Assembly (NCBI GenBank): GCA_963839345.1
Contig: CAWIUP010000003.1
Span: 448 to 64,447 of the forward strand
Reading direction: 5' to 3'
Source of the DNA: an uncultured Actinomycetota bacterium
Lineage (GTDB): Bacteria > Actinomycetota > Actinomycetes > Mycobacteriales > Mycobacteriaceae
Length of the DNA: 64,000 bases
Every line of letters begins with the position of its first letter. Position 1 is the first letter of the stretch. The position numbers and the translations under genes are program-made. Below are positions 1 to 64,000 of the stretch, one piece after another. Below the pieces are notes generated by a model. That model was given only the letters and a program-made list of their open reading frames with translations. It made no database searches and was not told where the DNA came from.

Positions 1-1505
1 TCGAAGCAGTTGCCGCACGACAGGCAACGCCCCGCCTCGTAGATCGCCTCCTGCGCGGACAACCCGCCGACGACCTCCTCGAAACTCTCGACGCGCTTGT
101 CCGGTGCGAGTTCGGGCTGCCGACGTCGCGCGGCGTCACCGAAGAACCACAGATGCAGCGAGTCGAACGTCGCCGTCGGATGCTTCGCAGGACGTCCGCC
201 CGTCGTGTTGCCCAGCCACGCGTCGATGTGGTGGGCGGCTTTCTTCCCATGCCCGACGCCGACGGTGACGGTGCGCTCACTGGGCACCATGTCGCCGCCG
301 GCGAATACGCCCGGACAGCCGGTCATCAGTGATTCCGAGACGCGCACGCTGCCGTCGCGCTCGAACTCGACGCCGGGGAGTGTTCGCATGAACGCCGACT
401 CGGTTTCCTGGCCGAGCGCCATGATCACGGTGTCCGCAGCCAGCGTCTCAAAGCGTCCGGTCGGGTGTGGGTGACCAGAGTCGTCGAGTTCCATGACCTC
501 GACCTGCAATTCGGGACCCTCGAAGGCGCTGATCGTGCGCAGCCAATTGATGCGCACGCCTTCACGTTCGGCATCCTGCGCTTCCTCCTGGTGGGCGGGC
601 ATCTGTTCGCGAGTGCGCCGGTACACGATGACGGTGTCCTCGGCGCCGAGGCGGCGGGCCACGCGGGCGGCGTCCATCGCGGTGTTGCCGCCGCCATAGA
701 CGGCCACATGGCGCCCGATCTTCGGAGTTTCGCCGGAGGCGATACTGCGCAGAAAAGACACCGCGTCAATCATGGTGCCGGCGTCACGGGCGGGGATGTC
801 GACGCGCTTGGCCAGGTGCGCACCGACCGCGACGAACACCGCGTCGAAGCCGCCCTCGTCCCGCTCGGCCGCGAGGTCCTCGACCCGATGGTCGCAGGTC
901 AACTGCACGCCCATAGCCGCGATCCGGTTCAGCTCCGCATCGAGCACGTCGCGGGGGAGCCGGTAGTTCGGAATGCCGTACCGCATCATCCCGCCGGGCA
1001 CGGCGCCTGCGTCGCGGATCTCGACCTCGTGCCCCAGCCGTGCCAAATGGTAGGCGGCGGAAAGTCCGCTCGGCCCCGCGCCGATGACCAGGACTCGCTT
1101 ACCGCTGCGGGTGGATGGTGGTTCGAACATCCAGCCGCGCTCGCAAGCAAGGTCACCGAGAAACCGCTCCACCGAATGGATCGACACGGAGCTGTCGAGA
1201 TTGGCACGGTTGCAAACGGTTTCACACGGGTGATAGCACACCCGTCCGTGAATTCCGGCGAAGGGGTTGTCCTTGACAAGCTGACGCCAGGCCAGTTCGT
1301 GCCGGCCGGCGGTGGCGTGGGCAAGCCAGGCTTGGATGTTCTCTCCGGCGGGGCAACCGGCATTGCAGGGCGGCAGCAAATCGACGTAGACGGGCCGGTG
1401 CTCGCGCACCGGCCCGGCCCGGGACCGACCATGTAACAAGTCCGGAAGCGGCGTGAGATCGCCCCAAGATCCGGCTGCGGGCCGATGGAACGCGTCGCTG
1501 CTCAT
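1..1505 (-). CDS. NAD(P)/FAD-dependent Fe-S oxidoreductase, glutamate synthase small-subunit (GltD)-like; runs off the left edge
   Basis: Not in the ORF track because it has no stop in the window. Hand translation from ATG 1505 gives MSSDAFH...VDLLPPCNAGCPAGENIQAW, a VIGAGPSGL dinucleotide-binding motif, YGGGNTAMDAAR, and ...GRCLSCGNCF at the edge in the same frame. The start overlaps the ppsA stop (ATGA). Confidence 0.88.
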   Translation of the reverse strand, partial: MSSDAFHRPAAGSWGDLTPLPDLLHGRSRAGPVREHRPVYVDLLPPCNAGCPAGENIQAWLAHATAGRHELAWRQLVKDNPFAGIHGRVCYHPCETVCNRANLDSSVSIHSVERFLGDLACERGWMFEPPSTRSGKRVLVIGAGPSGLSAAYHLARLGHEVEIRDAGAVPGGMMRYGIPNYRLPRDVLDAELNRIAAMGVQLTCDHRVEDLAAERDEGGFDAVFVAVGAHLAKRVDIPARDAGTMIDAVSFLRSIASGETPKIGRHVAVYGGGNTAMDAARVARRLGAEDTVIVYRRTREQMPAHQEEAQDAEREGVRINWLRTISAFEGPELQVEVMELDDSGHPHPTGRFETLAADTVIMALGQETESAFMRTLPGVEFERDGSVRVSESLMTGCPGVFAGGDMVPSERTVTVGVGHGKKAAHHIDAWLGNTTGGRPAKHPTATFDSLHLWFFGDAARRRQPELAPDKRVESFEEVVGGLSAQEAIYEAGRCLSCGNCF

Positions 1506-3898
1506 TGAGCCGGCACGAGCTGTTTTTCCACCTCGAGGACTTGGCGGGTGGTCTTGATCACCGTGTCGGGGTTCAGGCTCATCGAGTCGATGCCGAGCCG
1601 GACCAGGAACTCGGCCATGTCCGGGTAGTCCGAAGGCGCTTGTCCGCACAGGCCCGAGTGAATCCCGTTGCGACGGCAGCCCTCGACGGCCAGGCGAATC
1701 ATCTCCTTGACGCCCTCGTCGCGTTCGTCGTAGTCGAAGGCCACGATCTCGCTGTCACGATCGACGCCGAGGGTGAGCTGAGTCAGGTCGTTGGAGCCGA
1801 TGGAGAAACCGTCGAATCGCTTGGCGAATTCATCGATCAGGATCACGTTGTTCGGGATCTCGCACATCGCGTAAACCTTGAGCTCGTTCTCGCCCCGGCG
1901 CAGACCGAGGTCGGCCATGGTCTGCAGGACGAGGTCCGCCTCGGCGATTCGACGCACGAACGGGAGCATCAGAATCACGTTCGTCAGGCCCATCTGTTCG
2001 CGCACACGTCGCATCGCTCGGCACTCGAGCGCGAAACCTTCGGCGTAGGCGGGATGCGCGTAGCGCGAGGCTCCGCGGAACCCGATCATCGGGTTGCTCT
2101 CCGATGGCTCGAAGGCTGCTCCGCCGATCAGGCTGGCGTACTCGTTGGTTTTGAAGTCCGACATCCGCACCACGACGGGCTTGGGCCAGAAGGCGGCGGC
2201 GATGGTGCCGATCCCTTCGGAAAGGCGTTCCACGAAGAAGGCGCTCCCGTCGGCATAGGCCTGCGTGAGCCGATCGATCGTCCCGCGCGCCTCGGGGTCG
2301 TCGACCTTCTCGGGGTGCAGCAGGGCCAACGGGTGGACCCGGATGTACTCGCTGATGATGAACTCCATCCGAGCGAGTCCCACGCCGTCGTTAGGCAGGA
2401 ACGACGTCTTGAAGGCGAGGTCGGGGTTCCCGAGGTTGAGCATGATCTGGGTTCGCGGCCGCGCCAGATCCGCCACCTCGGTGCGGTCCACGTGGAAACC
2501 CAATTCGCCCCGGTACACGCGGCCCGAATCGCCCTCGGCACACGACACTGTCACAACTTCGCCATCGGGCACGCGGGTGGTCGCGTCGCCGGTGCCGACC
2601 ACGGCGGGGATGCCGAGTTCGCGGGCGATGATCGAGGCGTGACAGGTGCGACCGCCGCGGTTGGTGACGATCGCTGCGGCGGTCTTCATGACCGGCTCCC
2701 AGTCGGGCGTAGTGGTGTCGGCGACAAGTACCTGACCGGGCTCGAATTCGTCCAGCTGCGTGAGTTTCTCGATCCGTTTGACCGCACCCGAGGCGATCTT
2801 CTCGCCGACCGAGCGCCCCTCGGTGAGTACTTCGCCGCGGCCCTCGAGCACATAGGACTCCAGCGCCGTCGCGCTGTGCTGGGAGGCCACTGTCTCGGGG
2901 CGAGCCTGGACGATGTAGAGCTTTCCGTCCAGACCGTCCTTGGCCCACTCCATGTCCATCGGCCGCCCGTAGTGCGCCTCGATCGTGCACGCATAGCCGG
3001 CCAGCTCCAGTACGTCCTCATCGGTGAGACAGAACCGGGCACGGTCGGACTTCGGTGTGGGGATGTTTCGCGTCGTGTTCTTGGTCTCGCCTTCGACGAG
3101 GATCATCTTCACTGCCTTGTCGCCGATGAGGCGGCGCAACACGGCGCGGTGCCCGGCGAGGTAGGTCGGCTTGTGGACATAGAACTCGTCTGGGTCGACA
3201 GCACCCTGAACCACATTCTCGCCAAGGCCGTAGGCGCCCGTCACGAAAACTGCATCGCGAAAGCCCGACTCGGTGTCGATGGAGAACATCACACCCGACG
3301 AAGAAATGTCGGAGCGCACCATCTTCATCACGCCGATCGACAGCGAGACCTTGAAGTGGCCGAACCCCTGGTCGATTCGGTAATGAATGGCGCGATCAGT
3401 GAACAAGCTGGCGAAACAACGGCGGCACGCGTCGAGCAGACTCTCTTCGCCTTTGATGTTGAGATACGAATCCTGCTGGCCGGCGAAGCTCGCCGTCGGC
3501 AGGTCCTCGGCGGTAGCCGAACTCCGCACAGCGAGACTTACCTCCTCGCCGTACTCCTCCTGAAGCTTGCGGTACGCATCCAGAATCTCGGCGGCCAGGT
3601 CGTCGGGCAGGCCGGCGCCGTAGACGATCTCACGGGCGCGCTTGCCTTTACGCGCCAGCGCGGCGACGTCGGCGGGGTCGACCTCGTCGAGCTCGGCATG
3701 CAGACGGTCCCACGCGCCGGCCTCGTCCAACATGTGGCGATAGGCCTGGGCGGTGATGGCGAAGCCGTGGGGCACGCGGACGCCCTGACTCGACAACTTC
3801 TGGAACATCTCGCCTAGCGACGCGTTCTTTCCGCCGACGAGTGGCACGTCCTCGATGCCGAACTCCTCAAAAAAGCGAACGTACTCGGATGTGCTCAT
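1502..3898 (-). CDS. ppsA: Phosphoenolpyruvate synthase (pyruvate, water dikinase)
   Basis: Motifs VGGKNASLGEM, AVRSSATAEDLP-ASFAGQQ, GGRTCHASIIARELG (phospho-His), GFSIGSNDLTQLTLG and GLCGQAPSD. Start placed at ATG 3898 (MSTSEY) with a GGAGG RBS, rather than the track's 4270. Confidence 0.96.
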   Translation of the reverse strand: MSTSEYVRFFEEFGIEDVPLVGGKNASLGEMFQKLSSQGVRVPHGFAITAQAYRHMLDEAGAWDRLHAELDEVDPADVAALARKGKRAREIVYGAGLPDDLAAEILDAYRKLQEEYGEEVSLAVRSSATAEDLPTASFAGQQDSYLNIKGEESLLDACRRCFASLFTDRAIHYRIDQGFGHFKVSLSIGVMKMVRSDISSSGVMFSIDTESGFRDAVFVTGAYGLGENVVQGAVDPDEFYVHKPTYLAGHRAVLRRLIGDKAVKMILVEGETKNTTRNIPTPKSDRARFCLTDEDVLELAGYACTIEAHYGRPMDMEWAKDGLDGKLYIVQARPETVASQHSATALESYVLEGRGEVLTEGRSVGEKIASGAVKRIEKLTQLDEFEPGQVLVADTTTPDWEPVMKTAAAIVTNRGGRTCHASIIARELGIPAVVGTGDATTRVPDGEVVTVSCAEGDSGRVYRGELGFHVDRTEVADLARPRTQIMLNLGNPDLAFKTSFLPNDGVGLARMEFIISEYIRVHPLALLHPEKVDDPEARGTIDRLTQAYADGSAFFVERLSEGIGTIAAAFWPKPVVVRMSDFKTNEYASLIGGAAFEPSESNPMIGFRGASRYAHPAYAEGFALECRAMRRVREQMGLTNVILMLPFVRRIAEADLVLQTMADLGLRRGENELKVYAMCEIPNNVILIDEFAKRFDGFSIGSNDLTQLTLGVDRDSEIVAFDYDERDEGVKEMIRLAVEGCRRNGIHSGLCGQAPSDYPDMAEFLVRLGIDSMSLNPDTVIKTTRQVLEVEKQLVPAQ

Positions 3899-4080
3899 GA
3901 CCTGTCCTCCCGTAGCGTCGCAGGCAACGATCGATTTGCTCGGTTTGCTCGTTTTGTGGCGTTCGTCGTGGAGCGCGCTCGCCGCTCGGGTACACGCCTC
4001 ATCGGGTCGAGCACTCCGGTGGCTGCGTTCACCTGCGATAGCGCCACAATCGCCAACCTCCCACAGCGGCGCACTCGGTA

Positions 4081-4100
4081 CCAGGGCCGAAGGTCCTTGG
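4081..4100. promoter_or_regulatory. DosR/DevR-box-like palindrome CCAGGGCCGAAGGTCCTTGG upstream of ppsA
   Basis: Resembles the DosR consensus TTSGGGACTWWAGTCCCSAA, lies about 180 bp upstream of the ppsA start, and sits among DosR-regulon-type genes. Confidence 0.6.
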
Positions 4101-4125
4101 AATTTGGGCGGGCGTACTTCTGTGG

Positions 4126-5337
4126 TCAATTGGCTGCCGCAGTGCTGGATTTGGCGCGAATCCAAGCAGCGATGGTGAGAGTGAGCAGAAGTGCTGCAAA
4201 GAAGCCACCGACGACTCCTGAGATCAGTAGCGGGAGTTGACCATTGGCCCCCCAGAGCAGACCGGCCCACAGACCTGCCGACAAAACCGCGAAGCCGGTC
4301 GTGCCCTGAAATATGCCTTGCGCACTCGACTGCAGCTCAGCCGGAACGAGTCCGGAGATCCATGCCTTTCCGACGCCGTCGGTGCACGCGGTGAACAGTC
4401 CATACAGCCCAAGGATGAGCCACGCCACGACCTTGTCGGTGGTGAGTCCGAGCCCTAGGTAACCGACCGCGAAAAAGGCCACGCCTATCCCGAACACCGC
4501 AGGTCTCGGGATGCGGTCAGCGAGGGCTCCGGCCGGGTAGCTGCTTAAGGCGTAAACCAAGTTGTATCCCACGTAGGCGAGTATCACTTCGGCCACTGAG
4601 AATCTGATTTCCCCGAGGCGCAACAGGATTAGGGCATCAGGAAAGTTGACGACGCCGAAAGCTGTCAGGAACACGACCGCACGCCAATACCGGCCCGGCA
4701 GTTCACGCAGGGACGCCGCCACCGGTCGTCGGTGCGCACGCTCTACCGGCCTGGGACGTTCCCGCACCAAAGCGACCAAGGCCACACTCAATACCGCAGG
4801 AATGATCGCGACATACAGCAACGGCGAAATCTTATGGTCGAGCAACTCATACCCGGCAAGCCCGATCAGCGGTCCGACGACGGCGCCGAGTGTGTCCATG
4901 GTGCGGTGAAACCCGAAGACGCGTCCGCGACTGGCTTCGTCGATTCCGGCTACCAATAGTGCATCGCGCGGCGCGCCCCGAACACCTTTGCCAACACGAT
5001 CGACCACGCGTCCCGTCAGCACCCCGGGCCACGTCCCGGCGACGGCAACAATGACCTTCCCGAGCGCGGCCATGCCATAGCCCGCCGCAATCAAAGGACG
5101 CCGTGCATACCTGTCCCCGAGTGGCCCGGCCGTCAATTTTGACAGCGACGCCGCCCCCTCAGCAGCCCCTTCGACGGCTCCTACCACGGCCGGCGGCGCA
5201 CCAAGGACTGCGGTGAGGTAGATCGGTAACAGCGGATACAGCAATTCGCTGGCGGCATCCTGAAGGAACGAAACAGCCGATAACACCCACACATTGCGGG
5301 TCAACCAGGCGCTGTTGCCAGCCGCAGGAACGATCAT
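4126..5337 (-). CDS. MFS transporter
   Basis: 403 aa with about 12 hydrophobic segments, an MFS loop motif (GPLGDRYARRP) and DRVGKGVRGAPRDAL. Confidence 0.92.
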   Translation of the reverse strand: MIVPAAGNSAWLTRNVWVLSAVSFLQDAASELLYPLLPIYLTAVLGAPPAVVGAVEGAAEGAASLSKLTAGPLGDRYARRPLIAAGYGMAALGKVIVAVAGTWPGVLTGRVVDRVGKGVRGAPRDALLVAGIDEASRGRVFGFHRTMDTLGAVVGPLIGLAGYELLDHKISPLLYVAIIPAVLSVALVALVRERPRPVERAHRRPVAASLRELPGRYWRAVVFLTAFGVVNFPDALILLRLGEIRFSVAEVILAYVGYNLVYALSSYPAGALADRIPRPAVFGIGVAFFAVGYLGLGLTTDKVVAWLILGLYGLFTACTDGVGKAWISGLVPAELQSSAQGIFQGTTGFAVLSAGLWAGLLWGANGQLPLLISGVVGGFFAALLLTLTIAAWIRAKSSTAAAN

Positions 5338-5434
5338 CGTCGACGTAGCCGTTCACCGCGGCCGGGCATCAGAACCACCGACCTGCCTGCTGAGGCACTC
5401 GGTGGTGGCACGAAGCAACACTAACCAGACACGG

Positions 5435-8400
5435 TCAGCCGGGAAATCGGACCGTGGTCCCGGGCATCAGTCGAACGACTCGACCACGGCATTCCACTTC
5501 GACTCCGGCAGCATCGCGTGGATCCATACTGATGATCACGCCTTTTCCGCTGACCCGCAGGTGCAGATGCAGACCGCGGTAGTGGATCGGGAATGCCAGC
5601 ACGCCCAGTGTTTCCGGCCAGTGCGGGGAGAGGATGATGCGATTCGACCTGGTCTCCATCCCGGTGAAACATCGCTGCATGAGATCGACGCTGCCGACCA
5701 TGGCCGCCAGATGAATGCCTTCGGACGTGGTGCCGCCCTGGATGTCTGAGACATCGGATTTGAGAACCTGTTGGAAGAACTCCAATGCGCGATCACGGTT
5801 GGCCCGGGCGAGAACCCAGGTATGCACCACGCCGCTGAGCGTCGACCCGTGCGAGGTGCGCGCCAGGTAATACTCGACGGTCATCGGAATCTGATCGGGC
5901 GTGAACCGGTAGCCGAGCCGGTCGAGCAACTCACGCAACTCATCCGACGACATCAGGTAGAGCAGCATCAGCACGTCGGCCTGCTTGGAAGCCTTGTACC
6001 GATTCACATCGTCGTTCTCCGCCTCGAGGATGCGGTCCAGGCGTTGGATATTGCCGTACTGCCGCCGGTAACCGTCCCAGTCCAGTTCCTCCAACTCGCC
6101 GTATCCCTCGAACTGGCTGATGACGCCGTCGTGGAACGGGACGTACATCCGTCGACTTACCTCTTCCCAATGCGCCAGTTCGTCAGCGTGCAGTCCGAAC
6201 GTCTCCCTTAGGTCGAGTCGGTTCGGCAGCGGCAGCAGTTTCAGTGCGTCGAGAGCCCGCATGATCACCCAGACCGCCATCACGTTGGTGTACGCGTTGT
6301 TGTCGATGCCGTCGTATGGCGCGTCGGGGTAGCCCGAGTGGAATTCATCGGGCCCGATAACGCCCCGGATGCTGTAGCGTTCCCGTTCCTGGTCGTAGGT
6401 GGCCCGACTTACCCAGAAGCGTGCGATCTCGGCCAGCATCTCCGCGCCATAGTCGATCAGGTAGGCGAGATCCCCGGTCACCTGATAGAACTTCCACGCG
6501 CTATAGGCGACGGCGATGCCGATGTGGTGCGCACGAGCGCTCGAGTCGGGGTTCCACCGGCCGCTGCGCGGATTGAGGTGCAGGCGTTGGCTTTCCTCGC
6601 GTCCGTCGCTGCCGGATTGCCACGGGAACATCGCACCGGAATAGCCGGCCGCTTGGGCGGCGTGACGTGCCTCGGGCAGGCGCCGGTAGCGGTATCCAAG
6701 CAGCGACCGGGTGATCGTCGGCATTCGTAAGTTGAGCACCGGGTAGATGAACAGTTCGTCCCAGAAGATGTGCCCACGATATGCCTCACCGTGCAGTCCG
6801 CGAGCCGGTACCCCGACATCGAGGTCGGAACTGTTGAGTGAAACCGTCTGCAGCAGGTGCAGGAGATGCAGTCGCAGGATGCGCAATTCATCTGTGAAAT
6901 CTTCGAATTCAATGGACAGGCGCTCCCATAGATGCGCCCATTCAGTGACGTGCCCGTCGCGCAACTCGGCGAAGTGGCCGAGTCGGCTCAGCCAGCGCTG
7001 GGCATCGACAGCGGGTTCGGATGTCGCGACATCGCGCCCGGTGAACAGGGTCACGACCTTCTCTACCGTCAAAGCATCACCGACTGACAGCTCGACGGCG
7101 ATATCGTGCCCGATTTCTGCTGCCTCGTCGACAAAGTGGTAGGTGGCCGGCACGGGAGTCCCGTCACGCCACACGACGCTGCGCGCCGCCATCGCGATGG
7201 GAATGCGCGATTGGGTCGTCTGAACTGTCAGGAGCACAGAGTGTTCATCGATCTCCCGCTTGCCCATCAACTCAAGATGATCGTTGGCCAAATCCCGGTA
7301 CCGCTCGACGAGCGAGTTCGTGACGTTGCCGTCCAGTGTCGAGCGAACCTCGATTGTCCCGGACCAGTCCTCGGCGACGATCGTCGTCTGAAGGGCACCG
7401 ACGTGGGACATGTGCATCGCGACGAATCGTTGCTGTGTCAGCGAACTGGTGCGTCCGGCGTCGTCACAGAAGCGCACCTCCCTCGTCAGTACCGCGCCGC
7501 GAAGATCGAGGGTCTGCCGGTAGGACAGCACCTCGACCGCGTCGATGTCGAACCAGCTGCCGCCGTCGACCCGGAAGGTCAGGGCAAGCCAGTTAGGCAG
7601 GTTGACCAAACTCTCGTTGTCGATTTTGGTACCCGATAGGTCGTCGACGAGACGGTTGTAAACGCCGGCGGCATAGGTGCCCGGATAGTGCACCTGGTCG
7701 GCCTTCGATTCGGGCGCGGCGCCCCGGGTTGCGAAGTAGCCATTTCCCAACGTACACAACGACTCACGAAGCTTCTCGTTCTGCGGGTCATACCCCTCAA
7801 AGGTGAAATCCCAAGCCTTGGCGGACGTCTGGTGTTTGTTCGCCAGCCACGCTGACCCTCGCTGGAGGAACTCTCGCACCTGATCGGGACCCTGCAGGGC
7901 GAAACGGGCGGCCGTCTTGCGGTCGCCATCCTCGTCGTGTCGCACGGCAATCCCGATGCCGTCGAATGCGACTGCGTCGAAAGCGTCTTCGTCGGTGAGG
8001 TCGTCACCGATGTAGATCGGCAGCAGCGAACCTGTAGCGTCGATGCGATCATGAATCCAGGCCAGCGTGGTTCCTTTGTCCCAGTCGATGTCAGGCCGCA
8101 GCTCGACGAGCATGCGCCCGTTCGTCACGCGTAGGCCATCTCGCTGTGCGAGCTTGTGTGTGGCAGAGACGATCTCGCCGATGCGTTCCGGTGCGACCTG
8201 GCGGTAGTGAACCGCGACGGCGAAGCGCTTGTGTTCCAGGCGCACTCCGGGAATCTCCGCCAGGCTCCCGCCTAACTCGGCCGCCGCACGCTCCAGGACA
8301 CCGACGGCAGCGGCGGCCGCTTCGTTTTGGTGATAGCTGCCGTCCGGTCCTGTCAGTTCAAAGCCGTGGCTGCCGGCGTACCAGATACCCGGTAGCGATA

Positions 8401-9088
8401 CCCGGGTGCGGATATCGGCCAGGTCGCGACCGCTCAGTATCGCGACGGCGCATTGCGACGCCAAGCTTTCCAGCGCCTGGTGCGCTCCGTCGACGAGCGC
8501 GGCGGAGCCGGGATCGGCAACGATCGGGGACAAAGTTCCGTCGTAATCGAGAAACAACACCGGTTCTCGGGCGCCCAGCACACCGACTATCTGACCGTAT
8601 GACTCCACCGCATCTGGAAGCTCCGACATCCGCCGGTGACCTGAGCGCACAGCGACCTCGTCCAGGTCCGCAACCACGGCATCGGCGCCGCACCTCAGCA
8701 GTCGGTCGGCATGCCCGGCGCGGTCGACACCGATGACAAGTGCGAATCCGCCTTCTTGGGCGGCCGCTACCCCGGCACCGGCGCCGTCGACGACGACGGA
8801 CCGTTGCGGATGCACACCAAGTCGGCGGGTGGCTTCGATGAGGGCCGCGGCCGGGACGCCATCGACACAGACGCCGAAAATGTCTCCGATCCCCGCGGAT
8901 TTCAAGAGTTGTTGACCGCCCGGGCCCAACGAGTAGACCGCGGTGGCGACTCCGACGTCCCGCAACTTCCGCACCAGGTTGATCGTCGACTCGAACACCG
9001 GAACACCATCGGTGTCGGTCAACACAGCGTCGAGGTTGAATATCACGGCGTCGTAGTAGCGTGGGTCGACAATGACCGGCAGCGTCAT
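5435..9088 (-). CDS. otsB1: OtsB1 (Rv2006)-like fusion: HAD/trehalose-6-phosphate phosphatase plus GH65 glycoside hydrolase/phosphorylase
   Basis: FLDYDGTL, IGDDLTDEDAF (trehalose phosphatase); ESLCTLGNGYFATRG, YRGHIFWDE, GPDEFH, KQADVLML (GH65). Start ATG 9088 overlaps the pfkB stop. Confidence 0.9.
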   Translation of the reverse strand: MTLPVIVDPRYYDAVIFNLDAVLTDTDGVPVFESTINLVRKLRDVGVATAVYSLGPGGQQLLKSAGIGDIFGVCVDGVPAAALIEATRRLGVHPQRSVVVDGAGAGVAAAQEGGFALVIGVDRAGHADRLLRCGADAVVADLDEVAVRSGHRRMSELPDAVESYGQIVGVLGAREPVLFLDYDGTLSPIVADPGSAALVDGAHQALESLASQCAVAILSGRDLADIRTRVSLPGIWYAGSHGFELTGPDGSYHQNEAAAAAVGVLERAAAELGGSLAEIPGVRLEHKRFAVAVHYRQVAPERIGEIVSATHKLAQRDGLRVTNGRMLVELRPDIDWDKGTTLAWIHDRIDATGSLLPIYIGDDLTDEDAFDAVAFDGIGIAVRHDEDGDRKTAARFALQGPDQVREFLQRGSAWLANKHQTSAKAWDFTFEGYDPQNEKLRESLCTLGNGYFATRGAAPESKADQVHYPGTYAAGVYNRLVDDLSGTKIDNESLVNLPNWLALTFRVDGGSWFDIDAVEVLSYRQTLDLRGAVLTREVRFCDDAGRTSSLTQQRFVAMHMSHVGALQTTIVAEDWSGTIEVRSTLDGNVTNSLVERYRDLANDHLELMGKREIDEHSVLLTVQTTQSRIPIAMAARSVVWRDGTPVPATYHFVDEAAEIGHDIAVELSVGDALTVEKVVTLFTGRDVATSEPAVDAQRWLSRLGHFAELRDGHVTEWAHLWERLSIEFEDFTDELRILRLHLLHLLQTVSLNSSDLDVGVPARGLHGEAYRGHIFWDELFIYPVLNLRMPTITRSLLGYRYRRLPEARHAAQAAGYSGAMFPWQSGSDGREESQRLHLNPRSGRWNPDSSARAHHIGIAVAYSAWKFYQVTGDLAYLIDYGAEMLAEIARFWVSRATYDQERERYSIRGVIGPDEFHSGYPDAPYDGIDNNAYTNVMAVWVIMRALDALKLLPLPNRLDLRETFGLHADELAHWEEVSRRMYVPFHDGVISQFEGYGELEELDWDGYRRQYGNIQRLDRILEAENDDVNRYKASKQADVLMLLYLMSSDELRELLDRLGYRFTPDQIPMTVEYYLARTSHGSTLSGVVHTWVLARANRDRALEFFQQVLKSDVSDIQGGTTSEGIHLAAMVGSVDLMQRCFTGMETRSNRIILSPHWPETLGVLAFPIHYRGLHLHLRVSGKGVIISMDPRDAAGVEVECRGRVVRLMPGTTVRFPG

Positions 9089-10119
9089 GGCGATGCCCCT
9101 GGTCGAGCGGACAACCATTGGTCTGCAGGTCGCCGCTCCCCGTCGTTGCGCCTCGGACCGTCGATGTTTATGGGGTCGGCGACCATCTCGAAAAGCCGCT
9201 CGACATCTCCACGGGTGCAGGGCGCGGTGCCGGGAGTCAGCAGCATGGCCGCACCGGCGGCCATGCCCAGCCGCGCCGCCTTGTGGAGTGGCCAGCCGCG
9301 GCTAAGGCCCACGGTGATGCCGGCGACCATGGCGTCGCCGGCGCCCACGCCGCTACCCGGAGGCACCATTACAGGCGAATAACGTTGGCTTCCATGGGGT
9401 GTAGCAAGCAGAGCGCCCTCAGACCCGAGTGACACGATGACGAACTGAGCACAGCCGCGGTCGACGAGTTCGTGAGCTGCGGCGAGTTGCTCTGACTCGC
9501 TGATGAGTTCCCGTCCGACACATTCGCGTAGTTCTCGCACGCTCGGCTTGAGCATAAATACGCCGGAGGAGATATGTCGCAGTCCCGCCCCGGAGGTGTC
9601 GAGAATCAGCAGCGCACCGCGCTCGCGACAGATGTCGGCGACCCGCTGATAGAAGTCATTGGGAACGCCGGGCGGCAGGCTGCCGCTCGCCACGACGAAG
9701 TCTGCGGATCCTGCCGCGGCGCTGAGCGTGTCGAGGCACTCGGTCTGCTCGGCATCGGTGAGCCGCGGACCTGGGAGCACGAACCGGTACTGCTGCCCGG
9801 TCCTGCACTCGTCCACGGTGAAGCTTTCCCTGGTGGAGTGAGCCACGGTGATCCGCTGCACCGGAACCCCCGAGTCAGCGACAAGATCGGTCACCTTCTC
9901 GCCCGTGTGGCCGCCCGCCGGAAAGATCGCCGATACCGGCGCGCCGAGCACGTGGGCGATTCGCGCGACGTTGATTCCACCGCCGCCGGGATCGTAACGG
10001 GGCAGCCCGCATCGCAATTTATCGGTGGGCATGACCCGATCGGTGTCCGTGGTGATGTCGAGCGCCGGATTCATCGTCAGGGTCACAATCGTGGCTCCCG
10101 ACTTGGTCGGTGATTTCAT
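9085..10119 (-). CDS. pfkB: 1-phosphofructokinase-family hexose kinase (PfkB, Rv2029c-like)
   Basis: TLTMNPALD, PGGGGINVAR, SGSLPPG, KPSVREL and GVGAGDAMVAG. Start placed at ATG 10119. Confidence 0.93.
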   Translation of the reverse strand: MKSPTKSGATIVTLTMNPALDITTDTDRVMPTDKLRCGLPRYDPGGGGINVARIAHVLGAPVSAIFPAGGHTGEKVTDLVADSGVPVQRITVAHSTRESFTVDECRTGQQYRFVLPGPRLTDAEQTECLDTLSAAAGSADFVVASGSLPPGVPNDFYQRVADICRERGALLILDTSGAGLRHISSGVFMLKPSVRELRECVGRELISESEQLAAAHELVDRGCAQFVIVSLGSEGALLATPHGSQRYSPVMVPPGSGVGAGDAMVAGITVGLSRGWPLHKAARLGMAAGAAMLLTPGTAPCTRGDVERLFEMVADPINIDGPRRNDGERRPADQWLSARPGASP

Positions 10120-10124
10120 GTCCG

Positions 10125-11009
10125 CTACGCCGGATGCAGCGGTTGGCGGTAGACAGCGGCACCGGCAGTGACTCCCGCGCCGGCGGCAATGAGCAGAAGG
10201 CGGGCGCCCGGCGAGAGTTCTTCGCCCGCACAACTCAGTGCCGACACCAGCGAGGCGGTATGCATGCTCTCGTCGTCGGCGACGATGATCCGTTCCACCG
10301 GTATTGCGAGTTTGGCGGCCAGTGCCGCACGATAGCCGTGCCGGGCCGGCGAGGCGACGATGATGTCGATGTCGGAAAGGCCGAGCGCGGCCTCCTGAAG
10401 ACAGCTTTGGGCCACCTGGGCGCCGGCCTCGGCGAATTGCTCGTCCATCGCGGCCGACCCGCTGAATCGAAGCACATTACGCGCGTCTTCGAGTCCGACA
10501 GTGGCGCGGAAGCTCTCACCGTCATCGGGGATGTTCACCCAGTGCACACTGCCGAGTCCGGAGTCGTCCTCGCTCCAGTCGCACAACAGTGCCGCCCCGA
10601 CGGAGGAGAACGGAAAGTGCTCGCTCATCCCGTGCCCCGGGTCGGCGTCACTGGTGACGACCAGGGCGCAATTGATGGTGTGTGACCGCAGAAAGCCGTC
10701 GACGATCTGCAGCGCGGTGAGGATTCCGCACGTTCCGTTCGCTATGTCGAACGAGAACGTGCCGTGAGCATCGTCGTGTGGGTCCTCGGCGTTAGCCCCG
10801 ATGTCCTCCTGGATGAGCGCCGCGAGGGCCGGCTCGGCCAGATTCTTGTCGCGGTAGATGCCGGTATTGATCAGAAGGTCTACGTCGTCGGGCTCCCGGC
10901 CCGCTCGTTGCAGACAGCTCTTCGCGGCCGCGACCGCCAGACGCAGTGCGCTGTGACGGGTGCGCCAACCTGCTCGGGTAACGTCGAGGCGCTCAATCAC
11001 TGTGCCCAT
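10125..11009 (-). CDS. FabH/KAS III-fold protein with a non-canonical active site
   Basis: Collinear similarity to the neighbouring KAS III (FDIANGTCG vs FDLSNACAG; GAALL; HTASLVSAL; LIAAGAG). The catalytic His/Asn positions are not conserved. Confidence 0.75.
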   Translation of the reverse strand: MGTVIERLDVTRAGWRTRHSALRLAVAAAKSCLQRAGREPDDVDLLINTGIYRDKNLAEPALAALIQEDIGANAEDPHDDAHGTFSFDIANGTCGILTALQIVDGFLRSHTINCALVVTSDADPGHGMSEHFPFSSVGAALLCDWSEDDSGLGSVHWVNIPDDGESFRATVGLEDARNVLRFSGSAAMDEQFAEAGAQVAQSCLQEAALGLSDIDIIVASPARHGYRAALAAKLAIPVERIIVADDESMHTASLVSALSCAGEELSPGARLLLIAAGAGVTAGAAVYRQPLHPA

Positions 11010-12090
11010 AGCGACCTACCAAATCCTCGTCCACGATGAGGAGAACGACGCCGATCTCCAGACCTGATGCCAGCGCAATCAAGGCGACGGTTTCGCCCGG
11101 CCGGATCCGCCCGGCTTCGAGTTCTTCCACGAGGGCCACCGTGTGGGTCGTCGACGCTGTGTTTCCGTACCGATCGACGGTGATCACGGCGTCGTGCCGC
11201 GGGCTGTCACCCAGTGAAGCGGACACCGCGGCCATCCCCTTGCGTATCGCCCGGGCGGAGGTCTGATGCGTGATCACGTGATCGATGTCGTGCATCGCGA
11301 TGCCGGCTGCTTCGAGGACTTCGTGCAGTAAGAGCGGGGTGTCTGCAATGGCTGCCCGCTGGATCCCGCGGGAATCAGTAAACATCCGGGCACCGGGATC
11401 ATGCCCCTTCGGGTAGGCAAGGCACAGCCGGCTGTGGTCAGCAACCGTGGTGAAACCGGCGAGGCTGATGCCACCAGACTCGGAGGTGGCACGTTCGAGC
11501 AGAAGTGCCGCTCCCGCGTCGCCCAGTGTCAGGCAGGCGAGTTCTTTGCTCATGATGTTGTGGATATGCCGGGCCGCATTCTGGCCGAGTTGCGAGATGT
11601 ATTCGCCGCTGACCACCAAACCGCGCTCGACCCTTCCCTGCCGGATCCAATCGTTGAGCACCGTGACACCGGTCAGCATTCCAGCACATGCGTTGGACAG
11701 GTCGAAGGTCACTGCTTTCTCAGCCCCGATCGCACGGGCAACGGCACTACTCATCGTCGGCTCTACCCACTGCGTAAGGCCGCCACGAAACTTCGTGATA
11801 CTGCAACTGATCACCACATCGAGCGACGCCGCCTGCTGTTGTGCCTTGTCCAGGCAATCCAGCGCCGCCGAAGTTGCAAGGCTGTAAGAGTCCTCGTCGC
11901 CGATCGAGACGCGACGTTCGTAGATGCCGGTCAGTCGTTCCAAATCGATGTGCGTGTGATGACGCGTAGTCGCCATCAATTCGTCAGTTGTGAGCACAGT
12001 GGTAGGCAGATGCCGCCCAGCCCCGGCCAATCGGGCGCGAAAAGGCGCCGCGGGTCCATTACCCTCGATCACCAACCAGTTCTTGGGCAT
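10993..12090 (-). CDS. 3-oxoacyl-ACP synthase III (FabH-like) family protein
   Basis: Cys-His-Asn triad visible: NACAG, THQTS, YGNTAS. Also has the GDAGAALLL motif. Confidence 0.9.
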   Translation of the reverse strand: MPKNWLVIEGNGPAAPFRARLAGAGRHLPTTVLTTDELMATTRHHTHIDLERLTGIYERRVSIGDEDSYSLATSAALDCLDKAQQQAASLDVVISCSITKFRGGLTQWVEPTMSSAVARAIGAEKAVTFDLSNACAGMLTGVTVLNDWIRQGRVERGLVVSGEYISQLGQNAARHIHNIMSKELACLTLGDAGAALLLERATSESGGISLAGFTTVADHSRLCLAYPKGHDPGARMFTDSRGIQRAAIADTPLLLHEVLEAAGIAMHDIDHVITHQTSARAIRKGMAAVSASLGDSPRHDAVITVDRYGNTASTTHTVALVEELEAGRIRPGETVALIALASGLEIGVVLLIVDEDLVGRYGHSD

Positions 12091-12207
12091 TCGTCACTCC
12101 TCCTTCACTTTCGTAGGATGGGTCACGACGGCACCGGCCGCCAGAGCATTTGGACCTTAATGCGGGAGCGATTGAACTCCGTCGCGTGGGGACATCCGGC
12201 GGACAGA

Positions 12208-12227
12208 TCGGTGACCAAAGCCCTCCG
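12208..12227. promoter_or_regulatory. DosR-box-like site TCGGTGACCAAAGCCCTCCG upstream of the KAS III-pfkB-otsB1 operon
   Basis: 13/20 match to TTSGGGACTWWAGTCCCSAA, about 120 bp upstream of the start at 12090. Confidence 0.5.
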
Positions 12228-12409
12228 GCCCGAGGAGTTGGTGGTCGACGCTAGCGAAGTGACCAACACGGAAAGCGCGCCCGTCGGCGAAACGTAGTGA
12301 AGCCGTTAACCAACCTCAGTCACCGATCGCGGGGTCCCCGAGGCGGGAAAACAGTCGAAAAGGCGAACACGCTCGGGATCACAACCACCGTGAAGACGGT
12401 GCGTGATGA

Positions 12410-13540
12410 TCAGGGCAGCGGTGCTGACCAGCGCAGCACGGTGCCTCCGCCGGGAGCATCCGCGATGCTGAACGCGCCGCCGGTCTGCTGCGCACGGTGA
12501 TGCAAGCTGGTCAAGGCACTGCCGGTGATGCCGCCGGCGACGCCTCGACCGTTATCGATAACCTCGATGCACACGTCGTCCTCAACCTTGACCGTCAGCG
12601 CAAGTGTGGTCGCGCCAGCATGCCGGACAGCGTTGCTGACCGCTTCGCGCACAACGGCTTCGGCGTGATCGGCGAGTGCAGCATCGACAACCGACAAGGG
12701 GCCCAGGAATTGAACTGTGGTACGCAGTTCGGATCCGCAGCACTGCGCGACTGCGTCGCCGAGACGCTGTCGCAGCCGGATGATGCCCGGCGGTGCGCCG
12801 TGCAGGTCGAAAATTGCGGTGCGGATCTCCTGAATGACGCCTTGAAGATCATCAATGCTGCCGGACAATCTCTGCTGCACCTCAGTTGATCGCGCCCGCT
12901 GAATGGTCCCCTGCAGAGCCAGTTCGACCGCGAAGATCTGCTGGATCACGTGGTGGTGCAGGTCGCGGGCGATCCTGTCGCGGTCAGCGAGAATAGCGAG
13001 TTCACGCATCTGGCGCTGCGTGGACCCCAGCTGCCAGGCGAGCGCCGCCTGGTCGGTGAATGCGGCCATCATGTCGAGTTGCTCGTCACCAAACGTCCGG
13101 GCGCCGGCATGCCGCAGCGCGACCAAAACCCCGGCCACGGCATCGGTGGTGCGCAGCGGAAGCACCAGCGCTGGGCCGGCATGTTCGACGCCGTCGATGG
13201 CGACGTCGAAGTTGTTGAGTCGTCGAGGGGTCCGCTCCACGAAGGCCTGCCCGATCGAAGTACCGGCGAGGGGGATGGCATGGGCCGGCGCCGAGGTCAT
13301 TGCAACACCGGCGGTTTCCACGATCATCAGATCGGCCACCTCCGACGTGGGTATGTCGTGGTTGATTGCGACGGCGAAAAGCGTGATTTCTGCACCCGTC
13401 AGCTTCAGCGCCTGTTGGACGATGGGCCGATATACCGTTGCGGGCATCGGCGCCGCAGAGTAGTTCGGTTCCGATATCACGCGTCGCTTCGCTACTTCAA
13501 CAGCAGACTTGGTCATTCCGATCACCTCAGATGTCGTCAT
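12410..13540 (-). CDS. DosS/DevS-like sensor histidine kinase with a single GAF domain (GAF-B + HisKA_3 + HATPase)
   Basis: EQLDMMAAFTDQAALAWQL, DRDRIARDLH, EAVVREAVSNAVRH, IEVIDNGRG and TVLRWSAPL closely follow the C-terminal part of DosS as recalled. Confidence 0.88.
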   Translation of the reverse strand: MTTSEVIGMTKSAVEVAKRRVISEPNYSAAPMPATVYRPIVQQALKLTGAEITLFAVAINHDIPTSEVADLMIVETAGVAMTSAPAHAIPLAGTSIGQAFVERTPRRLNNFDVAIDGVEHAGPALVLPLRTTDAVAGVLVALRHAGARTFGDEQLDMMAAFTDQAALAWQLGSTQRQMRELAILADRDRIARDLHHHVIQQIFAVELALQGTIQRARSTEVQQRLSGSIDDLQGVIQEIRTAIFDLHGAPPGIIRLRQRLGDAVAQCCGSELRTTVQFLGPLSVVDAALADHAEAVVREAVSNAVRHAGATTLALTVKVEDDVCIEVIDNGRGVAGGITGSALTSLHHRAQQTGGAFSIADAPGGGTVLRWSAPLP

Positions 13541-13618
13541 TGCGCGCGGTTCCAGGTCCAGCAGTTCTGGTTCGAGAGGGTCCGGCTCGTCATCGTGGTG
13601 CCGGGTTCCAGCGGCTGG

Positions 13619-14512
13619 TCACGGGGTTCCAGCCGCCTTGATCTCGAGTCCGGCAACCAGGCCGTTCGCGAGCGGCTGCCAGGGTTGCGTTGACGTGTCG
13701 GCGCCATTCGCAGTGGTGACCGGTTGGGTCGGGGCCGCGGCGGCCGCACTTTCTCTGGCGAGGAAGGTGCCCAGTTCACCGATCGCACTCATTAGCGGCG
13801 CCGGGAACACGATGGTGGTGTTCTTCTCCACCCCGAGTTCGACAAGCGTTTGCAGGTTGCGCAGTTGCAAAGCCAACGGGTGCGCCATCATCGTGTCCGA
13901 CGCGTCGCCCAACGCGGCCGCTGCCATCGATTCCCCTTCTGCCGCAATAATTTTGGCGCGCTTCTCGCGCTCGGCCTCGGCTTGCCGAGCCATCGCGCGC
14001 TTCATGCTGTCAGGCAGCTGGATGTCTTTGAGCTCGACCAGTGTTACTTCGACACCCCATTCGAGTGTTGCGACGTCGAGGATCTTTCGGATATCGGCGT
14101 TGATCGCGTCGGTCTCCGATAGCGCCTGGTCAAGGGTGTGCTGGCCGACGACATTGCGCAGCGTGGTCTGCGCGATCTGGTTGATCGCGGCGTGGACGTT
14201 CTCGATGGCGATCACCGACTTCACCGGATCGACAACCCGGAAGTAGGCGACCGCCGAAATGTCGACGCTGACGTTGTCGCGGGTGATGATGCCCTGGGAC
14301 TGGATCGGCATCGTGACAATTCGCAATGAGACCTTCATCAGCCGATCGATGACCGGGATGATCACGGTCAGTCCGGGGTTCTTAACACCCACCACCTTGC
14401 CGAGGCGGAACAACACGCCGTTCTCGTACTGGGTCACCACTCTGAGCGACAGCGACAACGCGATCAGGGCGACAACGAGGAGAACGAGAACCAGGATCAT
14501 CAAAGCTTTCAT
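13619..14512 (-). CDS. SPFH/slipin (stomatin-like) membrane protein
   Basis: N-terminal TM segment, [26 protein letters not shown] and [16 protein letters not shown]. Start placed at ATG 14512. Confidence 0.93.
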
Positions 14513-15066
14513 GGCATGCCCTTCATCGATATCGAGGAATCTAGGGTTTGCCCTCAGTCGGCGATGAAGCCGTTGTTGCGCATGAGGGAATCTGCGAGGC
14601 GCGCCCGTCGTCGGAATCTGTTGCGCCAGCAGGCAGGTGGGTTGATGACCGCGGTACACATTGGTCACCATCGGCTCGTTGACCGGGTCGTCGAGCAGGG
14701 AAATGCCGGTGTTGGCACAGAAAAGCAAGTGAAGTGGTCATGGTGACCTGACGTGCATTGGATCACCGGGTGCGAGGGTCCGGAGCCAATGCTCCTTGAG
14801 TTTCGCGGCGGACGGCTGAACTCATCCCGGACCAGCTGACATTCTCAGCGCTCTTGACGCTACACCCGTTGGACGGCTCGCGGTGACCAAGCGACTCATC
14901 AATCCCGCGTCCCGTTGTCGGCGTAGCAAACTACAGGCGCGACACTGTCTTTCTGCTCCGCCGCCGGCGTACGATCAGCTTGACAACCATCTCGTGACGC
15001 TTGCGCCACGATGGCGCTGGGCTTCGGCGTCGATTCCCAGCTCCGCCACGACTATTAAGCGCAGGT

Positions 15067-15870
15067 ATGACGGAGTTCACCGAAAACGCCGACGGGTTAC
15101 CGTTGGGGTCGCTGAGCGCGCAGCAAGCTAGCGCTGAAGCCGCCGACTTGCGGGCCGGGATCGACGACCTGGCCGGCTTGGTGGCGGGCAGTCTGGGGTT
15201 GCCTGAGTTGCTGGCCGAGGTGTCGACGTTCGCTGTGCACGCGATACCGGGCGCCGAGGGTGCCGGGGTGACCTTGCTGCGGGTCGACCGGGTGGACAAC
15301 ATGGTGGAGGCGTTGGCCGCGAGTGCACCGTTTGTTGCCGAGATCGACGAAATTCAGTACGTGACCCTCAAGGAGGGGCCTTGCATCACCGCGGCGCTGG
15401 AGCGGCGCACGGTGCGGTCCGGGTCGTTGGGTGGGGAGAAGATGTGGCCGCGGTTCGGTCCGCGAGTGGGCCGCTTGGGCGTGCACAGTGCGCTGTCGCT
15501 GCCGCTGCTGCTCTCGGGCCAGGCGATCGGGGCGATCAATGTCTACGCCCACGGCAAAGACGTCTTCGATGAGCACGCCGCCGAACTGGGGGAACTGTTC
15601 GCCAAACCCGCTGCGGTGGCGGTGCATAACGCCCAGGTGCTCGCGCACGCGATGGCGCTGACCGCTCAGTTGCAGAAGGCGCTGTCGACGCGCCCGGTGA
15701 TCGATCAAGCGATCGGCCTGCTCCGGGGGCGCAGCGGGCGCAGCGCCGAGGAGGCGTTCACTCAGTTGCGGGCGATCAGCCAAACCGAACACCGTAAATT
15801 GGCTGAGGTGGCCCAACACATCGTCGATGAAGCCGTGCGCCGCGCCCGCGCCCGACGCGACCCGATCTGA
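15067..15870 (+). CDS. GAF and ANTAR domain-containing protein
   Basis: GAF region (DEIQY...EGPC...SALSLPL...GAINVY) followed by ANTAR (TRPVIDQAIGLL...AEEAFTQLRAISQTEHRKLAEVA). Confidence 0.92.
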   Translation: MTEFTENADGLPLGSLSAQQASAEAADLRAGIDDLAGLVAGSLGLPELLAEVSTFAVHAIPGAEGAGVTLLRVDRVDNMVEALAASAPFVAEIDEIQYVTLKEGPCITAALERRTVRSGSLGGEKMWPRFGPRVGRLGVHSALSLPLLLSGQAIGAINVYAHGKDVFDEHAAELGELFAKPAAVAVHNAQVLAHAMALTAQLQKALSTRPVIDQAIGLLRGRSGRSAEEAFTQLRAISQTEHRKLAEVAQHIVDEAVRRARARRDPI

Positions 15871-16063
15871 GCCCTAACCACCAAGCCGGCCTGTAGGCGA
15901 ACTGCCGCTGCACGGTGTAGCGCGCGTAGGTTGGAGGGTGGGAAACAGTCAACGCGACGAGTCCTGGCTTGCGTCGCGCATTTCCCACCCTGCAGGCGAC
16001 TCGCCTGTTCGGCACCGGCAGGCTCGATCCGCGCTCGGGCGCGCCCAGCGGAGCAATCTCGTC

Positions 16064-16684
16064 ATGAACATCAGTGCGGCCCTGGCCGCCGATTTGGGCA
16101 TCCTCACCGCCGCCCTGGATGAGCCCGGCGCCGATGTGCTGCATAGTTTGCATCAATTGGAGGTCGGCGCCCAATCGGCGGTGCCCACCTATCTCGGTCT
16201 GAGCGTGATCGTCGACGGCGGCGATCCGTCGTTCAGCTTCACCACCCTCGAGGACGGCACGGCCGACAATGTTCGCACCTCGCTCCGGCTGACGCTGCCG
16301 GCCCGTGTCGGTGACGGCCGGGCAGCGCCTTTGGTTGCCCTCATCCTCTACGCGGAGACACCCGGAACATTTGTCGACCTCACTGCCGACCTGGCGTGGC
16401 TAACCGGCCGTCCGCCAAGCGACTTCACGCTCGATCAGCACCTGGGCGTCCCTTCCGGCTCTGACGCCGCGACATGTCTGCGAACGGCGTCGGTCATCAA
16501 CCAGGCCATCGGGGTACTCATCGGCCGCGGCGACACCCCGCGGCAAGCACATTCGAAGTTGGACACCCAAGCTGATGGCGCGCGCACCGATCGATACACC
16601 GCCGCGCAGTTCATTCTCGACGCGCTCACTGCCGCGGACCCGGCCGACGCCGAGCGCGCCGATCAGGAGTCCAACATGGGCTGA
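16064..16684 (+). CDS. ANTAR domain-containing protein with a degenerate GAF-like N-terminus
   Basis: C-terminal ASVINQAIGVLIGRG...AHSKL...TAAQFIL. Start placed at ATG 16064. Confidence 0.75.
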   Translation: MNISAALAADLGILTAALDEPGADVLHSLHQLEVGAQSAVPTYLGLSVIVDGGDPSFSFTTLEDGTADNVRTSLRLTLPARVGDGRAAPLVALILYAETPGTFVDLTADLAWLTGRPPSDFTLDQHLGVPSGSDAATCLRTASVINQAIGVLIGRGDTPRQAHSKLDTQADGARTDRYTAAQFILDALTAADPADAERADQESNMG

Positions 16685-17002
16685 GTCTGCTGTCCTCGAT
16701 CGTGCGGATGACCTTCTCCGTCGGCGTAATCCGTTCGACGAACACGTCATGCCACATGTGAACACCCTTCTGTTGCGGGCCGGGTCGTCGCGCGAGTCAT
16801 TGAGCTCCAACGGGGCCCGCGCGCCCGGCTCTCCCCAGACACCGAACGCTGCCAGGCTCTTACCACCGGCTGCACATCTGCAATCACCACGGCCACACCG
16901 GACTCGGCGGCCAACCACTGCTACCCGTGTGGCTGACCTGTCAGGTCAGAACATCTGGCCGGGGGTACCCGGCAGGTGTAGCGTTGTTGTTGTTGAGCCC
17001 TT

Positions 17003-17090
17003 CAGCCAGTCCGGAAAGAGTTTGGCTGCACGCCGCTAAACTTGATGAGCGTTTGCTCGCGCCGCACATTTCAACGTCTGCCCGTTGCAT
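17003..17090 (+). repeat. Copy A (most diverged) of a three-copy non-coding element
   Basis: CAGCCAGTCCGG-N16-CGCCGCT-N9-GAGC-GTTT-GCTCGCGCCG, the same block spacing as the copy at 21229. Confidence 0.7.
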
Positions 17091-17339
17091 TCGAAGACAG
17101 CATGCGCACTGCGCTCATTCCTCGTTCACCCGGAATTCGGAGGACCACCCACTCCGCGTTCACCCAACCCGATAGTGTCAGTTTGCCAATGATGCCGGTT
17201 ATACCCGCCCGTGCACCGAAGGGCGCGCCGATCAGCCGGGGGCAACGCCAAACCGGCGCGAGCCAAGCTAAATGACGCGTTCAATTACTGACCCGGGCAA
17301 TCCTCCTCCAAATATCCACGCAGAAACCAGGTAAACGTC

Positions 17340-17519
17340 ATGATCGGCCTCGGAATCATCCTTATCGTCCTCGGGCTCCTCCTCCCTGCACTCGTCCCTA
17401 CCTTCGCCTATGCCCATATTTGCTTGGTCATCGGGATCATCCTCCTCGTCGTCGGCCTGCTACTAATGCTGATGGGACGGATGGGACACGCCGTCGGCGG
17501 TCGCCGCCACTACTACTGA
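17340..17519 (+). CDS. Small membrane protein, DUF6131-like (59 aa; below the ORF-track cutoff)
   Basis: MIGLGIILIVLGLLLP...IGIILLVVGLLLMLMGRMGHAVGGRRHYY*: two TM helices and the characteristic VGGRRHYY tail. Confidence 0.85.
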   Translation: MIGLGIILIVLGLLLPALVPTFAYAHICLVIGIILLVVGLLLMLMGRMGHAVGGRRHYY

Positions 17520-17596
17520 CCCGCCCGATGTACTCCCCGGCTCGGCTAGCAGTGTCTGGCCGAGCCAGGTGACATGAACCCGAAAGAAAGAAAACG

Positions 17597-18844
17597 ATGG
17601 CGATTACTGACGTTCCGGCCTTCGCTCACCTGACCGACCCCGACATCGAAAATCTGGCCGTTGAGCTAGATGCGATCAGGCTGGACATCGAGGATTCCCT
17701 CGGCGAGCGCGACGCGCGCTACATCCGCCGCACCATCGCCGCGCAACGTGCTCTAGATCTCGCCGGCCGGCTCATGCTGGCCGGTAGCTCGAAACGCGCG
17801 GCATGGTGGGCGGGAACGGCGACGCTCGGTCTGGCCAAGATCATCGAGAACATGGAGATCGGCCACAACGTCATGCACGGCCAGTGGGACTGGATGAACG
17901 ATCCCGAAATCCACTCCTCGACATGGGAGTGGGACATGAGCGGGGCGTCAAAGCACTGGCGCTTCACCCATAACTTTCAGCACCACAAATACACCAACAT
18001 CCTTGGCATGGACGACGACGTGGGCTACAGCACCTTGCGAGTCACCCGTGATCAGCCTTGGAAGGGCTACAACATCGGCAACCTGCTGTTCAACACCATC
18101 CTGGCACTCGGATTCGAGTGGGGAATTGGCTTGCAGCCCATCGAGTTCGGCAAGATCCTCGAGGGCGGCTCTGATCGCGACGCCACCCTCCTGCAGGTGC
18201 GCGAGTTCTCAATCAAGGCCGGAAGGCAGGTGGTCAAGGACTACGTCGCGTTCCCGGCGCTGACCTCGCTGTCGCCGGTGGCCACGTACAAATCGACGCT
18301 GATGGCCAACATGGTGGCCAACGTGATCCGCAACGTCTGGGCCAACGCGGTGATCTTTTGTGGGCATTTCCCCGATGGCGCCGAGAAATTCACGAAGACC
18401 GACATGATCGGCGAAACCCGGGGTCAGTGGTATCTGCGCCAGATGCTGGGCAGCGCCAACTTTGAGGCCGGGCCGGCGATGCGGTTCATGAGCGGCAATC
18501 TGTGCCACCAGATCGAACACCACCTCTACCCCGATCTGCCCAGTAACCGGCTGCACGAGATCTCGGTGCGGGTCAGGCAGGTTTGCGACAAATACGACCT
18601 TCCGTACACCACGGGTTCGTTCCTGATGCAGTACGGCAAGACGTGGCGCACCATCGCCAAATTGTCGCTGCCGGACCACTACTTGCGTGACACCGCCGAC
18701 GACGCTCCGGAGACCCGCAGCGAGCGGATGTTCAGCGAACTGGAGCCCGGTTTCGCCGGGACCGACCTAGCCACAGGGCGCCGCCGCGGGCTCAAGACAG
18801 CGATCGCGGCGGTCCGCCAATGGCGCCGCGACCAGCGCAGATGA
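17597..18844 (+). CDS. Membrane-bound acyl-CoA/fatty acid desaturase (DesA3-like)
   Basis: His boxes HNVMH, HNFQHH and HQIEHH; N-terminus MAITDVPAFAHL typical of mycobacterial DesA3 paralogues. Confidence 0.94.
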   Translation: MAITDVPAFAHLTDPDIENLAVELDAIRLDIEDSLGERDARYIRRTIAAQRALDLAGRLMLAGSSKRAAWWAGTATLGLAKIIENMEIGHNVMHGQWDWMNDPEIHSSTWEWDMSGASKHWRFTHNFQHHKYTNILGMDDDVGYSTLRVTRDQPWKGYNIGNLLFNTILALGFEWGIGLQPIEFGKILEGGSDRDATLLQVREFSIKAGRQVVKDYVAFPALTSLSPVATYKSTLMANMVANVIRNVWANAVIFCGHFPDGAEKFTKTDMIGETRGQWYLRQMLGSANFEAGPAMRFMSGNLCHQIEHHLYPDLPSNRLHEISVRVRQVCDKYDLPYTTGSFLMQYGKTWRTIAKLSLPDHYLRDTADDAPETRSERMFSELEPGFAGTDLATGRRRGLKTAIAAVRQWRRDQRR

Positions 18845-18850
18845 CGGTGC

Positions 18851-18885
18851 GTTACTGGCCAGTAACCTACGGGACCGTAGGTTAC
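18851..18885. promoter_or_regulatory. Two overlapping palindromes (candidate operator): GTTACTGGCCAGTAAC and GTAACCTACGG-GA-CCGTAGGTTAC
   Basis: A perfect 16-bp palindrome at 18851-18866 and a perfect 11+11-bp inverted repeat at 18862-18885, in the gap between the desaturase and the hydrolase. Confidence 0.6.
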
Positions 18886-18951
18886 GTTATAGTCGGCTAG
18901 TAGTAGTCATGCCGGCATGGCAGAACACCCGTTGGATGGAGACCAGTTCAC

Positions 18952-19854
18952 GTGACCGAGATGAACTATCTCGATCTGCACGGTGAGCGTATTGCCTATC
19001 GGGACGCAGGGGCCGGCGAGGCGTTGCTGTTGATTCATGGCATGGCGGGAAGTTCGGCGACCTGGCGGGCGGTCATCCCTGAGTTGTCGAAGAAGTATCG
19101 GGTGGTGGCACCGGACCTGTTGGGGCACGGGGAATCAGCCAAGCCGCGCGGTGACTATTCGTTGGGTGCGTTTGCAGCGTCGCTGCGTGATCTGCTCGAT
19201 GAACTAGGCATCAGCCAGGCAACTGTGGTCGGTCAGTCACTCGGTGGTGGTGTGGCCATGCAGTTCACCTATCAACATCGCGACTACTGCCAGCGACTGG
19301 TTCTCATCAGCAGTGGTGGCCTCGGCCCCGACCTGAACTGGATATTGCGGATCCTCTCGGCCCCCGGAACCGAGCTGGTGCTGCCAGTGGTCGCGCCGCA
19401 GCCGGTGTTGAACGTCGGTAACAAGCTGGGGTCGTGGCTCTCGTCGGCCGGGATCCAGTCGCCGCGCGCCGGCGAGATGTGGAGCGCGTATTCGTCGTTG
19501 TCGGATCGGCAGACAAGGCAGGCGTTCCTGCGCACGTTGCGCTCGGTGGTGGATTACCGCGGCCAGGCGGTCAGTGCCCTCAGCAAGATCCATCTCAGTT
19601 ATGGATTGCCCACCTTGCTGATTTGGGGTGAGCAGGACCGGATCATTCCTGTCGCCCACGGCTACGCCGCTCACGACGCTGTGCCGGGTAGCCGACTTGA
19701 GGTGCTCGCCGGTGTCGGACACTTCCCGCATGTCGAGTCCCCGGCGGCGGTGGTGGACATCCTTGACGACTTCATCGCCACCACAGGGCGGGATGTCGAT
19801 CTGACGAATCGAAAACCTGATCTGAGCAGTCACCCAGCGGGAACGACCGGCTGA
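18952..19854 (+). CDS. Alpha/beta fold hydrolase
   Basis: LLIHGMAG, GQSLGGG nucleophile elbow, WGEQD and GHFPH. Confidence 0.93.
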   Translation: MTEMNYLDLHGERIAYRDAGAGEALLLIHGMAGSSATWRAVIPELSKKYRVVAPDLLGHGESAKPRGDYSLGAFAASLRDLLDELGISQATVVGQSLGGGVAMQFTYQHRDYCQRLVLISSGGLGPDLNWILRILSAPGTELVLPVVAPQPVLNVGNKLGSWLSSAGIQSPRAGEMWSAYSSLSDRQTRQAFLRTLRSVVDYRGQAVSALSKIHLSYGLPTLLIWGEQDRIIPVAHGYAAHDAVPGSRLEVLAGVGHFPHVESPAAVVDILDDFIATTGRDVDLTNRKPDLSSHPAGTTG

Positions 19855-20139
19855 TCACATTACTTCGTCATCGTCTTGCTCTCCTACATCGAACCGAGGC
19901 GCCGCCGCTACCGAATCCTGCACAACCAACGCGGCCCGCTGCTGGCCACAACAATTCGCGCACGCACCGACGCTATCGTCGCCACGCTTCCGATTCGCTT
20001 AGACTGAGCATCTGCCCACCCACTCCCGAGACTGCCGATCTGCGATCGACGTTCGTTGTGGCGGTACCCAAAGGTCCGATCCACAGGTCTTGACAATTAC
20101 TCCGGCGGGGTGGACCGTGAGGCACGTTGGGACTCTCAA

Positions 20140-20235
20140 CCAGTCCGGGACGGGTCAGCTGTCCGCCGCTGTCCTCGCAGAGCAGTAGCTCGCGCCCGAA
20201 CACACCGGTGACAACCGCATGTCGGGATCACCATG
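20140..20235 (+). repeat. Copy B of the three-copy element; ends at the STAS gene start codon
   Basis: About 80% identical by hand alignment to 21229-21324. Confidence 0.9.
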
Positions 20236-20718
20236 AAAGCTCCGCCCGCCCCGTCCTTGCCGCCGGCCGGCGGATTGTTTTCCCAGCCGTGGGAGAGTCA
20301 CACCATACGGTTAGCCAATCGTCGGCTGAGGTCATTGGTAGCTGTCATCAGCGTCCACGGCCACATCGATGCATCCAACGCTGAGACTCTGACCGAGTAC
20401 ACCCTGGAGCATCTGATGCGTTGCCGCGGGCTGATCCTTGATCTGCGCGGCCTGGATTTCTTTGCAACCGAGGGTTTCTCGGCGCTGCACAGGGTCTCCG
20501 TCTGCTGCGCGCGCGCTGGCATAGGCTGGGCCGTAGTATCCGGTGAGGCAGTCTCCCGGGTGCTGCGGATCGGCGATCCAGAGGGCTTGCTGCCCGCCGC
20601 CAGCACCGTCGAGGCAGCGATGGCGATCATCCAAGACGAGCCTCACCGTCCACCACGCCCATCGCGAGCCGCACAGACCCCGGACAACCCTCGAGATGCC
20701 AACGCACGGTGTGCTTAG
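20233..20718 (+). CDS. STAS-domain anti-sigma factor antagonist
   Basis: VISVHGHIDASNA...LILDLRGLDFFATEGFSAL...VSRVLRI; typical of mycobacterial Rv2638/Rv1904-type STAS proteins. Confidence 0.87.
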   Translation: MKAPPAPSLPPAGGLFSQPWESHTIRLANRRLRSLVAVISVHGHIDASNAETLTEYTLEHLMRCRGLILDLRGLDFFATEGFSALHRVSVCCARAGIGWAVVSGEAVSRVLRIGDPEGLLPAASTVEAAMAIIQDEPHRPPRPSRAAQTPDNPRDANARCA

Positions 20719-20904
20719 TCTGCGGCGGTACACGACAGATCCGGCACGAACACCAGACCTTGATAGAAGCGATCGCCAAGCTCGATTGTCCTGCGTTGTC
20801 GGTGGTTGACCGTGGGGTTCGAAGATGCGAAATCTGAGGTTGTGGAGTGCGGCGCCGGCAAGGAATCTCAAGACTTCGCGACAGCCTGAGCAGACCGCGA
20901 CCGC

Positions 20905-21188
20905 CTCCGCGTCGGGATCCTTTGTCGACCTCGCCACGGACCTCGCGTGCTCACCGCCCAGCCCCTGAGTGACTTAGTCCTCGATCAGCACCTGCCGCCC
21001 CTGCTGAACGGGGCGCCGCGACAAGCCTTTTCGAGGCGTCGGTCATCAACGAAGCCATCGGAGCCCTCATCGGCCAGGGCTACACGCGCAAGCAAGCCGA
21101 GCCTCGCCTCATCGCGGAGGGTGACGACGCCGGTATCAGTCGGCACGCCGTCGGCCTGCGCATCCTGGCCGGGCTCAATGCGCGGTAG
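20905..21188 (+). pseudogene. Frameshifted, 5'-truncated remnant of an ANTAR protein paralogous to 16064-16684
   Basis: TTTGTCGACCTC...CTCGATCAGCACCTG...GCGTCGGTCATCAAC matches 16370-16520. It encodes FVDLATDLA / LDQHL / ASVINEAIGALIGQG in different frames. Confidence 0.8.
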
Positions 21189-21228
21189 CCGCTCATCGGG
21201 TGTAACCTCAGTAAGGTTAGGAACCCAG

Positions 21229-21324
21229 CCAGTCCGGGATGAAGTCAGCCGTCCGCCGCTGATCTCGCAGAGCAGCAGCTCGCGCCGGACACGTCGGTGA
21301 CAATCTTCCGTTGGGATCACCTTG
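21229..21324 (+). repeat. Copy C of the three-copy element; ends at the GT4 TTG start
   Basis: Aligns with 20140-20235; the start codon falls at the same position after GGGATCACC. Confidence 0.9.
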
Positions 21325-22503
21325 AGCGCTCTATCCACCCTTGAAATGTCGCATACCCCTGTTGTCGGGCAAGGCCCTTGCGGCTCCGCGAGTTTCAGCA
21401 TTCTCAGTACGTATCCACCGACACCGTGCGGGCTTGCGACATTCACTGCGGCCTTGTCGGAAGGGTTGTGCGCGAATGGCTCCGACGTCAGCGTCGTGCG
21501 GGTGGCCGACGGGTCGTTATCTTCTGACGCCCGGGTGATCGGAGAGCTGGTCAACGGTTCGGCGACATCCGTGGCTGCAACCTCCGAATTGCTGAACGAG
21601 AGCGACATCGCGGTAATCCAGCATGAGTACGGCATCTACGGCGGTGTCGACGGAGACGAGGTGATGGACATCGTCGGCGGGCTGCGCATCCCGTCGATCG
21701 TGGTCGCTCACACGGTCCTCAAAGACCCGACCCCGCATCAGCGTTGGGTGCTCGAGGCGATCGCGGCGATGGCGGCTCAGGTGGTTGTTATGTCGGAGGC
21801 GGCCAGTCAACGCCTGTGTCTCGACTTCGACGTCGATCCCCGCAAAGTCAGCACGATCTCGCACGGCGCGACCGTCCCGAGGCGGCTCGCCCCGCCGGCG
21901 CGGTCGGACAGGCCGACGTTGTTGACATGGGGCCTCCTAGGTCCGGGAAAGGGCATCGAGCGGGTCATCGACGCGATGGGTTCGCTGCACGACCTTCCGG
22001 TCCGGCCGCGCTACCTGATAGCCGGCCGGACGCACCCAAAGGTTCTCGCCGCCGATGGCGAGGCATACCGCAACGCCCGTGCCGAACAGGCGCGGCTCAG
22101 CGGCGTAGCGGACTCGGTGTCCTTTGACGCCAGCTACCGCGACGTGGCATCGCTGACGGCGCTTATCCAGTCCTCAGCCGTGGTCGTGCTGCCCTACGAC
22201 TCCACCGATCAGGTCACCTCCGGTGTTTTGGTAGACGCCATCGCGAGCGGTCGGCCGGTCGTAGCCACCGCCTTTCCGCACGCCGTCGAGCTCCTCGCTA
22301 GCGGGGCGGGCATCGTCGTCGGCCACGACGACCCGGATGCGCTGGCGTCAGCCCTGCTCCGGCTCCTGACCGAGCCGCACCTCGCCGCGACGATGGCCGC
22401 CGAGGCCGTGCGATTGGCCCCACGGATGGCGTGGCCGATCGTGGCGAACGCCTATCTGGATCTGGCACACCACCTTCTCGGTGAGCGTCCGGCGATGGTA
22501 TGA
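21322..22503 (+). CDS. Glycosyltransferase family 4 (GT-B)
   Basis: STYPPTPCGLATF, QHEYGIYGG, WGLLGPGKGIE, SGVLVDAIASGRPVVAT. Confidence 0.92.
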   Translation: MSALSTLEMSHTPVVGQGPCGSASFSILSTYPPTPCGLATFTAALSEGLCANGSDVSVVRVADGSLSSDARVIGELVNGSATSVAATSELLNESDIAVIQHEYGIYGGVDGDEVMDIVGGLRIPSIVVAHTVLKDPTPHQRWVLEAIAAMAAQVVVMSEAASQRLCLDFDVDPRKVSTISHGATVPRRLAPPARSDRPTLLTWGLLGPGKGIERVIDAMGSLHDLPVRPRYLIAGRTHPKVLAADGEAYRNARAEQARLSGVADSVSFDASYRDVASLTALIQSSAVVVLPYDSTDQVTSGVLVDAIASGRPVVATAFPHAVELLASGAGIVVGHDDPDALASALLRLLTEPHLAATMAAEAVRLAPRMAWPIVANAYLDLAHHLLGERPAMV

Positions 22504-23523
22504 CCGCCACGGTGTCGGACCTGAGATTCGACCACCTGTTGCATTTGACAGACCGTCGCGGCACGTTCGAGCATGCCTGTTTCGCCGAACCCCGGCCCGA
22601 GCACGGCTACTGCACCGACGACATGGCCAGGGTTCTCGTCGTCGCCACTCGAGAGCCCAACTCTGGTGGGGAAGTCAACAGGCTTGCGCGCGTGGCCATG
22701 CAGTTCCTGAACGATGCGCAGTCCTACGCCGGTGCCTGCCGAAACCGGATGGACAGCAAGGGCCGTTGGGAGGATGAGCCCTCCCTGGAGGACTGCTGGG
22801 GGCGCTGCATCTGGGGACTGGGAACTGCCGCTGCGCACAGTGACGTCTCTCTGGTTCGCCGGTTGGCCGTCATTCAGTTTGAACGGTCCGCGAAGGTGCG
22901 ATCGCCGTGGCCTCGGGCAATGGCGTTCGCGGCGATAGGCGCTGCCGAACTCCTCTCCGTCGACCCCGGGCAACCGGCGGCACGCGCACTCCTCGCCGAC
23001 TACGCCGAGACGGTGGCCAAACCCAACGGCGACGCGTCCTGGCCATGGCCTGAGGCGCGACTCACCTACGCGAATGCGGTTCTCCCCGAGGCGATGATCG
23101 CCGCGGGCGTTGCGCTCGACGATTCCACACTGCGGTACCAGGGTTTGGATCTGTTGGGTTGGCTGGTCGAATACGAAACGGCAGGGGGGCACCTCTCGCC
23201 CACTCCCGCATGCGGGCAGAGGACCGGACGACCTTCGGCCCGCGTTCGATCAGCAGCCGATCGAGGTGTCCACCCTCGCCGACGCGTGCGCACGTGCCGC
23301 TGCCATCGACACCGGTTCGATCTGGCCCGACGGGGTCCTGGCCGCTGCGGCCTGGTTCATGGGTGACAACGACGCGCAACAGCTCATGTGGGACCCCGAG
23401 ACCGGCGGCGGATTCGACGGCCTGCAAGCCGATGGGGTGAACCGCAACCACGGCGCGGAGTCGACACTGGCAGTGCTCTCGACGATGCAGCACGCTCGAC
23501 GCTTCTCGACTGTGCGGCAATGA
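22500..23523 (+). pseudogene. GT4-associated (alpha/alpha)-barrel-like conserved protein, frameshifted near 23214
   Basis: ORF 22500 (HGYCTDDMAR, EDCWGRCIWGLG, LTYANA, HLSPTP) continues in another frame as FDQQPIE...GFDGL...NHGAESTLA* ending at 23523. Confidence 0.8.
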
Positions 23524-24998
23524 CTTCCGTGCAGGCTGGGCTCGTCACGCGCAGCCCCCAGCGGCTCGCGGCCAACCCGTCGCGAGTCATCACCCGACTC
23601 TTTGTGCCAGGCCAGGAAGGTTTCGAGCATCAAGAGTCCCGGGCAGGAGCGGTGCTGGCGCGGATCCTGGCCCTGGACGAAGGGCAGGTGCGGTCTTCGT
23701 TAGACGATGTCGTCACACGCTTCGACGAACGTCACCGCGATCTGGCTGACACCTTCCGCCGGCACGCCCGTGAACTCGCCGATCGGCTGGATCCCGACTG
23801 GGAACTCTCCGAGGTGCGAAAGTTGTTGCTGGGCGCGGCATTCACCAGCGAATACGCCATTGAAGGTGCAGCGTTGTGCAACCCCAGCATCGTGGCCCAT
23901 CCCGACCAGGCTGCAACCATCGCAGGTAGCTTGCGATTCGTGATGAGCGTGCGGGGCATTGGCGAGGGGCACCATTCGTCCATCGGGTTTCGGACCGGCG
24001 TCGTCGACGCAGCCGGTGGCATCGCGATCGACAACCCTGCTCCGTTCGCCACCGCCGGATCACCCAAGCCCGCCCTCCTCGAAGCAGCCGTCTTCCGCAG
24101 TGAACTCGCCCGGCTCGACGACGCCGGAGAGACGGCCGACTACGTCCTCGACCGGCTCGGCCAAAGCTTCACCCGAGCTGCTCTTGATCAACAACTCACC
24201 CAGCTCCAGACTCATCTGAGCACCCGCGGACACGCCGAGGAGACGATTTCCTCAATCCGTAGCATCGCCGAGCGGACGTATGCCATCGAATTCTCCGACC
24301 GCATAACACTTTCCGAGCGGGTCCTGTGGCCCTCGATGGGCGCAGAGCAGGCCGGCATGGAGGATGCACGCTTCGTCCGTTTCATCGACGACGACGGCTC
24401 CATCACGTTCTATGCCACCTACACGGCCTACGACGGATCCCACATCAGCCAGCAACTCCTCGAGACCACTGATTTCCAGTCCTTCACCTCCGCGCCGATC
24501 GTCGGACGCGCCGGTGCCAATAAGGGCCTGGCGCTGTTTCCTCGCCGGATTCACGGTCGCTTCGCCGCCATGTCGAGATCAGATCGCGAGTCGAATACGG
24601 TTGCCTACGCCGATCATCTGTCCGTTTGGCCGAGTGCGCTTCCCTGCCAGAGCCCGACCCGAGCCTGGGAGGTGTTACAACTCGGGAACTGCGGTCCGCC
24701 CATCGAAACCGACGCCGGGTGGCTGGTGCTCACCCACGGAGTCGGTCCGATGCGCACCTACAGCATCGGGGCGATTCTGCTTGATCTCGACGATCCGACA
24801 CGGATTATTGGTCAGCTACCGCAACCGCTACTGAGCCCCGCAACTGATGAGCAGGACGGCTACGTGCCCAATGTTGTCTACTCCTGCGGCGCACTAGTCC
24901 ACGCCGACACCCTGGTGCTGCCGTACGGCATTTGTGACGCCGCCATCGGTATTGCCACAGTGCCGCTACCCGAACTCCTTGCAGCTCTGAGCCGCTGA
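23520..24998 (+). CDS. Glycoside hydrolase family 130 protein (mannoside phosphorylase/glycosidase-like)
   Basis: EYAIEGAALCNPS, MEDARFVRF, NKGLALFPR, LGNCGPPIET, HGVGPMRTY and YVPNVVYSCG. Start ATG 23520 overlaps the upstream stop. Confidence 0.9.
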   Translation: MTSVQAGLVTRSPQRLAANPSRVITRLFVPGQEGFEHQESRAGAVLARILALDEGQVRSSLDDVVTRFDERHRDLADTFRRHARELADRLDPDWELSEVRKLLLGAAFTSEYAIEGAALCNPSIVAHPDQAATIAGSLRFVMSVRGIGEGHHSSIGFRTGVVDAAGGIAIDNPAPFATAGSPKPALLEAAVFRSELARLDDAGETADYVLDRLGQSFTRAALDQQLTQLQTHLSTRGHAEETISSIRSIAERTYAIEFSDRITLSERVLWPSMGAEQAGMEDARFVRFIDDDGSITFYATYTAYDGSHISQQLLETTDFQSFTSAPIVGRAGANKGLALFPRRIHGRFAAMSRSDRESNTVAYADHLSVWPSALPCQSPTRAWEVLQLGNCGPPIETDAGWLVLTHGVGPMRTYSIGAILLDLDDPTRIIGQLPQPLLSPATDEQDGYVPNVVYSCGALVHADTLVLPYGICDAAIGIATVPLPELLAALSR

Positions 24999-25139
24999 GA
25001 CCCGAGACACTCAAATTGGACCTCCGCGCGTCTACGACGTAGGCCAGCAATGTCGACAGGCTTCCTTGTGGGATCAACGTGTTTCCGTCTGTTCCCGGGA
25101 AATCGGATTCGACGGCTGCGCGACGACGACACGCGTGAG

Positions 25140-25281
25140 GACAAACCCCGAGTGCACCGAGAACTATCCCGAGGACGACGAATATCAGCGCGGGCGCCAG
25201 GTACCAGCGTCGGACCAGCCCGGAGACGGCGGCGTAGCAGAGCACCAAAATTGTGAGGACGAACGCGGTCTGATTGTGCAT
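25140..25281 (-). pseudogene. Probable N-terminal remnant of a cation:proton antiporter
   Basis: RBS plus MHNQTAFVLTILVLCYAAVSGLVRRWYLAPALIFVVLGIVLG resembles the first helices of CPA1 antiporters; the sequence then loses hydrophobicity. Confidence 0.4.
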
Positions 25282-25520
25282 TCTCTGTTCCTGCCTCAGC
25301 GTCGGCTCAATACTGACACTCGTCGACACGCCCCCGGGGTCCGCGTCTGCGGTGTCGCCTCAATCTGTCCCATCCTGGATCTTCGCTGCGCGCCACCGAG
25401 CGGTGAGATGTCAACGTCCGCTGGCGGATTCGTCAGGCACCGGATGCCTCGACCGGTCAACCGGTCTCGAAATCTGCCGACCCGATGCCGAGGCGCGGGA
25501 TTGGCGCTCGCCGTCGATGC

Positions 25521-25549
25521 CCGCAAGGTTTGCTCTTGCGGTTCCTTTC
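25521..25549 (+). terminator. Terminator-like hairpin CCGCAAG-GTTTGCT-CTTGCGG followed by TTCCTTT
   Basis: 7-bp GC-rich stem with a T-rich tail, about 100 bp upstream of the hemophore-like gene. Confidence 0.4.
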
Positions 25550-25637
25550 GAATTGTTGCTCGCCCCAGTGTCTTATTTTGTTGTGCTTAGCTAGCGGTAT
25601 CGATAGCCGTTCGGACACTGGATGAGAAGGAGCAAGC

Positions 25638-26033
25638 ATGATGCTGTCAAGCCGTGCCATCCGTAGCGCACTGGTGGGAGCGATCGGCACTTCGGCGATG
25701 GCCGGTGCGATGCTGCTTGGGGGCGCCTCGTTGGCGTCTGCTGAACCCACGCCCGCACCGCCACCTCCGGCCCCGGCGCCTGGGTGCACGGCCGCCGACT
25801 TGGCACAGGCGTCGGGCACAGTCGGGACCGCGATGGCGGGATATCTGTTTAGCCACCCGGACGTCAACAACTTCTTCACCGGCCTTCGTGGGCAGCCGAA
25901 CGAGGAGATTCGCGGCGACGTCCAGAACTACATGAACGCCAACCCCCAGGTTGAGTCCGAAATCAACGGGATCCGCCAACCCCTCACCGACCTGGGGAAT
26001 CGCTGCGATTACCACCCCAATTCGGGTCAATAG
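25638..26033 (+). CDS. Secreted Rv0203-like heme-binding (hemophore-related) protein
   Basis: Signal peptide ending ASA-EP, then CTAADLA...YLFSHPDVNNFFT...IRQPLTDLGNRC (two Cys, Tyr/His motif). Confidence 0.85.
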   Translation: MMLSSRAIRSALVGAIGTSAMAGAMLLGGASLASAEPTPAPPPPAPAPGCTAADLAQASGTVGTAMAGYLFSHPDVNNFFTGLRGQPNEEIRGDVQNYMNANPQVESEINGIRQPLTDLGNRCDYHPNSGQ

Positions 26034-26108
26034 TCACCTAATGGTGTTACGCCCGACCATCACCTTCGACATAGATAGGCCAGTCACGCCGGTGAGGAGA
26101 CAAGCAAG

Positions 26109-26405
26109 ATGAGTCATTGGTCACGGTCAGGGACTATCACGGTGGCGACCGTCTTGGCGCTCGCGGCCGTCCCCGGGGCGATCGTCACTATTCCCGCACC
26201 CGGGGTCGCTAACGCCGACGTCTGTGCAAGCGCCGGCCGCCGGGTATCGGTGAGTGGCTGCGCGAACCTCGCCGACGCCGTTGCGCCGTACGTTCCGCCG
26301 CCGGCGTACTACGCGCCCATGCCGAACGACCCACCGCCGCCCCCGAACGTCACCGGATGTGTGGGCTACAACGGTCGGTGGGTCAACGCCTCCGGGTGCA
26401 ATTAA
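26109..26405 (+). CDS. Small secreted Cys/Pro-rich protein
   Basis: GGAG RBS, signal peptide ending ANA-DVC, four Cys and a Pro-rich linker. Confidence 0.75.
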   Translation: MSHWSRSGTITVATVLALAAVPGAIVTIPAPGVANADVCASAGRRVSVSGCANLADAVAPYVPPPAYYAPMPNDPPPPPNVTGCVGYNGRWVNASGCN

Positions 26406-26492
26406 GCCCTTCCCCTATCGCCAACGAACCGCGCAGCCACCGGATCGCGTGGTGCCCGGTGAGCAACGCCGAGCGGGTCGGGATGCACACGC

Positions 26493-28136
26493 TCACACTG
26501 CTGCCGGTTTCGAGTTGATCAATCCCGCGCGGGGGGTTGTCGTTTGGGCACCCGGCTTGACCGGGATCGCTGCCATCGCCCGCTCGGCCATCGCCGTGAT
26601 CGTCAGGCTCGGATTCACACCGGGATTGGCCGGGATGACCGCACCATCGCAGATAAGGAGGTTCTGGTAGCCGAACACTCGGTGATCACGGTCGACAACG
26701 CCGCTCTCGGGGCCCTGTGCAGCCACCGCACCGCCCAGGACGTGCGCCGTGATCGGCATGTTGAACAGCGCTTCGGTCAGCCAACTCTGCGCCGTCCCGC
26801 CGGTCCGGTCAGCGAGTCGCCGGGCGATGTTGTTGGCCACCGGCAGGAAGGTGGGCGTCGGGTTGTCCGGATCCTGACGCGTGGTGAGCCGCAGCCGCCG
26901 GCCGAATATCCGCTGCTTGGGCACCAGCGACAGCGATGTGTCGGTGGTCTGCATGACGCCGGTGATGAGCGAGCGTTGTGACCAGCCGCGCGGATTGGTC
27001 ACGCGGACAAATCGAATCGGGTGCCGCAGGATCTGGGCGAGCAGCTTCAGCGGCCTGGTGATTCTCGTTCCATCGCCGGTAAGCAAGGTGAACATCAGTC
27101 CCATGGCGTTGCCGCCGGGCCCATACGTGACGGCTTCGACATGGCTGTCCGCGGTGGGGTGCATGCTCGAGGTGATCGAAACGCTGCGGCCCCATCCTCG
27201 GTCGTTGGGCGTGGTCACGGCGGTCATCGCCTCGCTGTTGGTGCGGACCAATTGGCCGAGCCGGTCAGAGATTCGCGGCAGGGCGCGGTCGCTCTTGCAT
27301 TGCGCGAGTAGCTGATTGGTCCCCAGCGCGCCGGCGGCCACGACGACTCCGCGTGCGGTCTGCGTCCGACGGTCCCGGCGAATCCAGGAGCCGGTGCGTT
27401 CGCTGGTCACGGCGTAACCGTCTGAACCATCCGCGGCCCCCAGCGGCCGGATCGAGATGACCGTGCGTTCGGCATCGATCTGCACACCGAGGCGCTCGGC
27501 GAACCACAGATAGTTCTTCGGCAGCGTGTTCTTGGCGTTGTTGCGGCATCCCAACAGGCACAGCCCGCATTCGATGCAACCCGACCGGGCTGGACCGGCG
27601 CCGCCGAAGTACGGATCGGCGTCTAGGACGCCGGGCTCGCCGAAGTAGACGCCGACGGGGACGGGGCGGAAGGTGTCGGCTACACCTAGCTCGACGGAAA
27701 TGGCCTCGATGGCTTCATCGGCGGGCGTGCGTCGCGGCTGTGTGACGACGCCGAGCATGCCTTCGGCCAGCTCGTAATACTTCTCCAGATCCGGGGCGTC
27801 TCCGCATACTTTGCGCCAGTCATCGAAGAATCCATCGCCGGCCCGCCAGAGGGTCTGCGCGTAGACAAGGCTGCCGCCACCCACGCCGCTTCCGCTGAGG
27901 ATCATGACGTCTTTGAACGGCGTGACCCGCAGGATGCCCTTCAAGCCCAACTTCGGCGCAAAGATGGTCCGGCGCAGCTGCGAGAGCCGCTCGGCGAAGT
28001 CGTGGTCCTCGAAGCGCCGCCCGGACTCCAAAACTGCTACCCGATAACCCTTCTCGGCCAAACGCAGCGCCGATACGCTGCCGCCGAAGCCGGACCCGAT
28101 AATCAGGTAGTCGTAGTCGTGTGCCTGGCTCATCAT
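26493..28136 (-). CDS. GMC oxidoreductase, cholesterol oxidase ChoD-like
   Basis: IIGSGFGGSVSALRL, GVGGGSLVYA, KNTLPKNYL, TAHVLGG and DGAVIPANPGVNPSLTITAMAER. Confidence 0.92.
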   Translation of the reverse strand: MMSQAHDYDYLIIGSGFGGSVSALRLAEKGYRVAVLESGRRFEDHDFAERLSQLRRTIFAPKLGLKGILRVTPFKDVMILSGSGVGGGSLVYAQTLWRAGDGFFDDWRKVCGDAPDLEKYYELAEGMLGVVTQPRRTPADEAIEAISVELGVADTFRPVPVGVYFGEPGVLDADPYFGGAGPARSGCIECGLCLLGCRNNAKNTLPKNYLWFAERLGVQIDAERTVISIRPLGAADGSDGYAVTSERTGSWIRRDRRTQTARGVVVAAGALGTNQLLAQCKSDRALPRISDRLGQLVRTNSEAMTAVTTPNDRGWGRSVSITSSMHPTADSHVEAVTYGPGGNAMGLMFTLLTGDGTRITRPLKLLAQILRHPIRFVRVTNPRGWSQRSLITGVMQTTDTSLSLVPKQRIFGRRLRLTTRQDPDNPTPTFLPVANNIARRLADRTGGTAQSWLTEALFNMPITAHVLGGAVAAQGPESGVVDRDHRVFGYQNLLICDGAVIPANPGVNPSLTITAMAERAMAAIPVKPGAQTTTPRAGLINSKPAAV

Positions 28137-31068
28137 CGCCTCCCTAACGCGTGCGAATCTGTCAGGTACTCACCGGAGAGCGGGTCCAGGTTGTAGACCC
28201 CTGGGCCGGGCGCCGGTCGGCCGCCTACGACGAACGCGCTCGGCAGCGGTCGATGCGAGGTGCTGGTCGGGATGCGCTCGACAATTCGCACGACATGCGG
28301 TCGACGATCCGGCGGCAGCTGTTCCAGTGCCGCGGAAAGGTCCTGGGCGTCCAGTGATCGCTCGGACCGCAGCGTGACCGCGGTGACCGCTAGGTCGTCG
28401 CCGTCGGCTCCGGGGACGGCGTAGGTGACGCTCATGTCGATCGCGTCGAGAATGCCGAGCGCGTCTTCGACCGCGGACCCGCCGACCACGCCGTGGGCCG
28501 TCGTGACGAGCGAGTCGGCACTGCCTGCAAGCCAGAAGTCGCCGTCCTCATCGCGGTAGAACAGGTCTCCGGTCAGCAGCCACGCGTCTCCCGGAGCGAA
28601 CAGTCCGCGCTGTGGACGTGCCGCCGTCGACATTCCCGGCTCGACCCGGGAGAGCAACATCCCGATTTCCCTGGGCCGGCACTGCTCGGCGGAGCCGTCG
28701 GCGCGAAGAGCCAGCTGTCGGGTCTTTTCGTCAATGCGGGCGATGCGCAGCTCCGGACTGCCCGGAAGCGGGGTGCCCATGCAGCCGACCTTTGCGCCGG
28801 GCATGTTGACCAGGATCGCGTCGGTCTGCGCGGACGCGTAGTACTCCACCACTCGGGCCGGGGCGAAGCGCTCAATCACCCTGTGCCACAGTCCTACCGG
28901 CATGCCCGAGCCGATGAATGTGCGGATCGTGTGGTGGAGCTCACCGGGATGCGGTGGCGCCTCGACGAGGTCGCGGAGCTGCGTCCAGGTATACGAGACC
29001 ACGGTCACCCCGTAGCGGCGCGCTTCATTCCAGAACGTGTCGGGGTCCAGCCGGCTCGCCATCGAAAAGCGGGCGCCGCTGGCGACCGCGCCCCCAGCGA
29101 CATCAGCAGGCCGGACGGATGGTGGATCGGGTTGATACTGAAGACCGTGTCGCGCGGTCCGAGTTCAGCCGAGGCCGCGGTTCCGAACGCCGCCCGCGCC
29201 CAGCGGGCATTGGTGATGTTTCGCGCCCGTGTCGACGGCCCGTCCCCGGTGAACAAGACAAAAGCGGTTTCCCGCGCCAGGCCGGGATTCGGTCGATACC
29301 AGATCGGGAGGCTGACTGCAGCTGGATCGACGCGCTCCAGGTCGATCACCCCGTCGACGCCGAGGTCCCGTTGCCCTCCCCCACCGCCGAGCACGAACAC
29401 CTCGGCGTGAGTCTGCGCGCGGACGGAGTCGACGTGTTCCGGGTCGGTCACGATGCGTCCGGCGCCACCAAGTTTGATCTCCTCGGTGAGCGACCCGTCG
29501 GGCCGCAACAGCACGACCACCGCTCCGATCCGGTTGAGCGCGGCAACGGCGATGAGCATGCTGGGTCGGGTATCCATCAGCACGCCGACGGATTCACCCT
29601 GGCGCACGCCGACCGACAGCAGTCCCGCGACCACGGCGTCAATTCGCGCCTTCAGAGCTGCGTGAGTGTAGGCGCGATCCTCCCACAGGAACCCGACTGC
29701 GGCGGGGTGTCCTTCGGCGCGTTCGTCGAGGAGGCGGCCGAGCGACACCCGCGTCTGCGGGCGCACCAATTCCAGGCGCAGCAGCCGCGGCAGTGTAGTG
29801 GCGGCGCCAGCCGTGAGGGCCCGCGTCGCGTCGAGCGTCGACGTGCCCAGGCGCAGGCCGGCCTGCAACCCCTGGCCTACCGCTGCGATGAGCGGATTGC
29901 GCCGTTCGCTGCGGTCGGCGGCGACCTTCGCCGTACCCATCGGCTCGATGATCTCCGGCATGTCAGTGCCCTTGTCGAGATGCGATGCCCAGGCGGCCAC
30001 CGCCGGCCAGGTCCTCGCCGTCGCCACTGAACCCACCACGATGCCGAGGTGTCCGACCGGCAGCGAGACCTCGTGGATGTCGGCACGAGGAGCCGCGCGG
30101 CGGATCGCCCGAACCGCCTCGGGCTGCCCGATCTGGTCGTTCTCGCCGACAAAGCACAGGACGGGCCGGTCGATGTCGGCGAGGGCCAAGGGTCGCCCGT
30201 CGATGACCATGCCGCCAGCCAGCATCCGGTTCTGTGCGATGAACTGCCGCAGTGCGTCGGCGAGTGCGGGAGCCGGCCATGCGATCCAGCCTTCGGATTC
30301 GATAAAGCGCCGCTGGCGCTCGTGGGGCAGCAACGCTTCCCGATCGTGCAGTTGCCGCAGGAACTGCACTCGTGATCGCACATTCTTTACCGGATCGAGC
30401 AGCCGAAAGCCTTCGCGGGTTGCCCATCCGGGCAGGCCCGTGCGGTCCAGTAACGCGGCGACCGTGTCTGCGGCGAATTCCATCACCGGTTCGGGCAACG
30501 AGAAGATGCCCACCGACTTGGTGTCGACGGGGCTACCGAAGGAGATGACGCTCGCCAGTCCCGCACCGCGGCGGTAGGCGGCGACGGAGTAGGAGAACAC
30601 GCCTCCCTGGCTGTATCCGCCCAGGTGAACGTCTCTGCCGGTCAGGCCCCGGACCCGGTCGACGATCTCGCTGGTCGCGACGATGTGATCAGCGAGGGTC
30701 CGCTGCAGCCCACCTTCCTCATGTTCGGGTGCACCGAAGTCGACCACCCACGGGTCGACGCCGTGCTCATGCAGCACGCTCACCGCCGAAGAAGTAGAGG
30801 AGACGTCGTAGACGTCGGCGACGAACATCATCGGCGGGACGAGAACCACCGCCGGCCGCCCGGCGCTGTCGCTATCCGGGAAATACCGGCGCAGCCGGTA
30901 CATGGGCTCCTTGGCAATCACCTCGAACGGCGAGCCGGTCTCGCCCGTCTCGAACCCACCGTGCATGAGCAGCTGCGCCGCGTTCATTGCCACCGCACCG
31001 AGTTGATCGGTCCGTTTAGCCAATCCCATCCGTTCCATGAGTGCTGTTGCTCGATCCGAGATGTCCAC
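28133..31068 (-). pseudogene. Rv1683-like alpha/beta-hydrolase/AMP-binding fusion (copy 1), frameshifted in a G5 run at 29091-29095
   Basis: GYSQGG, LRQLHDREALLP and GHLGIVVG, followed by an AMP-binding domain. Adding one G restores SLGGAVASGARFSMASRL and joins ORFs 29005-31068 and 28133-29062. Confidence 0.85.
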
Positions 31069-31090
31069 GTCGATCCGATCCTTTCAAAAC

Positions 31091-31106
31091 CAGTCAGATC
31101 TGACTA
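31091..31106. promoter_or_regulatory. Operator palindrome CAGTCA-GATC-TGACTA (site 1 of 5)
   Basis: About 25 bp upstream of the 31068 start, with a TTGACC on the minus strand at 31138-31143. Confidence 0.75.
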
Positions 31107-31270
31107 GATTGCTCTAGTAAAGCAGGGATCACAGGGGCGGTCAATACCTCCGCGGCGGGGTAGGCGCTCGGATGCCGCGGCTTCTTCGGACGTTCGCGCA
31201 CCGCCCGTTGCCGGCACATCCGCACTCGGAGCCGGGCGTATCTGCACTGACAAAAGGGGCGATCCGATCG

Positions 31271-31320
31271 TTGACCCGGAGAGGTTCTGCCGCTACTTTA
31301 AAATCAGTCATTATTGACTA
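31271..31320 (+). promoter_or_regulatory. SigA-like promoter (TTGACC-N17-TACTTT) plus operator CAGTCA-TTAT-TGACTA (site 2)
   Basis: -35 at 31271-31276, -10 at 31294-31299, operator at 31305-31320. Confidence 0.75.
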
Positions 31321-31446
31321 GTTTATCTATATCGGCAACGCTGCAGTCTTGAAGGACGCGGCCGTCCGTGGACATCGTTGATCGAGTTGGCCTGGTGACT
31401 GGCGCCGGGTCGGGTAGTGCACGCGAATGAATGTTAGGAACGATGC

Positions 31447-32502
31447 GTGTTAGTGGATGGGACTGTCGGGGGGACGACGGAGGGTGGCGATATCGGAGCC
31501 ATCGTCAAGCAGCTGGCCAACGCTGACCGGATGGGATATGCCGGCGTCTGGTCCACCGAGGTGGCACGGGATCCGTTCCTGCCGGCGTTGTTGGCGGCGG
31601 AGCACACACCGCGCCTGACTGTCGGAACGGCCATCGCGGTAGCGTTCGCACGCAACCCGATGAGCATGGCGACGGTCGCCAACGACTTGCAGTCGCTCAG
31701 TTCGGGCAAATTCATGCTCGGGCTGGGTTCCCAGATCAAGGCGCACATCGAACGCCGGTTCAGCATGCCGTGGAGCCGACCCGCGGATCGAATGCGTGAG
31801 TTCGTCGCCGCGATGCACGCGATCTGGGACAGCTGGCACAATGACCAGCCGCTGGACTTTCGCGGCGACTTCTATCAGCACACGCTCATGCCGCCCGCCT
31901 TCCGCCCGAGCCCCAACGTTTTCGGAGCCCCACCGGTACTCATCGCTGCGGTCGGGCCACAGATGACTACGGTTGCTGCCGAAGTAGCAGACGGGCTGCT
32001 CGTCCATGGCTTCACGACTGAACGGTATTTGCGGGAAGTGACTGTTCCGCTGGTTAATGCAGTGTTGGAGCGGAAGCCAAATCCTTCTTGCGACTTTGTG
32101 CTGTCCTATCCCGGGTTTGTGGTGACGGGGTTGGACGAACGCTCGATGATGGCGGCCGCGGCTGCCGTACGCAATCAGATTGCGTTTTATGGCTCAACTC
32201 CGGCCTACTCCAGCGTGCTCGAACTGCACGGATGGGGCGATCTGCACACGGAACTGCACCGGCTGTCCAAAATCAATGCCTGGGACACGATGACCGGACT
32301 CATCGACGACACCATGCTGAACACTTTCGCCGTTGTCGGCGAGCCCGAGGACGTGGGCGCAGAGATTCGCCGGCGCTTCGGTGACATCATCGACCGCTTT
32401 TCCTTCTACGCGCCGTACCGACTCCACCCGCAGGCATGCGAGACGATGATCTCCGCGATCCGCGCCGGCCGGATCGGAACCGTTTGGCCGTCGGGACATT
32501 GA
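31447..32502 (+). CDS. F420-dependent LLM-class oxidoreductase (TIGR03617-like)
   Basis: EVARDPF, GTAIAVAFARNP, LGLGSQIKAHIERRFSM, ADGLLVHGF and IAFYGSTPAY. Confidence 0.92.
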   Translation: MLVDGTVGGTTEGGDIGAIVKQLANADRMGYAGVWSTEVARDPFLPALLAAEHTPRLTVGTAIAVAFARNPMSMATVANDLQSLSSGKFMLGLGSQIKAHIERRFSMPWSRPADRMREFVAAMHAIWDSWHNDQPLDFRGDFYQHTLMPPAFRPSPNVFGAPPVLIAAVGPQMTTVAAEVADGLLVHGFTTERYLREVTVPLVNAVLERKPNPSCDFVLSYPGFVVTGLDERSMMAAAAAVRNQIAFYGSTPAYSSVLELHGWGDLHTELHRLSKINAWDTMTGLIDDTMLNTFAVVGEPEDVGAEIRRRFGDIIDRFSFYAPYRLHPQACETMISAIRAGRIGTVWPSGH

Positions 32503-32739
32503 CCTGCGCGGCTGCCGGTCGAGGCCCGATGGCGCCAAGATCGACACGCAGAAATAGAGCCCAGCTGCAAAGTAGTCGTGGCTGACGGTTTCAGAAAGTA
32601 CGCTTCGGCGCCAGCCCTCGACGAGTACATCACTCCGGCCTGCGGATGCCGTGGCTTCTTGGGGCGTCCGCGTTGCAACGTTGCCGGCGAGTCCATTCGA
32701 AGCCGGGCGTATCCGCGCTGAACGAAGGTGATCCGATCG

Positions 32740-32789
32740 TTGACCTGGGGCAGTTTTGATGTTACCTTAAAACCAGTCACTCCTGACTA
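32740..32789 (+). promoter_or_regulatory. SigA-like promoter (TTGACC-N17-TACCTT) plus operator CAGTCA-CTCC-TGACTA (site 3)
   Basis: -35 at 32740-32745, -10 at 32763-32768, operator at 32774-32789. Flanks GATCCGATCGTTGACC and TTTATCTA are shared with site 2. Confidence 0.78.
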
Positions 32790-32835
32790 TTTTATCTAAA
32801 GCGACGTATCGTCGCGACGAAAGGATCGGCAAGCA

Positions 32836-33606
32836 GTGGACATCGTTGATCGAGTTGCAGTCGTGACCGGCGCCGGGTCAGGTTTGGGCCGGGCCACTGC
32901 CCTGGCCCTGGTGAAGGCCGGAGCCCGAGTGGCGGTCCTGGACCGCAATACCGAGGCGGCGCGATCGGTGGCCGAAGAGGCTGGCGCAACAGCTCTCCCG
33001 GTGACGGTGGATGTGGCCGATCGCGCCTCGGTCACCGCGGCGATCGCCGAAGTTTCCGATGTGTTTGGCCGGGTCGATATTTGCCTCAACGCCGCCGGAA
33101 TTCCCAACCCCGGCAAGGTGTTTGGTAAGAGCGGGCCGCTCGATATCGAGCAGTTTCAGCGCGTCATCGATGTGAATCTGGTGGGTGCCTTCGACGTCAT
33201 GCGGCAGTGCGCCGAGCTGATGACCCGAAACATGAACCCGGGCCTTGATGGTGAACGGGGGGTCATCATCAACGTCTCATCCGGCGCCGCGTTCGAGGGT
33301 CAGAAGGGCCAGGCGGCCTACAGCGCGAGCAAAGCTGGCCTGATCGGCTTGATGCTTCCTGCAGCTCGCGACTTGGCTCACTACGGCATTCGCGTGGTGA
33401 CTATCGCGCCCGGTCTGTTCGATACCGGCATCTTCGCCGAAGTTGATCCCAAGGTGGTTCAAGCCCTCGGCTCAGCCGCGCTCAACCCGTCGCGACTGGG
33501 TGAACCCAGTGAGTTCGCGTCACTCGTCATGCACATCATCGAGAACAGATACATCAACGCGACGACACTGTCGATCGACGCCGGTGCCCGGCTACCCAAT
33601 GTCTAG
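32836..33606 (+). CDS. SDR, type II 3-hydroxyacyl-CoA dehydrogenase (HSD10-like)
   Basis: TGAGSGLG, NAAGI, YSASK, VVTIAPGLFDT and RLGEPSEFA. Confidence 0.92.
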   Translation: MDIVDRVAVVTGAGSGLGRATALALVKAGARVAVLDRNTEAARSVAEEAGATALPVTVDVADRASVTAAIAEVSDVFGRVDICLNAAGIPNPGKVFGKSGPLDIEQFQRVIDVNLVGAFDVMRQCAELMTRNMNPGLDGERGVIINVSSGAAFEGQKGQAAYSASKAGLIGLMLPAARDLAHYGIRVVTIAPGLFDTGIFAEVDPKVVQALGSAALNPSRLGEPSEFASLVMHIIENRYINATTLSIDAGARLPNV

Positions 33607-33634
33607 CCGCGACCTCCACATTGAAGAGGAAATC

Positions 33635-35200
33635 ATGACCGAGCCACACAGCGGAATCTCCTACTCCGCGTTGATCGTTGAAGCACTGACCCGGCACCGC
33701 GATCGCACGGCGTTCATCCACGGCGATTCCCGGGTGTCCTACGCCGAAGCGGCCGATACGACGAGTCGAATCCGCAGGGTGCTGGAAGGCCTGCTGGAAT
33801 ATAAAGGCAGCACGAAGGGCAGCTGCGTCGGTGCGCTCAGCGTCAACTCCCCCGATGTCTGGATGGCCCAGGCCGCGATCGGCCTGACCGGAGCGATGTA
33901 CACCGGGCTGCACCCACTGGGATCCGTCGACGACCATGTGCAGCTGTGCGAGGACGCCGAGGTCGACATTCTCATTGTCCATCCCAAGTTCGCGGAAGTC
34001 GGCGCCCAGATCGTCGCCCGCGCCACCAACGTCAAGCATCTGCTCACGCTGGGGCCCGCCGACGTCGGCGAGGACCTGCTGGCGTTGTGCGCCCAGGTCG
34101 CACCGGAACCACTCACCCGCGGTGATGCCGACGAAGAGGACATCGCGTGGCTGCAGTACACCGGGGGCACCACGGGGCGCCCCAAGGCCGCCATGATCTC
34201 CCATCGCGCGATGGTTCAGCAGGTGTTTTCGCTGACCGCCTCCTGGCGACTGCCGCTTGACCCGCGGACGCTCATCGCGACTCCAATCACCCACGCCGGT
34301 GTGCTGCCGATCCTGCCCACGCTGCTGCGGGGCGGCACCGTCGTTCTGCAGGCGGGCTTCGACACCGACCAGTGGCTTGCAGCGGTGGAAGCCCATCGGA
34401 TCAACTATGTGTTCACCATCCCCACCGTGCTGTACGCGTTGCTGGATCACGGTGGTCTCGAGCGGTTCGACTTGAGCTCGTTGGAGACGGTCGTCTACGG
34501 TGCGTCGCCGATGTCGCCGTCGCGCATCGACGAGGCACAACAGGCGTTCGGCCCGACCCTGTTGCAGGGGTACGGCCAGACGGAGTGCGTCGGCATGGCC
34601 ACCAGTTTGTTGCCCTCCGAACATGATCCGGCGAACTGGACATCCTGCGGTCGCGCGGTCGCCGGCGCGCTCGTCGAGGTCCTCGACGAGGACGGGCAAC
34701 CAGTGCCTAACGGAACGGTCGGCGAACTCTGCGTGCGGTCACGTGGGGTGATGTCCGGGTACTGGAAGCGGCCGGCGGAGACCGCCGAGGTCCTGCGCAA
34801 CGGCTGGCTTCGAACCGGGGACATGGCCTTCCGCAGCGATGCTGGCTTCTTCCACATCGTGGACCGCAAGAAGGACATGGTGATCTCCGGCGGCTTCAAC
34901 GTCTATCCCCGCGAGATCGAAGACGTTCTCGCCGACGATCCATCGGTGTCGATGGTCGCGGTGATCGGCGTACCCGATCCGAAGTGGGGTGAGGCGGTCA
35001 AGGCCTTTGTCGTGCCCCGGCCCGGCGCCACACCGGACATCGCAGCTTTGATCGCGAGCGTCAAACAGCGAAAAGGTCCGCACTATGCCCCGAAGTCCAT
35101 CGAGGTGGTCGACCAATTACCCCTCACAAAGGTCGGAAAGATCGACAAGAAGGTCCTTCGCGCCACTTATTGGGCGGGACTCGACAGGGCGGTCAACTGA
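33635..35200 (+). CDS. Acyl-CoA synthetase (AMP-binding)
   Basis: YTGGTTGRPK, QGYGQTE, GWLRTGD, DRKKDMVISGGFNVYPREIE and GKIDKK. Start ATG 33635 with a GAGG RBS. Confidence 0.94.
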   Translation: MTEPHSGISYSALIVEALTRHRDRTAFIHGDSRVSYAEAADTTSRIRRVLEGLLEYKGSTKGSCVGALSVNSPDVWMAQAAIGLTGAMYTGLHPLGSVDDHVQLCEDAEVDILIVHPKFAEVGAQIVARATNVKHLLTLGPADVGEDLLALCAQVAPEPLTRGDADEEDIAWLQYTGGTTGRPKAAMISHRAMVQQVFSLTASWRLPLDPRTLIATPITHAGVLPILPTLLRGGTVVLQAGFDTDQWLAAVEAHRINYVFTIPTVLYALLDHGGLERFDLSSLETVVYGASPMSPSRIDEAQQAFGPTLLQGYGQTECVGMATSLLPSEHDPANWTSCGRAVAGALVEVLDEDGQPVPNGTVGELCVRSRGVMSGYWKRPAETAEVLRNGWLRTGDMAFRSDAGFFHIVDRKKDMVISGGFNVYPREIEDVLADDPSVSMVAVIGVPDPKWGEAVKAFVVPRPGATPDIAALIASVKQRKGPHYAPKSIEVVDQLPLTKVGKIDKKVLRATYWAGLDRAVN

Positions 35201-35201
35201 C

Positions 35202-36005
35202 ATGACCAACACTGCCCTATCCCCCACCCTCGCGAAACACCTTGACGGAGCCGCCGTTTGGCTACGGCTGCAACGTCCGGCGGCGATGAACGCCATCAGC
35301 ACCGACCTGCTGGACGAACTCAACGTCGCGCTGGACGAGATCGAATCTGACGAATCCGTCCGGGTGGTCGTGTTGACCGGTACCGGCCGCGCATTTTGCG
35401 CGGGCGCCGACCTGAAGGCGCTGGGCAATGCGGCCGGCGAGGTCGATCCGGGCAAGGTCGTGCAATTCGTCGCCTACGCCGGTCGGACGATCGAACGCCT
35501 TGCCGCACTTGCACAACCGGTGATCGCGGGAGTCAACGGATTGGCCCTGGCCGGCGGGCTTGAATTGCTGCTTGCGAGCGACATCGTGGTGGCTTCCAGC
35601 GCAGCGCGCATCGGTGACGCGCACGCGAACTACGGACTGATTCCCGGCGCCGGCGGCTCGGCTCGGCTGGCGCGGGCGGTGGGCACGCAGATGGCGAAAT
35701 ACCTGGCCTTCACCGGCGCTCACTTTCCGCCGTCGTCGCCGGTGCTCGCGGGACTGGTCAGCGAGATCGTCGACCCCGAAGATCTCGACACCCGACTGGC
35801 CGAACTCGCCACCACCCTGGCCGAAAAGAGCCCGCTGGGGCTGCGTCGAATGAAGCGCCTGATCAACGACGCACCCGATCAGCCTCTTCCAGACGCACTC
35901 GCCGCCGAGCAGCACGCCCTTGCCGAGCAGTGCCGCTCAGAAGACTTCGCTGAGGGAATCGCGGCGTTCGCCGCCCGGCGCACGCCCACTTACCAAGGCC
36001 GATAG
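35202..36005 (+). CDS. Enoyl-CoA hydratase/isomerase family protein
   Basis: FCAGADLK, GLALAGGLEL, GLIPGAGGS and DFAEGIAAF. Confidence 0.93.
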   Translation: MTNTALSPTLAKHLDGAAVWLRLQRPAAMNAISTDLLDELNVALDEIESDESVRVVVLTGTGRAFCAGADLKALGNAAGEVDPGKVVQFVAYAGRTIERLAALAQPVIAGVNGLALAGGLELLLASDIVVASSAARIGDAHANYGLIPGAGGSARLARAVGTQMAKYLAFTGAHFPPSSPVLAGLVSEIVDPEDLDTRLAELATTLAEKSPLGLRRMKRLINDAPDQPLPDALAAEQHALAEQCRSEDFAEGIAAFAARRTPTYQGR

Positions 36006-36016
36006 GAGAACCAACC

Positions 36017-37180
36017 GTGGACACCGCTGTGCCCTTCACCCTCAGCCCAGATCACCTCGCCTTCCGGCAATCGGTTCGCACGCTGGCGCGATCGCGCTAC
36101 GCCGATTCGATGCTTGCCCGGTCGCAGAGCGACAAGTTCCCGACCGCCGAATTCGGTGAACTGGGCTCCGCGGGGCTGCTCGGACTGCTGATCAGCGAAT
36201 CGGCGGGCGGCCAGGGCGGCGACGTGCTGGCCGTCGGCATCGCTGTCGAGGAACTTGCCTACGCCGACCCCGCGATCGCCTACCTGTCGTTCGCGGCGAA
36301 TGTCAGCAATGCGCTACTCGCCACACACGGCAGCGACGAAGTTCGCGCGCGATGGGTCACCCGCGGCATCGCCGGCGAAGCCGTCATCTGCCTCGCGCTG
36401 ACCGAACCGGGGGCCGGGTCCGACGCGTCGAATCTCTCCACCAGGGCCACCCGTGTCGACGGCGGCTGGCGAATCTACGGTGAGAAGACCTCGATCACCC
36501 AGGCGGTGCATGCCGATGTCGCGATCGTCATCGCACAGACCAAACCGGGGTCGGGCGGCAAGGGCATCGGAATGTTCCTCGTCGACATGGACAACGATGC
36601 GGTGACGACCCAGGCCATTCGTGATCCCGGCTTCAAACCACTGGGGCGTGGCTCCATCTTTCTCGACGGTGTTTTCGTGCCGGACAGCCACGTACTCGGT
36701 GAGATCGGACGCGGATTCTCGATGGTGATGCATGAATTCGATTTGAGCCGAACACTGATCGCGCTGATGAACATCGGCACGGCGCAACGCGCGCTCGACA
36801 TGTCGATCGAATACTCCAAACAGCGTCAGACATTCGGGCGCCCGCTGGCAGCCAACCAGGGCGTGTCTTTTGTGATCGCCGAACACAGCACCTACGTTTC
36901 GGCGGTACGGGCGCTGGGCTATCACGCGTTGGGCCTTCGGATGGCAGGGCAGCCGCACACGGCTGAAGCCGCGATGCTCAAGTGGTGGGGACCGCTGGTC
37001 GCGCACAACGCGATCCGCGACTGCATCGTGTTGCACGGCCAGGTCGGCTGGTCCGATGAGATGCCGCTGCAGGCAATGCTGCGAGACGTCTCGGGGTGCA
37101 TGATCGGCGACGGCACACCACAAATTCAGAAACTCGTGATAGCGCGCGAGCTCATCGGCAAGGAAGTGCTGGCAGGATGA
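36017..37180 (+). CDS. Acyl-CoA dehydrogenase resembling cyclohexanecarboxyl-CoA dehydrogenase (AliB/BadJ type)
   Basis: LTEPGAGSDA, GEKTSI, GRGSIF, FDLSRTLIAL, AAMLKWWGP and LRDVSGCMIGDGTPQIQK. Confidence 0.9.
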   Translation: MDTAVPFTLSPDHLAFRQSVRTLARSRYADSMLARSQSDKFPTAEFGELGSAGLLGLLISESAGGQGGDVLAVGIAVEELAYADPAIAYLSFAANVSNALLATHGSDEVRARWVTRGIAGEAVICLALTEPGAGSDASNLSTRATRVDGGWRIYGEKTSITQAVHADVAIVIAQTKPGSGGKGIGMFLVDMDNDAVTTQAIRDPGFKPLGRGSIFLDGVFVPDSHVLGEIGRGFSMVMHEFDLSRTLIALMNIGTAQRALDMSIEYSKQRQTFGRPLAANQGVSFVIAEHSTYVSAVRALGYHALGLRMAGQPHTAEAAMLKWWGPLVAHNAIRDCIVLHGQVGWSDEMPLQAMLRDVSGCMIGDGTPQIQKLVIARELIGKEVLAG

Positions 37181-38394
37181 CCAATGACGAAGCAACGCTC
37201 CGCACCGTCGTGGTGGCCGGGGTCGGAATGACCGCGTTCGGCAAATTCCTCGACCGCAGCATTAAATCGCTTGTCGCCGAATCGGTTCAGGCCGCCATCA
37301 AGGATTCGGGAATGGGCGAATCGGACAAGGGCATCGAAACGATCTACTACGCGAACACGGCGTCCGGGATTCTGCAGGGCCAGCACTCGGTGCGCGGACA
37401 GCACGCCATGCGTGAGGCGGGACTGAACGGCATTCCGCTGATCAACATCGAAAACGCCTGCGCCTCAGGATCGACGGCACTCAATCAGGCGTGGCTCGCG
37501 GTCGCGTCGGGCTATGTCGATGTTGCGCTGGCGGTGGGCGCCGAGAAGCTCTACCACCCCGACAAGCAGCTGACCTTCGCCGCCATGGGCAGCGCGCTGG
37601 ACCAGGATCGGCTCGCAGAGATCTTCGCCGAAATCGGAGCCACCGGTGGCGATCAATCGGTCTTCATGGATGTCTACGCGAAAGCGGCCACCGACTACAT
37701 GGACCGCACCGGAGCCACCCAGGAAGACTTCGCTCGCGTCGCGGTCAAGAACCACGACCACGGTGCGCTGAATCCCAAGGCGCAGTACCGGACCCGCTTC
37801 ACCCTCGAACAGGTGCTGGCGGCGCGCAAGATCTCCGGCCCACTGACCCTGCCGATGTGTTCGCCCATCGGCGACGGCTCTGCTGCGGTGATCTTGACAA
37901 CGCCGGACATCGCGGCGCATTGGGGCGCTGAGCCGATCACGGTGCTCGCCACCATGACCGGCGCGTCGAAACCCGGCGTCGGCGGGGAGCTTGTCCCAGG
38001 TGTGGCGAAGCGTGCGTTCGACTGGGCCGGCGTCAACCCGGCCGACGTGGACGTGCTGGAATGCCACGACGCCACGTCGCCGGCCGAGTTGATCGTGCTC
38101 GAAGAACTCGGGCTGGCCAAACCTGGCGGAGCCGTGGACATGATTCGCAAGGGCGACACCAGCATTGGGGGCAGTCTGCCGGTCAACACCAGCGGTGGCT
38201 TGGAAAGCAAAGGACACCCGATCGGAGCCAGCGGTCTCGCGCAGATCGTCGAGCTCACCGAGCAACTCCGCGGCCGTTGCGGCGAGCGCCAGGTCGGCGG
38301 CGCACGGATCGCCGTAGCGGAAAACGCAGGCGGCTACATGGGACCCGATGCGGCAGTGGCCGCGGTAACCATCCTCGGCGCAACGTCCAGATGA
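37177..38394 (+). CDS. SCP-x/lipid-transfer-type thiolase
   Basis: GVGMTAFGK, ENACASG, CSPIGDGSAA, ECHDAT and GHPIGASG. Confidence 0.92.
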   Translation: MTNDEATLRTVVVAGVGMTAFGKFLDRSIKSLVAESVQAAIKDSGMGESDKGIETIYYANTASGILQGQHSVRGQHAMREAGLNGIPLINIENACASGSTALNQAWLAVASGYVDVALAVGAEKLYHPDKQLTFAAMGSALDQDRLAEIFAEIGATGGDQSVFMDVYAKAATDYMDRTGATQEDFARVAVKNHDHGALNPKAQYRTRFTLEQVLAARKISGPLTLPMCSPIGDGSAAVILTTPDIAAHWGAEPITVLATMTGASKPGVGGELVPGVAKRAFDWAGVNPADVDVLECHDATSPAELIVLEELGLAKPGGAVDMIRKGDTSIGGSLPVNTSGGLESKGHPIGASGLAQIVELTEQLRGRCGERQVGGARIAVAENAGGYMGPDAAVAAVTILGATSR

Positions 38395-39332
38395 GCGGAC
38401 ACCAGGGAAGCGTCGCCCTGCGCCTCGTCAACCCGGTGGTCCGGGGGGTGTGCCAATCGGCGTTTCGTCTGTACCACGACGACCTCGACGGGATGCGGAC
38501 GTTCCTCGACCGTGCCGGTGTGGCATCAGACCTTCTCGCCCGGCCCGCACCGGGCTGCCGGATCGTCGACGGAGAATTGGGCGGCCTGACCACCCGCGAA
38601 TTCCACCCCGCTCGCGTACAGCACGGGCGCACCTTGCTCTACCTGCACGGTGGTGGATTCCTGATGTATGCGCGCAGCGCCTACACCGGATTCCTTTCGC
38701 GGCTGGCCAATGACCTGCAGACCCGTGTCGTGGTTCCCGCTTACCGGTTGGCTCCCGAGCACCCGTTTCCGGCGGCTATCGACGATTGTCTGCACGCCTA
38801 TGAGGCATTACTCGACGCTGGGCAGGACCCGGGTCAGTTGATGATCGCGGGCGAGTCGGCCGGCGCCAACGCTGCCCTGGTCACGTTGCAGCGGGCCCGC
38901 GACGCCAACCGCCCGATACCTGCGGGCGCGATCATGCTCAGCGGTGGCTTCGATTTCTCCTGGTCCAGCCCGTCGATCAGCATCAACGCCCGCCACGACA
39001 CCGCACTGGGCGCGCGTGGGCTGGCATTCCTACGGCGCTGGTACCGACCGGAGGTCGATGCGACAGACCCCCTGATTTCCCCGGTTTTCGGTGACTTCGC
39101 GGGCCTGCCACCGCTGCTGTTCCAGACCGGGCACACCGAGGTGTTACGTGACGATTCGGTGCGGGCGACCGAGCGTGCGCGCGCGGCCGGAGTACCGGTA
39201 TGGCTCGAGGTCTTCCCACATGTCCCGCACGCCTGGCATCAGCTCATGACATGGCTTCCCGAGACGCGCACCGCCCTGCGGCAAATCGGGCAGTTCGCCG
39301 ACGCCATCCACCAACCGAGGAGCATCTCGTGA
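38391..39332 (+). CDS. HSL-family esterase/lipase
   Basis: HGGGF, YRLAPEHPFPAA, GESAG, EVLRDD and HAW. Confidence 0.92.
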   Translation: MSGHQGSVALRLVNPVVRGVCQSAFRLYHDDLDGMRTFLDRAGVASDLLARPAPGCRIVDGELGGLTTREFHPARVQHGRTLLYLHGGGFLMYARSAYTGFLSRLANDLQTRVVVPAYRLAPEHPFPAAIDDCLHAYEALLDAGQDPGQLMIAGESAGANAALVTLQRARDANRPIPAGAIMLSGGFDFSWSSPSISINARHDTALGARGLAFLRRWYRPEVDATDPLISPVFGDFAGLPPLLFQTGHTEVLRDDSVRATERARAAGVPVWLEVFPHVPHAWHQLMTWLPETRTALRQIGQFADAIHQPRSIS

Positions 39333-40900
39333 CTATCGATCAACTGTCGCCCGCGGGTACCGAGGTTGTCGACGTGCGCAACCCCGCGACGGGTGAGCTC
39401 ATCGAAAGTGTCGCCGTGCAATCCGCCGAGGCGGTCGCCGCGGTCGTGGACGAACTGCGCGCCCATCAGTTGTCCTGGGAGGCGCTGGGGCCCACCGCGC
39501 GCGCAGTGTGGCTGCGAAGTCTGCGGAATTGGTTGTTGGACAACGAATCCCGGCTCGTCGATATAATTTCCGCCGAGACTGGTAAGCCTCGAGTCGAGGC
39601 CGCGTTCGAAGTCATGGTGACCTGCGACGCGATCAACTACTACGCCGACCGGGCCCGGAAGTACCTCGCCGAAAAGAAGTTCAGACCGCACGGTCCGCTC
39701 ACCTCCACCAAAAAGCTCACCAGCGTCTACCGGCCGTACCCGGTCGTTGGAGTGATCACGCCCTGGAACTTCCCGTTACTCATTCCCGGTGTGGACGCCG
39801 TCGCGGCGCTGCTGGCCGGCGCGTCCGTCCTCGTCAAGCCCTCAGAGGTCACTCCGCTGTCCGCGCAGGAACTCGCCCGTGGCTGGGAACAGATCGGTGC
39901 GCCACCGGTTCTCGCCTGTGTCACCGGTCTGGGCGCAACAGGCGCGGCGGTGGTGGACTCCGTTGACATGGTGCAGTTCACCGGTTCCACCAAGACCGGA
40001 CGGGCCATCGCCGCGCGGGCCGGCGAACGCTTGATTCCCTGCGGCGTCGAACTGGGCGGCAAGGACCCCGCCATCGTCCTGGCCGACGCCAATCTTTCGC
40101 GCGCCGCCAACGGCATCGCGTGGGCAGCACTGTTCAACTCGGGTCAGGCCTGCATCTCGGTGGAGCGCGTGTACGTCGAGGCACCGGTCTATGACCGGTT
40201 CGTCGCGCTGCTCACCGAGCGGGTACGGTCGATCAGGCAAGGCGTCGACAACGGTTCGTACTCAGCGGATGTCGGCGCTATGGTCACCGAGCAGCAGGTT
40301 GATATCGTGCGGAGCCACGTCCAGGATGCCGTCGCCCACGGGGCCACGATCGCGACCGGCGGAAAGACGACCGGGGGCTTCTTCGAGCCCACGATTCTTC
40401 TCGACGTCGATCATTCGATGGCCTGTATGCGGGACGAGACGTTCGGCCCGACGATCCCGGTGATGAAGGTGGCCGGCGAAGAAGAGGCGATCCGGCTGGC
40501 AAACGACTCCCAGTACGGACTGTCGGCAACCGTGTGGACCAAGGACATTGGTCGCGCAAAGGCCATCGCGCGACGGCTCGAGGTCGGCGCCGTGAACATC
40601 AACGACGCATTCTCGAACCTGTTCTGCTTCCCCTTGCCACATGGCGGCTGGAAAAGTTCCGGCCTCGGGTCCAGGCTGGGCGGCCCGCAGGGCATCCGCA
40701 AGTACTGCCGTCAGCAGGCCATAACGACACCTCGCGTGCCGAGGATGGAGAACCAATTGCTTTGGTACCCCTACTCGCATCTGCGAGGCCGCATCGTTAG
40801 CGCATTGCTGCGCCTGTTCGTGGCCCGCGACGTCAGGCGACGACTATGGCGCGCCGGCCGAAGCCACGGTCACGCGTCGCTTGTCTCCGGGCCAAAGTAG
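39329..40900 (+). CDS. Aldehyde dehydrogenase
   Basis: PWNFP, KPSEVTP, FTGST, ELGGKDP, NSGQACIS and ETFGP. Start GTG 39329. Confidence 0.94.
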   Translation: MTIDQLSPAGTEVVDVRNPATGELIESVAVQSAEAVAAVVDELRAHQLSWEALGPTARAVWLRSLRNWLLDNESRLVDIISAETGKPRVEAAFEVMVTCDAINYYADRARKYLAEKKFRPHGPLTSTKKLTSVYRPYPVVGVITPWNFPLLIPGVDAVAALLAGASVLVKPSEVTPLSAQELARGWEQIGAPPVLACVTGLGATGAAVVDSVDMVQFTGSTKTGRAIAARAGERLIPCGVELGGKDPAIVLADANLSRAANGIAWAALFNSGQACISVERVYVEAPVYDRFVALLTERVRSIRQGVDNGSYSADVGAMVTEQQVDIVRSHVQDAVAHGATIATGGKTTGGFFEPTILLDVDHSMACMRDETFGPTIPVMKVAGEEEAIRLANDSQYGLSATVWTKDIGRAKAIARRLEVGAVNINDAFSNLFCFPLPHGGWKSSGLGSRLGGPQGIRKYCRQQAITTPRVPRMENQLLWYPYSHLRGRIVSALLRLFVARDVRRRLWRAGRSHGHASLVSGPK

Positions 40901-41496
40901 AGATCGGGAATCCGCCGCCACGTTTCGAGCAGGCGCTTCTCCTCCGCGCTGCTATGGAATGGCTTGCTGGCCGCAGCTCCCAGCATCGAATTGATCACCA
41001 CTACGCAGAATTCGGGGAATCGTTTGTGGTCGGCGCGCCGCTCGCCGAGCACCGCCTTGCACAGGTCGACGTTCGCGCGCGACAACTCGCGTTCCAGGGG
41101 CTTCAGGTATTCGCGCATGTCGGGATCGTGTCGGGCAGCGATGAGCAACTCGAGTGAAGCTCCGCCCAAGGGGCCGGAGACGACCTGCCACAGCAGTGAA
41201 GCCCAGTCCTCGCCGTCGAGCGTCTCGGTGGCACGCAGCCGCGCCTCGCCGACCTTGGTCGCATACAGATGGCGTGCCGCCGCGCTGATGAGCTCGCCCC
41301 GGGAGCCGAAGTAGTGCAACAGGACCCCGCGAGAGACGCCGGCTTGCTTTTGGACCTCGAGCGTCGTCGTGGCCGCATAGCCACGCTCGATCAGGATCGA
41401 AACCGTTGCGTCAAGCAGTTTTCGTTCCGCGGCCTGACGACGTTCGCGCTGACTGATCCGGACAGGCTGGGCAGCGGTCGAACTCCTTGCAGCCAA
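40870..41496 (-). CDS. TetR/AcrR family transcriptional regulator
   Basis: LLDAT...GYAATTTLEVQKQAGVSRGVLLHYFGS HTH. TTG start with a GGAG RBS, divergent from the CoA transferase. Confidence 0.94.
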   Translation of the reverse strand: MAARSSTAAQPVRISQRERRQAAERKLLDATVSILIERGYAATTTLEVQKQAGVSRGVLLHYFGSRGELISAAARHLYATKVGEARLRATETLDGEDWASLLWQVVSGPLGGASLELLIAARHDPDMREYLKPLERELSRANVDLCKAVLGERRADHKRFPEFCVVVINSMLGAAASKPFHSSAEEKRLLETWRRIPDLYFGPETSDA

Positions 41497-41522
41497 GGTG
41501 AACTCCTAAGTTGTGGCGCAGA

Positions 41523-41574
41523 TTGACACAGTACCGAAAATACCGCTACCTTCAATACTAGTCAAGATTGACTA
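41523..41574 (+). promoter_or_regulatory. SigA-like promoter (TTGACA-N18-TACCTT) plus operator TAGTCA-AGAT-TGACTA (site 4) in the tetR/CoA-transferase gap
   Basis: -35 at 41523-41528, -10 at 41547-41552, operator with perfect half-sites at 41559-41574. Confidence 0.8.
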
Positions 41575-41577
41575 CTA

Positions 41578-42699
41578 TTGTCGTGCGGAGTGGAGACGGA
41601 CGTGTCGAGTGGCCCTTTGTCCGGTGTGAAGGTTCTCGAAATAGCCGGCATCGGGCCGGGACCCTTCTGCGGAATGCTGCTCGCAGATCTGGGCGCCGAC
41701 GTGGTGCGTGTCGACCGACCGGGGGGCGGGGGCATGCAACTAGTGCCATGGGCCGACGACCTGCTCAACCGCGGGAAACGCTCGATTGCCGTCGATCTCG
41801 CGAAACCCGACGGCGCCGAGACGGTGCTGTCACTGGTCGAGCACGCCAGCATATTGTTCGAGGGATTCCGTCCCGGGGTTGCCGAACGGCTGGGCATCGG
41901 ACCCGAGCCCTGCCTGCTGCGCCGCCCCCAATTGGTCTACGGCCGCATGACCGGATGGGGTCAGGACGGCCCGATCGCACATACCGCCGGACACGACATC
42001 ACCTACATCGCACCCACCGGAGCGCTGCACGCGATCGGGCAGGCCGGTGGCCCCCCGCAGATCCCGCTCAACCTCGTCGGCGACTTCGCCGGCGGAAGCA
42101 TGTACCTGCTGGTCGGCATGCTGGCCGCCCTCGACGAGGCCCGACGAAGCGGCCGTGGCCAGGTGGTCGACGCGGCGATCGTCGATGGCACAGCGCATCT
42201 GATGACCATGATCTACAGCTGCTACGCGGCGGGAGTCTGGTCCGATCAACGCGGCACCAACCTCGGCGACGGCGGTTCGCCGTTTTACGGCGTCTATCAG
42301 ACCTCCGATGCGAAGTACATGGCCGTCGGGGCGCTCGAACCGCAGTTCTACGCCGAGTTCCTGCGCCTGCTCGAAATCCCGTCGGATCCCGCCGCGCAGT
42401 TCGACCGCGACGCTTGGCCGCAGCTGGGGGCCAAGATCAGCGCCGCCTTCGCCGAACGCCCTCAACACGAGTGGGCAAAGATATTCAGTGACAGCGACGC
42501 TTGCGTGGCACCCGTACTCGGCATGTCCGTTGCGCCGGACCATCCGCAATTGGCCGCCCGCAATACCTTTTTCGTCGGCAATGGCATAACCCAGCCATCC
42601 CCGGCACCCCGGTTCTCGCGCACTCCGGCAGTCGTCGACGGCCCGCCATGCGTGCCTGGCCAGCACACCGACGAAGTGCTCGCTGACTGGCTGAACTGA
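41578..42699 (+). CDS. CaiB/BaiF CoA-transferase family protein, alpha-methylacyl-CoA racemase (Mcr)-like
   Basis: LEIAGIGPGPF, VRVDRP, EGFRPGV, GHDITY and NLVGDFAGGS. The start may be a downstream GTG. Confidence 0.92.
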   Translation: MSCGVETDVSSGPLSGVKVLEIAGIGPGPFCGMLLADLGADVVRVDRPGGGGMQLVPWADDLLNRGKRSIAVDLAKPDGAETVLSLVEHASILFEGFRPGVAERLGIGPEPCLLRRPQLVYGRMTGWGQDGPIAHTAGHDITYIAPTGALHAIGQAGGPPQIPLNLVGDFAGGSMYLLVGMLAALDEARRSGRGQVVDAAIVDGTAHLMTMIYSCYAAGVWSDQRGTNLGDGGSPFYGVYQTSDAKYMAVGALEPQFYAEFLRLLEIPSDPAAQFDRDAWPQLGAKISAAFAERPQHEWAKIFSDSDACVAPVLGMSVAPDHPQLAARNTFFVGNGITQPSPAPRFSRTPAVVDGPPCVPGQHTDEVLADWLN

Positions 42700-42734
42700 A
42701 CATTGACCGGCAGCGGTCCTGCGAATGGCCAAAC

Positions 42735-42750
42735 CAGTCATAGATGACTA
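42735..42750. promoter_or_regulatory. Orphan operator CAGTCA-TAGA-TGACTA (site 5) between two convergent stops
   Basis: Same palindrome and AAAC/TTTT flanks as sites 1-4, with a TTGACC at 42703. Confidence 0.65.
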
Positions 42751-42782
42751 TTTTTGGCTGGCTTGCCGGCGGCGGTGGCCAC

Positions 42783-45707
42783 TCATCGATAGTGGCCGTC
42801 AGTGAGGTCGTGGTACCAGGTCGATTCCCCCGGCGTTGGCAGCCCGGCCGCTCGCAGCGCGGTCGACAGTGGGCGGTAAGAGGGCGTGAGCGGTATGCGG
42901 TCAATAATGTGGACGATGGCGGGACGCTGGTCCCGGGGAAGGCCACTCAACGCGGTGGTCAGGCTAGCCGCGGTGAGGACACCGTCTTTGCCAAGTGTCA
43001 CGGCCGCGACCGCGACGTCGTGCTCGTCGGTCGTCACGGGATAGACCACTGCCAGGTCGATCGCGGTGATCTCGCCGAGGGCATCGCAAATCGGCTGGCA
43101 GAAGACCGGTCCGCGCACCGACTGAATCACGGTGTTCCTGTTGTCGACGAACCAATAGTCACCGTCGCTGTCGCGGCGAAACAGGTGGTCCGTGGTGATC
43201 CAGGTGTCTCCCCCGGCGAATACCCCCCGCATCGACACGCGTGCGGCGTCAAGTCCGTTGCGCGGCTTCGCGAGCAGCACGCCCACCTCGTCGTCCGCGC
43301 AGGGGCGCACGAAACCGTGGTCATCTTCGATGAACCGGCCCGTCGCGGCGTCGTAGGCGCCGAGCCGAATCTCAGCGCTGCCCGGCAGCGGCCGACCCTT
43401 GGCCCCGGTCTTCGTCCCGGCCACGTTGGCCAGCACCGCGTCCCCCTCGGTGGAGGCGTAGAATTCCAGCACTCGGGCCGGGGCGAATCGGTCGATGACC
43501 TTGTGCCACAGCCCGATCGGCATTCCGGCTCCGATGAACAGCCGGATCGGATGGTGTTCCTGAAGCTCGGGCGACGTCGCCTCCACCAGTTCGCTCAGCA
43601 TGGCCCAGGTATAGGACACCACCGTGACCCCGTAACGGTGGACCTCGTCGGCGAACTCGGTTGGATGGACACCCCGGGTCAAGGCGATGCGCGACCCGCC
43701 GGCGACCGCACCGCCGAGGCTAACCATCAGACCCGACGGATGGTGCAGCGGGGTCAGACAATAGATCGTGTCACCACGGCCGAGCGCGGCGGCTGTGGCC
43801 GTGCCGTAGGCCGACAGCGCCCACCGATGATTGGTGACCTCCTTGACCACCCGGCGTCCTCCCGTCGTGCTGAAGAACACGAACGCGAGATCACGTGCCC
43901 GGCCGGGGTTCGGGCGATACCACTGCGGCAGCGCACCGGACAGGTCGAGGCGGTCCAGCTCCACGTACCGGTCTGACTCCGTTCGGCCTAGGTCTGCGGT
44001 GGGGTCGTGCCCGAGGACGAGCACCCGGGCGCCGGTCGCAGCGGCCGCAGCGAGATGATTTGGGTCCGTGACGATTTCGGCGACCTCGCACAGCTGGACG
44101 GCGGCGGCGAGGTCATCATCTGGGGGTAGCAGCACCGCCACCGCGCCGAGCCGCGACAGCGCCGCGATCGCGGCCACGGCGCTGGGGCTGGTGTCCATCA
44201 ACACACCGACCTGGGCTCCCTGACGGATACCGACGGCGATGAGGCCGCGTACCGCGTCGTCGATGCGGTGATCTGCCGCCGCGTTGGTGTGGACTCGATC
44301 CTCGAAAAGGAAGCATTCCTCCTCGGGTGCTCTGTTCGCCTGTTCGGCCATCAAGGCGCCCAACGACACCCGGGTATGGGGCTGCAGCTGCCCGAGGCGG
44401 GCGAGCCGTGGCACCGTACGCACGGCCTCCCCGGCGATCCCCCTGCCGCTGCGCGCCGCCCCCATGGCGGCGTCGGCCAACCCCAGGCTCACGGCGATGC
44501 CCAGTTCGGCCAGCGCACCCGCCGAGTGACCGATACGCGATGACAGCCCTACGGCGCCATCGATCCCGACGCCGGGGTCGGCCTCCATCGCATGCACGCC
44601 TTCCGGCCTGGGCCCTTGACCTTCTTGCCACAGCACCCATTTACCGACGGCGGGCCACGTGTGCGCGGCGGCGGTCGATCCGACAACGAGCCCGAAGTGA
44701 CCTGCCCCCAATAGCACCTCGGACACCTCTGCGCGGGGGGCGGCCCGCCGGATTCCTCGCACAGACGCGGGTTGGCCGATGTCGTCGATCTCGCCGACGA
44801 ACGCAAGGACCGGACAAGTGATTTCGGCGAGCGTGATCAACGTGCCATCGATCACGGCGCCGCCGGCCATCATGCGGTTATGGACCACGAACTGCCGTAA
44901 CAGTTCAGCGACCGCGGGACCCGACCATGCCACCCAGCCCTCCACCTCGAGGAAGCGGCGTTGCTGTTCCCTGGGCAGCAACGCCTCTCGGTCATGAAGT
45001 TGCCGTAGGAAGTCCCACCTCGCCCGGACCGTCTTGATCGGGTCCAGAAGTTGAAACCCGGTGCGGGCCATCCATCCGGACACCGAGAGACGGTTGAAAA
45101 CGTGATCGGCGATCAGCTGGGCGCCGCGGCCCGCCAAGGCCGCGGGAATTCCGAACGGCAGACCGCTGAGCGAATCGACGGCGGCGCCGAATGTGATGAC
45201 GCTGGCCAGACCTTCGGAACGTCGGTAAGCCGCGGTTTGATAACAGAACATGCCGCCCTGCGAGTAGCCCGCCAAATGCACCTTGCGGCCGGTGTGTGCG
45301 TGTACCGAGTCGACGACCCGGCTCAGCGCGACGACATGGTCGCTCAACGTGCGTTCGAGCCCGCCGGTCTCCCGGTCTGGTGAGCCGAAGTCCACCACCC
45401 ATGGGTCCACACCGAGGTCATGCAGAATTCCGACCGCACCCTGGTCTCTGGTGACGTCGAACACGTTGGCCGACATCATCATCGGCGGCACAAGTATTAC
45501 CGGCGGCCGTGACGGATCATTCGCGCGCTCGGGGAAGTACCGTCGCAGCCGGTACATGTCGCACCGTTCCACGACTTGAAACGGCGACGGAAGGGATCCG
45601 GTCTTAAAGCCACCGAACCGCAGCACCTCGACACCGTTCTGCATGGTCGCGATGACCCGGCTGACGGGACCGGAAATCAGGTCGCTACCCCAGGTCACCG
45701 GTACCAC
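42783..45707 (-). CDS. Rv1683-like bifunctional alpha/beta-hydrolase/acyl-CoA synthetase (copy 2, intact)
   Basis: MQNGVEVLRFGG, PPMMMSA, GYSQGGMFCYQ, LRQLHDREALLPREQQRRF and GHFGLVVG, followed by an AMP-binding domain. Confidence 0.92.
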   Translation of the reverse strand: MVPVTWGSDLISGPVSRVIATMQNGVEVLRFGGFKTGSLPSPFQVVERCDMYRLRRYFPERANDPSRPPVILVPPMMMSANVFDVTRDQGAVGILHDLGVDPWVVDFGSPDRETGGLERTLSDHVVALSRVVDSVHAHTGRKVHLAGYSQGGMFCYQTAAYRRSEGLASVITFGAAVDSLSGLPFGIPAALAGRGAQLIADHVFNRLSVSGWMARTGFQLLDPIKTVRARWDFLRQLHDREALLPREQQRRFLEVEGWVAWSGPAVAELLRQFVVHNRMMAGGAVIDGTLITLAEITCPVLAFVGEIDDIGQPASVRGIRRAAPRAEVSEVLLGAGHFGLVVGSTAAAHTWPAVGKWVLWQEGQGPRPEGVHAMEADPGVGIDGAVGLSSRIGHSAGALAELGIAVSLGLADAAMGAARSGRGIAGEAVRTVPRLARLGQLQPHTRVSLGALMAEQANRAPEEECFLFEDRVHTNAAADHRIDDAVRGLIAVGIRQGAQVGVLMDTSPSAVAAIAALSRLGAVAVLLPPDDDLAAAVQLCEVAEIVTDPNHLAAAAATGARVLVLGHDPTADLGRTESDRYVELDRLDLSGALPQWYRPNPGRARDLAFVFFSTTGGRRVVKEVTNHRWALSAYGTATAAALGRGDTIYCLTPLHHPSGLMVSLGGAVAGGSRIALTRGVHPTEFADEVHRYGVTVVSYTWAMLSELVEATSPELQEHHPIRLFIGAGMPIGLWHKVIDRFAPARVLEFYASTEGDAVLANVAGTKTGAKGRPLPGSAEIRLGAYDAATGRFIEDDHGFVRPCADDEVGVLLAKPRNGLDAARVSMRGVFAGGDTWITTDHLFRRDSDGDYWFVDNRNTVIQSVRGPVFCQPICDALGEITAIDLAVVYPVTTDEHDVAVAAVTLGKDGVLTAASLTTALSGLPRDQRPAIVHIIDRIPLTPSYRPLSTALRAAGLPTPGESTWYHDLTDGHYR

Positions 45708-45802
45708 AACGTCATGAATACGACACTACGCGCAGCGAGGGCACCGCGGTGGCAAGCCGATCCCGGGACAAGTGGCCGAGTGCCGTTGGCGATACTAGAC
45801 CG

Positions 45803-46696
45803 ATGCCGAGCACAGAGTTCCACCCCGACCTCCGTAAAGTTGCCCGCTTCGCCCCCCGGGCACTGGTCGGCCCGCGCAGTCTGCGGCTCGTCCGGGCGCT
45901 CAGCGGCCTGCGACGCAGCAGGACCGCGGACGGCGTCGAGGTGCTCACCTTGGGCTCCGGCGCGGGTGTGCGACTGCACCGCCCGGTTGGCGTCAGCCAA
46001 CCCACAGCCGCGTTGCTGTGGATTCACGGCGGCGGTTATGTAATGGGCAGCGCGCAGCAAGATGACGCGCTGTGCCATCGCTTCTCCCGCGAGTTGGGCA
46101 TCACCGTCGCGTCAGTGGACTACCGGCTGGCGCCCGAGCATCCGTATCCCGCACCGCTGGATGACTGCTATTCGGCGCTGACCTGGCTGGCCGGTCTGCC
46201 CGCGGTCGAACCGGCCCGGGTGGCGATCGGCGGGGCCAGTGCGGGCGGCGGGCTGGCAGCGGCGCTGGCGCTGCTGGCCCGCGACCGTGGCGAGATCAGC
46301 CCGGTGCTGCAGTTGTTGGCCTACCCGATGCTTGACGACCGCAGCGCCGCGGGGCCGAGGAGCCCGAACTACCGACTGTGGAGCCCGAAAAGCAATCGCT
46401 TCGGCTGGGCGTCCTACCTTGGCAATGCTGACCCGAAGGTCGCCGTTCCGGCGCGCCGCGATGACCTGAGCGGGCTGGCGCCGGCGTGGATCGGTGTCGG
46501 CACCCACGACCTGTTCCACGCCGAGGACCTGGCCTACGCCGAGCGTCTGATCGCGGCCGGCGTACCGTGCCACGTCGAGGTGATCCCCGGGGCCTTCCAT
46601 GGTTTTGATCTGGTGGTGCCGAAAGCTGCTGTATCACAATCGTTTTTCGACAGCCAGTGCGCCAGCCTGCGCACCGCCCTCGCTCCGGAAGGCTGA
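45803..46696 (+). CDS. lipW: HSL-family esterase LipW (Rv0217c-like)
   Basis: FHPDLR, WIHGGGYVMG, GGASAGGG, YPMLDDR and GAFHGFD; also in the expected syntenic position near the Rv0216-like gene. Confidence 0.85.
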   Translation: MPSTEFHPDLRKVARFAPRALVGPRSLRLVRALSGLRRSRTADGVEVLTLGSGAGVRLHRPVGVSQPTAALLWIHGGGYVMGSAQQDDALCHRFSRELGITVASVDYRLAPEHPYPAPLDDCYSALTWLAGLPAVEPARVAIGGASAGGGLAAALALLARDRGEISPVLQLLAYPMLDDRSAAGPRSPNYRLWSPKSNRFGWASYLGNADPKVAVPARRDDLSGLAPAWIGVGTHDLFHAEDLAYAERLIAAGVPCHVEVIPGAFHGFDLVVPKAAVSQSFFDSQCASLRTALAPEG

Positions 46697-46705
46697 TCGG
46701 CGGCC

Positions 46706-47830
46706 ATGCGCACCAGCGCACCGTTCTCGGTCAGCGAAGAGCAGCGGGCGCTGCGCAGCGCGGTCGCCGACTTGATGGCGCGACATTCCGGCGAAGCGCA
46801 GGTGCGGACGCTGATGACGACCGACACCGGCCTCGACCGGCAGGTCTGGCGCGACCTGGCGGCCATGGGTCTGACCGGCTTGCTGATCGGCGAGGAGTAC
46901 GGCGGCGCGGGTGCGGGCCCAGTGGAGATGGGCATCGCGATGGAAGAGATGGGCCGGGCCTTGCTGGTCAGCCCGTTTCTGTCAACGGCGGTGCTGGTGC
47001 CCAGCCTGCTGGCCGAGACCGGCGACGCCGCCGAATGCGCCGCGGTGCTGCCGCGGATCGCGGCAGGCGACCTGATCGCCAGTGTTGCCTTCGCCGAGGA
47101 GGACTCTGCTCGGTTGCCGGCGACGATCGCCACCTCCGCAGGTGCCATCGGTGACGCCTGGCACGTCACCGGAAACAAGCATTTCGTGCTCGACGGGCTA
47201 TCGGCGGGCCTGCTGTACGTGCTGGCCGGAACTGATTCGGGGCCAGCGGTTTTCGCGGTCGATGCCGGCGCTGCCGGCCTGGATGTGACACCGCTGACCA
47301 CGGTGGACCCGACGCGCAAGCAGTGCCGCCTGCAATTCGTCGATACGCCGGCGCGGCTGGTGGGACGGCTTGGCACCGGCGTCGAGGTGTTCACTGCAGC
47401 GCTGGACCGCGCGGCGGCGGCATTGATCAGCGAGCAGGCCGGCGGTGCGCGGCGCGCCGTCGAGATGGCCACCGAGTACGCCAAGACCCGCTACCAGTTC
47501 GGCCGAGCGATCGGCAGCTTCCAAGCGGTCAAGCACATGTGCGCCGACATGCTGCTGGAGGCCGAGTCGGCGGTGTCGGCGGCGCGCTTCGTTGCCGGGT
47601 CCTTCGCCGAACAAGCACCCTCGCGTATCGCGGATCTTGCGCTGGCGCAGGCGTATTGCTCAGATGCGTTCGTCTTTGTCGCGGCGACCAACATTCAGGT
47701 GCACGGCGGCATCGGGTTCACCTGGGAGCATCCGGCACACCTGTATCTGCGTCGGGCCCGCAGCGACGCGCAGTTGCTCGGCAGCCCGTCCTGGCACCGG
47801 GAACGCTACCTGCGGCAGATCGGAGCCTAG
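46706..47830 (+). CDS. Acyl-CoA dehydrogenase-like subunit (probable non-catalytic partner of a heteromeric FadE pair)
   Basis: EEMGRAL..PFLST, QFGRAIGSFQAVKH and QVHGGIGFTWEHPAHLYLRRA; the first gene of an adjacent pair. Confidence 0.9.
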   Translation: MRTSAPFSVSEEQRALRSAVADLMARHSGEAQVRTLMTTDTGLDRQVWRDLAAMGLTGLLIGEEYGGAGAGPVEMGIAMEEMGRALLVSPFLSTAVLVPSLLAETGDAAECAAVLPRIAAGDLIASVAFAEEDSARLPATIATSAGAIGDAWHVTGNKHFVLDGLSAGLLYVLAGTDSGPAVFAVDAGAAGLDVTPLTTVDPTRKQCRLQFVDTPARLVGRLGTGVEVFTAALDRAAAALISEQAGGARRAVEMATEYAKTRYQFGRAIGSFQAVKHMCADMLLEAESAVSAARFVAGSFAEQAPSRIADLALAQAYCSDAFVFVAATNIQVHGGIGFTWEHPAHLYLRRARSDAQLLGSPSWHRERYLRQIGA

Positions 47831-47832
47831 CG

Positions 47833-49004
47833 ATGACTCGACCCTTGACTGATGACGAAGTGCGCGACGAGGTCCGCAAGTGGTTGGCGGACAACTGGAA
47901 CCCCGCAATCGACCGCGCCAGCTGGGCACAGGTTGTCGTCGACGCCGGATGGGCGGTTCCCAGTTGGGAGCCCGAATGGTATGGCCGCGGCCTGTCGGAA
48001 GCCCAATCCCGGCTCGTTGCTGCTGAATTCGCCGCAGCTGGCGCGTCCGGCTGCGGTCACGACCGCGCGAACCTATTCGCCTGCACTCTGCACGAAGTCG
48101 GAACCGACGAGCAGAAGCGGCGGCTGATCCCGCCGTCGATACGCGGCGAGACCAAGTGGTGCCTGCTCTACAGCGAGCCGGGCGCGGATCGGACCTCGCC
48201 GGCCTGCGCACCCGGGCCGAGCGCGACGGTGACGAGTGGGTGATCAACGGGCAGAAGGTATGGACGTCGTACGCCAAAACCGCCGACTACGGCATGCTGG
48301 TGGCCCGGACCGACTGGGACGTCCCCAAACACCAGGGCATCAGCTTCTTCATGTTGCCGATGCGTCAGCCCGGCGTCGAGATCCGGCCGATCCACCAGAT
48401 CACCGGCGAATCGGAGTTCAACGAGGTCTTCATCCAAGATGCGCGCCTTCCCGCCGAGAACTTGGTCGGCGAACTGAACGCCGGGTGGTCGGTGCTGCAG
48501 ATCGCCCTGGGCTACGAGCGGCGCTTCATGGGCGATCTGGCCCGCACCGCCAAGGACAACAAGCGGCCGCGGGCCGAAAAGGCCAACGTTCTCCTCGATT
48601 TGGCGCGGGAAACCGGCCAGCTGGACAACCCCTATATTCGTCAGCAGATTGCCCGGGTGGACGCGCTGGCCACAGTCAACCGCTGGAACACGCAGCGTTC
48701 GAAAGCTGCTACCGATCGTGGCGAGGCGGCGACACTGATGGCGCTCGGCAAGATCGCGATGTCACGAATCCTGCACGAGACTGCCCGCGTCGAAACCGAA
48801 ATCGCCGGCGCGCAAGCTTTGTTGGCCGGGCCGGAGAATCCGATTGGCGACGCGGTCACATTCCGGACGATGAATGCCTACTTCACCTCGATCGGTGGTG
48901 GGACCGATCAGATACAACGCAATATTGTCGGCGAGCGTGTGCTCGGCTTGCCGAAAGAACCAGAGCCGTACCGCAATACACCGTTCCGCGATCTCCCGCA
49001 CTGA
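47833..49004 (+). pseudogene. Acyl-CoA dehydrogenase (catalytic partner), frameshifted at 48186-48187
   Basis: WCLLYSEPGA breaks and resumes as GSDLAGLRTRAERDGDEWVINGQKVWTS...EFNEVF...IGGGTDQIQRNIVGERVLGLP. One extra G restores the frame. Confidence 0.85.
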
Positions 49005-49070
49005 TTGGGAGTGCAGCGACGCGCCGAGCCGATACTTGAACTTTGGCTAAGTTACGCCCATGCTGGCAAC

Positions 49071-49520
49071 GTGGCCCGTAGCGAAAAGCCGTCGCGCGGG
49101 ATCCTCGACCCGGTAGCCCGCAAGCTACGTTTGCCGTTCGGGACACCGGAGTTCATCGACCGGATCATCCGCGGCGGCGTCAACCAGGCCGGTCGACGGA
49201 CACTGCACATGCTGCTCACCACTTGGGACGTCACCGGTGGCGGACCGTTCGCCGCCAGCGCGATCGCGACCGCGGGCTTGGCCAAAACGGTTGACATCGC
49301 GCAGGGGCTGTTCATCGGCCCGGTCTTCGACCCACTGCTGAAGGCGCTCGGGGCCGACCAAATCACTTTCCGAGCCTCGCTGTGCGCCGCACAAATAGTC
49401 GGTCTGGGCGTCATGCGGTACGGGGTGCGCGTCGAGCCGATCCACTCCATGGACGTCGACACCCTAGTTGACGCGGTGGCACCCACTTTGCAGCGCTACC
49501 TCGTCGGCGAGATCTCTTGA
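49071..49520 (+). CDS. Stand-alone TetR C-terminal-domain-like protein without an HTH
   Basis: RASLCAAQIVGLGVMRYG.RVEP...LVDAVAPTLQRYL resembles the C-terminal domain of actinobacterial TetRs. No HTH is encoded upstream. Confidence 0.7.
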   Translation: MARSEKPSRGILDPVARKLRLPFGTPEFIDRIIRGGVNQAGRRTLHMLLTTWDVTGGGPFAASAIATAGLAKTVDIAQGLFIGPVFDPLLKALGADQITFRASLCAAQIVGLGVMRYGVRVEPIHSMDVDTLVDAVAPTLQRYLVGEIS

Positions 49521-49521
49521 G

Positions 49522-50823
49522 TCATTCGGCCGCGTAGGCGATTTCGCCGCCGATTATGGTCGCTGCGACCATACCGGCGTCCAGCTCGGCCAGCGCCGTA
49601 CCCGGCGGCACACTCAGCAGGCAGAGATCCGCCGGCTCTCCCTGTTGCAGCGCACGCGCCCGGGTCGGCTGATCGGGGTATCCGAAGAACATCTGCAGAG
49701 CGGTGCGCGGCGAAACACGCTCGCCGCCGCCAAGCACGGCTCCGCTCGCCGTGGTGCGGCGCACCGCCGCGCGGATCGCCGCCCACGGATCAGGTTGGCC
49801 GAACGGCATATCGGTGGACAAGGCCACCGGCACGCCGGCCCGAAGCAGCGACGCCACCCGCCAGAGTTGGTCGTGCTCAGCGGCCGGAACATCGTCGAGG
49901 TACTGGTCGCCGCGCTCGGCGACGAAGTTGGGTTGGGTTATCACGGTGACGGCGAGCTCGGCGAGGTCGGTCAAACAGTCCGACGGCACCACGGCGGCAT
50001 GCTCGATGCGGTCGCGCGGGTGTGTGCCGGCTTGGCGCAGCGCGGCGATCGTCACCAACAACTGGGCGGCGGTCACACAGTGGATGGCAACCGGGCCGCC
50101 GTAGCGGTGCCGGTCGGCGATCCAGCCGGCGAGCTGCTCGAGATTCAGGTCGTCGTCGTGCAGGACTCGCTTGCCGGGGGCCAGACAGTGCACGTGTTGG
50201 CGCAGTTCGCCACGACGGTGCAGTTCGGCCAGCCGTACGATATCGCCAGTGTCGAGATCCGGTGTCGCGTCGGTAGTTCCGGTGACGCCATAGCGGCTAA
50301 GCCGACCGCTGAGGTCGGCCAAGTTGGCGGCGCCGCGGCTCAGCGCATCCGACCAGGAGTCGGCGCTGCGCAGTCGGCCGTCGGGATGCTCCGGCAGACC
50401 GATAAGGGCCAAACCCGCGGAGTTGAGCATCCAGAGCACCCCGCTGCGGTGCTGGACCCTCAGCGGGACGGTCGCGACCATCGCGTCGAGTGCCGCGCGG
50501 TCCAGCGGCCCGGCGACCGAATCGTGATAGCCGACAGCGCGGATCCAGCCGTCGTCGCCGACTCCCGCGCCGGCCAACACGGCGGCCAACGCGGCACGGT
50601 TGCGTACCTGCGGCGGCCCGACCCGAACCGAGGTCGCGGCGGCGGCAGCAGAGTGCAGGTGCACGTGGTGATCGTGCAGCCCGGGCAACACTGTTCCGCC
50701 GGCAGCGTCGAACACCTCCTCGCCGGTGCGCGGGGGCAACGTGTCGGCCACATCCTCGATGCGGGTGCCCACCCGCAGGTCAACGACCACGCCGTCTAGC
50801 GTCGTGGCCCGATGAATCAGCAT
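49522..50823 (-). CDS. Amidohydrolase family protein
   Basis: LPGLHDHHVH, AIHCVT, RIEHAA, QPNFV..RGD and STDMP. Confidence 0.9.
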   Translation of the reverse strand: MLIHRATTLDGVVVDLRVGTRIEDVADTLPPRTGEEVFDAAGGTVLPGLHDHHVHLHSAAAAATSVRVGPPQVRNRAALAAVLAGAGVGDDGWIRAVGYHDSVAGPLDRAALDAMVATVPLRVQHRSGVLWMLNSAGLALIGLPEHPDGRLRSADSWSDALSRGAANLADLSGRLSRYGVTGTTDATPDLDTGDIVRLAELHRRGELRQHVHCLAPGKRVLHDDDLNLEQLAGWIADRHRYGGPVAIHCVTAAQLLVTIAALRQAGTHPRDRIEHAAVVPSDCLTDLAELAVTVITQPNFVAERGDQYLDDVPAAEHDQLWRVASLLRAGVPVALSTDMPFGQPDPWAAIRAAVRRTTASGAVLGGGERVSPRTALQMFFGYPDQPTRARALQQGEPADLCLLSVPPGTALAELDAGMVAATIIGGEIAYAAE

Positions 50824-52010
50824 GGTGTGCAGAGCCTTTCGGACACGATGTGACGGACTGCGACGTTGTCGGCGCCCAGCGGAGACGCTGACGGGCCGGG
50901 TGGCGGCGGCTGCGGAGGGGCGACAGGCACATCGGGAGTCGATGCTGCGCGTGGCAACGCGGCATACCTCGCTGCGACCTGCGCCATCGACACGTCGATC
51001 ACTTCGCCGCCCCCGCGCTGCAGCGACTGCACCACCGCTCGCGCCGCCTCCATCCCGGTCAGCGGGTCGGCGATCGCGTCGCCGCAGAACACCGGGTCGT
51101 GCCTACCGACACCGACCAGCCCACCCGCCACCGCCGCGTCGTCACCGAACGCCGATCGGTAGGGCTGGCCACGATATCCTCTGATGCGCAGCCAAACTCG
51201 TCCCGGCCGCGCCGGCACGTCGTCGGCACTCAGGTGGCGGCGCCGCAGCGCCGCCGGACGCGAACCCTCGATGACGATATCGGCGGCGGAAAGCAACTGG
51301 CGCAGCGCGTCAACGTCGTTATCGAAATCGACGGCGTAGGAGAGCTTTCCGAAGTTCATCCAATCGAAGAAGGCAGGATCGCCGCTACGAGTGCCGTCGG
51401 GCCGGCTTGGACTTTCGACCTTGACGACGACGGCGCCCGCGCGGGCGAGCAACTGCGCGCACAACGGTCCCGCCCACAGCGACGACAAATCGGCCACCAG
51501 CAGGCCGTCCACCCGCTGCGGCTCGGTGACGCTGTGACCACGTCGCACTGCCGGCGGCTCTGCACAGACTTCCCCCAGGCCGGCGACGGCGATATCGAGC
51601 AGCTGACCTCGGGCAACAACCGCCTCGGTCGAATGCGTTGCCGCCCAATCAGAAAGAGCCGGCCAGGGGTCTTTGGGTAGCGTGTCGGCTTCCAGCAGGG
51701 CCGGCAGCGCCGCGATGTCGTCCGCGCGCGGCAACGCGACCGCACACCAACCGTCCGCGGTGGCCAGCAGCCGGGTTGCGCCACCAGCTGAGACACGGCC
51801 GCGACGGGTGAGCCCGAGGATCGCGGCCCGGCCCGCCAACACGGTGGCGGCGTCGACCGCGACACCTAAAAGTCGGGTGATGTCGGCGGCTACCCGGCGA
51901 GCCTCAGCCAGCACAGCGGCGCGAGAAAAATCCGGTCCTGCGTCGGGCGGGCCGGTCAGATAGGCCAGCCCGCTGCCGGCCCAGTCCGCCGCTTCGTTCA
52001 CGCCCACCAT
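50817..52010 (-). CDS. CoA transferase family III protein
   Basis: VADLSSLWAGPLC, VVKVESPSRPDG, ADIVIEGSRP and ADPLTG. Confidence 0.88.
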   Translation of the reverse strand: MVGVNEAADWAGSGLAYLTGPPDAGPDFSRAAVLAEARRVAADITRLLGVAVDAATVLAGRAAILGLTRRGRVSAGGATRLLATADGWCAVALPRADDIAALPALLEADTLPKDPWPALSDWAATHSTEAVVARGQLLDIAVAGLGEVCAEPPAVRRGHSVTEPQRVDGLLVADLSSLWAGPLCAQLLARAGAVVVKVESPSRPDGTRSGDPAFFDWMNFGKLSYAVDFDNDVDALRQLLSAADIVIEGSRPAALRRRHLSADDVPARPGRVWLRIRGYRGQPYRSAFGDDAAVAGGLVGVGRHDPVFCGDAIADPLTGMEAARAVVQSLQRGGGEVIDVSMAQVAARYAALPRAASTPDVPVAPPQPPPPGPSASPLGADNVAVRHIVSERLCTPC

Positions 52011-52034
52011 TGTGCGCGTCGCCGGTCGGCGGGG

Positions 52035-53015
52035 TCAGAACTGCAGCGCGGTGAAGCGCCAGTCCAGCACCTGCCGCGGCACGCCATCGCCGACCGCGTA
52101 GACCAGCGACCGCAATCCCAGCACCCCGCCGTTGTCGGTCGGTTCGGCGGAGTCGACGTGCAACTCGCTATACAGCGTGTCGCCCTCATAGACCGGAGCG
52201 GTGTGGTCGCAGGACTGCCAGCCCAGGACGGTGGCCAAATTGGGTAACAGCCGACTGGCTTGGGCCAGGGCCAGCCCGATGGTGTGGCCGCCGTAGACCA
52301 ACCGTCGCCCGCCGATACGCGAATCATGGTGAACTGCAGCGATATTCAGGGTCAGGCGGGCCAATTCTGGTGCGCTGGTGACCACATCGGCGCTGCTGTG
52401 CAGCACCGTGCCGGCGATGCCGGCGTCGAAGTGTGGTCCGGGGATGCGCTCGCGGAAAACGTCGCCGTGCCATTCGTCGACAGCCGACGGCGGCGCGGCT
52501 AGATCGGCCCCGACTTTCGACAGGTCGTCGGTGTGCTCCGCAACGTTCGGGCCGGCGCTGGGGCTCAGCGGCAGCATCGCGCAGCGGTAGAAGTCGAGGA
52601 TCAGCCGATCGGCCTCGTCGATCGTCGTCATCCGCAACGCCACCAACCCGGTGGGCGCCCTGCCGGGCTTGACCGAGTTCTTCTTCAATCCCACCACCTC
52701 GGTGCGGGTGAACAGGGTGTCGCCGATTGCCGGGAAGCGGTAAAACACCAGCCCGCGGTAGAACAGGTTCGCCTTCACCCGCTGGGTCACCAGCGTCGAC
52801 TGACCGATCGCGACGTCGCAGACCAGGCCGGGGTGGGCCAGCGGCGCGGTAGACCCGGTGACCGCCCATGACAACGTGGCATCCAGCGGCAACCGCAACC
52901 GATCGCCGAGGATGCTCTGGTGCACGGCGGCCATGCCTGGAGTCAGCGTCATCGCCGGCGCGCCGGCGAAGACTTGGCCGGTCTGCAGTTCGTCGAAGTA
53001 CGGGCCGCCGGTCAT
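52035..53015 (-). CDS. Double-hotdog MaoC-family dehydratase (Rv0216-like)
   Basis: GPYFDEL, DVAIGQST..TQRVKANLFYRG, LVYGGHTIG and HTAPVYEGDTL. Confidence 0.9.
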   Translation of the reverse strand: MTGGPYFDELQTGQVFAGAPAMTLTPGMAAVHQSILGDRLRLPLDATLSWAVTGSTAPLAHPGLVCDVAIGQSTLVTQRVKANLFYRGLVFYRFPAIGDTLFTRTEVVGLKKNSVKPGRAPTGLVALRMTTIDEADRLILDFYRCAMLPLSPSAGPNVAEHTDDLSKVGADLAAPPSAVDEWHGDVFRERIPGPHFDAGIAGTVLHSSADVVTSAPELARLTLNIAAVHHDSRIGGRRLVYGGHTIGLALAQASRLLPNLATVLGWQSCDHTAPVYEGDTLYSELHVDSAEPTDNGGVLGLRSLVYAVGDGVPRQVLDWRFTALQF

Positions 53016-53044
53016 CGGGTTGCTTGCCGTGTCAGCATGGCCGT

Positions 53045-54208
53045 ATGGATACCGGACTGAACGACGACGAGGCGATGCTGGTCGAGACGGTGCGTCAGTT
53101 CGTCGACCGAGAGGTCAGGCGGACGGTCCGTGAGCGGGAGCATGCCAACGAGTATCCCGAAGCCTGGATCGAGCAGATGAAGCGCATCGGCATCTACGGG
53201 CTGGCCATTGCCGAAGAATACGGCGGTACGCCGGTGTCGATGCCGTGCTATGTGCTGGTGACCCAGGAGTTGGCGCGGGGCTGGATGAGCCTGGCCGGCG
53301 CGATGGGCGGGCACACGGTGGTGGCCAAGCTGCTGACGTTGTTCGGCACCCAGGAACAGAAGCGGCAGTACTTGCCGGCGATGGCCACCGGCGACGTGCG
53401 GGCCACGATGGCGCTCACCGAGCCCGGCGGTGGCAGCGATCTGCAGAACATGTCGACCACCGCGACGCCGGACGGCGCAGATAACTCTGTTCTCGTCGTC
53501 AATGGCTCGAAGACGTGGATTTCCAACGCGCGTCGTTCGGGGTTGATCGCGCTGTTATGCAAGACCGACCCGTCGGCCACGCCGCGGCACAAAGGCATCT
53601 CGGTGCTGCTGGTCGAGCACGGCGCAGGGCTGACGGTGTCACGGGATCTGCCCAAGCTGGGCTACAAGGGCGTGGAGAGCTGCGAGCTGTCCTTCGACGG
53701 CTACCGGGCACCGGCGTCGGCAGTTCTGGGCGGGGTACCCGGCAAAGGTTTCGCGCAGATGATGAAAGGCCTGGAGACGGGCCGCATTCAGGTGGCCGCA
53801 CGCGCGCTCGGCGTGGCGACCGCGGCACTGGAGGACGCGCTGGCTTATGCCCAGCAGCGGATGAGTTTCGGCCAGCCGATCTGGAAGCACCAGTCCGTCG
53901 GCAACTATCTGGCCGACATGGCCACCAAACTCACCGCCGCACGCCAGCTGACCCGCTATGCCGCCGAACGCTACGACAGCGGCCAGCGCTGCGATATGGA
54001 AGCCGGTATGGCCAAACTGTTCTCCTCCGAAGTGGCGATGGAGATCGCACTTGACGCGGTGCGCATCCACGGCGGCTACGGCTACTCGACCGAATACGAC
54101 GTCGAACGCTACTTCCGCGACGCGCCACTGATGATCGTCGGCGAAGGCACCAACGAAATCCAACGCAACGTCATCGCCGCACAACTGGTATCGCGCGGGG
54201 GGCTTTAG
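53045..54208 (+). CDS. fadE3: Acyl-CoA dehydrogenase FadE3-like
   Basis: ALTEPGGGSDL, KLGYKGVE, GLETGRIQV and DAPLMIVGEGTNEIQR; divergent from the Rv0216-like gene as in M. tuberculosis. Confidence 0.88.
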   Translation: MDTGLNDDEAMLVETVRQFVDREVRRTVREREHANEYPEAWIEQMKRIGIYGLAIAEEYGGTPVSMPCYVLVTQELARGWMSLAGAMGGHTVVAKLLTLFGTQEQKRQYLPAMATGDVRATMALTEPGGGSDLQNMSTTATPDGADNSVLVVNGSKTWISNARRSGLIALLCKTDPSATPRHKGISVLLVEHGAGLTVSRDLPKLGYKGVESCELSFDGYRAPASAVLGGVPGKGFAQMMKGLETGRIQVAARALGVATAALEDALAYAQQRMSFGQPIWKHQSVGNYLADMATKLTAARQLTRYAAERYDSGQRCDMEAGMAKLFSSEVAMEIALDAVRIHGGYGYSTEYDVERYFRDAPLMIVGEGTNEIQRNVIAAQLVSRGGL

Positions 54209-54285
54209 CTGCCGGGCCACGCCGCGAAACAGAACGTGCGGTGGCGATCTGGCCCGATTCGCAGCCCTGGCTGCTGTTTCGCGGG

Positions 54286-55230
54286 TTAGCCCAACGCGTC
54301 GACCAGGCCCCATGCCAGCGCCGTGCCGACATCGATCGTCTGACCGCTCAGGACCAAATACGCTGTGCGCCAACGGCCAATGCGGCGGGTCACGCTGACG
54401 GTGCCGCCGGCCCCAGGGATAAGCCCCAGACAGAGCTCGGGTAGGCCGAAAACCGAATCCTGCTGAGCTACAACACGACCGCAGAACGCCGCCATCTCCA
54501 ATCCGCTGCCCAGCACCTGGCCGTGCACTTCGGCGCGGCACGCTTCCCCGAGCCGGGTAGTCAGCGCGGCGAGCATCAGCGCTGGGCTGTAGCGAGTGCG
54601 AGCCAGGTGCGCGCTGGCCGGGTCGGCGAACGTGCCGAACTCGGAGAGGTCGCCACCGCTGCAGAACGACGGCCCGCTGCCGGTCAGCACCAACTCGTCG
54701 ACCGAGGGGTCCAGCTGCGCCACCGTCAACGCCTCGAGCAGTGCGGCGCGGGCGTCGGTGGAAAACGCGTTGTGGCGTTGCGGCCGGTTGAACGCGACCC
54801 GCAACGTGTTGCCGTCACGGTGGGCCTGCACCGGTTCAGCGATGTCGGGCGGTTGCGCCGGTCCGCGCTCGGCGAGCCAGCGGGCGAACTCCGGACCGCC
54901 CTGCAAGGTGGAGTACGCCAACGACTCGGTCACCACGCCGGCCAGCGTCGGGCCGGCCGGATCCACCGACCGCAGCACGTCGTCACAGACCGCCGCGGCT
55001 TGCGGCCAACGATTCACCCGATCGGCCAGGCTGGCGATCGCCGACTCCACCGATGGGACGGTGATCGCCCGACGGTCGTCGGTGTCCTCCTCGGTGAGGG
55101 TGAATGTGGCTTGCTGCAACCAGAATTCGGGTGCGCCGCGCAGCGATCCGACGGCCACCACCGGGACGGCAAGTGCAGCACCATCAACCTCGGAGACCGG
55201 CTCCGATACGTCGACGATGCGTAGCGTCAC
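54286..55230 (-). CDS. Enoyl-CoA hydratase/isomerase family protein
   Basis: FNRPQRHNA, FCSGGDLSEFG and LPELCLGLIPGAGG. GTG start at 55230 overlaps the fadD4 stop. Confidence 0.88.
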   Translation of the reverse strand: MTLRIVDVSEPVSEVDGAALAVPVVAVGSLRGAPEFWLQQATFTLTEEDTDDRRAITVPSVESAIASLADRVNRWPQAAAVCDDVLRSVDPAGPTLAGVVTESLAYSTLQGGPEFARWLAERGPAQPPDIAEPVQAHRDGNTLRVAFNRPQRHNAFSTDARAALLEALTVAQLDPSVDELVLTGSGPSFCSGGDLSEFGTFADPASAHLARTRYSPALMLAALTTRLGEACRAEVHGQVLGSGLEMAAFCGRVVAQQDSVFGLPELCLGLIPGAGGTVSVTRRIGRWRTAYLVLSGQTIDVGTALAWGLVDALG

Positions 55231-56765
55231 ACCGAATACTTCTCGACCAGTTCGTTTTTGTACAGCTTGCCGGTATCGGTGCGCGGCAGCTGCGCTTCGA
55301 ACGAGATCGACCGCGGACACTTGTAGTGCGTCAAGCGTTCTCGCAGCCACCCCAGCAGGTCGTCGGCGAACTCGTCGGTGGCGTCGGCCGGGTCGACGGT
55401 CTGCACCACCGCTTTCACGCTTTGGCCCATCTCGTCGTCGGGAATGCCGAATACCGCCGCGTCGAGCACCTTCGGGTGGGTGACCAACAGGTTCTCGGCT
55501 TCCTGCGGATAGATGTTGACGCCGCCGGAGATGATCATGTGGTGGCGACGGTCGGTCAGGTACAGATAGCCGTCGTCGTCGAGGTAGCCTATGTCGCCGA
55601 CGGTCGCCCAGCCGTGCTTGTCGCGGGAGGCCGCGGTTTTTGCTGCGTCATTGAGGTATTCGAAGTCATAGCCGCCGGCGAAGTAGATTTCGCCGGCCTG
55701 TCCCGTCGGCAACTCGTTGCCGTCCTCGTCGAGGATATGGATCTCACAGAGCATCGGTTTGCCCACCGAGCCCGGATGCGCCAGCCACTCCTCTGCGCTG
55801 ATCAATGTCGATCCGATGGCCTCTGAGGACGCGTAATACTCGTCGACGATCGGCCCCCACCAGTCGATCATCTGTTTCTTGATCTCCACCGGGCACGGCG
55901 CCGCCGCATGCATCACCCGCTCGAGGCTGGACACGTCATACGAACTACGAACGGAATCAGGAAGTTTCAGCATCCGGGTGAACATGGCCGGTACGAATTG
56001 AGCGTGGGTGACCCGGTAGCGCTGGATGGCATCGAGACAGCCTTCGGGGTCGAACTTCTCCAACACGACGGTCGTGATGCCGCCGGCCTGAACCGTCATC
56101 GACCACACCGACGGAGCGGTGTGGTACAGCGGTGCCGGGCTCAGATAGACCGCATCTGGGTGCATCCAGAAGCCGACCAGCGCCGACATCATGCCGGGTG
56201 CCTCGGCAGGCGAGACGTGCGGCAGTGCGCGCTTGATCCCCTTGGGCCGGCCGGTGGTGCCCGACGAATACTGCAGCAGATCGCCTTCGCGTTCATCATC
56301 GATCGGTGTATCCGGTTGATCGGCAACGCATTCCGGGTAGGGCGCCCAGTCCTCGAGGTCGCTGGCATCGGGGCCAGCTATCAGCAGCAGCTCCGGCAGC
56401 CCGCCCGGCAGATGCTCGGCCAGATTTTCACAAGTCTTGCGCAGCGCAGCCGAACCGATGATCGCCTTGGCCGCACTGTTGTCGATGATGTAGGCGGCCT
56501 CCGGCGCGGTCAGGTGGGTGTTGATCGGCACGTAGTACAAGCCACTGCGCCGCGCTGCCCACATGACGGCGTGGATGTGCTCGTTGTTCTCCATGAGAAT
56601 CGCGACGGCGTCGCCCTCGACCAGACCGGCGCTGCGGAAGTAATGCGCCAGCCGGTTGGCCCGGGCTTCCAGCTCGTCGAAGGAGACGACCGTGCCGGAC
56701 GGATGGAGGATGACGGCGGGCTTGTCCCCGTTCTTTCCCAAGCCGACGTGATCACGAATCTGCAT
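55227..56765 (-). CDS. fadD4: Fatty-acid-CoA ligase FadD4-like
   Basis: QYSSGTTGRPKG, YYASSE, TVGDIG, IISGGVNIYP and TGKLYK; syntenic with Rv0214. Confidence 0.88.
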   Translation of the reverse strand: MQIRDHVGLGKNGDKPAVILHPSGTVVSFDELEARANRLAHYFRSAGLVEGDAVAILMENNEHIHAVMWAARRSGLYYVPINTHLTAPEAAYIIDNSAAKAIIGSAALRKTCENLAEHLPGGLPELLLIAGPDASDLEDWAPYPECVADQPDTPIDDEREGDLLQYSSGTTGRPKGIKRALPHVSPAEAPGMMSALVGFWMHPDAVYLSPAPLYHTAPSVWSMTVQAGGITTVVLEKFDPEGCLDAIQRYRVTHAQFVPAMFTRMLKLPDSVRSSYDVSSLERVMHAAAPCPVEIKKQMIDWWGPIVDEYYASSEAIGSTLISAEEWLAHPGSVGKPMLCEIHILDEDGNELPTGQAGEIYFAGGYDFEYLNDAAKTAASRDKHGWATVGDIGYLDDDGYLYLTDRRHHMIISGGVNIYPQEAENLLVTHPKVLDAAVFGIPDDEMGQSVKAVVQTVDPADATDEFADDLLGWLRERLTHYKCPRSISFEAQLPRTDTGKLYKNELVEKYSV

Positions 56766-56799
56766 GCGCAGACTGTACCGCCGCCGAACTTGACACGTG

Positions 56800-58095
56800 T
56801 CAAGGCCCTCGGTGGAGTGCCGCTTCGGCCGGCTGATGCGGGTGTCCGCCGTGAATCTTTGCGCGACCGGCGAACGGCGCCAGCAGCGTTGGCGCAAGCT
56901 GGCGGCGATTGACTACCAGCGCGACGACGGCCACCGCCGCGTAGGCAGCGCTGAGCAGCACCCGGCCTTCGGTCGAGGTGATCGGGAACTGCACGACGAA
57001 CAAGCCGAGCAGCGCCCAGGCGGCCCAGCGGCGGAACCGTAGGCCGAGGATCAGCGCCACCCCCATCACTGTCTGCACGGCGGTGAGCACCATCTCCTCG
57101 ATCTGGCGGCCGTCCAGTTGAAGCGACGTGCCCCCGCCACCGAGCAGGAATGCGACCGGCAACGACCCGATGAGCAGCGTCCACTGGTTGACCTTCGACG
57201 AGATCAACGTCGCGATCGCAATCGCACCCTTGCCTCTGGCCGCGAAGATGATCGCGATGATGAACTCCGGCGCCTCCGAGGACAGCGGCGCCAGCCACTG
57301 CACCAGCAGAAAGCGGTCGATGCCCAGCTGCGTCCCGGCATCAATGAGGCTTTCGGCGAACGGTTTTGCACACGTCACGATCACCGATGCCGCGAAGATG
57401 AACAGCGCGCACACCGCAATGCGGCGGGTTCGGTCGGGAAGTGCTCCCAGCGCAGCGGCGGTGCCGACCAGTTCGGGTTCCTCGACCTCGCCGCGGCTCA
57501 GCTTGTACAGATAGAAACCGAACCAGGCCAGCAGGATCACCCCGAAGGCAAGGTGGATGCGGCCGGTCGCGGGTACCAGGAACGCGGCGACGCCGGCGAT
57601 CATCAGAAAGCCGATCTCTACGCGGTTGCTGGTGTCAAGGTCCAGCTGGCCGACTTTGCGACCGGTGGCCCTGCGCGCCACCAGCAGGCTGACCAGAACG
57701 ACCACCGGCCATCCGATACCCATCAGCAGCCGATTCGAGCCGGTCATGTTCGCCGCGGCGTACTGGGTGTACCCCGGCACATGGCCCGCGGTGTAGGCGT
57801 AGTACAGGTCGACGGCGTACTCGGGCAAGACTGCGATGACTCCCAGCACTGCGACCGCCAGACCACCCGAGACGTCGATTTGGGCAGCTTCGGCTGCCCA
57901 GGCGAGCAGGAAGCTGGCCGCAACAACCGCGGCTCCGTAGGTGATCAGGCCGACAATCGGACTGGGGTGCAGGCCGGCGACGTGCAGCACCAGGGCCGGG
58001 CAGATGACAACGGCGACGATCGTCAATGGGCGAACCAACGACCGCGACGACACGGTGGCGGTAACAGCGTCGGGGGCAGTCGTCGTCATATCCAC
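56800..58095 (-). CDS. Na+/Ca2+ (CaCA family) exchanger
   Basis: Many TM helices, alpha-repeats AVLPEYAVD and APLSSEAPEF, and ISSKVNQWTLL. Confidence 0.88.
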   Translation of the reverse strand: MDMTTTAPDAVTATVSSRSLVRPLTIVAVVICPALVLHVAGLHPSPIVGLITYGAAVVAASFLLAWAAEAAQIDVSGGLAVAVLGVIAVLPEYAVDLYYAYTAGHVPGYTQYAAANMTGSNRLLMGIGWPVVVLVSLLVARRATGRKVGQLDLDTSNRVEIGFLMIAGVAAFLVPATGRIHLAFGVILLAWFGFYLYKLSRGEVEEPELVGTAAALGALPDRTRRIAVCALFIFAASVIVTCAKPFAESLIDAGTQLGIDRFLLVQWLAPLSSEAPEFIIAIIFAARGKGAIAIATLISSKVNQWTLLIGSLPVAFLLGGGGTSLQLDGRQIEEMVLTAVQTVMGVALILGLRFRRWAAWALLGLFVVQFPITSTEGRVLLSAAYAAVAVVALVVNRRQLAPTLLAPFAGRAKIHGGHPHQPAEAALHRGP

Positions 58096-58303
58096 ATCGC
58101 TCGCATCGTCGACGCTTGGCGAGGCTTACCTTCGCCCCCCGTCAGAACATACCGGCCGAGCGGTCATCCAGCAACATAGACCGGCTACCCATCAATCGCT
58201 CGTCACCACGTGAATTTGCTGGTCAGGGTGCGCGTAACGGATAATTCGGCTTCCCGATATTTAGGATGTGGCTACCCTGCCGCAAGATGGGATATGGATA
58301 CGC

Positions 58304-58331
58304 AAAACCCCGGGTCGCTGGACCCGGGGTT
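58304..58331 (-). terminator. Intrinsic terminator downstream of pckA
   Basis: Perfect 11-bp stem AACCCCGGGTC/GACCCGGGGTT with a 4-nt loop, ending in TTTT on the minus strand just after the pckA stop. Confidence 0.85.
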
Positions 58332-58343
58332 GCGGTTGGCCAG

Positions 58344-60173
58344 TTAGTCGGCTTCGGCCAGCCGCTGCTTGAGGGCTTCGAATTCGTCCTTGACGCCGGT
58401 CGGCAGTTTCTCACCGACGAATTCGAACCACTCCTCGATCAGCGGCAGTTCCTTGCGCCACTCGCTCGGGTCGACCACGAGCGCTTGCTCCACATCGACG
58501 GCGTCGATGTCCAGCCCGTCCAAGTCCAAATCGTCGGCGGCGGGAACGACGCCGATCGGGGTTTCCCGGCCGCCGGCAGTGTGCTCGATGCGGTCGACGA
58601 TCCACTTCAGCACCCGGCTGTTCTCGCCGAAGCCCGGCCACAGGAATTTGCCACCCTCGCCGCGGCGGAACCAGTTGACGAAGAACACCTTCGGCAGCTT
58701 GGACTCGTCGGAGTTCTTGCCCAGGTCGAGCCAATGCTGGAAGTAGTCGGCCACGTGGTAGCCCAGGAACGGCAGCATGGCCATCGGGTCGCGGCGAACG
58801 GTGCCGACCTTTCCCTCCGCGGCGGCGGTCTGCTCGCTGCCCATGGTGGCGCCCATGAAGACGCCGTGCTGCCAGTCCCGCGCCTGCGTCACCAGCGGCA
58901 CGGTGGTCTTGCGGCGGGCGCCGAACAGGATGCCGGAGATCGGCACGCCCTGCGGGTCGTCCCACTCGGGAGCCAGGGTGGGGCACTGCGACATCGGCGT
59001 GCAGTACCGCGAATTCGGATGGGCCGGCTCGGTTTCCGTCTCGCGGAAGTACCAGTCATGGCCCTTCCAGTCGATCAGGTGATCCGGGTCGCCTTCCAGG
59101 CCCTCCCACCACACGTCGCCGTCATCGGTGAGCGCGACGTTGGTGAAGACGGTGTTGCCCTGAGCGATCGTGCGCATCGCGTTCGGGTTGGACTTCCAGT
59201 TGGTGCCCGGTGCAACCCCGAAGAAACCGAACTCGGGGTTGACCGCATAGAGCCGGCCGTCCTTCCCGAACCGCATCCAGGCGATGTCGTCGCCGAGCGT
59301 TTCGGCCCGCCAGCCCGGAATTGTCGGCTGCAGCATCGCCAGGTTCGTTTTGCCGCACGCCGACGGGAATGCCGCGGCGAAGTAATAAGCCTTGTTCTCG
59401 GGGGAAATCAGCTTGAGGATCAGCATGTGCTCGGCCAGCCAGCCTTCGTCGCGAGCCATGGCCGACGCAATCCGCAGCGAATAGCACTTCTTGCCCAATA
59501 GCGCGTTGCCGCCGTAACCCGAACCGTAACTCCAGATTTCGCGGGTTTCCGGGAAGTGGGTGATGTACTTGGTGTCGTTGCACGGCCACGGGACGTCTTT
59601 TTGCCCGTCCTCCAGCGGAGCACCGACGGAGTGCAATGCCTTGACGAAGAACCCGTCCTCGCCGATCTTGTCCAGCGCGGCCTTGCCCATCCGGGTCATG
59701 GTGCGCATCGATACCACGACATATTCCGAGTCGGTGATCTCCACGCCCAGCTTGGGTTCATCGGCGCCGAGCGGCCCCATGCAGAACGGCACCACCCACA
59801 TTGTGCGACCCCGCATGCAGCCCCGGTACAGCTCGGTCATGGTCGCGCGCATCTCGCTCGGGTCCATCCAGTTGTTGGTCGGGCCGGCGTCGATCTCACG
59901 CTCAGAACAGATGAAGGTCCGCGATTCCACGCGCGCCACGTCAGAGGGATCGGACAACGCGAGGTAGGAGTTGGGCTGCTTTTCCGGGTTCAGCGGCTTG
60001 AAGGTGCCTGCTTCCACCAGCTGCTCACACAGGCGCCGCCACTCCTCCTCAGAACCGTCAGCGAACACCACCCGGTCGGGCTGGGTGAGCTGGGCGACCT
60101 CCTCTACCCAGGACAGCAACCCCGGGTGATTCGTCGGCGCGGTATCCAGACCGGGAACGGTCGCTGAAGTCAT
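58344..60173 (-). CDS. pckA: Phosphoenolpyruvate carboxykinase (GTP)
   Basis: [43 protein letters not shown] and VNWFR. Confidence 0.97.
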
Positions 60174-60328
60174 CGAAATCTCCTGCACTTTCCTGCGTGG
60201 GTGGCCGCTCTATGGCTCAGAGCGGGCCATTTCGTCCGTGCGGCTTTGCGGTAGCCCTTTCTAAAGGTTATCCCGGCGTATACCCGCAGAGCAGGTCGGG
60301 CGTGTATTGGATCACTCACAAGAACGAT

Positions 60329-61885
60329 TCAGAACACGTTATCCACGGTATTCGTCGGCTCGGTTTCGCCAATTTCGTCGCTGCCGCCCTCGGCCGGGCC
60401 GCCGGTGCCGTCGGTCGGCGGTTCCTCCGGTTCGCGGAGCTCGGCTCGGACCGCCTCGAGCGCAGTCTGCAGCGTCGGCATCTCCCGACCCCGCAACGCC
60501 GCCGCGCGCGCCCCGACGACGGCGTGCTCGCGCAGCTCGGTGTCGATGGCGCCGACCTGCTCGGTGACCCCCGCGCTCTCGACCTCGTCCTGCTCGCCCA
60601 GGGCAGCGGTCAGCGACGACTCAGCTCCCAGCACACGGGTTGCAACCAGCTGCTCGAGCGCCGACCTCAGCTGTGCAGTCGCCTCGCCGGCCCAACGGTC
60701 GAGCAACGCCCGATCGCGCAACAATCCGCGCGTTCCAACCACCCAGACGGCGAGCGCAAGCCCGGTCGCCGCACAGGCGACGGCTCCGGCGACCGTGAGC
60801 CCGGGTGTCAGATCGGCCAACAACCGGCTGAGCGTCAACGCCACCCCTAACCCGAAACCCGCGCCCACCAGCATCATCAGCCGGGTCTCCAGCCGCCGCG
60901 ACTTCAGCTGCGGCGCCGGTATCTCGATCGTCGGCAGTTCGGTGGGCGCAGGTGGGTCGCCCCCCAGGTCCAGGCTTTGCGTCATGTCGGCCAAATGGGT
61001 GGTGATGCCCTCGTCCACCTCGGCAACCACCTCGTCGATGCGGCCGCGGACGTCGCCCTCGAACGTCTGCAGCTGGCGCCGGGGCAAACTCCCCGCATCC
61101 TCCTGCAGTTCGGCGCGCACCGACGCGCAGCGGTTGCGGGCGAAATACGACAGCTGGACCCGAGCCTGCTGCGTCTGGCTGCGCACCGCGATCGTCCGCT
61201 CGGACTTCGACAGCCGTCGCTGCCGCAGGATTGTGCTGCGCTGCTCACGTAACGCCTCAACCCGCGCTCGCCGACCCGCGCCGTCAGCATCACGGTCGTA
61301 GCGGTCGGCGACGGTCCGCAATCGGGATTCCCACGCCCGCAACCTGTTTCGCCGTGCAAGGTCGGTGTCGGCGAGCTTTTCACGTACCGCGTCGACTAAG
61401 TCGTCGACGCGTGGTTCACCGCGTTCGGGCCGGGCCGCCGCGCCTACCCAGCGCACGCCGCGGTAGCGGGGCGCGTGCGCCGCCAGCACGTCGCGGTCGG
61501 CAGCCAGCACCTCGCGCCAGGTGCGGTGCACGTCGATCTTCGACACCACACCGATCACCGCGTCGGTGTCGGCGGTCGCGGCGTCCAGCAGCACGCAGTC
61601 GGATTCGGTCAGCGCGGCCGCCGCCGAAACGACGAACACCACCGCCGTCGGCGCTTCGCCCGCCGCCAGGTCGGTCGACTCGATGAACGTGTGCTCGGGC
61701 AGCCGTTCGGTCAGCGCCGCGACCACGCCGCTCACCCCGGACAGCCACGGACCGGTGACCACCACCACGTCGCGGCGGGCGGTGATCGGTGCACTCAAAC
61801 GTGGCCCGATGGCCGCCACCATTGCATCTACTGCGTCTTCTGCGCCTTCAGCGGCGACGGCGCCATCGCCTGGCTGGTCAGTCAC
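60329..61885 (-). CDS. Rv0210-like conserved protein (degenerate dynamin/IniA-like)
   Basis: VTGPWLSG, SKIDVHRTWR and C-terminal TM segments; synteny with pckA; GTGA overlap with the upstream gene. Confidence 0.8.
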   Translation of the reverse strand: MTDQPGDGAVAAEGAEDAVDAMVAAIGPRLSAPITARRDVVVVTGPWLSGVSGVVAALTERLPEHTFIESTDLAAGEAPTAVVFVVSAAAALTESDCVLLDAATADTDAVIGVVSKIDVHRTWREVLAADRDVLAAHAPRYRGVRWVGAAARPERGEPRVDDLVDAVREKLADTDLARRNRLRAWESRLRTVADRYDRDADGAGRRARVEALREQRSTILRQRRLSKSERTIAVRSQTQQARVQLSYFARNRCASVRAELQEDAGSLPRRQLQTFEGDVRGRIDEVVAEVDEGITTHLADMTQSLDLGGDPPAPTELPTIEIPAPQLKSRRLETRLMMLVGAGFGLGVALTLSRLLADLTPGLTVAGAVACAATGLALAVWVVGTRGLLRDRALLDRWAGEATAQLRSALEQLVATRVLGAESSLTAALGEQDEVESAGVTEQVGAIDTELREHAVVGARAAALRGREMPTLQTALEAVRAELREPEEPPTDGTGGPAEGGSDEIGETEPTNTVDNVF

Positions 61886-62893
61886 GCTGAACTCCCGACC
61901 GTCGACCATAGCCGCAGGGATCCCCGCACGATGTCGACTCCACAGGCACGGTGCAAGCCCGCGACCGGCCCGCGGCTGTAGCGCTGCCAGCCCACGGCGC
62001 GGCGCAGATAGGCCGCGGCGCTGTCGCAGCGCTCGACTTTCAGGCCGGCCGCCTCGACGACCTCGACGGCGGCCGCCATCCGCGCGACGACCGTGTCGTC
62101 GCGAGATAGAAACTCATCGACCCGCCGGTCGGTGACGGCCAGCGTCTGCAACTCGGCTACAGCGTCCCGCACACGCCGGTAGCGCACCTGCGCGCCGACC
62201 GAATCGATCTTGTCGACAACGTCGTCTATGCAGCTCAGCCGACGTAACACGGCGCGAGCCTGGTCGCGGGTCGCGCCGCGTCGGATCGCGGCCAGGGCCT
62301 GCTCGACGCCGAACACGTCGAGGGTGTCGAGCAGCCGCCGGCGCAGCTCGGCGGCTACCGGCTGCTCGCCGGGTGGAGTCGCCAGCACCCGCAGCGCCGC
62401 CCACAGTTCGTCGTCCACGTCGTCGAGGGCCGCGACCGCAAGTAATCCCACCACCGGCTGGATCGGCAGACCGATGCGCGGGGATAGTTGCGCGCAACGG
62501 GCTCTCGCGGCGCTGGTCGGGCCGTCGGGGTGGCGGCCCGGCTGGGTGGTGGCAATCAGGTCCGCCTTGTTCAGCACCGCGACGACCGGCCGACCGGCCG
62601 CGGTGATCGCGTCACGATCCTCGGGTTTGACCACTTCGGCGATCACGTAGACGTCCACGTCGGCCTCTGTTGACCCGCCGCGCGCGTTGGTCACCGTGAT
62701 CATCCCGGCTGAGCCCCCGGCGCGGTCCAGAGCGTGCGCGACGGTGTCGCGGCCGACGCCGCGACGTCCGGATACCGCTACCCGCAGCGCGGCGGCGAGC
62801 CGATTGGCGATCGCGGCACAGCGCGAGTCAGCGGCCTCAGTGGCAAATTGCCTCAGCTCGTCGACGAAAATCTGATGCCCCTTGTCCGATCAT
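61882..62893 (-). pseudogene. Rv0209-like conserved protein with a +1 frameshift in a G4 run at 62878-62881
   Basis: ATG 62893 MIGQG, then after removing one G GHQIFVDEL...LRVAVSGRRGVG, in frame with ORF 61882-62703 (AVLNKADL). Confidence 0.8.
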
Positions 62894-63080
62894 GCGGTCG
62901 TCCGCCAGCACCGCCCCATTGTCGCCGAGCGGTACTGGTCGACGAGCTGGGCCTGCCGGTCGAATGGTGACATCTGCGCCGCGGCGGCGCGAGCCACTCG
63001 CTACCAGTCGAAAGCAACTGTTGGGTATCAATCTGGGCCGCGGGCGGCAACATCATCGATTCATAGGTAACGATGGACGG

Positions 63081-63881
63081 ATGCGCGCGCAGCCCCCGGT
63101 GGACGCGGCCACACCGCCGACACCGTCAGACTCCCTGCCTGCAGCGCGCACTGCCGGCGGGTATCGCCGGACCACCAGCTTCCGGTCGCGACGCTCTGCG
63201 CTGTCGGCCGCCCAGCAGCGGACCTGGGAGCGGCTGTGGCCGGAGCTCGGCGTCATGGCGGCGTCACGGGACAGCGCCGACGCTCCCGACGAACCACTCG
63301 ATACCCGCGCCTGGTTCGGCCGGGACGCTCCGCTCGTACTCGAAATTGGTTGTGGCACAGGTACTTCGACGCTCGCGATGGCACAGTCGGAGCCGGACGT
63401 CGATGTGATCGCCGTGGAGGTGTATCGCCGGGGGCTGGCGCAGCTGCTGGCGGCAGTCGAACGGGAAAACGTCACCAATATCCGATTGATCCGCGGGGAC
63501 GCGGTCGACGTGCTGGAAACTTTGATCGAGCCGGGCTCACTGAGCGGGGTCCGGGTGTTCTTCCCCGATCCGTGGCCCAAGGCCCGGCACCACAAACGTC
63601 GGCTGCTCCAGCCCGCCACAGTGGCGCTGATCGCCGACCGGCTCCGTGCCGGAGGAGTGTTGCACGCCGCCACCGATCACCGCGGCTACGCCGAGCAGAT
63701 TGCTGAGGTCGGCGACGCCGAACCTCGCCTGGCGCGGGTGGATCCCCTCGCGCCACCCCCGACCGGGCTACCGATTTCAATCGTCCGCCCGACCACCAAA
63801 TATGAGGACAAGGCGCGGCATGCCGGCAGCGCCGTCACCGAATTGGTGTGGGAGCGCCGCTCCGAAAGAAACCGCCCATGA
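63081..63881 (+). CDS. trmB: tRNA (guanine-N7)-methyltransferase
   Basis: LEIGCGTG, AVEVY, FFPDPWPKARHHKRRL, HAATD and RPTTKYE. Confidence 0.95.
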   Translation: MRAQPPVDAATPPTPSDSLPAARTAGGYRRTTSFRSRRSALSAAQQRTWERLWPELGVMAASRDSADAPDEPLDTRAWFGRDAPLVLEIGCGTGTSTLAMAQSEPDVDVIAVEVYRRGLAQLLAAVERENVTNIRLIRGDAVDVLETLIEPGSLSGVRVFFPDPWPKARHHKRRLLQPATVALIADRLRAGGVLHAATDHRGYAEQIAEVGDAEPRLARVDPLAPPPTGLPISIVRPTTKYEDKARHAGSAVTELVWERRSERNRP

Positions 63882-64000
63882 GCCTGACCGACGAAACGAC
63901 CGCGAAACCGACCGCACCGGTCAGCGCACCGGTGGCGGTGTCCGGCAACGCCGCGCCTGACGCCCAACCTGCCGTTCGGCGCGTGCTGTTGGTGTGGGAT
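63878..64000 (+). CDS. N-terminus of an Rv0207c-like NYN-domain protein (runs off the right edge)
   Basis: MSLTDE...RRVLLVWD, ATGA overlap with trmB, and synteny with Rv0207c. Confidence 0.75.
   Translation, partial: MSLTDETTAKPTAPVSAPVAVSGNAAPDAQPAVRRVLLVWD

Follow-up and report, generated by a model that had tools for sequence, protein, structure and literature searches.

The window, the whole 64,000-nucleotide stretch of Mycobacteriaceae DNA that was analyzed, contains a cluster of ANTAR- and STAS-type genes. On the plus strand, the gene for a GAF-ANTAR regulator (P0003, 15001-15870; Pfam ANTAR, E = 3.9e-17; GAF_2, E = 8.8e-15) is followed by the gene for a divergent ANTAR-like protein (P0002, 15938-16684), which scored below the cut-off of the Pfam ANTAR model (18.8 versus 27.3 bits, E = 0.0014) and matched P0003 in BLASTP (E = 2e-4). 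Three-frame translation revealed a frameshifted remnant of a P0002-type gene further downstream (about 20760-21188, plus strand). The initial annotation had counted three ANTAR genes in this neighborhood; this holds for the GAF-ANTAR gene, whereas the other two are the sub-threshold P0002 gene and the remnant.

On the minus strand, an SPFH/Band 7 (stomatin/HflK-like) gene (13619-14512; Pfam PF01145, E = 1.6e-40) is preceded by a poorly conserved ORF of 66 codons (14541-14741), deduced from translation; relatives carry ORFs of 37-44 codons in the equivalent place before SPFH. On the plus strand, a 57-codon ORF (17102-17275), whose N-terminus M-R/Q-x-x-L-I-P is shared with the copy in the genome G013, is followed by a DUF6131 gene (17340-17519). 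A STAS-domain anti-sigma-factor antagonist (20233-20718; Pfam STAS, E = 1.2e-8; TIGR00377) and a GT4 glycosyltransferase (21322-22503; assigned with Pfam and NCBIfam) are encoded further downstream, the latter by the first gene of a plus-strand operon that continues with a gene of unknown function (22500-23366) and a GH130 gene (23388-24998). The cluster also contains a GAF-HisKA_3 kinase gene.

Four copies of one leader unit are interspersed with these genes: D (14729-14871, minus strand), A (16970-17090), B (20104-20245) and C (21194-21334), the last three on the plus strand. The 66-codon ORF, with the SPFH gene downstream of it, begins at the ATG of copy D (14741-14739), and the 57-codon ORF comes after copy A. 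The start codons of the STAS gene (ATG 20233) and the GT4 gene (TTG 21322) follow copies B and C directly. Copy A lies downstream of the P0002 gene, and the order GAF-ANTAR / P0002-type / copy A recurs in G004 and G013; copy A also has orthologues in L045 and L062. The P0002-type remnant ends 14 nt before the promoter-like box of copy C, and its 3' end has been conserved before the GT4 copies of a dozen genomes. The GT4 / unknown / GH130 operon stands behind the element in relatives as well.

A repeat at this locus had been noticed before, but with three copies; the repeat is real, the number is four, and copy D on the minus strand had been missed. Copies B and C, previously put at about 80% identity over about 96 nt, were 81% identical across 99 nt by BLAST, and the block GGGATCACC was found directly 5' of both start codons, as described. 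For the more diverged copy A, a MAFFT alignment of A, B and C displayed the common blocks, and the pattern CCAGTCCGG-N8-30-CGCCGCT matched three times in the window (0.01 matches expected; three matches reached in 0 of 100 shuffles). GAGC-N4-GCTC with its variable loop is present in the copies, and so is the last hairpin in the two forms reported, GGTGA...TCACC in B and C and CAACG-TCTGCC-CGTTG in A (17072-17087). The blocks listed earlier thus exist, but the element had been started about 35 nt too late: conservation begins at a promoter-like G-TANNNT box, which is followed by a hairpin, P1, and both had been overlooked. BLAST within the genome itself retrieved B and C only, whereas A and D required a covariance model. 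Scores against this model (R1) were 143.5 bits for B, 136 bits for C, 90.9 bits for D (E = 5e-22) and 66.2 bits for A (E = 4e-15).

The unit has a uniform order, with the -10-like box first, then 6-8 variable nucleotides, and then a leader of about 120 nt. The leader folds into the 5' hairpin P1, a three-way junction in which the helix PJ (GUCCGG/CCGGAC) encloses the arms P2 and P3, and a hairpin P4 (GGUGA...UCACC). PJ is formed by the CCAGTCCGG block pairing with the GCGCCGGAC block and is a long-range helix, spanning about 110 nt, that closes the junction. The P1 loop has 3-5 nt, the conserved P2 loop, (C/U)GUCCGCC, has 8 nt, and P3, which is GAGC-N4-GCUC, has a loop of 4 nt; P2 and P3 are linked by 6-8 nt. 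P4 abuts the start codon and covers, in its 3' arm, an SD-like GGGA together with the 5 nt before the start. The sequence (g)GGAUCACC followed by AUG, UUG or GUG is conserved before unrelated ORFs. The earlier description as a two-hairpin element falls short of this, as the leader is promoter-proximal and has four hairpins, including a three-way junction that a long-range helix closes.

In copy B, P1 occupies 20126-20140, P2 20152-20175 (loop UGUCCGCC, 20160-20167), P3 20180-20191 and P4 20207-20232 (GGGA 20224-20227); the PJ strands are 20143-20148 (5') and 20196-20201 (3', with a C.A mismatch). In copy C, the box TAACCT (21203-21208) is followed by P1 (21215-21230), PJ (21232-21237 with 21285-21290), P2 (21241-21266), P3 (21270-21281) and P4 (21296-21321; GGGA 21313-21316). 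Copy D has a TAGCGT box (14862-14857), P1 from 14849 and GGUGAUC...GGUCACC as P4. Copy A, also with a TAGCGT box (16979-16984), retains P1, PJ, P2 and P3 and has the hairpin CAACG-UCUGCC-CGUUG (17072-17087) in place of P4.

Folding energies were no better than those of shuffled sequences (z about 0), and the case for the structure rests on comparative evidence for this reason, although the minimum free energy fold of copy C was identical to the comparative model. Homologue covariation, which the initial annotation had named as a check, was assessed in 80 homologues aligned to a model not containing PJ. In this set, 92.5% of the cells pair, and 23 of 32 pairs showed compensatory changes, compared to 10.7 +/- 1.7 in shuffles (reached in 0 of 500); slid controls did not exceed 15. 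PJ was compensatory in 5 of 6 pairs (for example GUUCGG/CCGAAC, GUCCAG/CUGGAC and ACCCGG/CCGGGU), with a C.A mismatch in 30 of the 80 members. P1 alternated between U.G, C-G and U-A (32/29/16) in a strand-specific manner, which points to RNA rather than DNA. Two further pairings were compatible with some classes and dropped for want of consistent covariation: the P2 loop with the SD region, as a pseudoknot, and segments further downstream with the GGUGUA box. No U-tract terminator was found 3' of the leader.

The covariation and the SD-like region enclosed by the last hairpin next to the start codon support the view that the element is a structured, non-coding, cis-acting RNA on the plus strand of each gene, as had been suspected. 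We consider it highly implausible that it is a DNA-only element (operator or promoter), a neutral local duplication, a decayed CDS or a mobile repeat. Such an origin would fit the clustering of the copies within 7 kb and the extension of their similarity about 12 nt into the ORFs, as (A/U)UGA-N5-CUC. A DNA operator, however, cannot explain strand-specific covariation with G.U pairs or a 110-nt long-range helix, and a decayed CDS is contradicted by the lack of any conserved open frame through the element. Duplication or mobility is at odds with a plasmid search that gave no matches, and with orthologous copies that are kept upstream of orthologous genes over 200+ species and 20 genera.

The element is indeed not confined to this locus. 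Of 401 genomes of the genus, 203 carried it in the covariance-model search of mycobacterial genomes proposed earlier; single genomes reached 8 or more copies, and the copies often formed divergent pairs. Across the order, it was detected in 20 of the 82 genera sampled. An earlier worry, that it might be found only here as a neutral duplication, is answered by four copies in the window and hundreds across Mycobacteriales. Scans of genome contigs with the exact pattern were too loose and mostly returned chance matches in GC-rich genomes. Genes downstream of the element encode GT4, STAS, USP, SPFH, P-type ATPase, ANTAR, DUF6131 and other proteins. Rfam 15, likewise suggested as a check, had no match over the element at E<=10 with lax filters, for inputs of 10 kb and 151 nt, and no description of it turned up in the literature searched. 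The leader family is apparently undescribed so far.

The promoter-like box is the most invariant part of the unit. G9, A11 and T15 were the same in 80 of 80 sequences and T10 in 88%; the NNN positions and the 7-nt spacer to P1 varied. The dominant -10 element of mycobacteria, which is also sufficient, is ANNNT at -6 to -13 (PMC6448022). The box fits the SigA-type definition, (T)ANNNT located 6-13 nt 5' of a purine +1, in its sequence, with a +1 that is predicted. STAS-class copies have a weaker GANNNT box, and all of them have a perfect TTGACA at 17 nt; in copy B, TTGACA (20090-20095) and GACCGT (20113-20118) are separated by a 17-nt spacer, and +1 is predicted at about 20124-20126. An E. coli-type promoter scan found nothing, but such a scan is uninformative for TANNNT promoters.

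Such a box raises the question of whether control could be purely transcriptional, exerted through the conserved promoter and a sigma or transcription factor, with a constitutive leader whose fold sets mRNA stability and a fixed low translation. P1 would then sit at the extreme 5' end of the transcript, and control at the sigma or TCS level would suit a cluster that encodes STAS antagonists and a GAF-HisKA_3 kinase. We nevertheless regard this explanation as improbable. Junction and P2 loop sequences are conserved across families far beyond the needs of stability, and upstream of the box no sequence, be it an operator or a -35, is conserved across gene classes. The promoter is neither of the SigF type (GTTT-N15-17-GGGTA(T)), since GGGTGTA resembles GGGTAT but no GTTT lies at the right spacing, nor of the DosR-box type (TTSGGGACTWWAGTCCCSAA), as GGGAC-N4-GTCCC with up to 2 mismatches did not occur upstream of any copy. 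The single DosR-like match inside a copy (2 mismatches, 20152-20165) falls in the P2 region of copy B, and the window has fewer matches than shuffles. DosR had come to mind on account of a neighboring DosS-like kinase, OtsB-GH65 and the USP and ATPase targets.

A trans-acting small RNA could also read the leader, for instance by pairing a C-rich loop of the 6C/B11 type with the G-rich SD region that the leader presents. A G-rich CGGGAUCACC is conserved beside the start codon, and the mycobacterial 6C sRNA is described as binding multiple mRNAs through C-rich loops (PMC6486639). As neither the conservation of the three-way junction nor the linkage to ANTAR genes would be explained, we think this very unlikely.

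The ANTAR linkage suggested earlier was borne out beyond the window. At least 25 copies, from at least 19 genomes in several families, have a PF03861 gene within 1.5 kb, compared to an expectation of about 0.5. Across 36 genomes of the genus, 13 had both the element and a P0003-type protein, 2 the element only, 2 the protein only, and 19 neither (Fisher p = 4e-6); in G005 and G020, the element occurs without a P0003-type orthologue at E<=1e-40. No element carrier without any ANTAR protein was found among 42 genomes. The ANTAR proteins adjacent to the element are P0003 orthologues (50-66% identity), although 3-22 ANTAR paralogues are present per genome. In one gene-order example, the GAF-ANTAR stop codon lies within the -10 box. 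In other genera, elements are also found upstream of the regulator genes themselves, in the order element, GAF-ANTAR gene, element in G602, and directly upstream of an ANTAR gene in G671. Many copies have no ANTAR gene next to them. A universal partner role of the P0002-type protein was discarded, as it is present in only 5 of 36 genomes of the genus. Co-occurrence and adjacency could reflect co-inheritance of an island, or ANTAR genes that are regulated members and not readers.

The latter possibility leads to the main rival explanation, an orphan riboswitch, which we consider rather unlikely. PJ, P2 and P3 would form an aptamer whose ligand could be a small molecule, ion, second messenger or proton, this ligand would set SD sequestration by P4, and the ANTAR and STAS genes would be members of the regulon, a role compatible with the elements upstream of ANTAR genes in G602 and G671. 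As in riboswitches generally, covarying helices surround conserved junction and loop nucleotides and are combined with a platform that overlaps the SD; the same sensor domain is joined to two 3' platforms, P4 or the hairpin of copy A, and copies serve heterogeneous genes in many genera. The recurrent C.A opposition in PJ may even be protonation-sensitive. However, targets spanning GT4, STAS, USP, SPFH, ATPase and others hint at no ligand, riboswitch families do not usually have a -10 box that keeps a fixed register to the RNA, and the cross-family adjacency to one specific GAF-ANTAR subfamily is left unexplained.

We favor, with slightly less than even confidence, a translational control leader that is most likely read by GAF-ANTAR proteins. 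Each copy would be a self-contained expression unit, in which a sigma-A-type -10 box (G-TANNNT) starts transcription a few nucleotides before P1, yielding the structured 5' leader of about 120 nt. P4, when closed over GGGA and the last 5 nt, would block translation initiation, and the junction domain would act as the sensor that sets whether P4 remains closed. The sensor would most likely be read by GAF-ANTAR regulators of the P0003 type, perhaps with a P0002-type ANTAR-like partner; the genes of these candidate regulators neighbor the element and in some cases follow it. What the analysis establishes is the repeat family, its secondary structure as supported by covariation, its placement relative to start codons, its distribution and its genomic link to GAF-ANTAR genes; we infer the transcription start, how the switch operates and which effector acts on it. 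The outcome would be a single signal-responsive translational regulon of stress-type operons, with GT4/GH130, the STAS antagonist, USP, SPFH, P-type ATPase, DUF6131 and the ANTAR genes themselves as proposed members.

Reading by GAF-ANTAR proteins would extend what is known of ANTAR targets. Canonical targets consist of two tandem stem-loops with A1/G4 hexaloops, separated by a linker of 2-25 nt (PMC8164766). Mycobacterial ANTAR proteins repress translation at RNAs that overlap the RBS; most of their ANTAR domains are GAF-linked, and predictions yield very few canonical targets for each genome (PMC8164766, bioRxiv 660928), for example four in M. smegmatis (bioRxiv 660928). The genomes studied here encode 3-22 ANTAR proteins each, again mostly GAF-linked. 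The leader is a concrete candidate for what the GAF-ANTAR proteins read: it has 120 nt and a defined fold, occurs in 20 genera and, within the genus, in roughly half of the species sampled, is physically linked to one GAF-ANTAR subfamily, and precedes genes that are typical of dormancy and stress physiology. If a small molecule is the reader, the leader would define a new riboswitch class, in an order of clinical and environmental importance. If true, either reading would place a further, post-transcriptional layer of control on a stress regulon and give RNA databases a new family. On balance, we think it rather probable that the leader represents a sensor RNA of a new class, be it an orphan three-way-junction riboswitch, possibly with a protonation-sensitive C.A in its closing helix, or the first non-hexaloop ANTAR target, read asymmetrically by a GAF-ANTAR/ANTAR-like pair, and that it exerts translational control of a dormancy-type stress regulon (USP, SPFH, P-type ATPase, STAS, GT4) across Mycobacteriales.

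Among known systems, the leader resembles ANTAR-target RNAs (EutV/NasR/AmiR; Mehta et al., PMC8164766, bioRxiv 660928) in being a cis-acting leader with tandem hairpins that is encoded beside ANTAR genes, serves multi-target regulons and, like the actinobacterial targets, covers the RBS or start codon. It departs from their two short hexaloop stem-loops. P2 has a loop of 8 nt and P3 one of 4 nt, and scanning in and near the four leaders for dual ANNGNN hexaloop hairpins gave none, in line with the misfit to the A1/G4 hexaloop remarked on earlier. Although tandem, P2 and P3 branch from a junction that a 6-bp long-range helix closes. The second hairpin of an ANTAR target lies over a terminator or the RBS/AUG, whereas P3 overlaps neither and a separate hairpin, P4, sequesters the SD; the additional 5' hairpin and the leader's own -10 box also set it apart. 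Three-way-junction translational riboswitches (purine, TPP, c-di-GMP-I) share the closing helix, two arms, conserved junction and loop nucleotides, a following SD-sequestering helix and the possibility of multi-copy regulons, but differ in that the leader has no Rfam match, no metabolic clue in its gene set, and a tight link to a protein regulator family. Protein-binding autoregulatory leaders, such as mycobacterial rpsO/S15 (PMC8470358), likewise trap the RBS in a 5' UTR that is read by a protein, as may be the case here, and the regulator gene lies behind its own element in G602 and G671. Unlike these, a single leader family precedes many unrelated operons, and in place of each regulated gene's own product, the candidate binder is a signal-sensing GAF-ANTAR protein.

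Three related stretches reported in the initial annotation, copies A, B and C, proved to be real, and the specific observations on them held. B (20140-20235) and C (21229-21324), described as about 80% identical, shared 81% identity over 99 nt by BLAST. A reading of 16800-21600 showed that both terminate in GGGATCACC with the start codon immediately after (ATG 20233 and TTG 21322, respectively), and an alignment of the three stretches confirmed that CCAGTCCGG, CGCCGCT and GAGC-N4-GCTCGCGCC are retained at corresponding positions in copy A. In the 64 kb, there are 3 occurrences of the composite pattern CCAGTCCGG-N8-30-CGCCGCT, compared to 0.01 expected. The extent and number of copies, however, had been underestimated. 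BLAST in 60 relatives identified homologues in 11 genomes (no more than 3 per genome), and in their alignment conservation begins about 35 nt further upstream, with an invariant GGTGTAnnnT block. The sequence between this block and the originally assigned start forms a covarying hairpin, P1.

The covariance model that had been proposed as a check was built from 15 sequences (R1) and run on genomes of the genus and the order. The genome of origin contains four matches, all within 7 kb: copy B (20104-20245, plus strand, 143.5 bits), copy C (21194-21334, plus strand, 136 bits), the previously unnoticed copy D (14729-14871, minus strand, 90.9 bits), and copy A (16970-17090, plus strand, 66.2 bits). 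R1 matches were found in 203 of 401 genus genomes, where copies per genome reach at least 8 and are frequently grouped in islands, also in divergent pairs. Among 301 sampled genomes of the order, 31 had matches; these belong to several families and to 20 of 82 genera. One genome of the genus, a single contig of 4.4 Mb (G287; L231-L239, e.g. L232), has retained 8 leader copies, and the genes flanking them (SPFH, others) appear fragmented, resembling reductive genome decay. A search of Rfam, also suggested earlier, returned no family matching the element at E<=10 with inputs of 10 kb and 151 nt. We consider it very likely that the copies represent a real and hitherto undescribed family of structured, promoter-proximal leaders, which would gate translation initiation via a hairpin covering a Shine-Dalgarno (SD)-like sequence, P4.

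Judged by sequence comparison, the element is an RNA and the modelled fold is supported. Besides P1 and P4, the model contains a long-range helix, PJ, which closes a three-way junction over hairpins P2 and P3. PJ pairs were not included in R1, and this helix therefore provides an unbiased test. Pairs were counted in an 80-sequence alignment fitted to R1, in which 92.5% of cells pair. Double (compensatory) changes were present in 23 of 32 pairs versus 10.7 +/- 1.7 in shuffles, a number that none of 500 shuffles reached, while slid controls gave 15 at most. Compensatory pairs comprised 5 of 6 in PJ, 6 of 6 in the outer and 2 of 3 in the inner P2 helix. PJ was clearest in distant homologues (GUUCGG/CCGAAC, GUCCAG/CUGGAC, AUCCGG/CCGGGU, and further ACCCGG/CCGGGU, GCCCGG/CCGGGC and GUUUGG/CCGAAC), and P1 alternates between U.G, C-G and U-A in 32, 29 and 16 sequences, respectively. 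Repetition within one locus might suggest a DNA-only element or a neutral repeat, but wobble pairs and a helix spanning about 110 nt exclude a DNA operator, and we regard this explanation as extremely improbable. The minimum-energy fold of copy C reproduced the comparative model exactly. Folding energies were no better than those of shuffles (the background is GC-rich), so that the evidence for the fold is comparative, not thermodynamic. A C.A opposition takes the place of the third PJ pair (A9 columns 42/159; 20145 with 20199 in copy B) in 30 of 80 members, copy B among them; other members have C-G, U-A or U.G. It may mark a functional weak point or a pair sensitive to protonation.

In the consensus, P1 (GUUGGG...CUCAAC or CCCAGC) is followed by the PJ 5' strand GUCCGG with CC before and GAUGA after it, P2 with a stem of 5-9 bp and the 8-nt loop (C/U)GUCCGCC, P3 (GAGC-N4-GCUC), the PJ 3' strand CCGGAC, and P4, which consists of GGUGA(C/U), an inner CCG...CGG stem and GA-UCACC, with the start codon next. 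The 3' half of P4 holds an SD-like GGGA and the five nucleotides preceding the start codon. Copy A and its orthologues retain the sensor part and have exchanged P4 for another hairpin, indicating at least two kinds of 3' platform for the one sensor domain. That the leader is instead the target of a small RNA appears very improbable.

We also note that the final 9 nt of the leader, GGGAUCACC (20224-20232, 21313-21321), agree at 8 of 9 positions with the 3' tail of the 16S rRNA of the same genome (G000:C2:22307, ..UGGAUCACC|UCCUUUCU), so that the P4 3' arm mimics the rRNA segment adjoining the anti-SD. The P4 5' arm, GGUGA(U/C)C, complements this segment, resembling an extended SD, and GGUGAUCC of copy D is its perfect 8-nt complement; the 5' arm could conceivably serve the ribosome as a standby or SD site. 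In addition, unrelated ORFs behind the leader (20233-20245, 21322-21334, 14741-14729 on the minus strand, and other loci) have (A/U)UGA-N5-CUC(C/U) in common over their initial ~12 nt, suggesting that conservation, or an ancestral duplication unit, reaches a few codons beyond the ORF start.

At the 5' end, no conservation across gene classes was found in the 70-nt flank upstream of the G-T-G-T-A-N-N-N-T box. Within the box, 80 of 80 sequences share G, A and the last T, and the T preceding A is present in 88%, while NNN and the subsequent 7 nt are variable. By sequence, the box corresponds to the -10 consensus of mycobacterial sigma-A. M. smegmatis has (T)ANNNT between -6 and -13 at 79% of TSSs; the motif is sufficient alone, a -35 consensus being absent (PMC6448022). 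In STAS-class copies, the box is the weaker GANNNT, and each of these copies has a perfect TTGACA at a distance of exactly 17 nt on the upstream side, which is what a promoter would need. We therefore infer that the box is a promoter, with a predicted +1 two to three nt 5' of P1. The predicted +1 falls at about 16990 in copy A, 20124-20126 in B, 21214-21216 in C and about 14850 (minus strand) in D. Such a promoter would also suit a constitutive leader under purely transcriptional control, an explanation that we consider unlikely. Neither a DosR box nor a SigF promoter was found accompanying the leaders.

The commonest downstream gene, copy C included, encodes a GT4 glycosyltransferase and is first in a GT4/unknown/GH130 operon. 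Copy B precedes a STAS antagonist, copy D-type leaders a 37-66-codon ORF and then an SPFH/Band 7 gene, and copy A a 57-codon ORF before DUF6131, desaturase and hydrolase. Other leaders precede universal stress proteins, a DUF998 protein, small proteins of no known family, or a membrane protein (no Pfam match) followed by an Fe-S subunit that on inspection resembles succinate dehydrogenase/fumarate reductase. A conserved ~50-codon ORF (..QYFPIxSVxCLL..) stands between leader and P-type ATPase gene (L065:1370-1513, minus strand, and the same place in L033, L043, L044, L072 and L078). Its product (M-T-T-P...PKPAPAQYFPIESVLCLL...) has no Pfam match. Conservation at the amino-acid level makes it probable that the ORF encodes a genuine small protein or acts as a regulatory uORF. 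As a set, these genes resemble a dormancy or stress programme. A dormancy-like flavour also marks the upstream neighbours, all on the minus strand: PPDK (1502-4270), an OtsB-type trehalose-phosphatase/GH65 fusion (5435-9118), a FabH-like pair (10125-12090) and a short GAF-HisKA_3-HATPase (DosS-like) kinase (12410-13540). A sub-threshold Rfam match to the ASdes TB sRNA, antisense within the GT4 gene (21843-21910, minus strand; 27.1 bits versus a gathering score of 40, E 0.0085), is probably due to chance.

The genomic tie of the element to ANTAR genes is strong. At least 25 copies have an ANTAR domain no more than 1.5 kb away, versus about 0.5 expected; they are spread over at least 19 genomes, including genera of other families. 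Of the three ANTAR genes initially annotated in the window, one encodes a GAF-ANTAR regulator (P0003, 15001-15870, plus strand) and another only a divergent, sub-threshold ANTAR-like protein (P0002, 15938-16684, plus strand); the third (20760-21188, upstream of copy C) is by translation a remnant broken across three frames. The P0002-type gene at this place is intact in relatives. In class-3 GT4 copies the GAF-ANTAR ORF terminates inside the -10 box, and in class-2 GT4 copies a P0002-type gene terminates 14 nt upstream of it. One genome (G602) has the order element, GAF-ANTAR gene, element, next gene. Another (G671) has an ANTAR gene preceded by two elements, and GAF-ANTAR and weak ANTAR-like genes just upstream, an arrangement that mirrors the one in the window, where the GAF-ANTAR and ANTAR-like genes are followed by copy A. 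The leader could also be an orphan riboswitch that has ANTAR and STAS genes among its regulated members, a possible but rather doubtful reading. Element-adjacent ANTAR proteins are orthologues of the window's GAF-ANTAR protein (50-66% identical), even though every genome carries 3-22 ANTAR paralogues. Among 36 genus genomes, 13 had both element and P0003-type orthologue, 2 only the element, 2 only the protein and 19 neither (Fisher p 4e-6, no phylogenetic correction). The GAF-ANTAR protein may well be the effector, and the leader hence a non-canonical ANTAR target.

Mycobacterial ANTAR domains are mostly GAF-linked, and only four canonical targets are predicted in M. smegmatis (bioRxiv 660928). 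Canonical targets are defined as two hairpins, each with a hexaloop carrying A1/G4, joined by a linker of 2-25 nt (PMC8164766), a definition that the leader fails, as the initial annotation had cautioned on account of its loops. By that definition, the element falls outside the canonical ANTAR-target family, but it may work in a similar way.

What the first reader, a model, noticed from the sequence alone, without database searches (positions are those of the whole stretch)
31091..42750. Five copies of YAGTCA-N4-TGACTA define a probable regulon for the local TetR
Seen: the palindrome occurs at 31091, 31305, 32774, 41559 and 42735, always with a 4-nt variable spacer. At three sites it lies 5-6 nt downstream of a SigA-type TTGACM-N17/18-TACYTT promoter, over the likely TSS. 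One site is in the divergent gap of the tetR gene (40870-41496). Established: TetR repressors typically bind palindromes in their own divergent intergenic region. Inference: this TetR co-regulates the Rv1683-like/ChoD-like operon, the F420 LLM enzyme, the eight-gene SDR-to-ALDH operon and the Mcr-like gene. This gives a complete operator/regulon map readable from sequence alone.
Basis: partly seen in the sequence, partly recalled or inferred. Interest (0 to 1): 0.65.

Follow-up and report, generated by a model that had tools for sequence, protein, structure and literature searches.

The report
TetR operator set of a lipid-catabolism island
Five copies of a palindrome are very probably the binding sites through which one local TetR-type repressor switches a cluster of fat-breakdown genes (and its own gene) on and off in an uncultured soil Mycobacterium; this is a well-supported but ordinary kind of bacterial gene switch.

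Summary
YAGTCA-N4-TGACTA occurs at exactly the five stated positions. Shuffles give 0 expected matches. The 5.65-Mb genome has only two other core matches, and neither belongs to this system.

Comparative genomics supports the interpretation strongly. I examined 33 orthologous loci, nearly all from soil or bog Mycobacterium MAGs. The arms AGTCA/TGACT are invariant at the tetR/mcr gap (33/33), the SDR-operon promoter (21/21) and the Rv1683-like promoter (11/11), while the 4-nt spacer varies freely. Genomes without this TetR lack the site cluster. Some 35-45%-identical TetR relatives in other genera carry the same motif in front of their own genes.

The full operator is about 26 bp: AAWAC-YAGTCA-N4-TGACTR-GTWTT. 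Sites 1-4 lie just downstream of the -10 element of TTGACM-N17/18 promoters. Site 4 also supplies the -35 element of the tetR promoter.

Corrections and additions:
- The SDR-to-ALDH operon has seven genes, not eight.
- Site 2 arose by duplication of the SDR promoter/operator/5' end together with insertion of the LLM gene. Relatives have a P450 or nothing in that slot.
- Site 5 lies in a convergent 3'-3' gap with no target gene. It is under weaker constraint, and its role is unexplained.

The TetR and its operator are uncharacterised, but the system is a new member of a known kind. No binding or expression data exist.

The parts
31091..31106 (.). Site 1, operator CAGTCA-GATC-TGACTA. On the minus strand it lies 9 nt downstream of the -10 of the Rv1683-like gene promoter.
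   Evidence: Arms are perfect at the equivalent position in 11/11 orthologous loci.
31116..31144 (-). Promoter P1: TTGACC (31144-31139), N17, TTTACT (31121-31116). It drives the Rv1683-like/GMC operon.
   Evidence: Read. TTGACC-N17-TTAACT/TTAGAT is conserved in relatives. Not flagged by the generic scan.
26493..31068 (-). Target operon 1. It comprises an Rv1683-like lipase/acyl-CoA synthetase and a GMC (cholesterol-oxidase-like) oxidoreductase at 26493-28136. The Rv1683-like gene is split into 29005-31068 and 28133-29062 by a 1-nt loss in a G-run near 29095.
   Evidence: The GMC start overlaps the upstream stop (ATGA).
31169..31415 (+). Copy A of the duplicated module. It holds the upstream region, promoter P2 (TTGACC 31271-76, N17, TACTTT 31294-99), site 2, and the RBS plus first 16 codons of the SDR gene.
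   Evidence: About 78% identical to copy B at 32643-32883.
31305..31320 (.). Site 2, operator CAGTCA-TTAT-TGACTA, 5 nt downstream of the -10 of P2.
31368..31430 (+). Relic 20-codon ORF (VDIVDRVGLVTGAGSG...), a truncated copy of the SDR N-terminus in the LLM leader.
   Evidence: Read and aligned.
31447..32502 (+). Target gene 2: F420-dependent LLM oxidoreductase (TIGR03617). It is an accessory gene inserted between sites 1 and 3.
   Evidence: It is absent from this position in most relatives, and a P450 sits there in L057, L058 and L061.
32573..32588 (.). Degenerate palindrome TAGTCG-TGGC-TGACGG (2 mismatches). It is possibly a decayed duplicate of site 1.
   Evidence: It lies 70 nt before copy B, as site 1 lies 78 nt before copy A. 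Low confidence.
32740..32768 (+). Promoter P3: TTGACC, N17, TACCTT.
   Evidence: Conserved in 21 relatives.
32774..32789 (.). Site 3, operator CAGTCA-CTCC-TGACTA, 5 nt downstream of the -10 of P3.
   Evidence: Arms are perfect in 21/21 relatives, which show more than 15 different spacers.
32836..40900 (+). Target operon 3, seven genes: SDR, acyl-CoA synthetase, enoyl-CoA hydratase, acyl-CoA dehydrogenase, SCPx-type thiolase, Abhydrolase_3 esterase and aldehyde dehydrogenase.
   Evidence: Gene order is conserved in relatives.
40870..41496 (-). tetR: a 208-aa TetR/AcrR-family regulator with a TTG start preceded by AGGAG.
41537..41565 (-). tetR promoter: TTGACT (-35, which is the arm of site 4), N17, TATTTT.
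   Evidence: Conserved as TATTTT/TGTTTT/TAGTTT in relatives.
41523..41552 (+). mcr promoter: TTGACA, N18, TACCTT.
41559..41574 (.). Site 4, operator TAGTCA-AGAT-TGACTA. It covers the mcr transcription start region and the -35 of the tetR promoter. In relatives it is part of a 28-bp palindrome, CAATAC-TAGTCA-N4-TGACTA-GTATTG.
41602..42699 (+). Target gene 4: alpha-methylacyl-CoA racemase homologue (CoA-transferase family III).
   Evidence: E = 4e-114 to M. tuberculosis Mcr, PDB 1X74.
42735..42750 (.). Site 5, operator CAGTCA-TAGA-TGACTA. It lies in the convergent gap 36 nt after the mcr stop and 33 nt before the stop of the second Rv1683-like gene. It has no target gene.
   Evidence: At the equivalent position in relatives the arms are perfect in 18/26 and carry 1 mismatch in 7/26.

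Best explanation
The five palindromes are operators of the TetR-family repressor encoded at 40870-41496. The operator consensus is about 26 bp: AAWAC-YAGTCA-N4-TGACTR-GTWTT.

Without ligand, the dimeric repressor sits immediately downstream of the -10 element, over the transcription start, at four TTGACM-N17/18 promoters and blocks RNA polymerase. These promoters drive:
- the Rv1683-like/GMC operon (site 1, minus strand);
- the F420-dependent LLM gene (site 2);
- the seven-gene SDR-to-ALDH beta-oxidation operon (site 3);
- the alpha-methylacyl-CoA racemase gene (site 4).

Site 4 also overlaps the -35 hexamer of the divergent tetR promoter, so the repressor would limit its own synthesis.

A pathway metabolite is inferred to release the repressor and switch on the whole island. 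The most likely candidate is a (2-methyl-branched) acyl-CoA made by the operon's own ligase.

The regulon is confined to this island. Site 2 exists because the SDR promoter/operator/5' end was duplicated when the LLM gene was inserted. Site 5 is a real but weaker-constrained binding site in a convergent gap, and its role is not established.

Shown here: sites, geometry, conservation, co-occurrence with the TetR gene.
Inferred: binding by this protein, repression, ligand.
For: Statistics:
- 0 matches are expected by chance in the window.
- The genome has 7 core matches, 5 of them here.
- The five sites are the only high-scoring matrix hits in the genome.

Footprinting, anchored on gene positions rather than on the motif:
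- Arms are invariant upstream of tetR in 33/33 orthologous loci.
- Arms are invariant upstream of SDR in 21/21 and upstream of the Rv1683-like gene in 11/11, while spacers differ in most loci.
- The palindrome is the only sequence shared between the four site classes.

Co-occurrence:
- 12 genomes with the TetR have 2-10 core matches, clustered at the locus.
- 24 relatives without it have 0-5 matches, and none has a TetR ortholog (best identity 39%).

Independent contexts:
- 7 of 37 distant homologues (34-45% identity) in other genera carry the motif with at most 1 mismatch, 36-121 nt upstream of their own start, often next to acyl-CoA dehydrogenase genes. About 0.1 such cases are expected by chance (my estimate).
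- Motif-positive homologues share SRGxLLH in the recognition helix: 5 of 7, plus the query. Among motif-negative homologues it is 1 of 30.

Geometry:
- The operator lies 5-9 nt after the -10 element at sites 1-4.
- The arm of site 4 is the -35 of TTGACT-N17-TATTTT, the tetR promoter.

Protein and pathway:
- The protein has a PF00440 HTH and an all-helical TFR fold, pLDDT 86.
Against: - There is no experimental evidence of binding, repression or induction.
- The -10 hexamers (TACYTT, TTTACT) fall below the generic sigma-70 scan threshold.
- Sites 1-3 descend from one duplicated module, so their number overstates independence within this genome.
- Site 5 has no promoter with a conserved -10 and no downstream gene. 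Simple promoter occlusion does not explain it.
- The ligand cannot be inferred from sequence or fold, because only generic TFR matches were found.
- It is unresolved whether one or two dimers occupy the 26-28-bp element.
Confidence: 0.85

Rival explanations
1. The palindrome is a genuine regulatory site, but it is bound by a different protein encoded elsewhere, such as another TetR paralogue or a global regulator. On this view the local TetR recognises something else.
For: No binding data exist. A similar core, cgaTAGTCAGATCTGACTAtcg at C7:871868, is conserved between an FAD oxidase gene and a LuxR-type regulator gene, including in genomes that lack this TetR. At least one other factor may therefore read an AGTCA-N4-TGACT core.
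Against: - The A/T-flanked version occurs only in this island.
- It is found in every genome carrying the TetR ortholog, always about 79 bp before its start.
- It is absent as a cluster from 24 relatives lacking the gene.
- It reappears in front of distant homologues of this TetR in unrelated contexts.
- Its presence correlates with a recognition-helix signature.
Confidence: 0.08
2. The repeated palindrome is mainly a passenger of a duplicated promoter segment. On this view it is repeat history rather than a selected operator set, and its recurrence says little about regulation.
For: Sites 2 and 3 lie in a 250-bp direct duplication of about 78% identity. Site 1 shares the RBS and start-codon region in inverted orientation. 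Extra copies accompany gene insertions in relatives.
Against: - Within the duplicated modules the arms are identical, while the spacer differs at 3 of 4 positions and the flanks are about 22% diverged.
- Across 21-33 lineages the arms never change at sites 1, 3 and 4.
- Sites 4 and 5 are not part of the duplication.
- A possible promoter-less copy at 32573 has decayed.
Confidence: 0.03
3. At site 5 the palindrome acts as a structure rather than as a protein-binding site. It would be an RNA hairpin plus T-run serving as a bidirectional terminator for the convergent mcr and Rv1683-like genes.
For: The site lies between two stop codons and is followed by TTTTT. The region folds somewhat better than shuffles, z = -2.3.
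Against: - The terminator scan finds nothing there.
- The operator arms form a weak 5-bp A/U-rich stem, and the predicted fold does not use the palindrome as its own hairpin.
- A structural role would tolerate compensatory changes, but the arms keep the exact operator sequence in 18/26 relatives, whatever the convergent neighbour.
Confidence: 0.1

Closest known systems
KstR and KstR2 (M. tuberculosis cholesterol-catabolism TetR repressors)
   Same: A TetR-family repressor controls several lipid or steroid beta-oxidation transcription units through multiple copies of a short palindrome placed at promoters, including its own. Acyl-CoA-type inducers are involved (own knowledge). KstR-DNA complexes are among the fold hits.
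   Different: - The operator is different. The KstR motif is TnnAACnnGTTnnA from memory; here it is AGTCA-N4-TGACT.
- NCBIfam KstR scores 26.5 bits against a cut-off of 280, and only over the HTH.
- The regulon here is 5 sites in a single island, not dozens genome-wide.
- There is no ortholog in 24 sampled species of the genus.
Acyl-CoA-responsive FadR of Bacillus subtilis (YsiA) and Thermus thermophilus (TetR family)
   Same: A small one-domain TFR represses beta-oxidation operons and is released by long-chain acyl-CoA (own knowledge). Structures 3WHC and 3ANP appear among the fold matches.
   Different: TM-scores are only about 0.5, identity is 14-20%, and NCBIfam FadR scores 18.7 against a cut-off of 200. 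The operator sequence is different. Here the ligand is only inferred.
Divergently transcribed TetR/target pairs (the general rule for TFRs with a gap under 200 bp)
   Same: tetR and mcr are divergent. There are 105 bp between the start codons and one shared operator covering both promoters.
   Different: The regulon extends beyond the divergent neighbour to three further promoters up to 10 kb away, and to one 3'-end site.
QacR/IR1-type long operators bound by two TFR dimers
   Same: The conserved element is 26-28 bp, longer than the roughly 15 bp needed by one dimer. Site 4 in relatives is a 28-bp perfect palindrome.
   Different: There is no evidence here for stoichiometry. The A/T flanks could equally serve shape readout by a single dimer.

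Membership tests
TetR/AcrR family regulator (TFR) | N-terminal TetR_N helix-turn-helix domain (PF00440) | tested here: met
   PF00440, E = 3.3e-13, residues 27-72.
TetR/AcrR family regulator (TFR) | All-alpha two-domain fold of about 9-10 helices and about 200 aa | tested here: met
   The AF2 model has pLDDT 85.8 and 10 helices. The top 50 Foldseek PDB hits listed are TFRs, with TM up to 0.64.
TetR/AcrR family regulator (TFR) | Palindromic operator in its own promoter region | tested here: met
   Site 4 lies 62 bp upstream of the tetR start and overlaps the -35 of TTGACT-N17-TATTTT. This is conserved in 33/33 orthologous loci.
TetR/AcrR family regulator (TFR) | Specific DNA binding relieved by a small-molecule ligand | not testable with these tools
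   Needs EMSA, footprinting and ligand titration.
KstR / KstR2 / FasR / FadR / BetI equivalogs | Full-length match above the NCBIfam equivalog cut-off | tested here: not met
   The best hit is BetI at 47.6 bits against a cut-off of 201. KstR scores 26.5 against 280, FasR 30.3 against 330, and FadR 18.7 against 200. All matches cover the HTH only.
Mce3R-type lipid regulator | Tandem double TetR domain of about 400 aa | tested here: not met
   The protein is 208 aa with a single domain. The PDB Mce3R match covers the HTH only.
Alpha-methylacyl-CoA racemase (target gene 41602-42699) | Full-length similarity to structurally characterised Mcr/Far | tested here: met
   E = 4e-114 over residues 3-363 to M. 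tuberculosis Mcr (1X74), and 1e-109 to Far (2G04). Catalytic residues were not checked.

The most novel reading that the evidence does not exclude
The promoter-operator-leader unit may behave as a reusable capture cassette. Each time an accessory gene block is inserted into the island, a copy of the cassette is duplicated in front of it. Examples are the LLM gene here, a P450 in other lineages, a 10-kb block in one lineage, and a split of the operon in another. Newly acquired genes would thus be enrolled in the TetR regulon at once.

In addition, the conserved operator at the 3' end of mcr (site 5) may be a ligand-controlled roadblock or insulator in a convergent gene gap. That would be an unusual job for a TetR operator.
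Probability: 0.25. Interest if true: 0.5.

Novelty: new member of a known kind. Interest (0 to 1): 0.33.

Why it matters
The analysis gives a testable operator consensus and a complete regulon map for an uncharacterised TetR clade. The clade is found in uncultured soil and peat mycobacteria and, more distantly, in other Mycobacteriales, where it is often next to acyl-CoA dehydrogenase genes.

The regulated island combines a lipase/acyl-CoA synthetase, a GMC oxidase, a racemase for 2-methyl-branched acyl-CoAs, a full beta-oxidation set and a variable oxygenase slot (LLM or P450). This suggests catabolism of methyl-branched lipids or esters in soil.

The tight operator-promoter pair could also serve as a compact regulated expression module for mycobacteria.

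As a mechanism it is standard TetR biology. It does not open a long-standing question.

Tried and rejected
- **Literature.** Full-text searches for the half-sites with TetR and Mycobacterium, and for racemase with TetR and operator, returned only primers and unrelated papers. No characterised counterpart was found.
- **PDB by sequence and by fold.** Only generic TFR matches came back, so there is no clue to the ligand.
- **A hidden gene downstream of site 5.** ORFs there look like antisense artefacts. The 25-45 nt stretch conserved after the site in several relatives reads as the 3' end and stop of a convergent gene (partly my reading). Only L029 has a same-strand gene (esterase) directly after the site.
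- **Site 5 as a promoter.** TTGACC after the mcr stop is conserved, but the hexamer at the -10 position is not.
- **Site 5 as an intrinsic terminator.** Not supported.
- **C7:871868 and C9:30476 as extra regulon members.** The C7 site has G/C flanks and is conserved in genomes lacking the TetR. The C9 site has one imperfect outer base and no support. Both were rejected.
- **Mycolicibacterium hodleri S5.20 as a cultured model.** It keeps the TetR (80% identity) and one operator, but mcr and ALDH are only fragments.
- **A subfamily-wide operator.** Only partly true. Just 7 of 37 distant homologues carry it.


Full report
**Observation.**
The pattern YAGTCA-N4-TGACTA occurs exactly at 31091, 31305, 32774, 41559 and 42735, against 0.00 expected in 100 shuffles. 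Allowing one mismatch in the 10-base core AGTCA-N4-TGACT adds no further site in the window. The whole genome is 5.65 Mb, 65% GC and 10 contigs, and the window is C3:448-64447. In it the core occurs seven times, five of them in this 11.7-kb stretch. From base composition I estimate about 1.8 chance matches per genome.

**Gene content.**

| Coordinates | Strand | Gene | Evidence |
|---|---|---|---|
| 26493-28136 | - | GMC, cholesterol-oxidase-like | |
| 28133-31068 | - | Rv1683-like lipase/acyl-CoA synthetase, split in two ORFs | |
| 31447-32502 | + | F420-dependent LLM, TIGR03617 | |
| 32836-40900 | + | Seven-gene operon: SDR, acyl-CoA synthetase, enoyl-CoA hydratase, acyl-CoA dehydrogenase, SCPx-type thiolase, Abhydrolase_3 esterase, aldehyde dehydrogenase | |
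| 40870-41496 | - | tetR, 208 aa, PF00440 | |
| 41602-42699 | + | Alpha-methylacyl-CoA racemase homologue | E = 4e-114 to M. tuberculosis Mcr 1X74 |
| 42783-45707 | - | Second, intact Rv1683-like gene | |
| 45749-46696 | + | Esterase | |

These calls rest.
- The operon has seven genes, not eight.
- The split of the first Rv1683-like gene is a one-base loss in a G-run near 29095. It could be an assembly error.

**Promoter geometry.**
Sites 2, 3 and 4 lie 5, 5 and 6 nt after TTGACC-N17-TACTTT, TTGACC-N17-TACCTT and TTGACA-N18-TACCTT.
- On the minus strand, site 1 lies 9 nt after TTGACC-N17-TTTACT and 22 nt before the GTG of the Rv1683-like gene, behind the RBS GAAAGGA. All four of sites 1-4 therefore sit over the expected transcription start.
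- The generic sigma-70 scan does not report these promoters, because TACYTT matches TATAAT at only 3 of 6 positions. They do fit the mycobacterial TANNNT pattern (own knowledge) and are conserved in relatives.
- The scan does report TTGACT-N17-TATTTT on the minus strand at 41565-41537. Its -35 hexamer is the arm of site 4, and it faces tetR, whose TTG start follows AGGAG. One operator thus covers both the start of the mcr promoter and the -35 of the tetR promoter.

**Related loci.**
The TetR has no ortholog in 24 sampled species of the same genus; the best match is 39% identical. A scan of genome contigs found 33 orthologous loci with 79-98% TetR identity. Nearly all are soil, peat or bog Mycobacterium MAGs, plus Mycolicibacterium hodleri S5.20. 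Gene order is conserved as: site 5, mcr, site 4, tetR, ALDH through SDR, site 3, site 1, Rv1683-like, GMC.

Footprinting was anchored on gene positions rather than on the motif:
- The arms are unchanged upstream of tetR in all 33 loci. One locus has a 5-nt spacer.
- They are unchanged upstream of SDR in 21/21 and upstream of the Rv1683-like gene in 11/11.
- The spacer takes many different values.
- The palindrome is the only sequence common to the four site classes.

A matrix from 85 sites extends the consensus to AAWAC-YAGTCA-N4-TGACTR-GTWTT. With it, the window's genome contains only the five sites, scoring 37-42; the next best position scores 13. In relatives, site 4 is a 28-bp perfect palindrome.

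**Link to the TetR.**
- Twelve genomes carrying the ortholog have 5-10 core matches, concentrated at the locus. M. hodleri has 2.
- Twenty-four relatives without the ortholog have 0-5 matches.
- Among 37 distant homologues (32-47% identity) from other genera and families of the order, seven carry the motif with at most one mismatch, 36-121 nt upstream of their own start (L003, L004, L005, L008, L062, L074, L086). Several of these are next to acyl-CoA dehydrogenase genes.
- The motif-positive proteins mostly share SRGxLLH in the recognition helix, which is rare in the motif-negative ones.

Together this makes the local TetR the binding protein with high probability. No experiment has tested it.

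**Sites outside the island.**
C7:871868 has the perfect core, but with G/C flanks (cgaTAGTCAGATCTGACTAtcg). It lies between an FAD-linked oxidase gene and a LuxR-type ATPase regulator gene. The same site is conserved in five TetR-bearing relatives and also in two genomes that lack the TetR. It therefore belongs to another system. C9:30476 has no support. The regulon is confined to the island.

**History of the sites.**
- Sites 2 and 3 lie in a 250-bp direct duplication (31169-31415 and 32643-32883, about 78% identity). It includes the promoter, the operator, the RBS and the first 16 codons of the SDR gene.
- The copy in front of the LLM gene retains a relic 20-codon ORF at 31368-31430.
- The arms are identical between the two copies, while the spacer differs at three of four positions.
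- Site 1, read on the minus strand, shares the RBS and the GTGGACATC start with the SDR gene.
- Most relatives have no gene between sites 3 and 1, which lie 180-240 bp apart.
- Three relatives have a cytochrome P450 flanked by duplicated operator modules in the slot where the window has the LLM. One has a 10-kb insert. One has the operon split by an insertion, with a new operator in front of the acyl-CoA dehydrogenase gene.
- The promoter-operator unit is thus repeatedly copied when accessory genes enter the island.
- A 2-mismatch palindrome at 32573 occupies the place where a duplicated site 1 would lie, and may be its decayed remnant. Confidence in this is low.

**Site 5.**
This site lies 36 nt after the mcr stop and 33 nt before the stop of the convergent Rv1683-like gene.
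- Equivalent sites follow mcr in nearly all relatives, whatever the neighbouring gene. The arms are perfect in 18 of 26, have one mismatch in 7 and two mismatches in 1. Constraint is real but weaker than at sites 1, 3 and 4.
- The TTGACC after the mcr stop is often conserved, but no -10 element is.
- No credible downstream gene exists, except an esterase in one relative.
- No terminator is predicted.
- The role of the site is unexplained. It could be an auxiliary site, a roadblock in the convergent gap, or a slowly decaying relic.

**Comparison with known systems.**
The protein is a standard one-domain TFR by domain and by predicted fold. It falls far below every NCBIfam equivalog cut-off, including KstR, FasR, FadR and BetI. 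It has no close solved relative. Literature searches found no description of this operator or regulator.

Functionally it resembles KstR/KstR2 and the acyl-CoA-responsive FadR proteins: a TFR controlling beta-oxidation units through several promoter-proximal palindromes. This comparison rests on my own knowledge. An acyl-CoA inducer, possibly 2-methyl-branched given the racemase, is an inference from that analogy and from the gene content.

**Verdict.**
The system is a new, uncharacterised member of a very familiar kind. That agrees at domain level; its AliB/BadJ assignment was not tested here.

Noticed in passing
window 29060-29100 (minus strand): The first Rv1683-like gene is split into two overlapping ORFs (29005-31068 and 28133-29062) by loss of one base in a run of G. 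The paralogue at 42783-45707 and the orthologs in relatives are continuous. This could be a homopolymer assembly error or a real pseudogene.
   Followed up: partly
genome contig C7:871868-871881 (outside the window); L044, L045, L047-L049, L090, L091: A 22-bp perfect palindrome, cgaTAGTCAGATCTGACTAtcg, lies in the divergent gap between an FAD-linked (BBE-type) oxidase gene and a large LuxR/ATPase-type regulator gene. It is conserved in at least 7 other genomes of the genus, including two that lack the TetR. It is probably the operator of a different regulator.
   Followed up: partly
L057:742-2716, L058:10426-12439, L061:1018-3059: In three relatives a 426-aa cytochrome P450 sits between duplicated operator modules, exactly where the window has the F420-dependent LLM gene. 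This looks like a variable oxygenase slot under the same control.
   Followed up: partly
L059:8285-18148 and L060:14656-18297: Larger insertions lie inside the island in two relatives. They carry a kinase-like/aminoglycoside-phosphotransferase-fold gene, a DUF-type gene, a WS/DGAT-like acyltransferase, a GPAT-like acyltransferase and a lipase. Each is bordered by extra operator copies, and in L060 the operon is split, with a new operator before the acyl-CoA dehydrogenase gene.
   Followed up: no
L038 (Mycolicibacterium hodleri S5.20) 9367-11132: The only cultured carrier keeps the TetR (80% identity) and one operator, but mcr and the ALDH gene survive only as fragments. The locus is a decayed remnant.
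   Followed up: partly
L040:9900-10000: One ortholog locus has the site-4 palindrome with a 5-nt spacer (TAGTCAACAATTGACTA) and a rearranged neighbourhood, with LLM next to tetR. This is either a sequencing indel or an inactivated operator.
   Followed up: no
window 32573-32588: The degenerate palindrome TAGTCG-TGGC-TGACGG, with A-rich and T-rich flanks, lies 70 nt upstream of the duplicated module. It is possibly a decayed copy of site 1 created by the same duplication.
   Followed up: partly
window 42703-42722: A short GC hairpin (GACCG-GCAG-CGGTC) lies directly after the mcr stop codon and is conserved in many relatives. The apparent TTGACC '-35' of site 5 is part of it.
   Followed up: no
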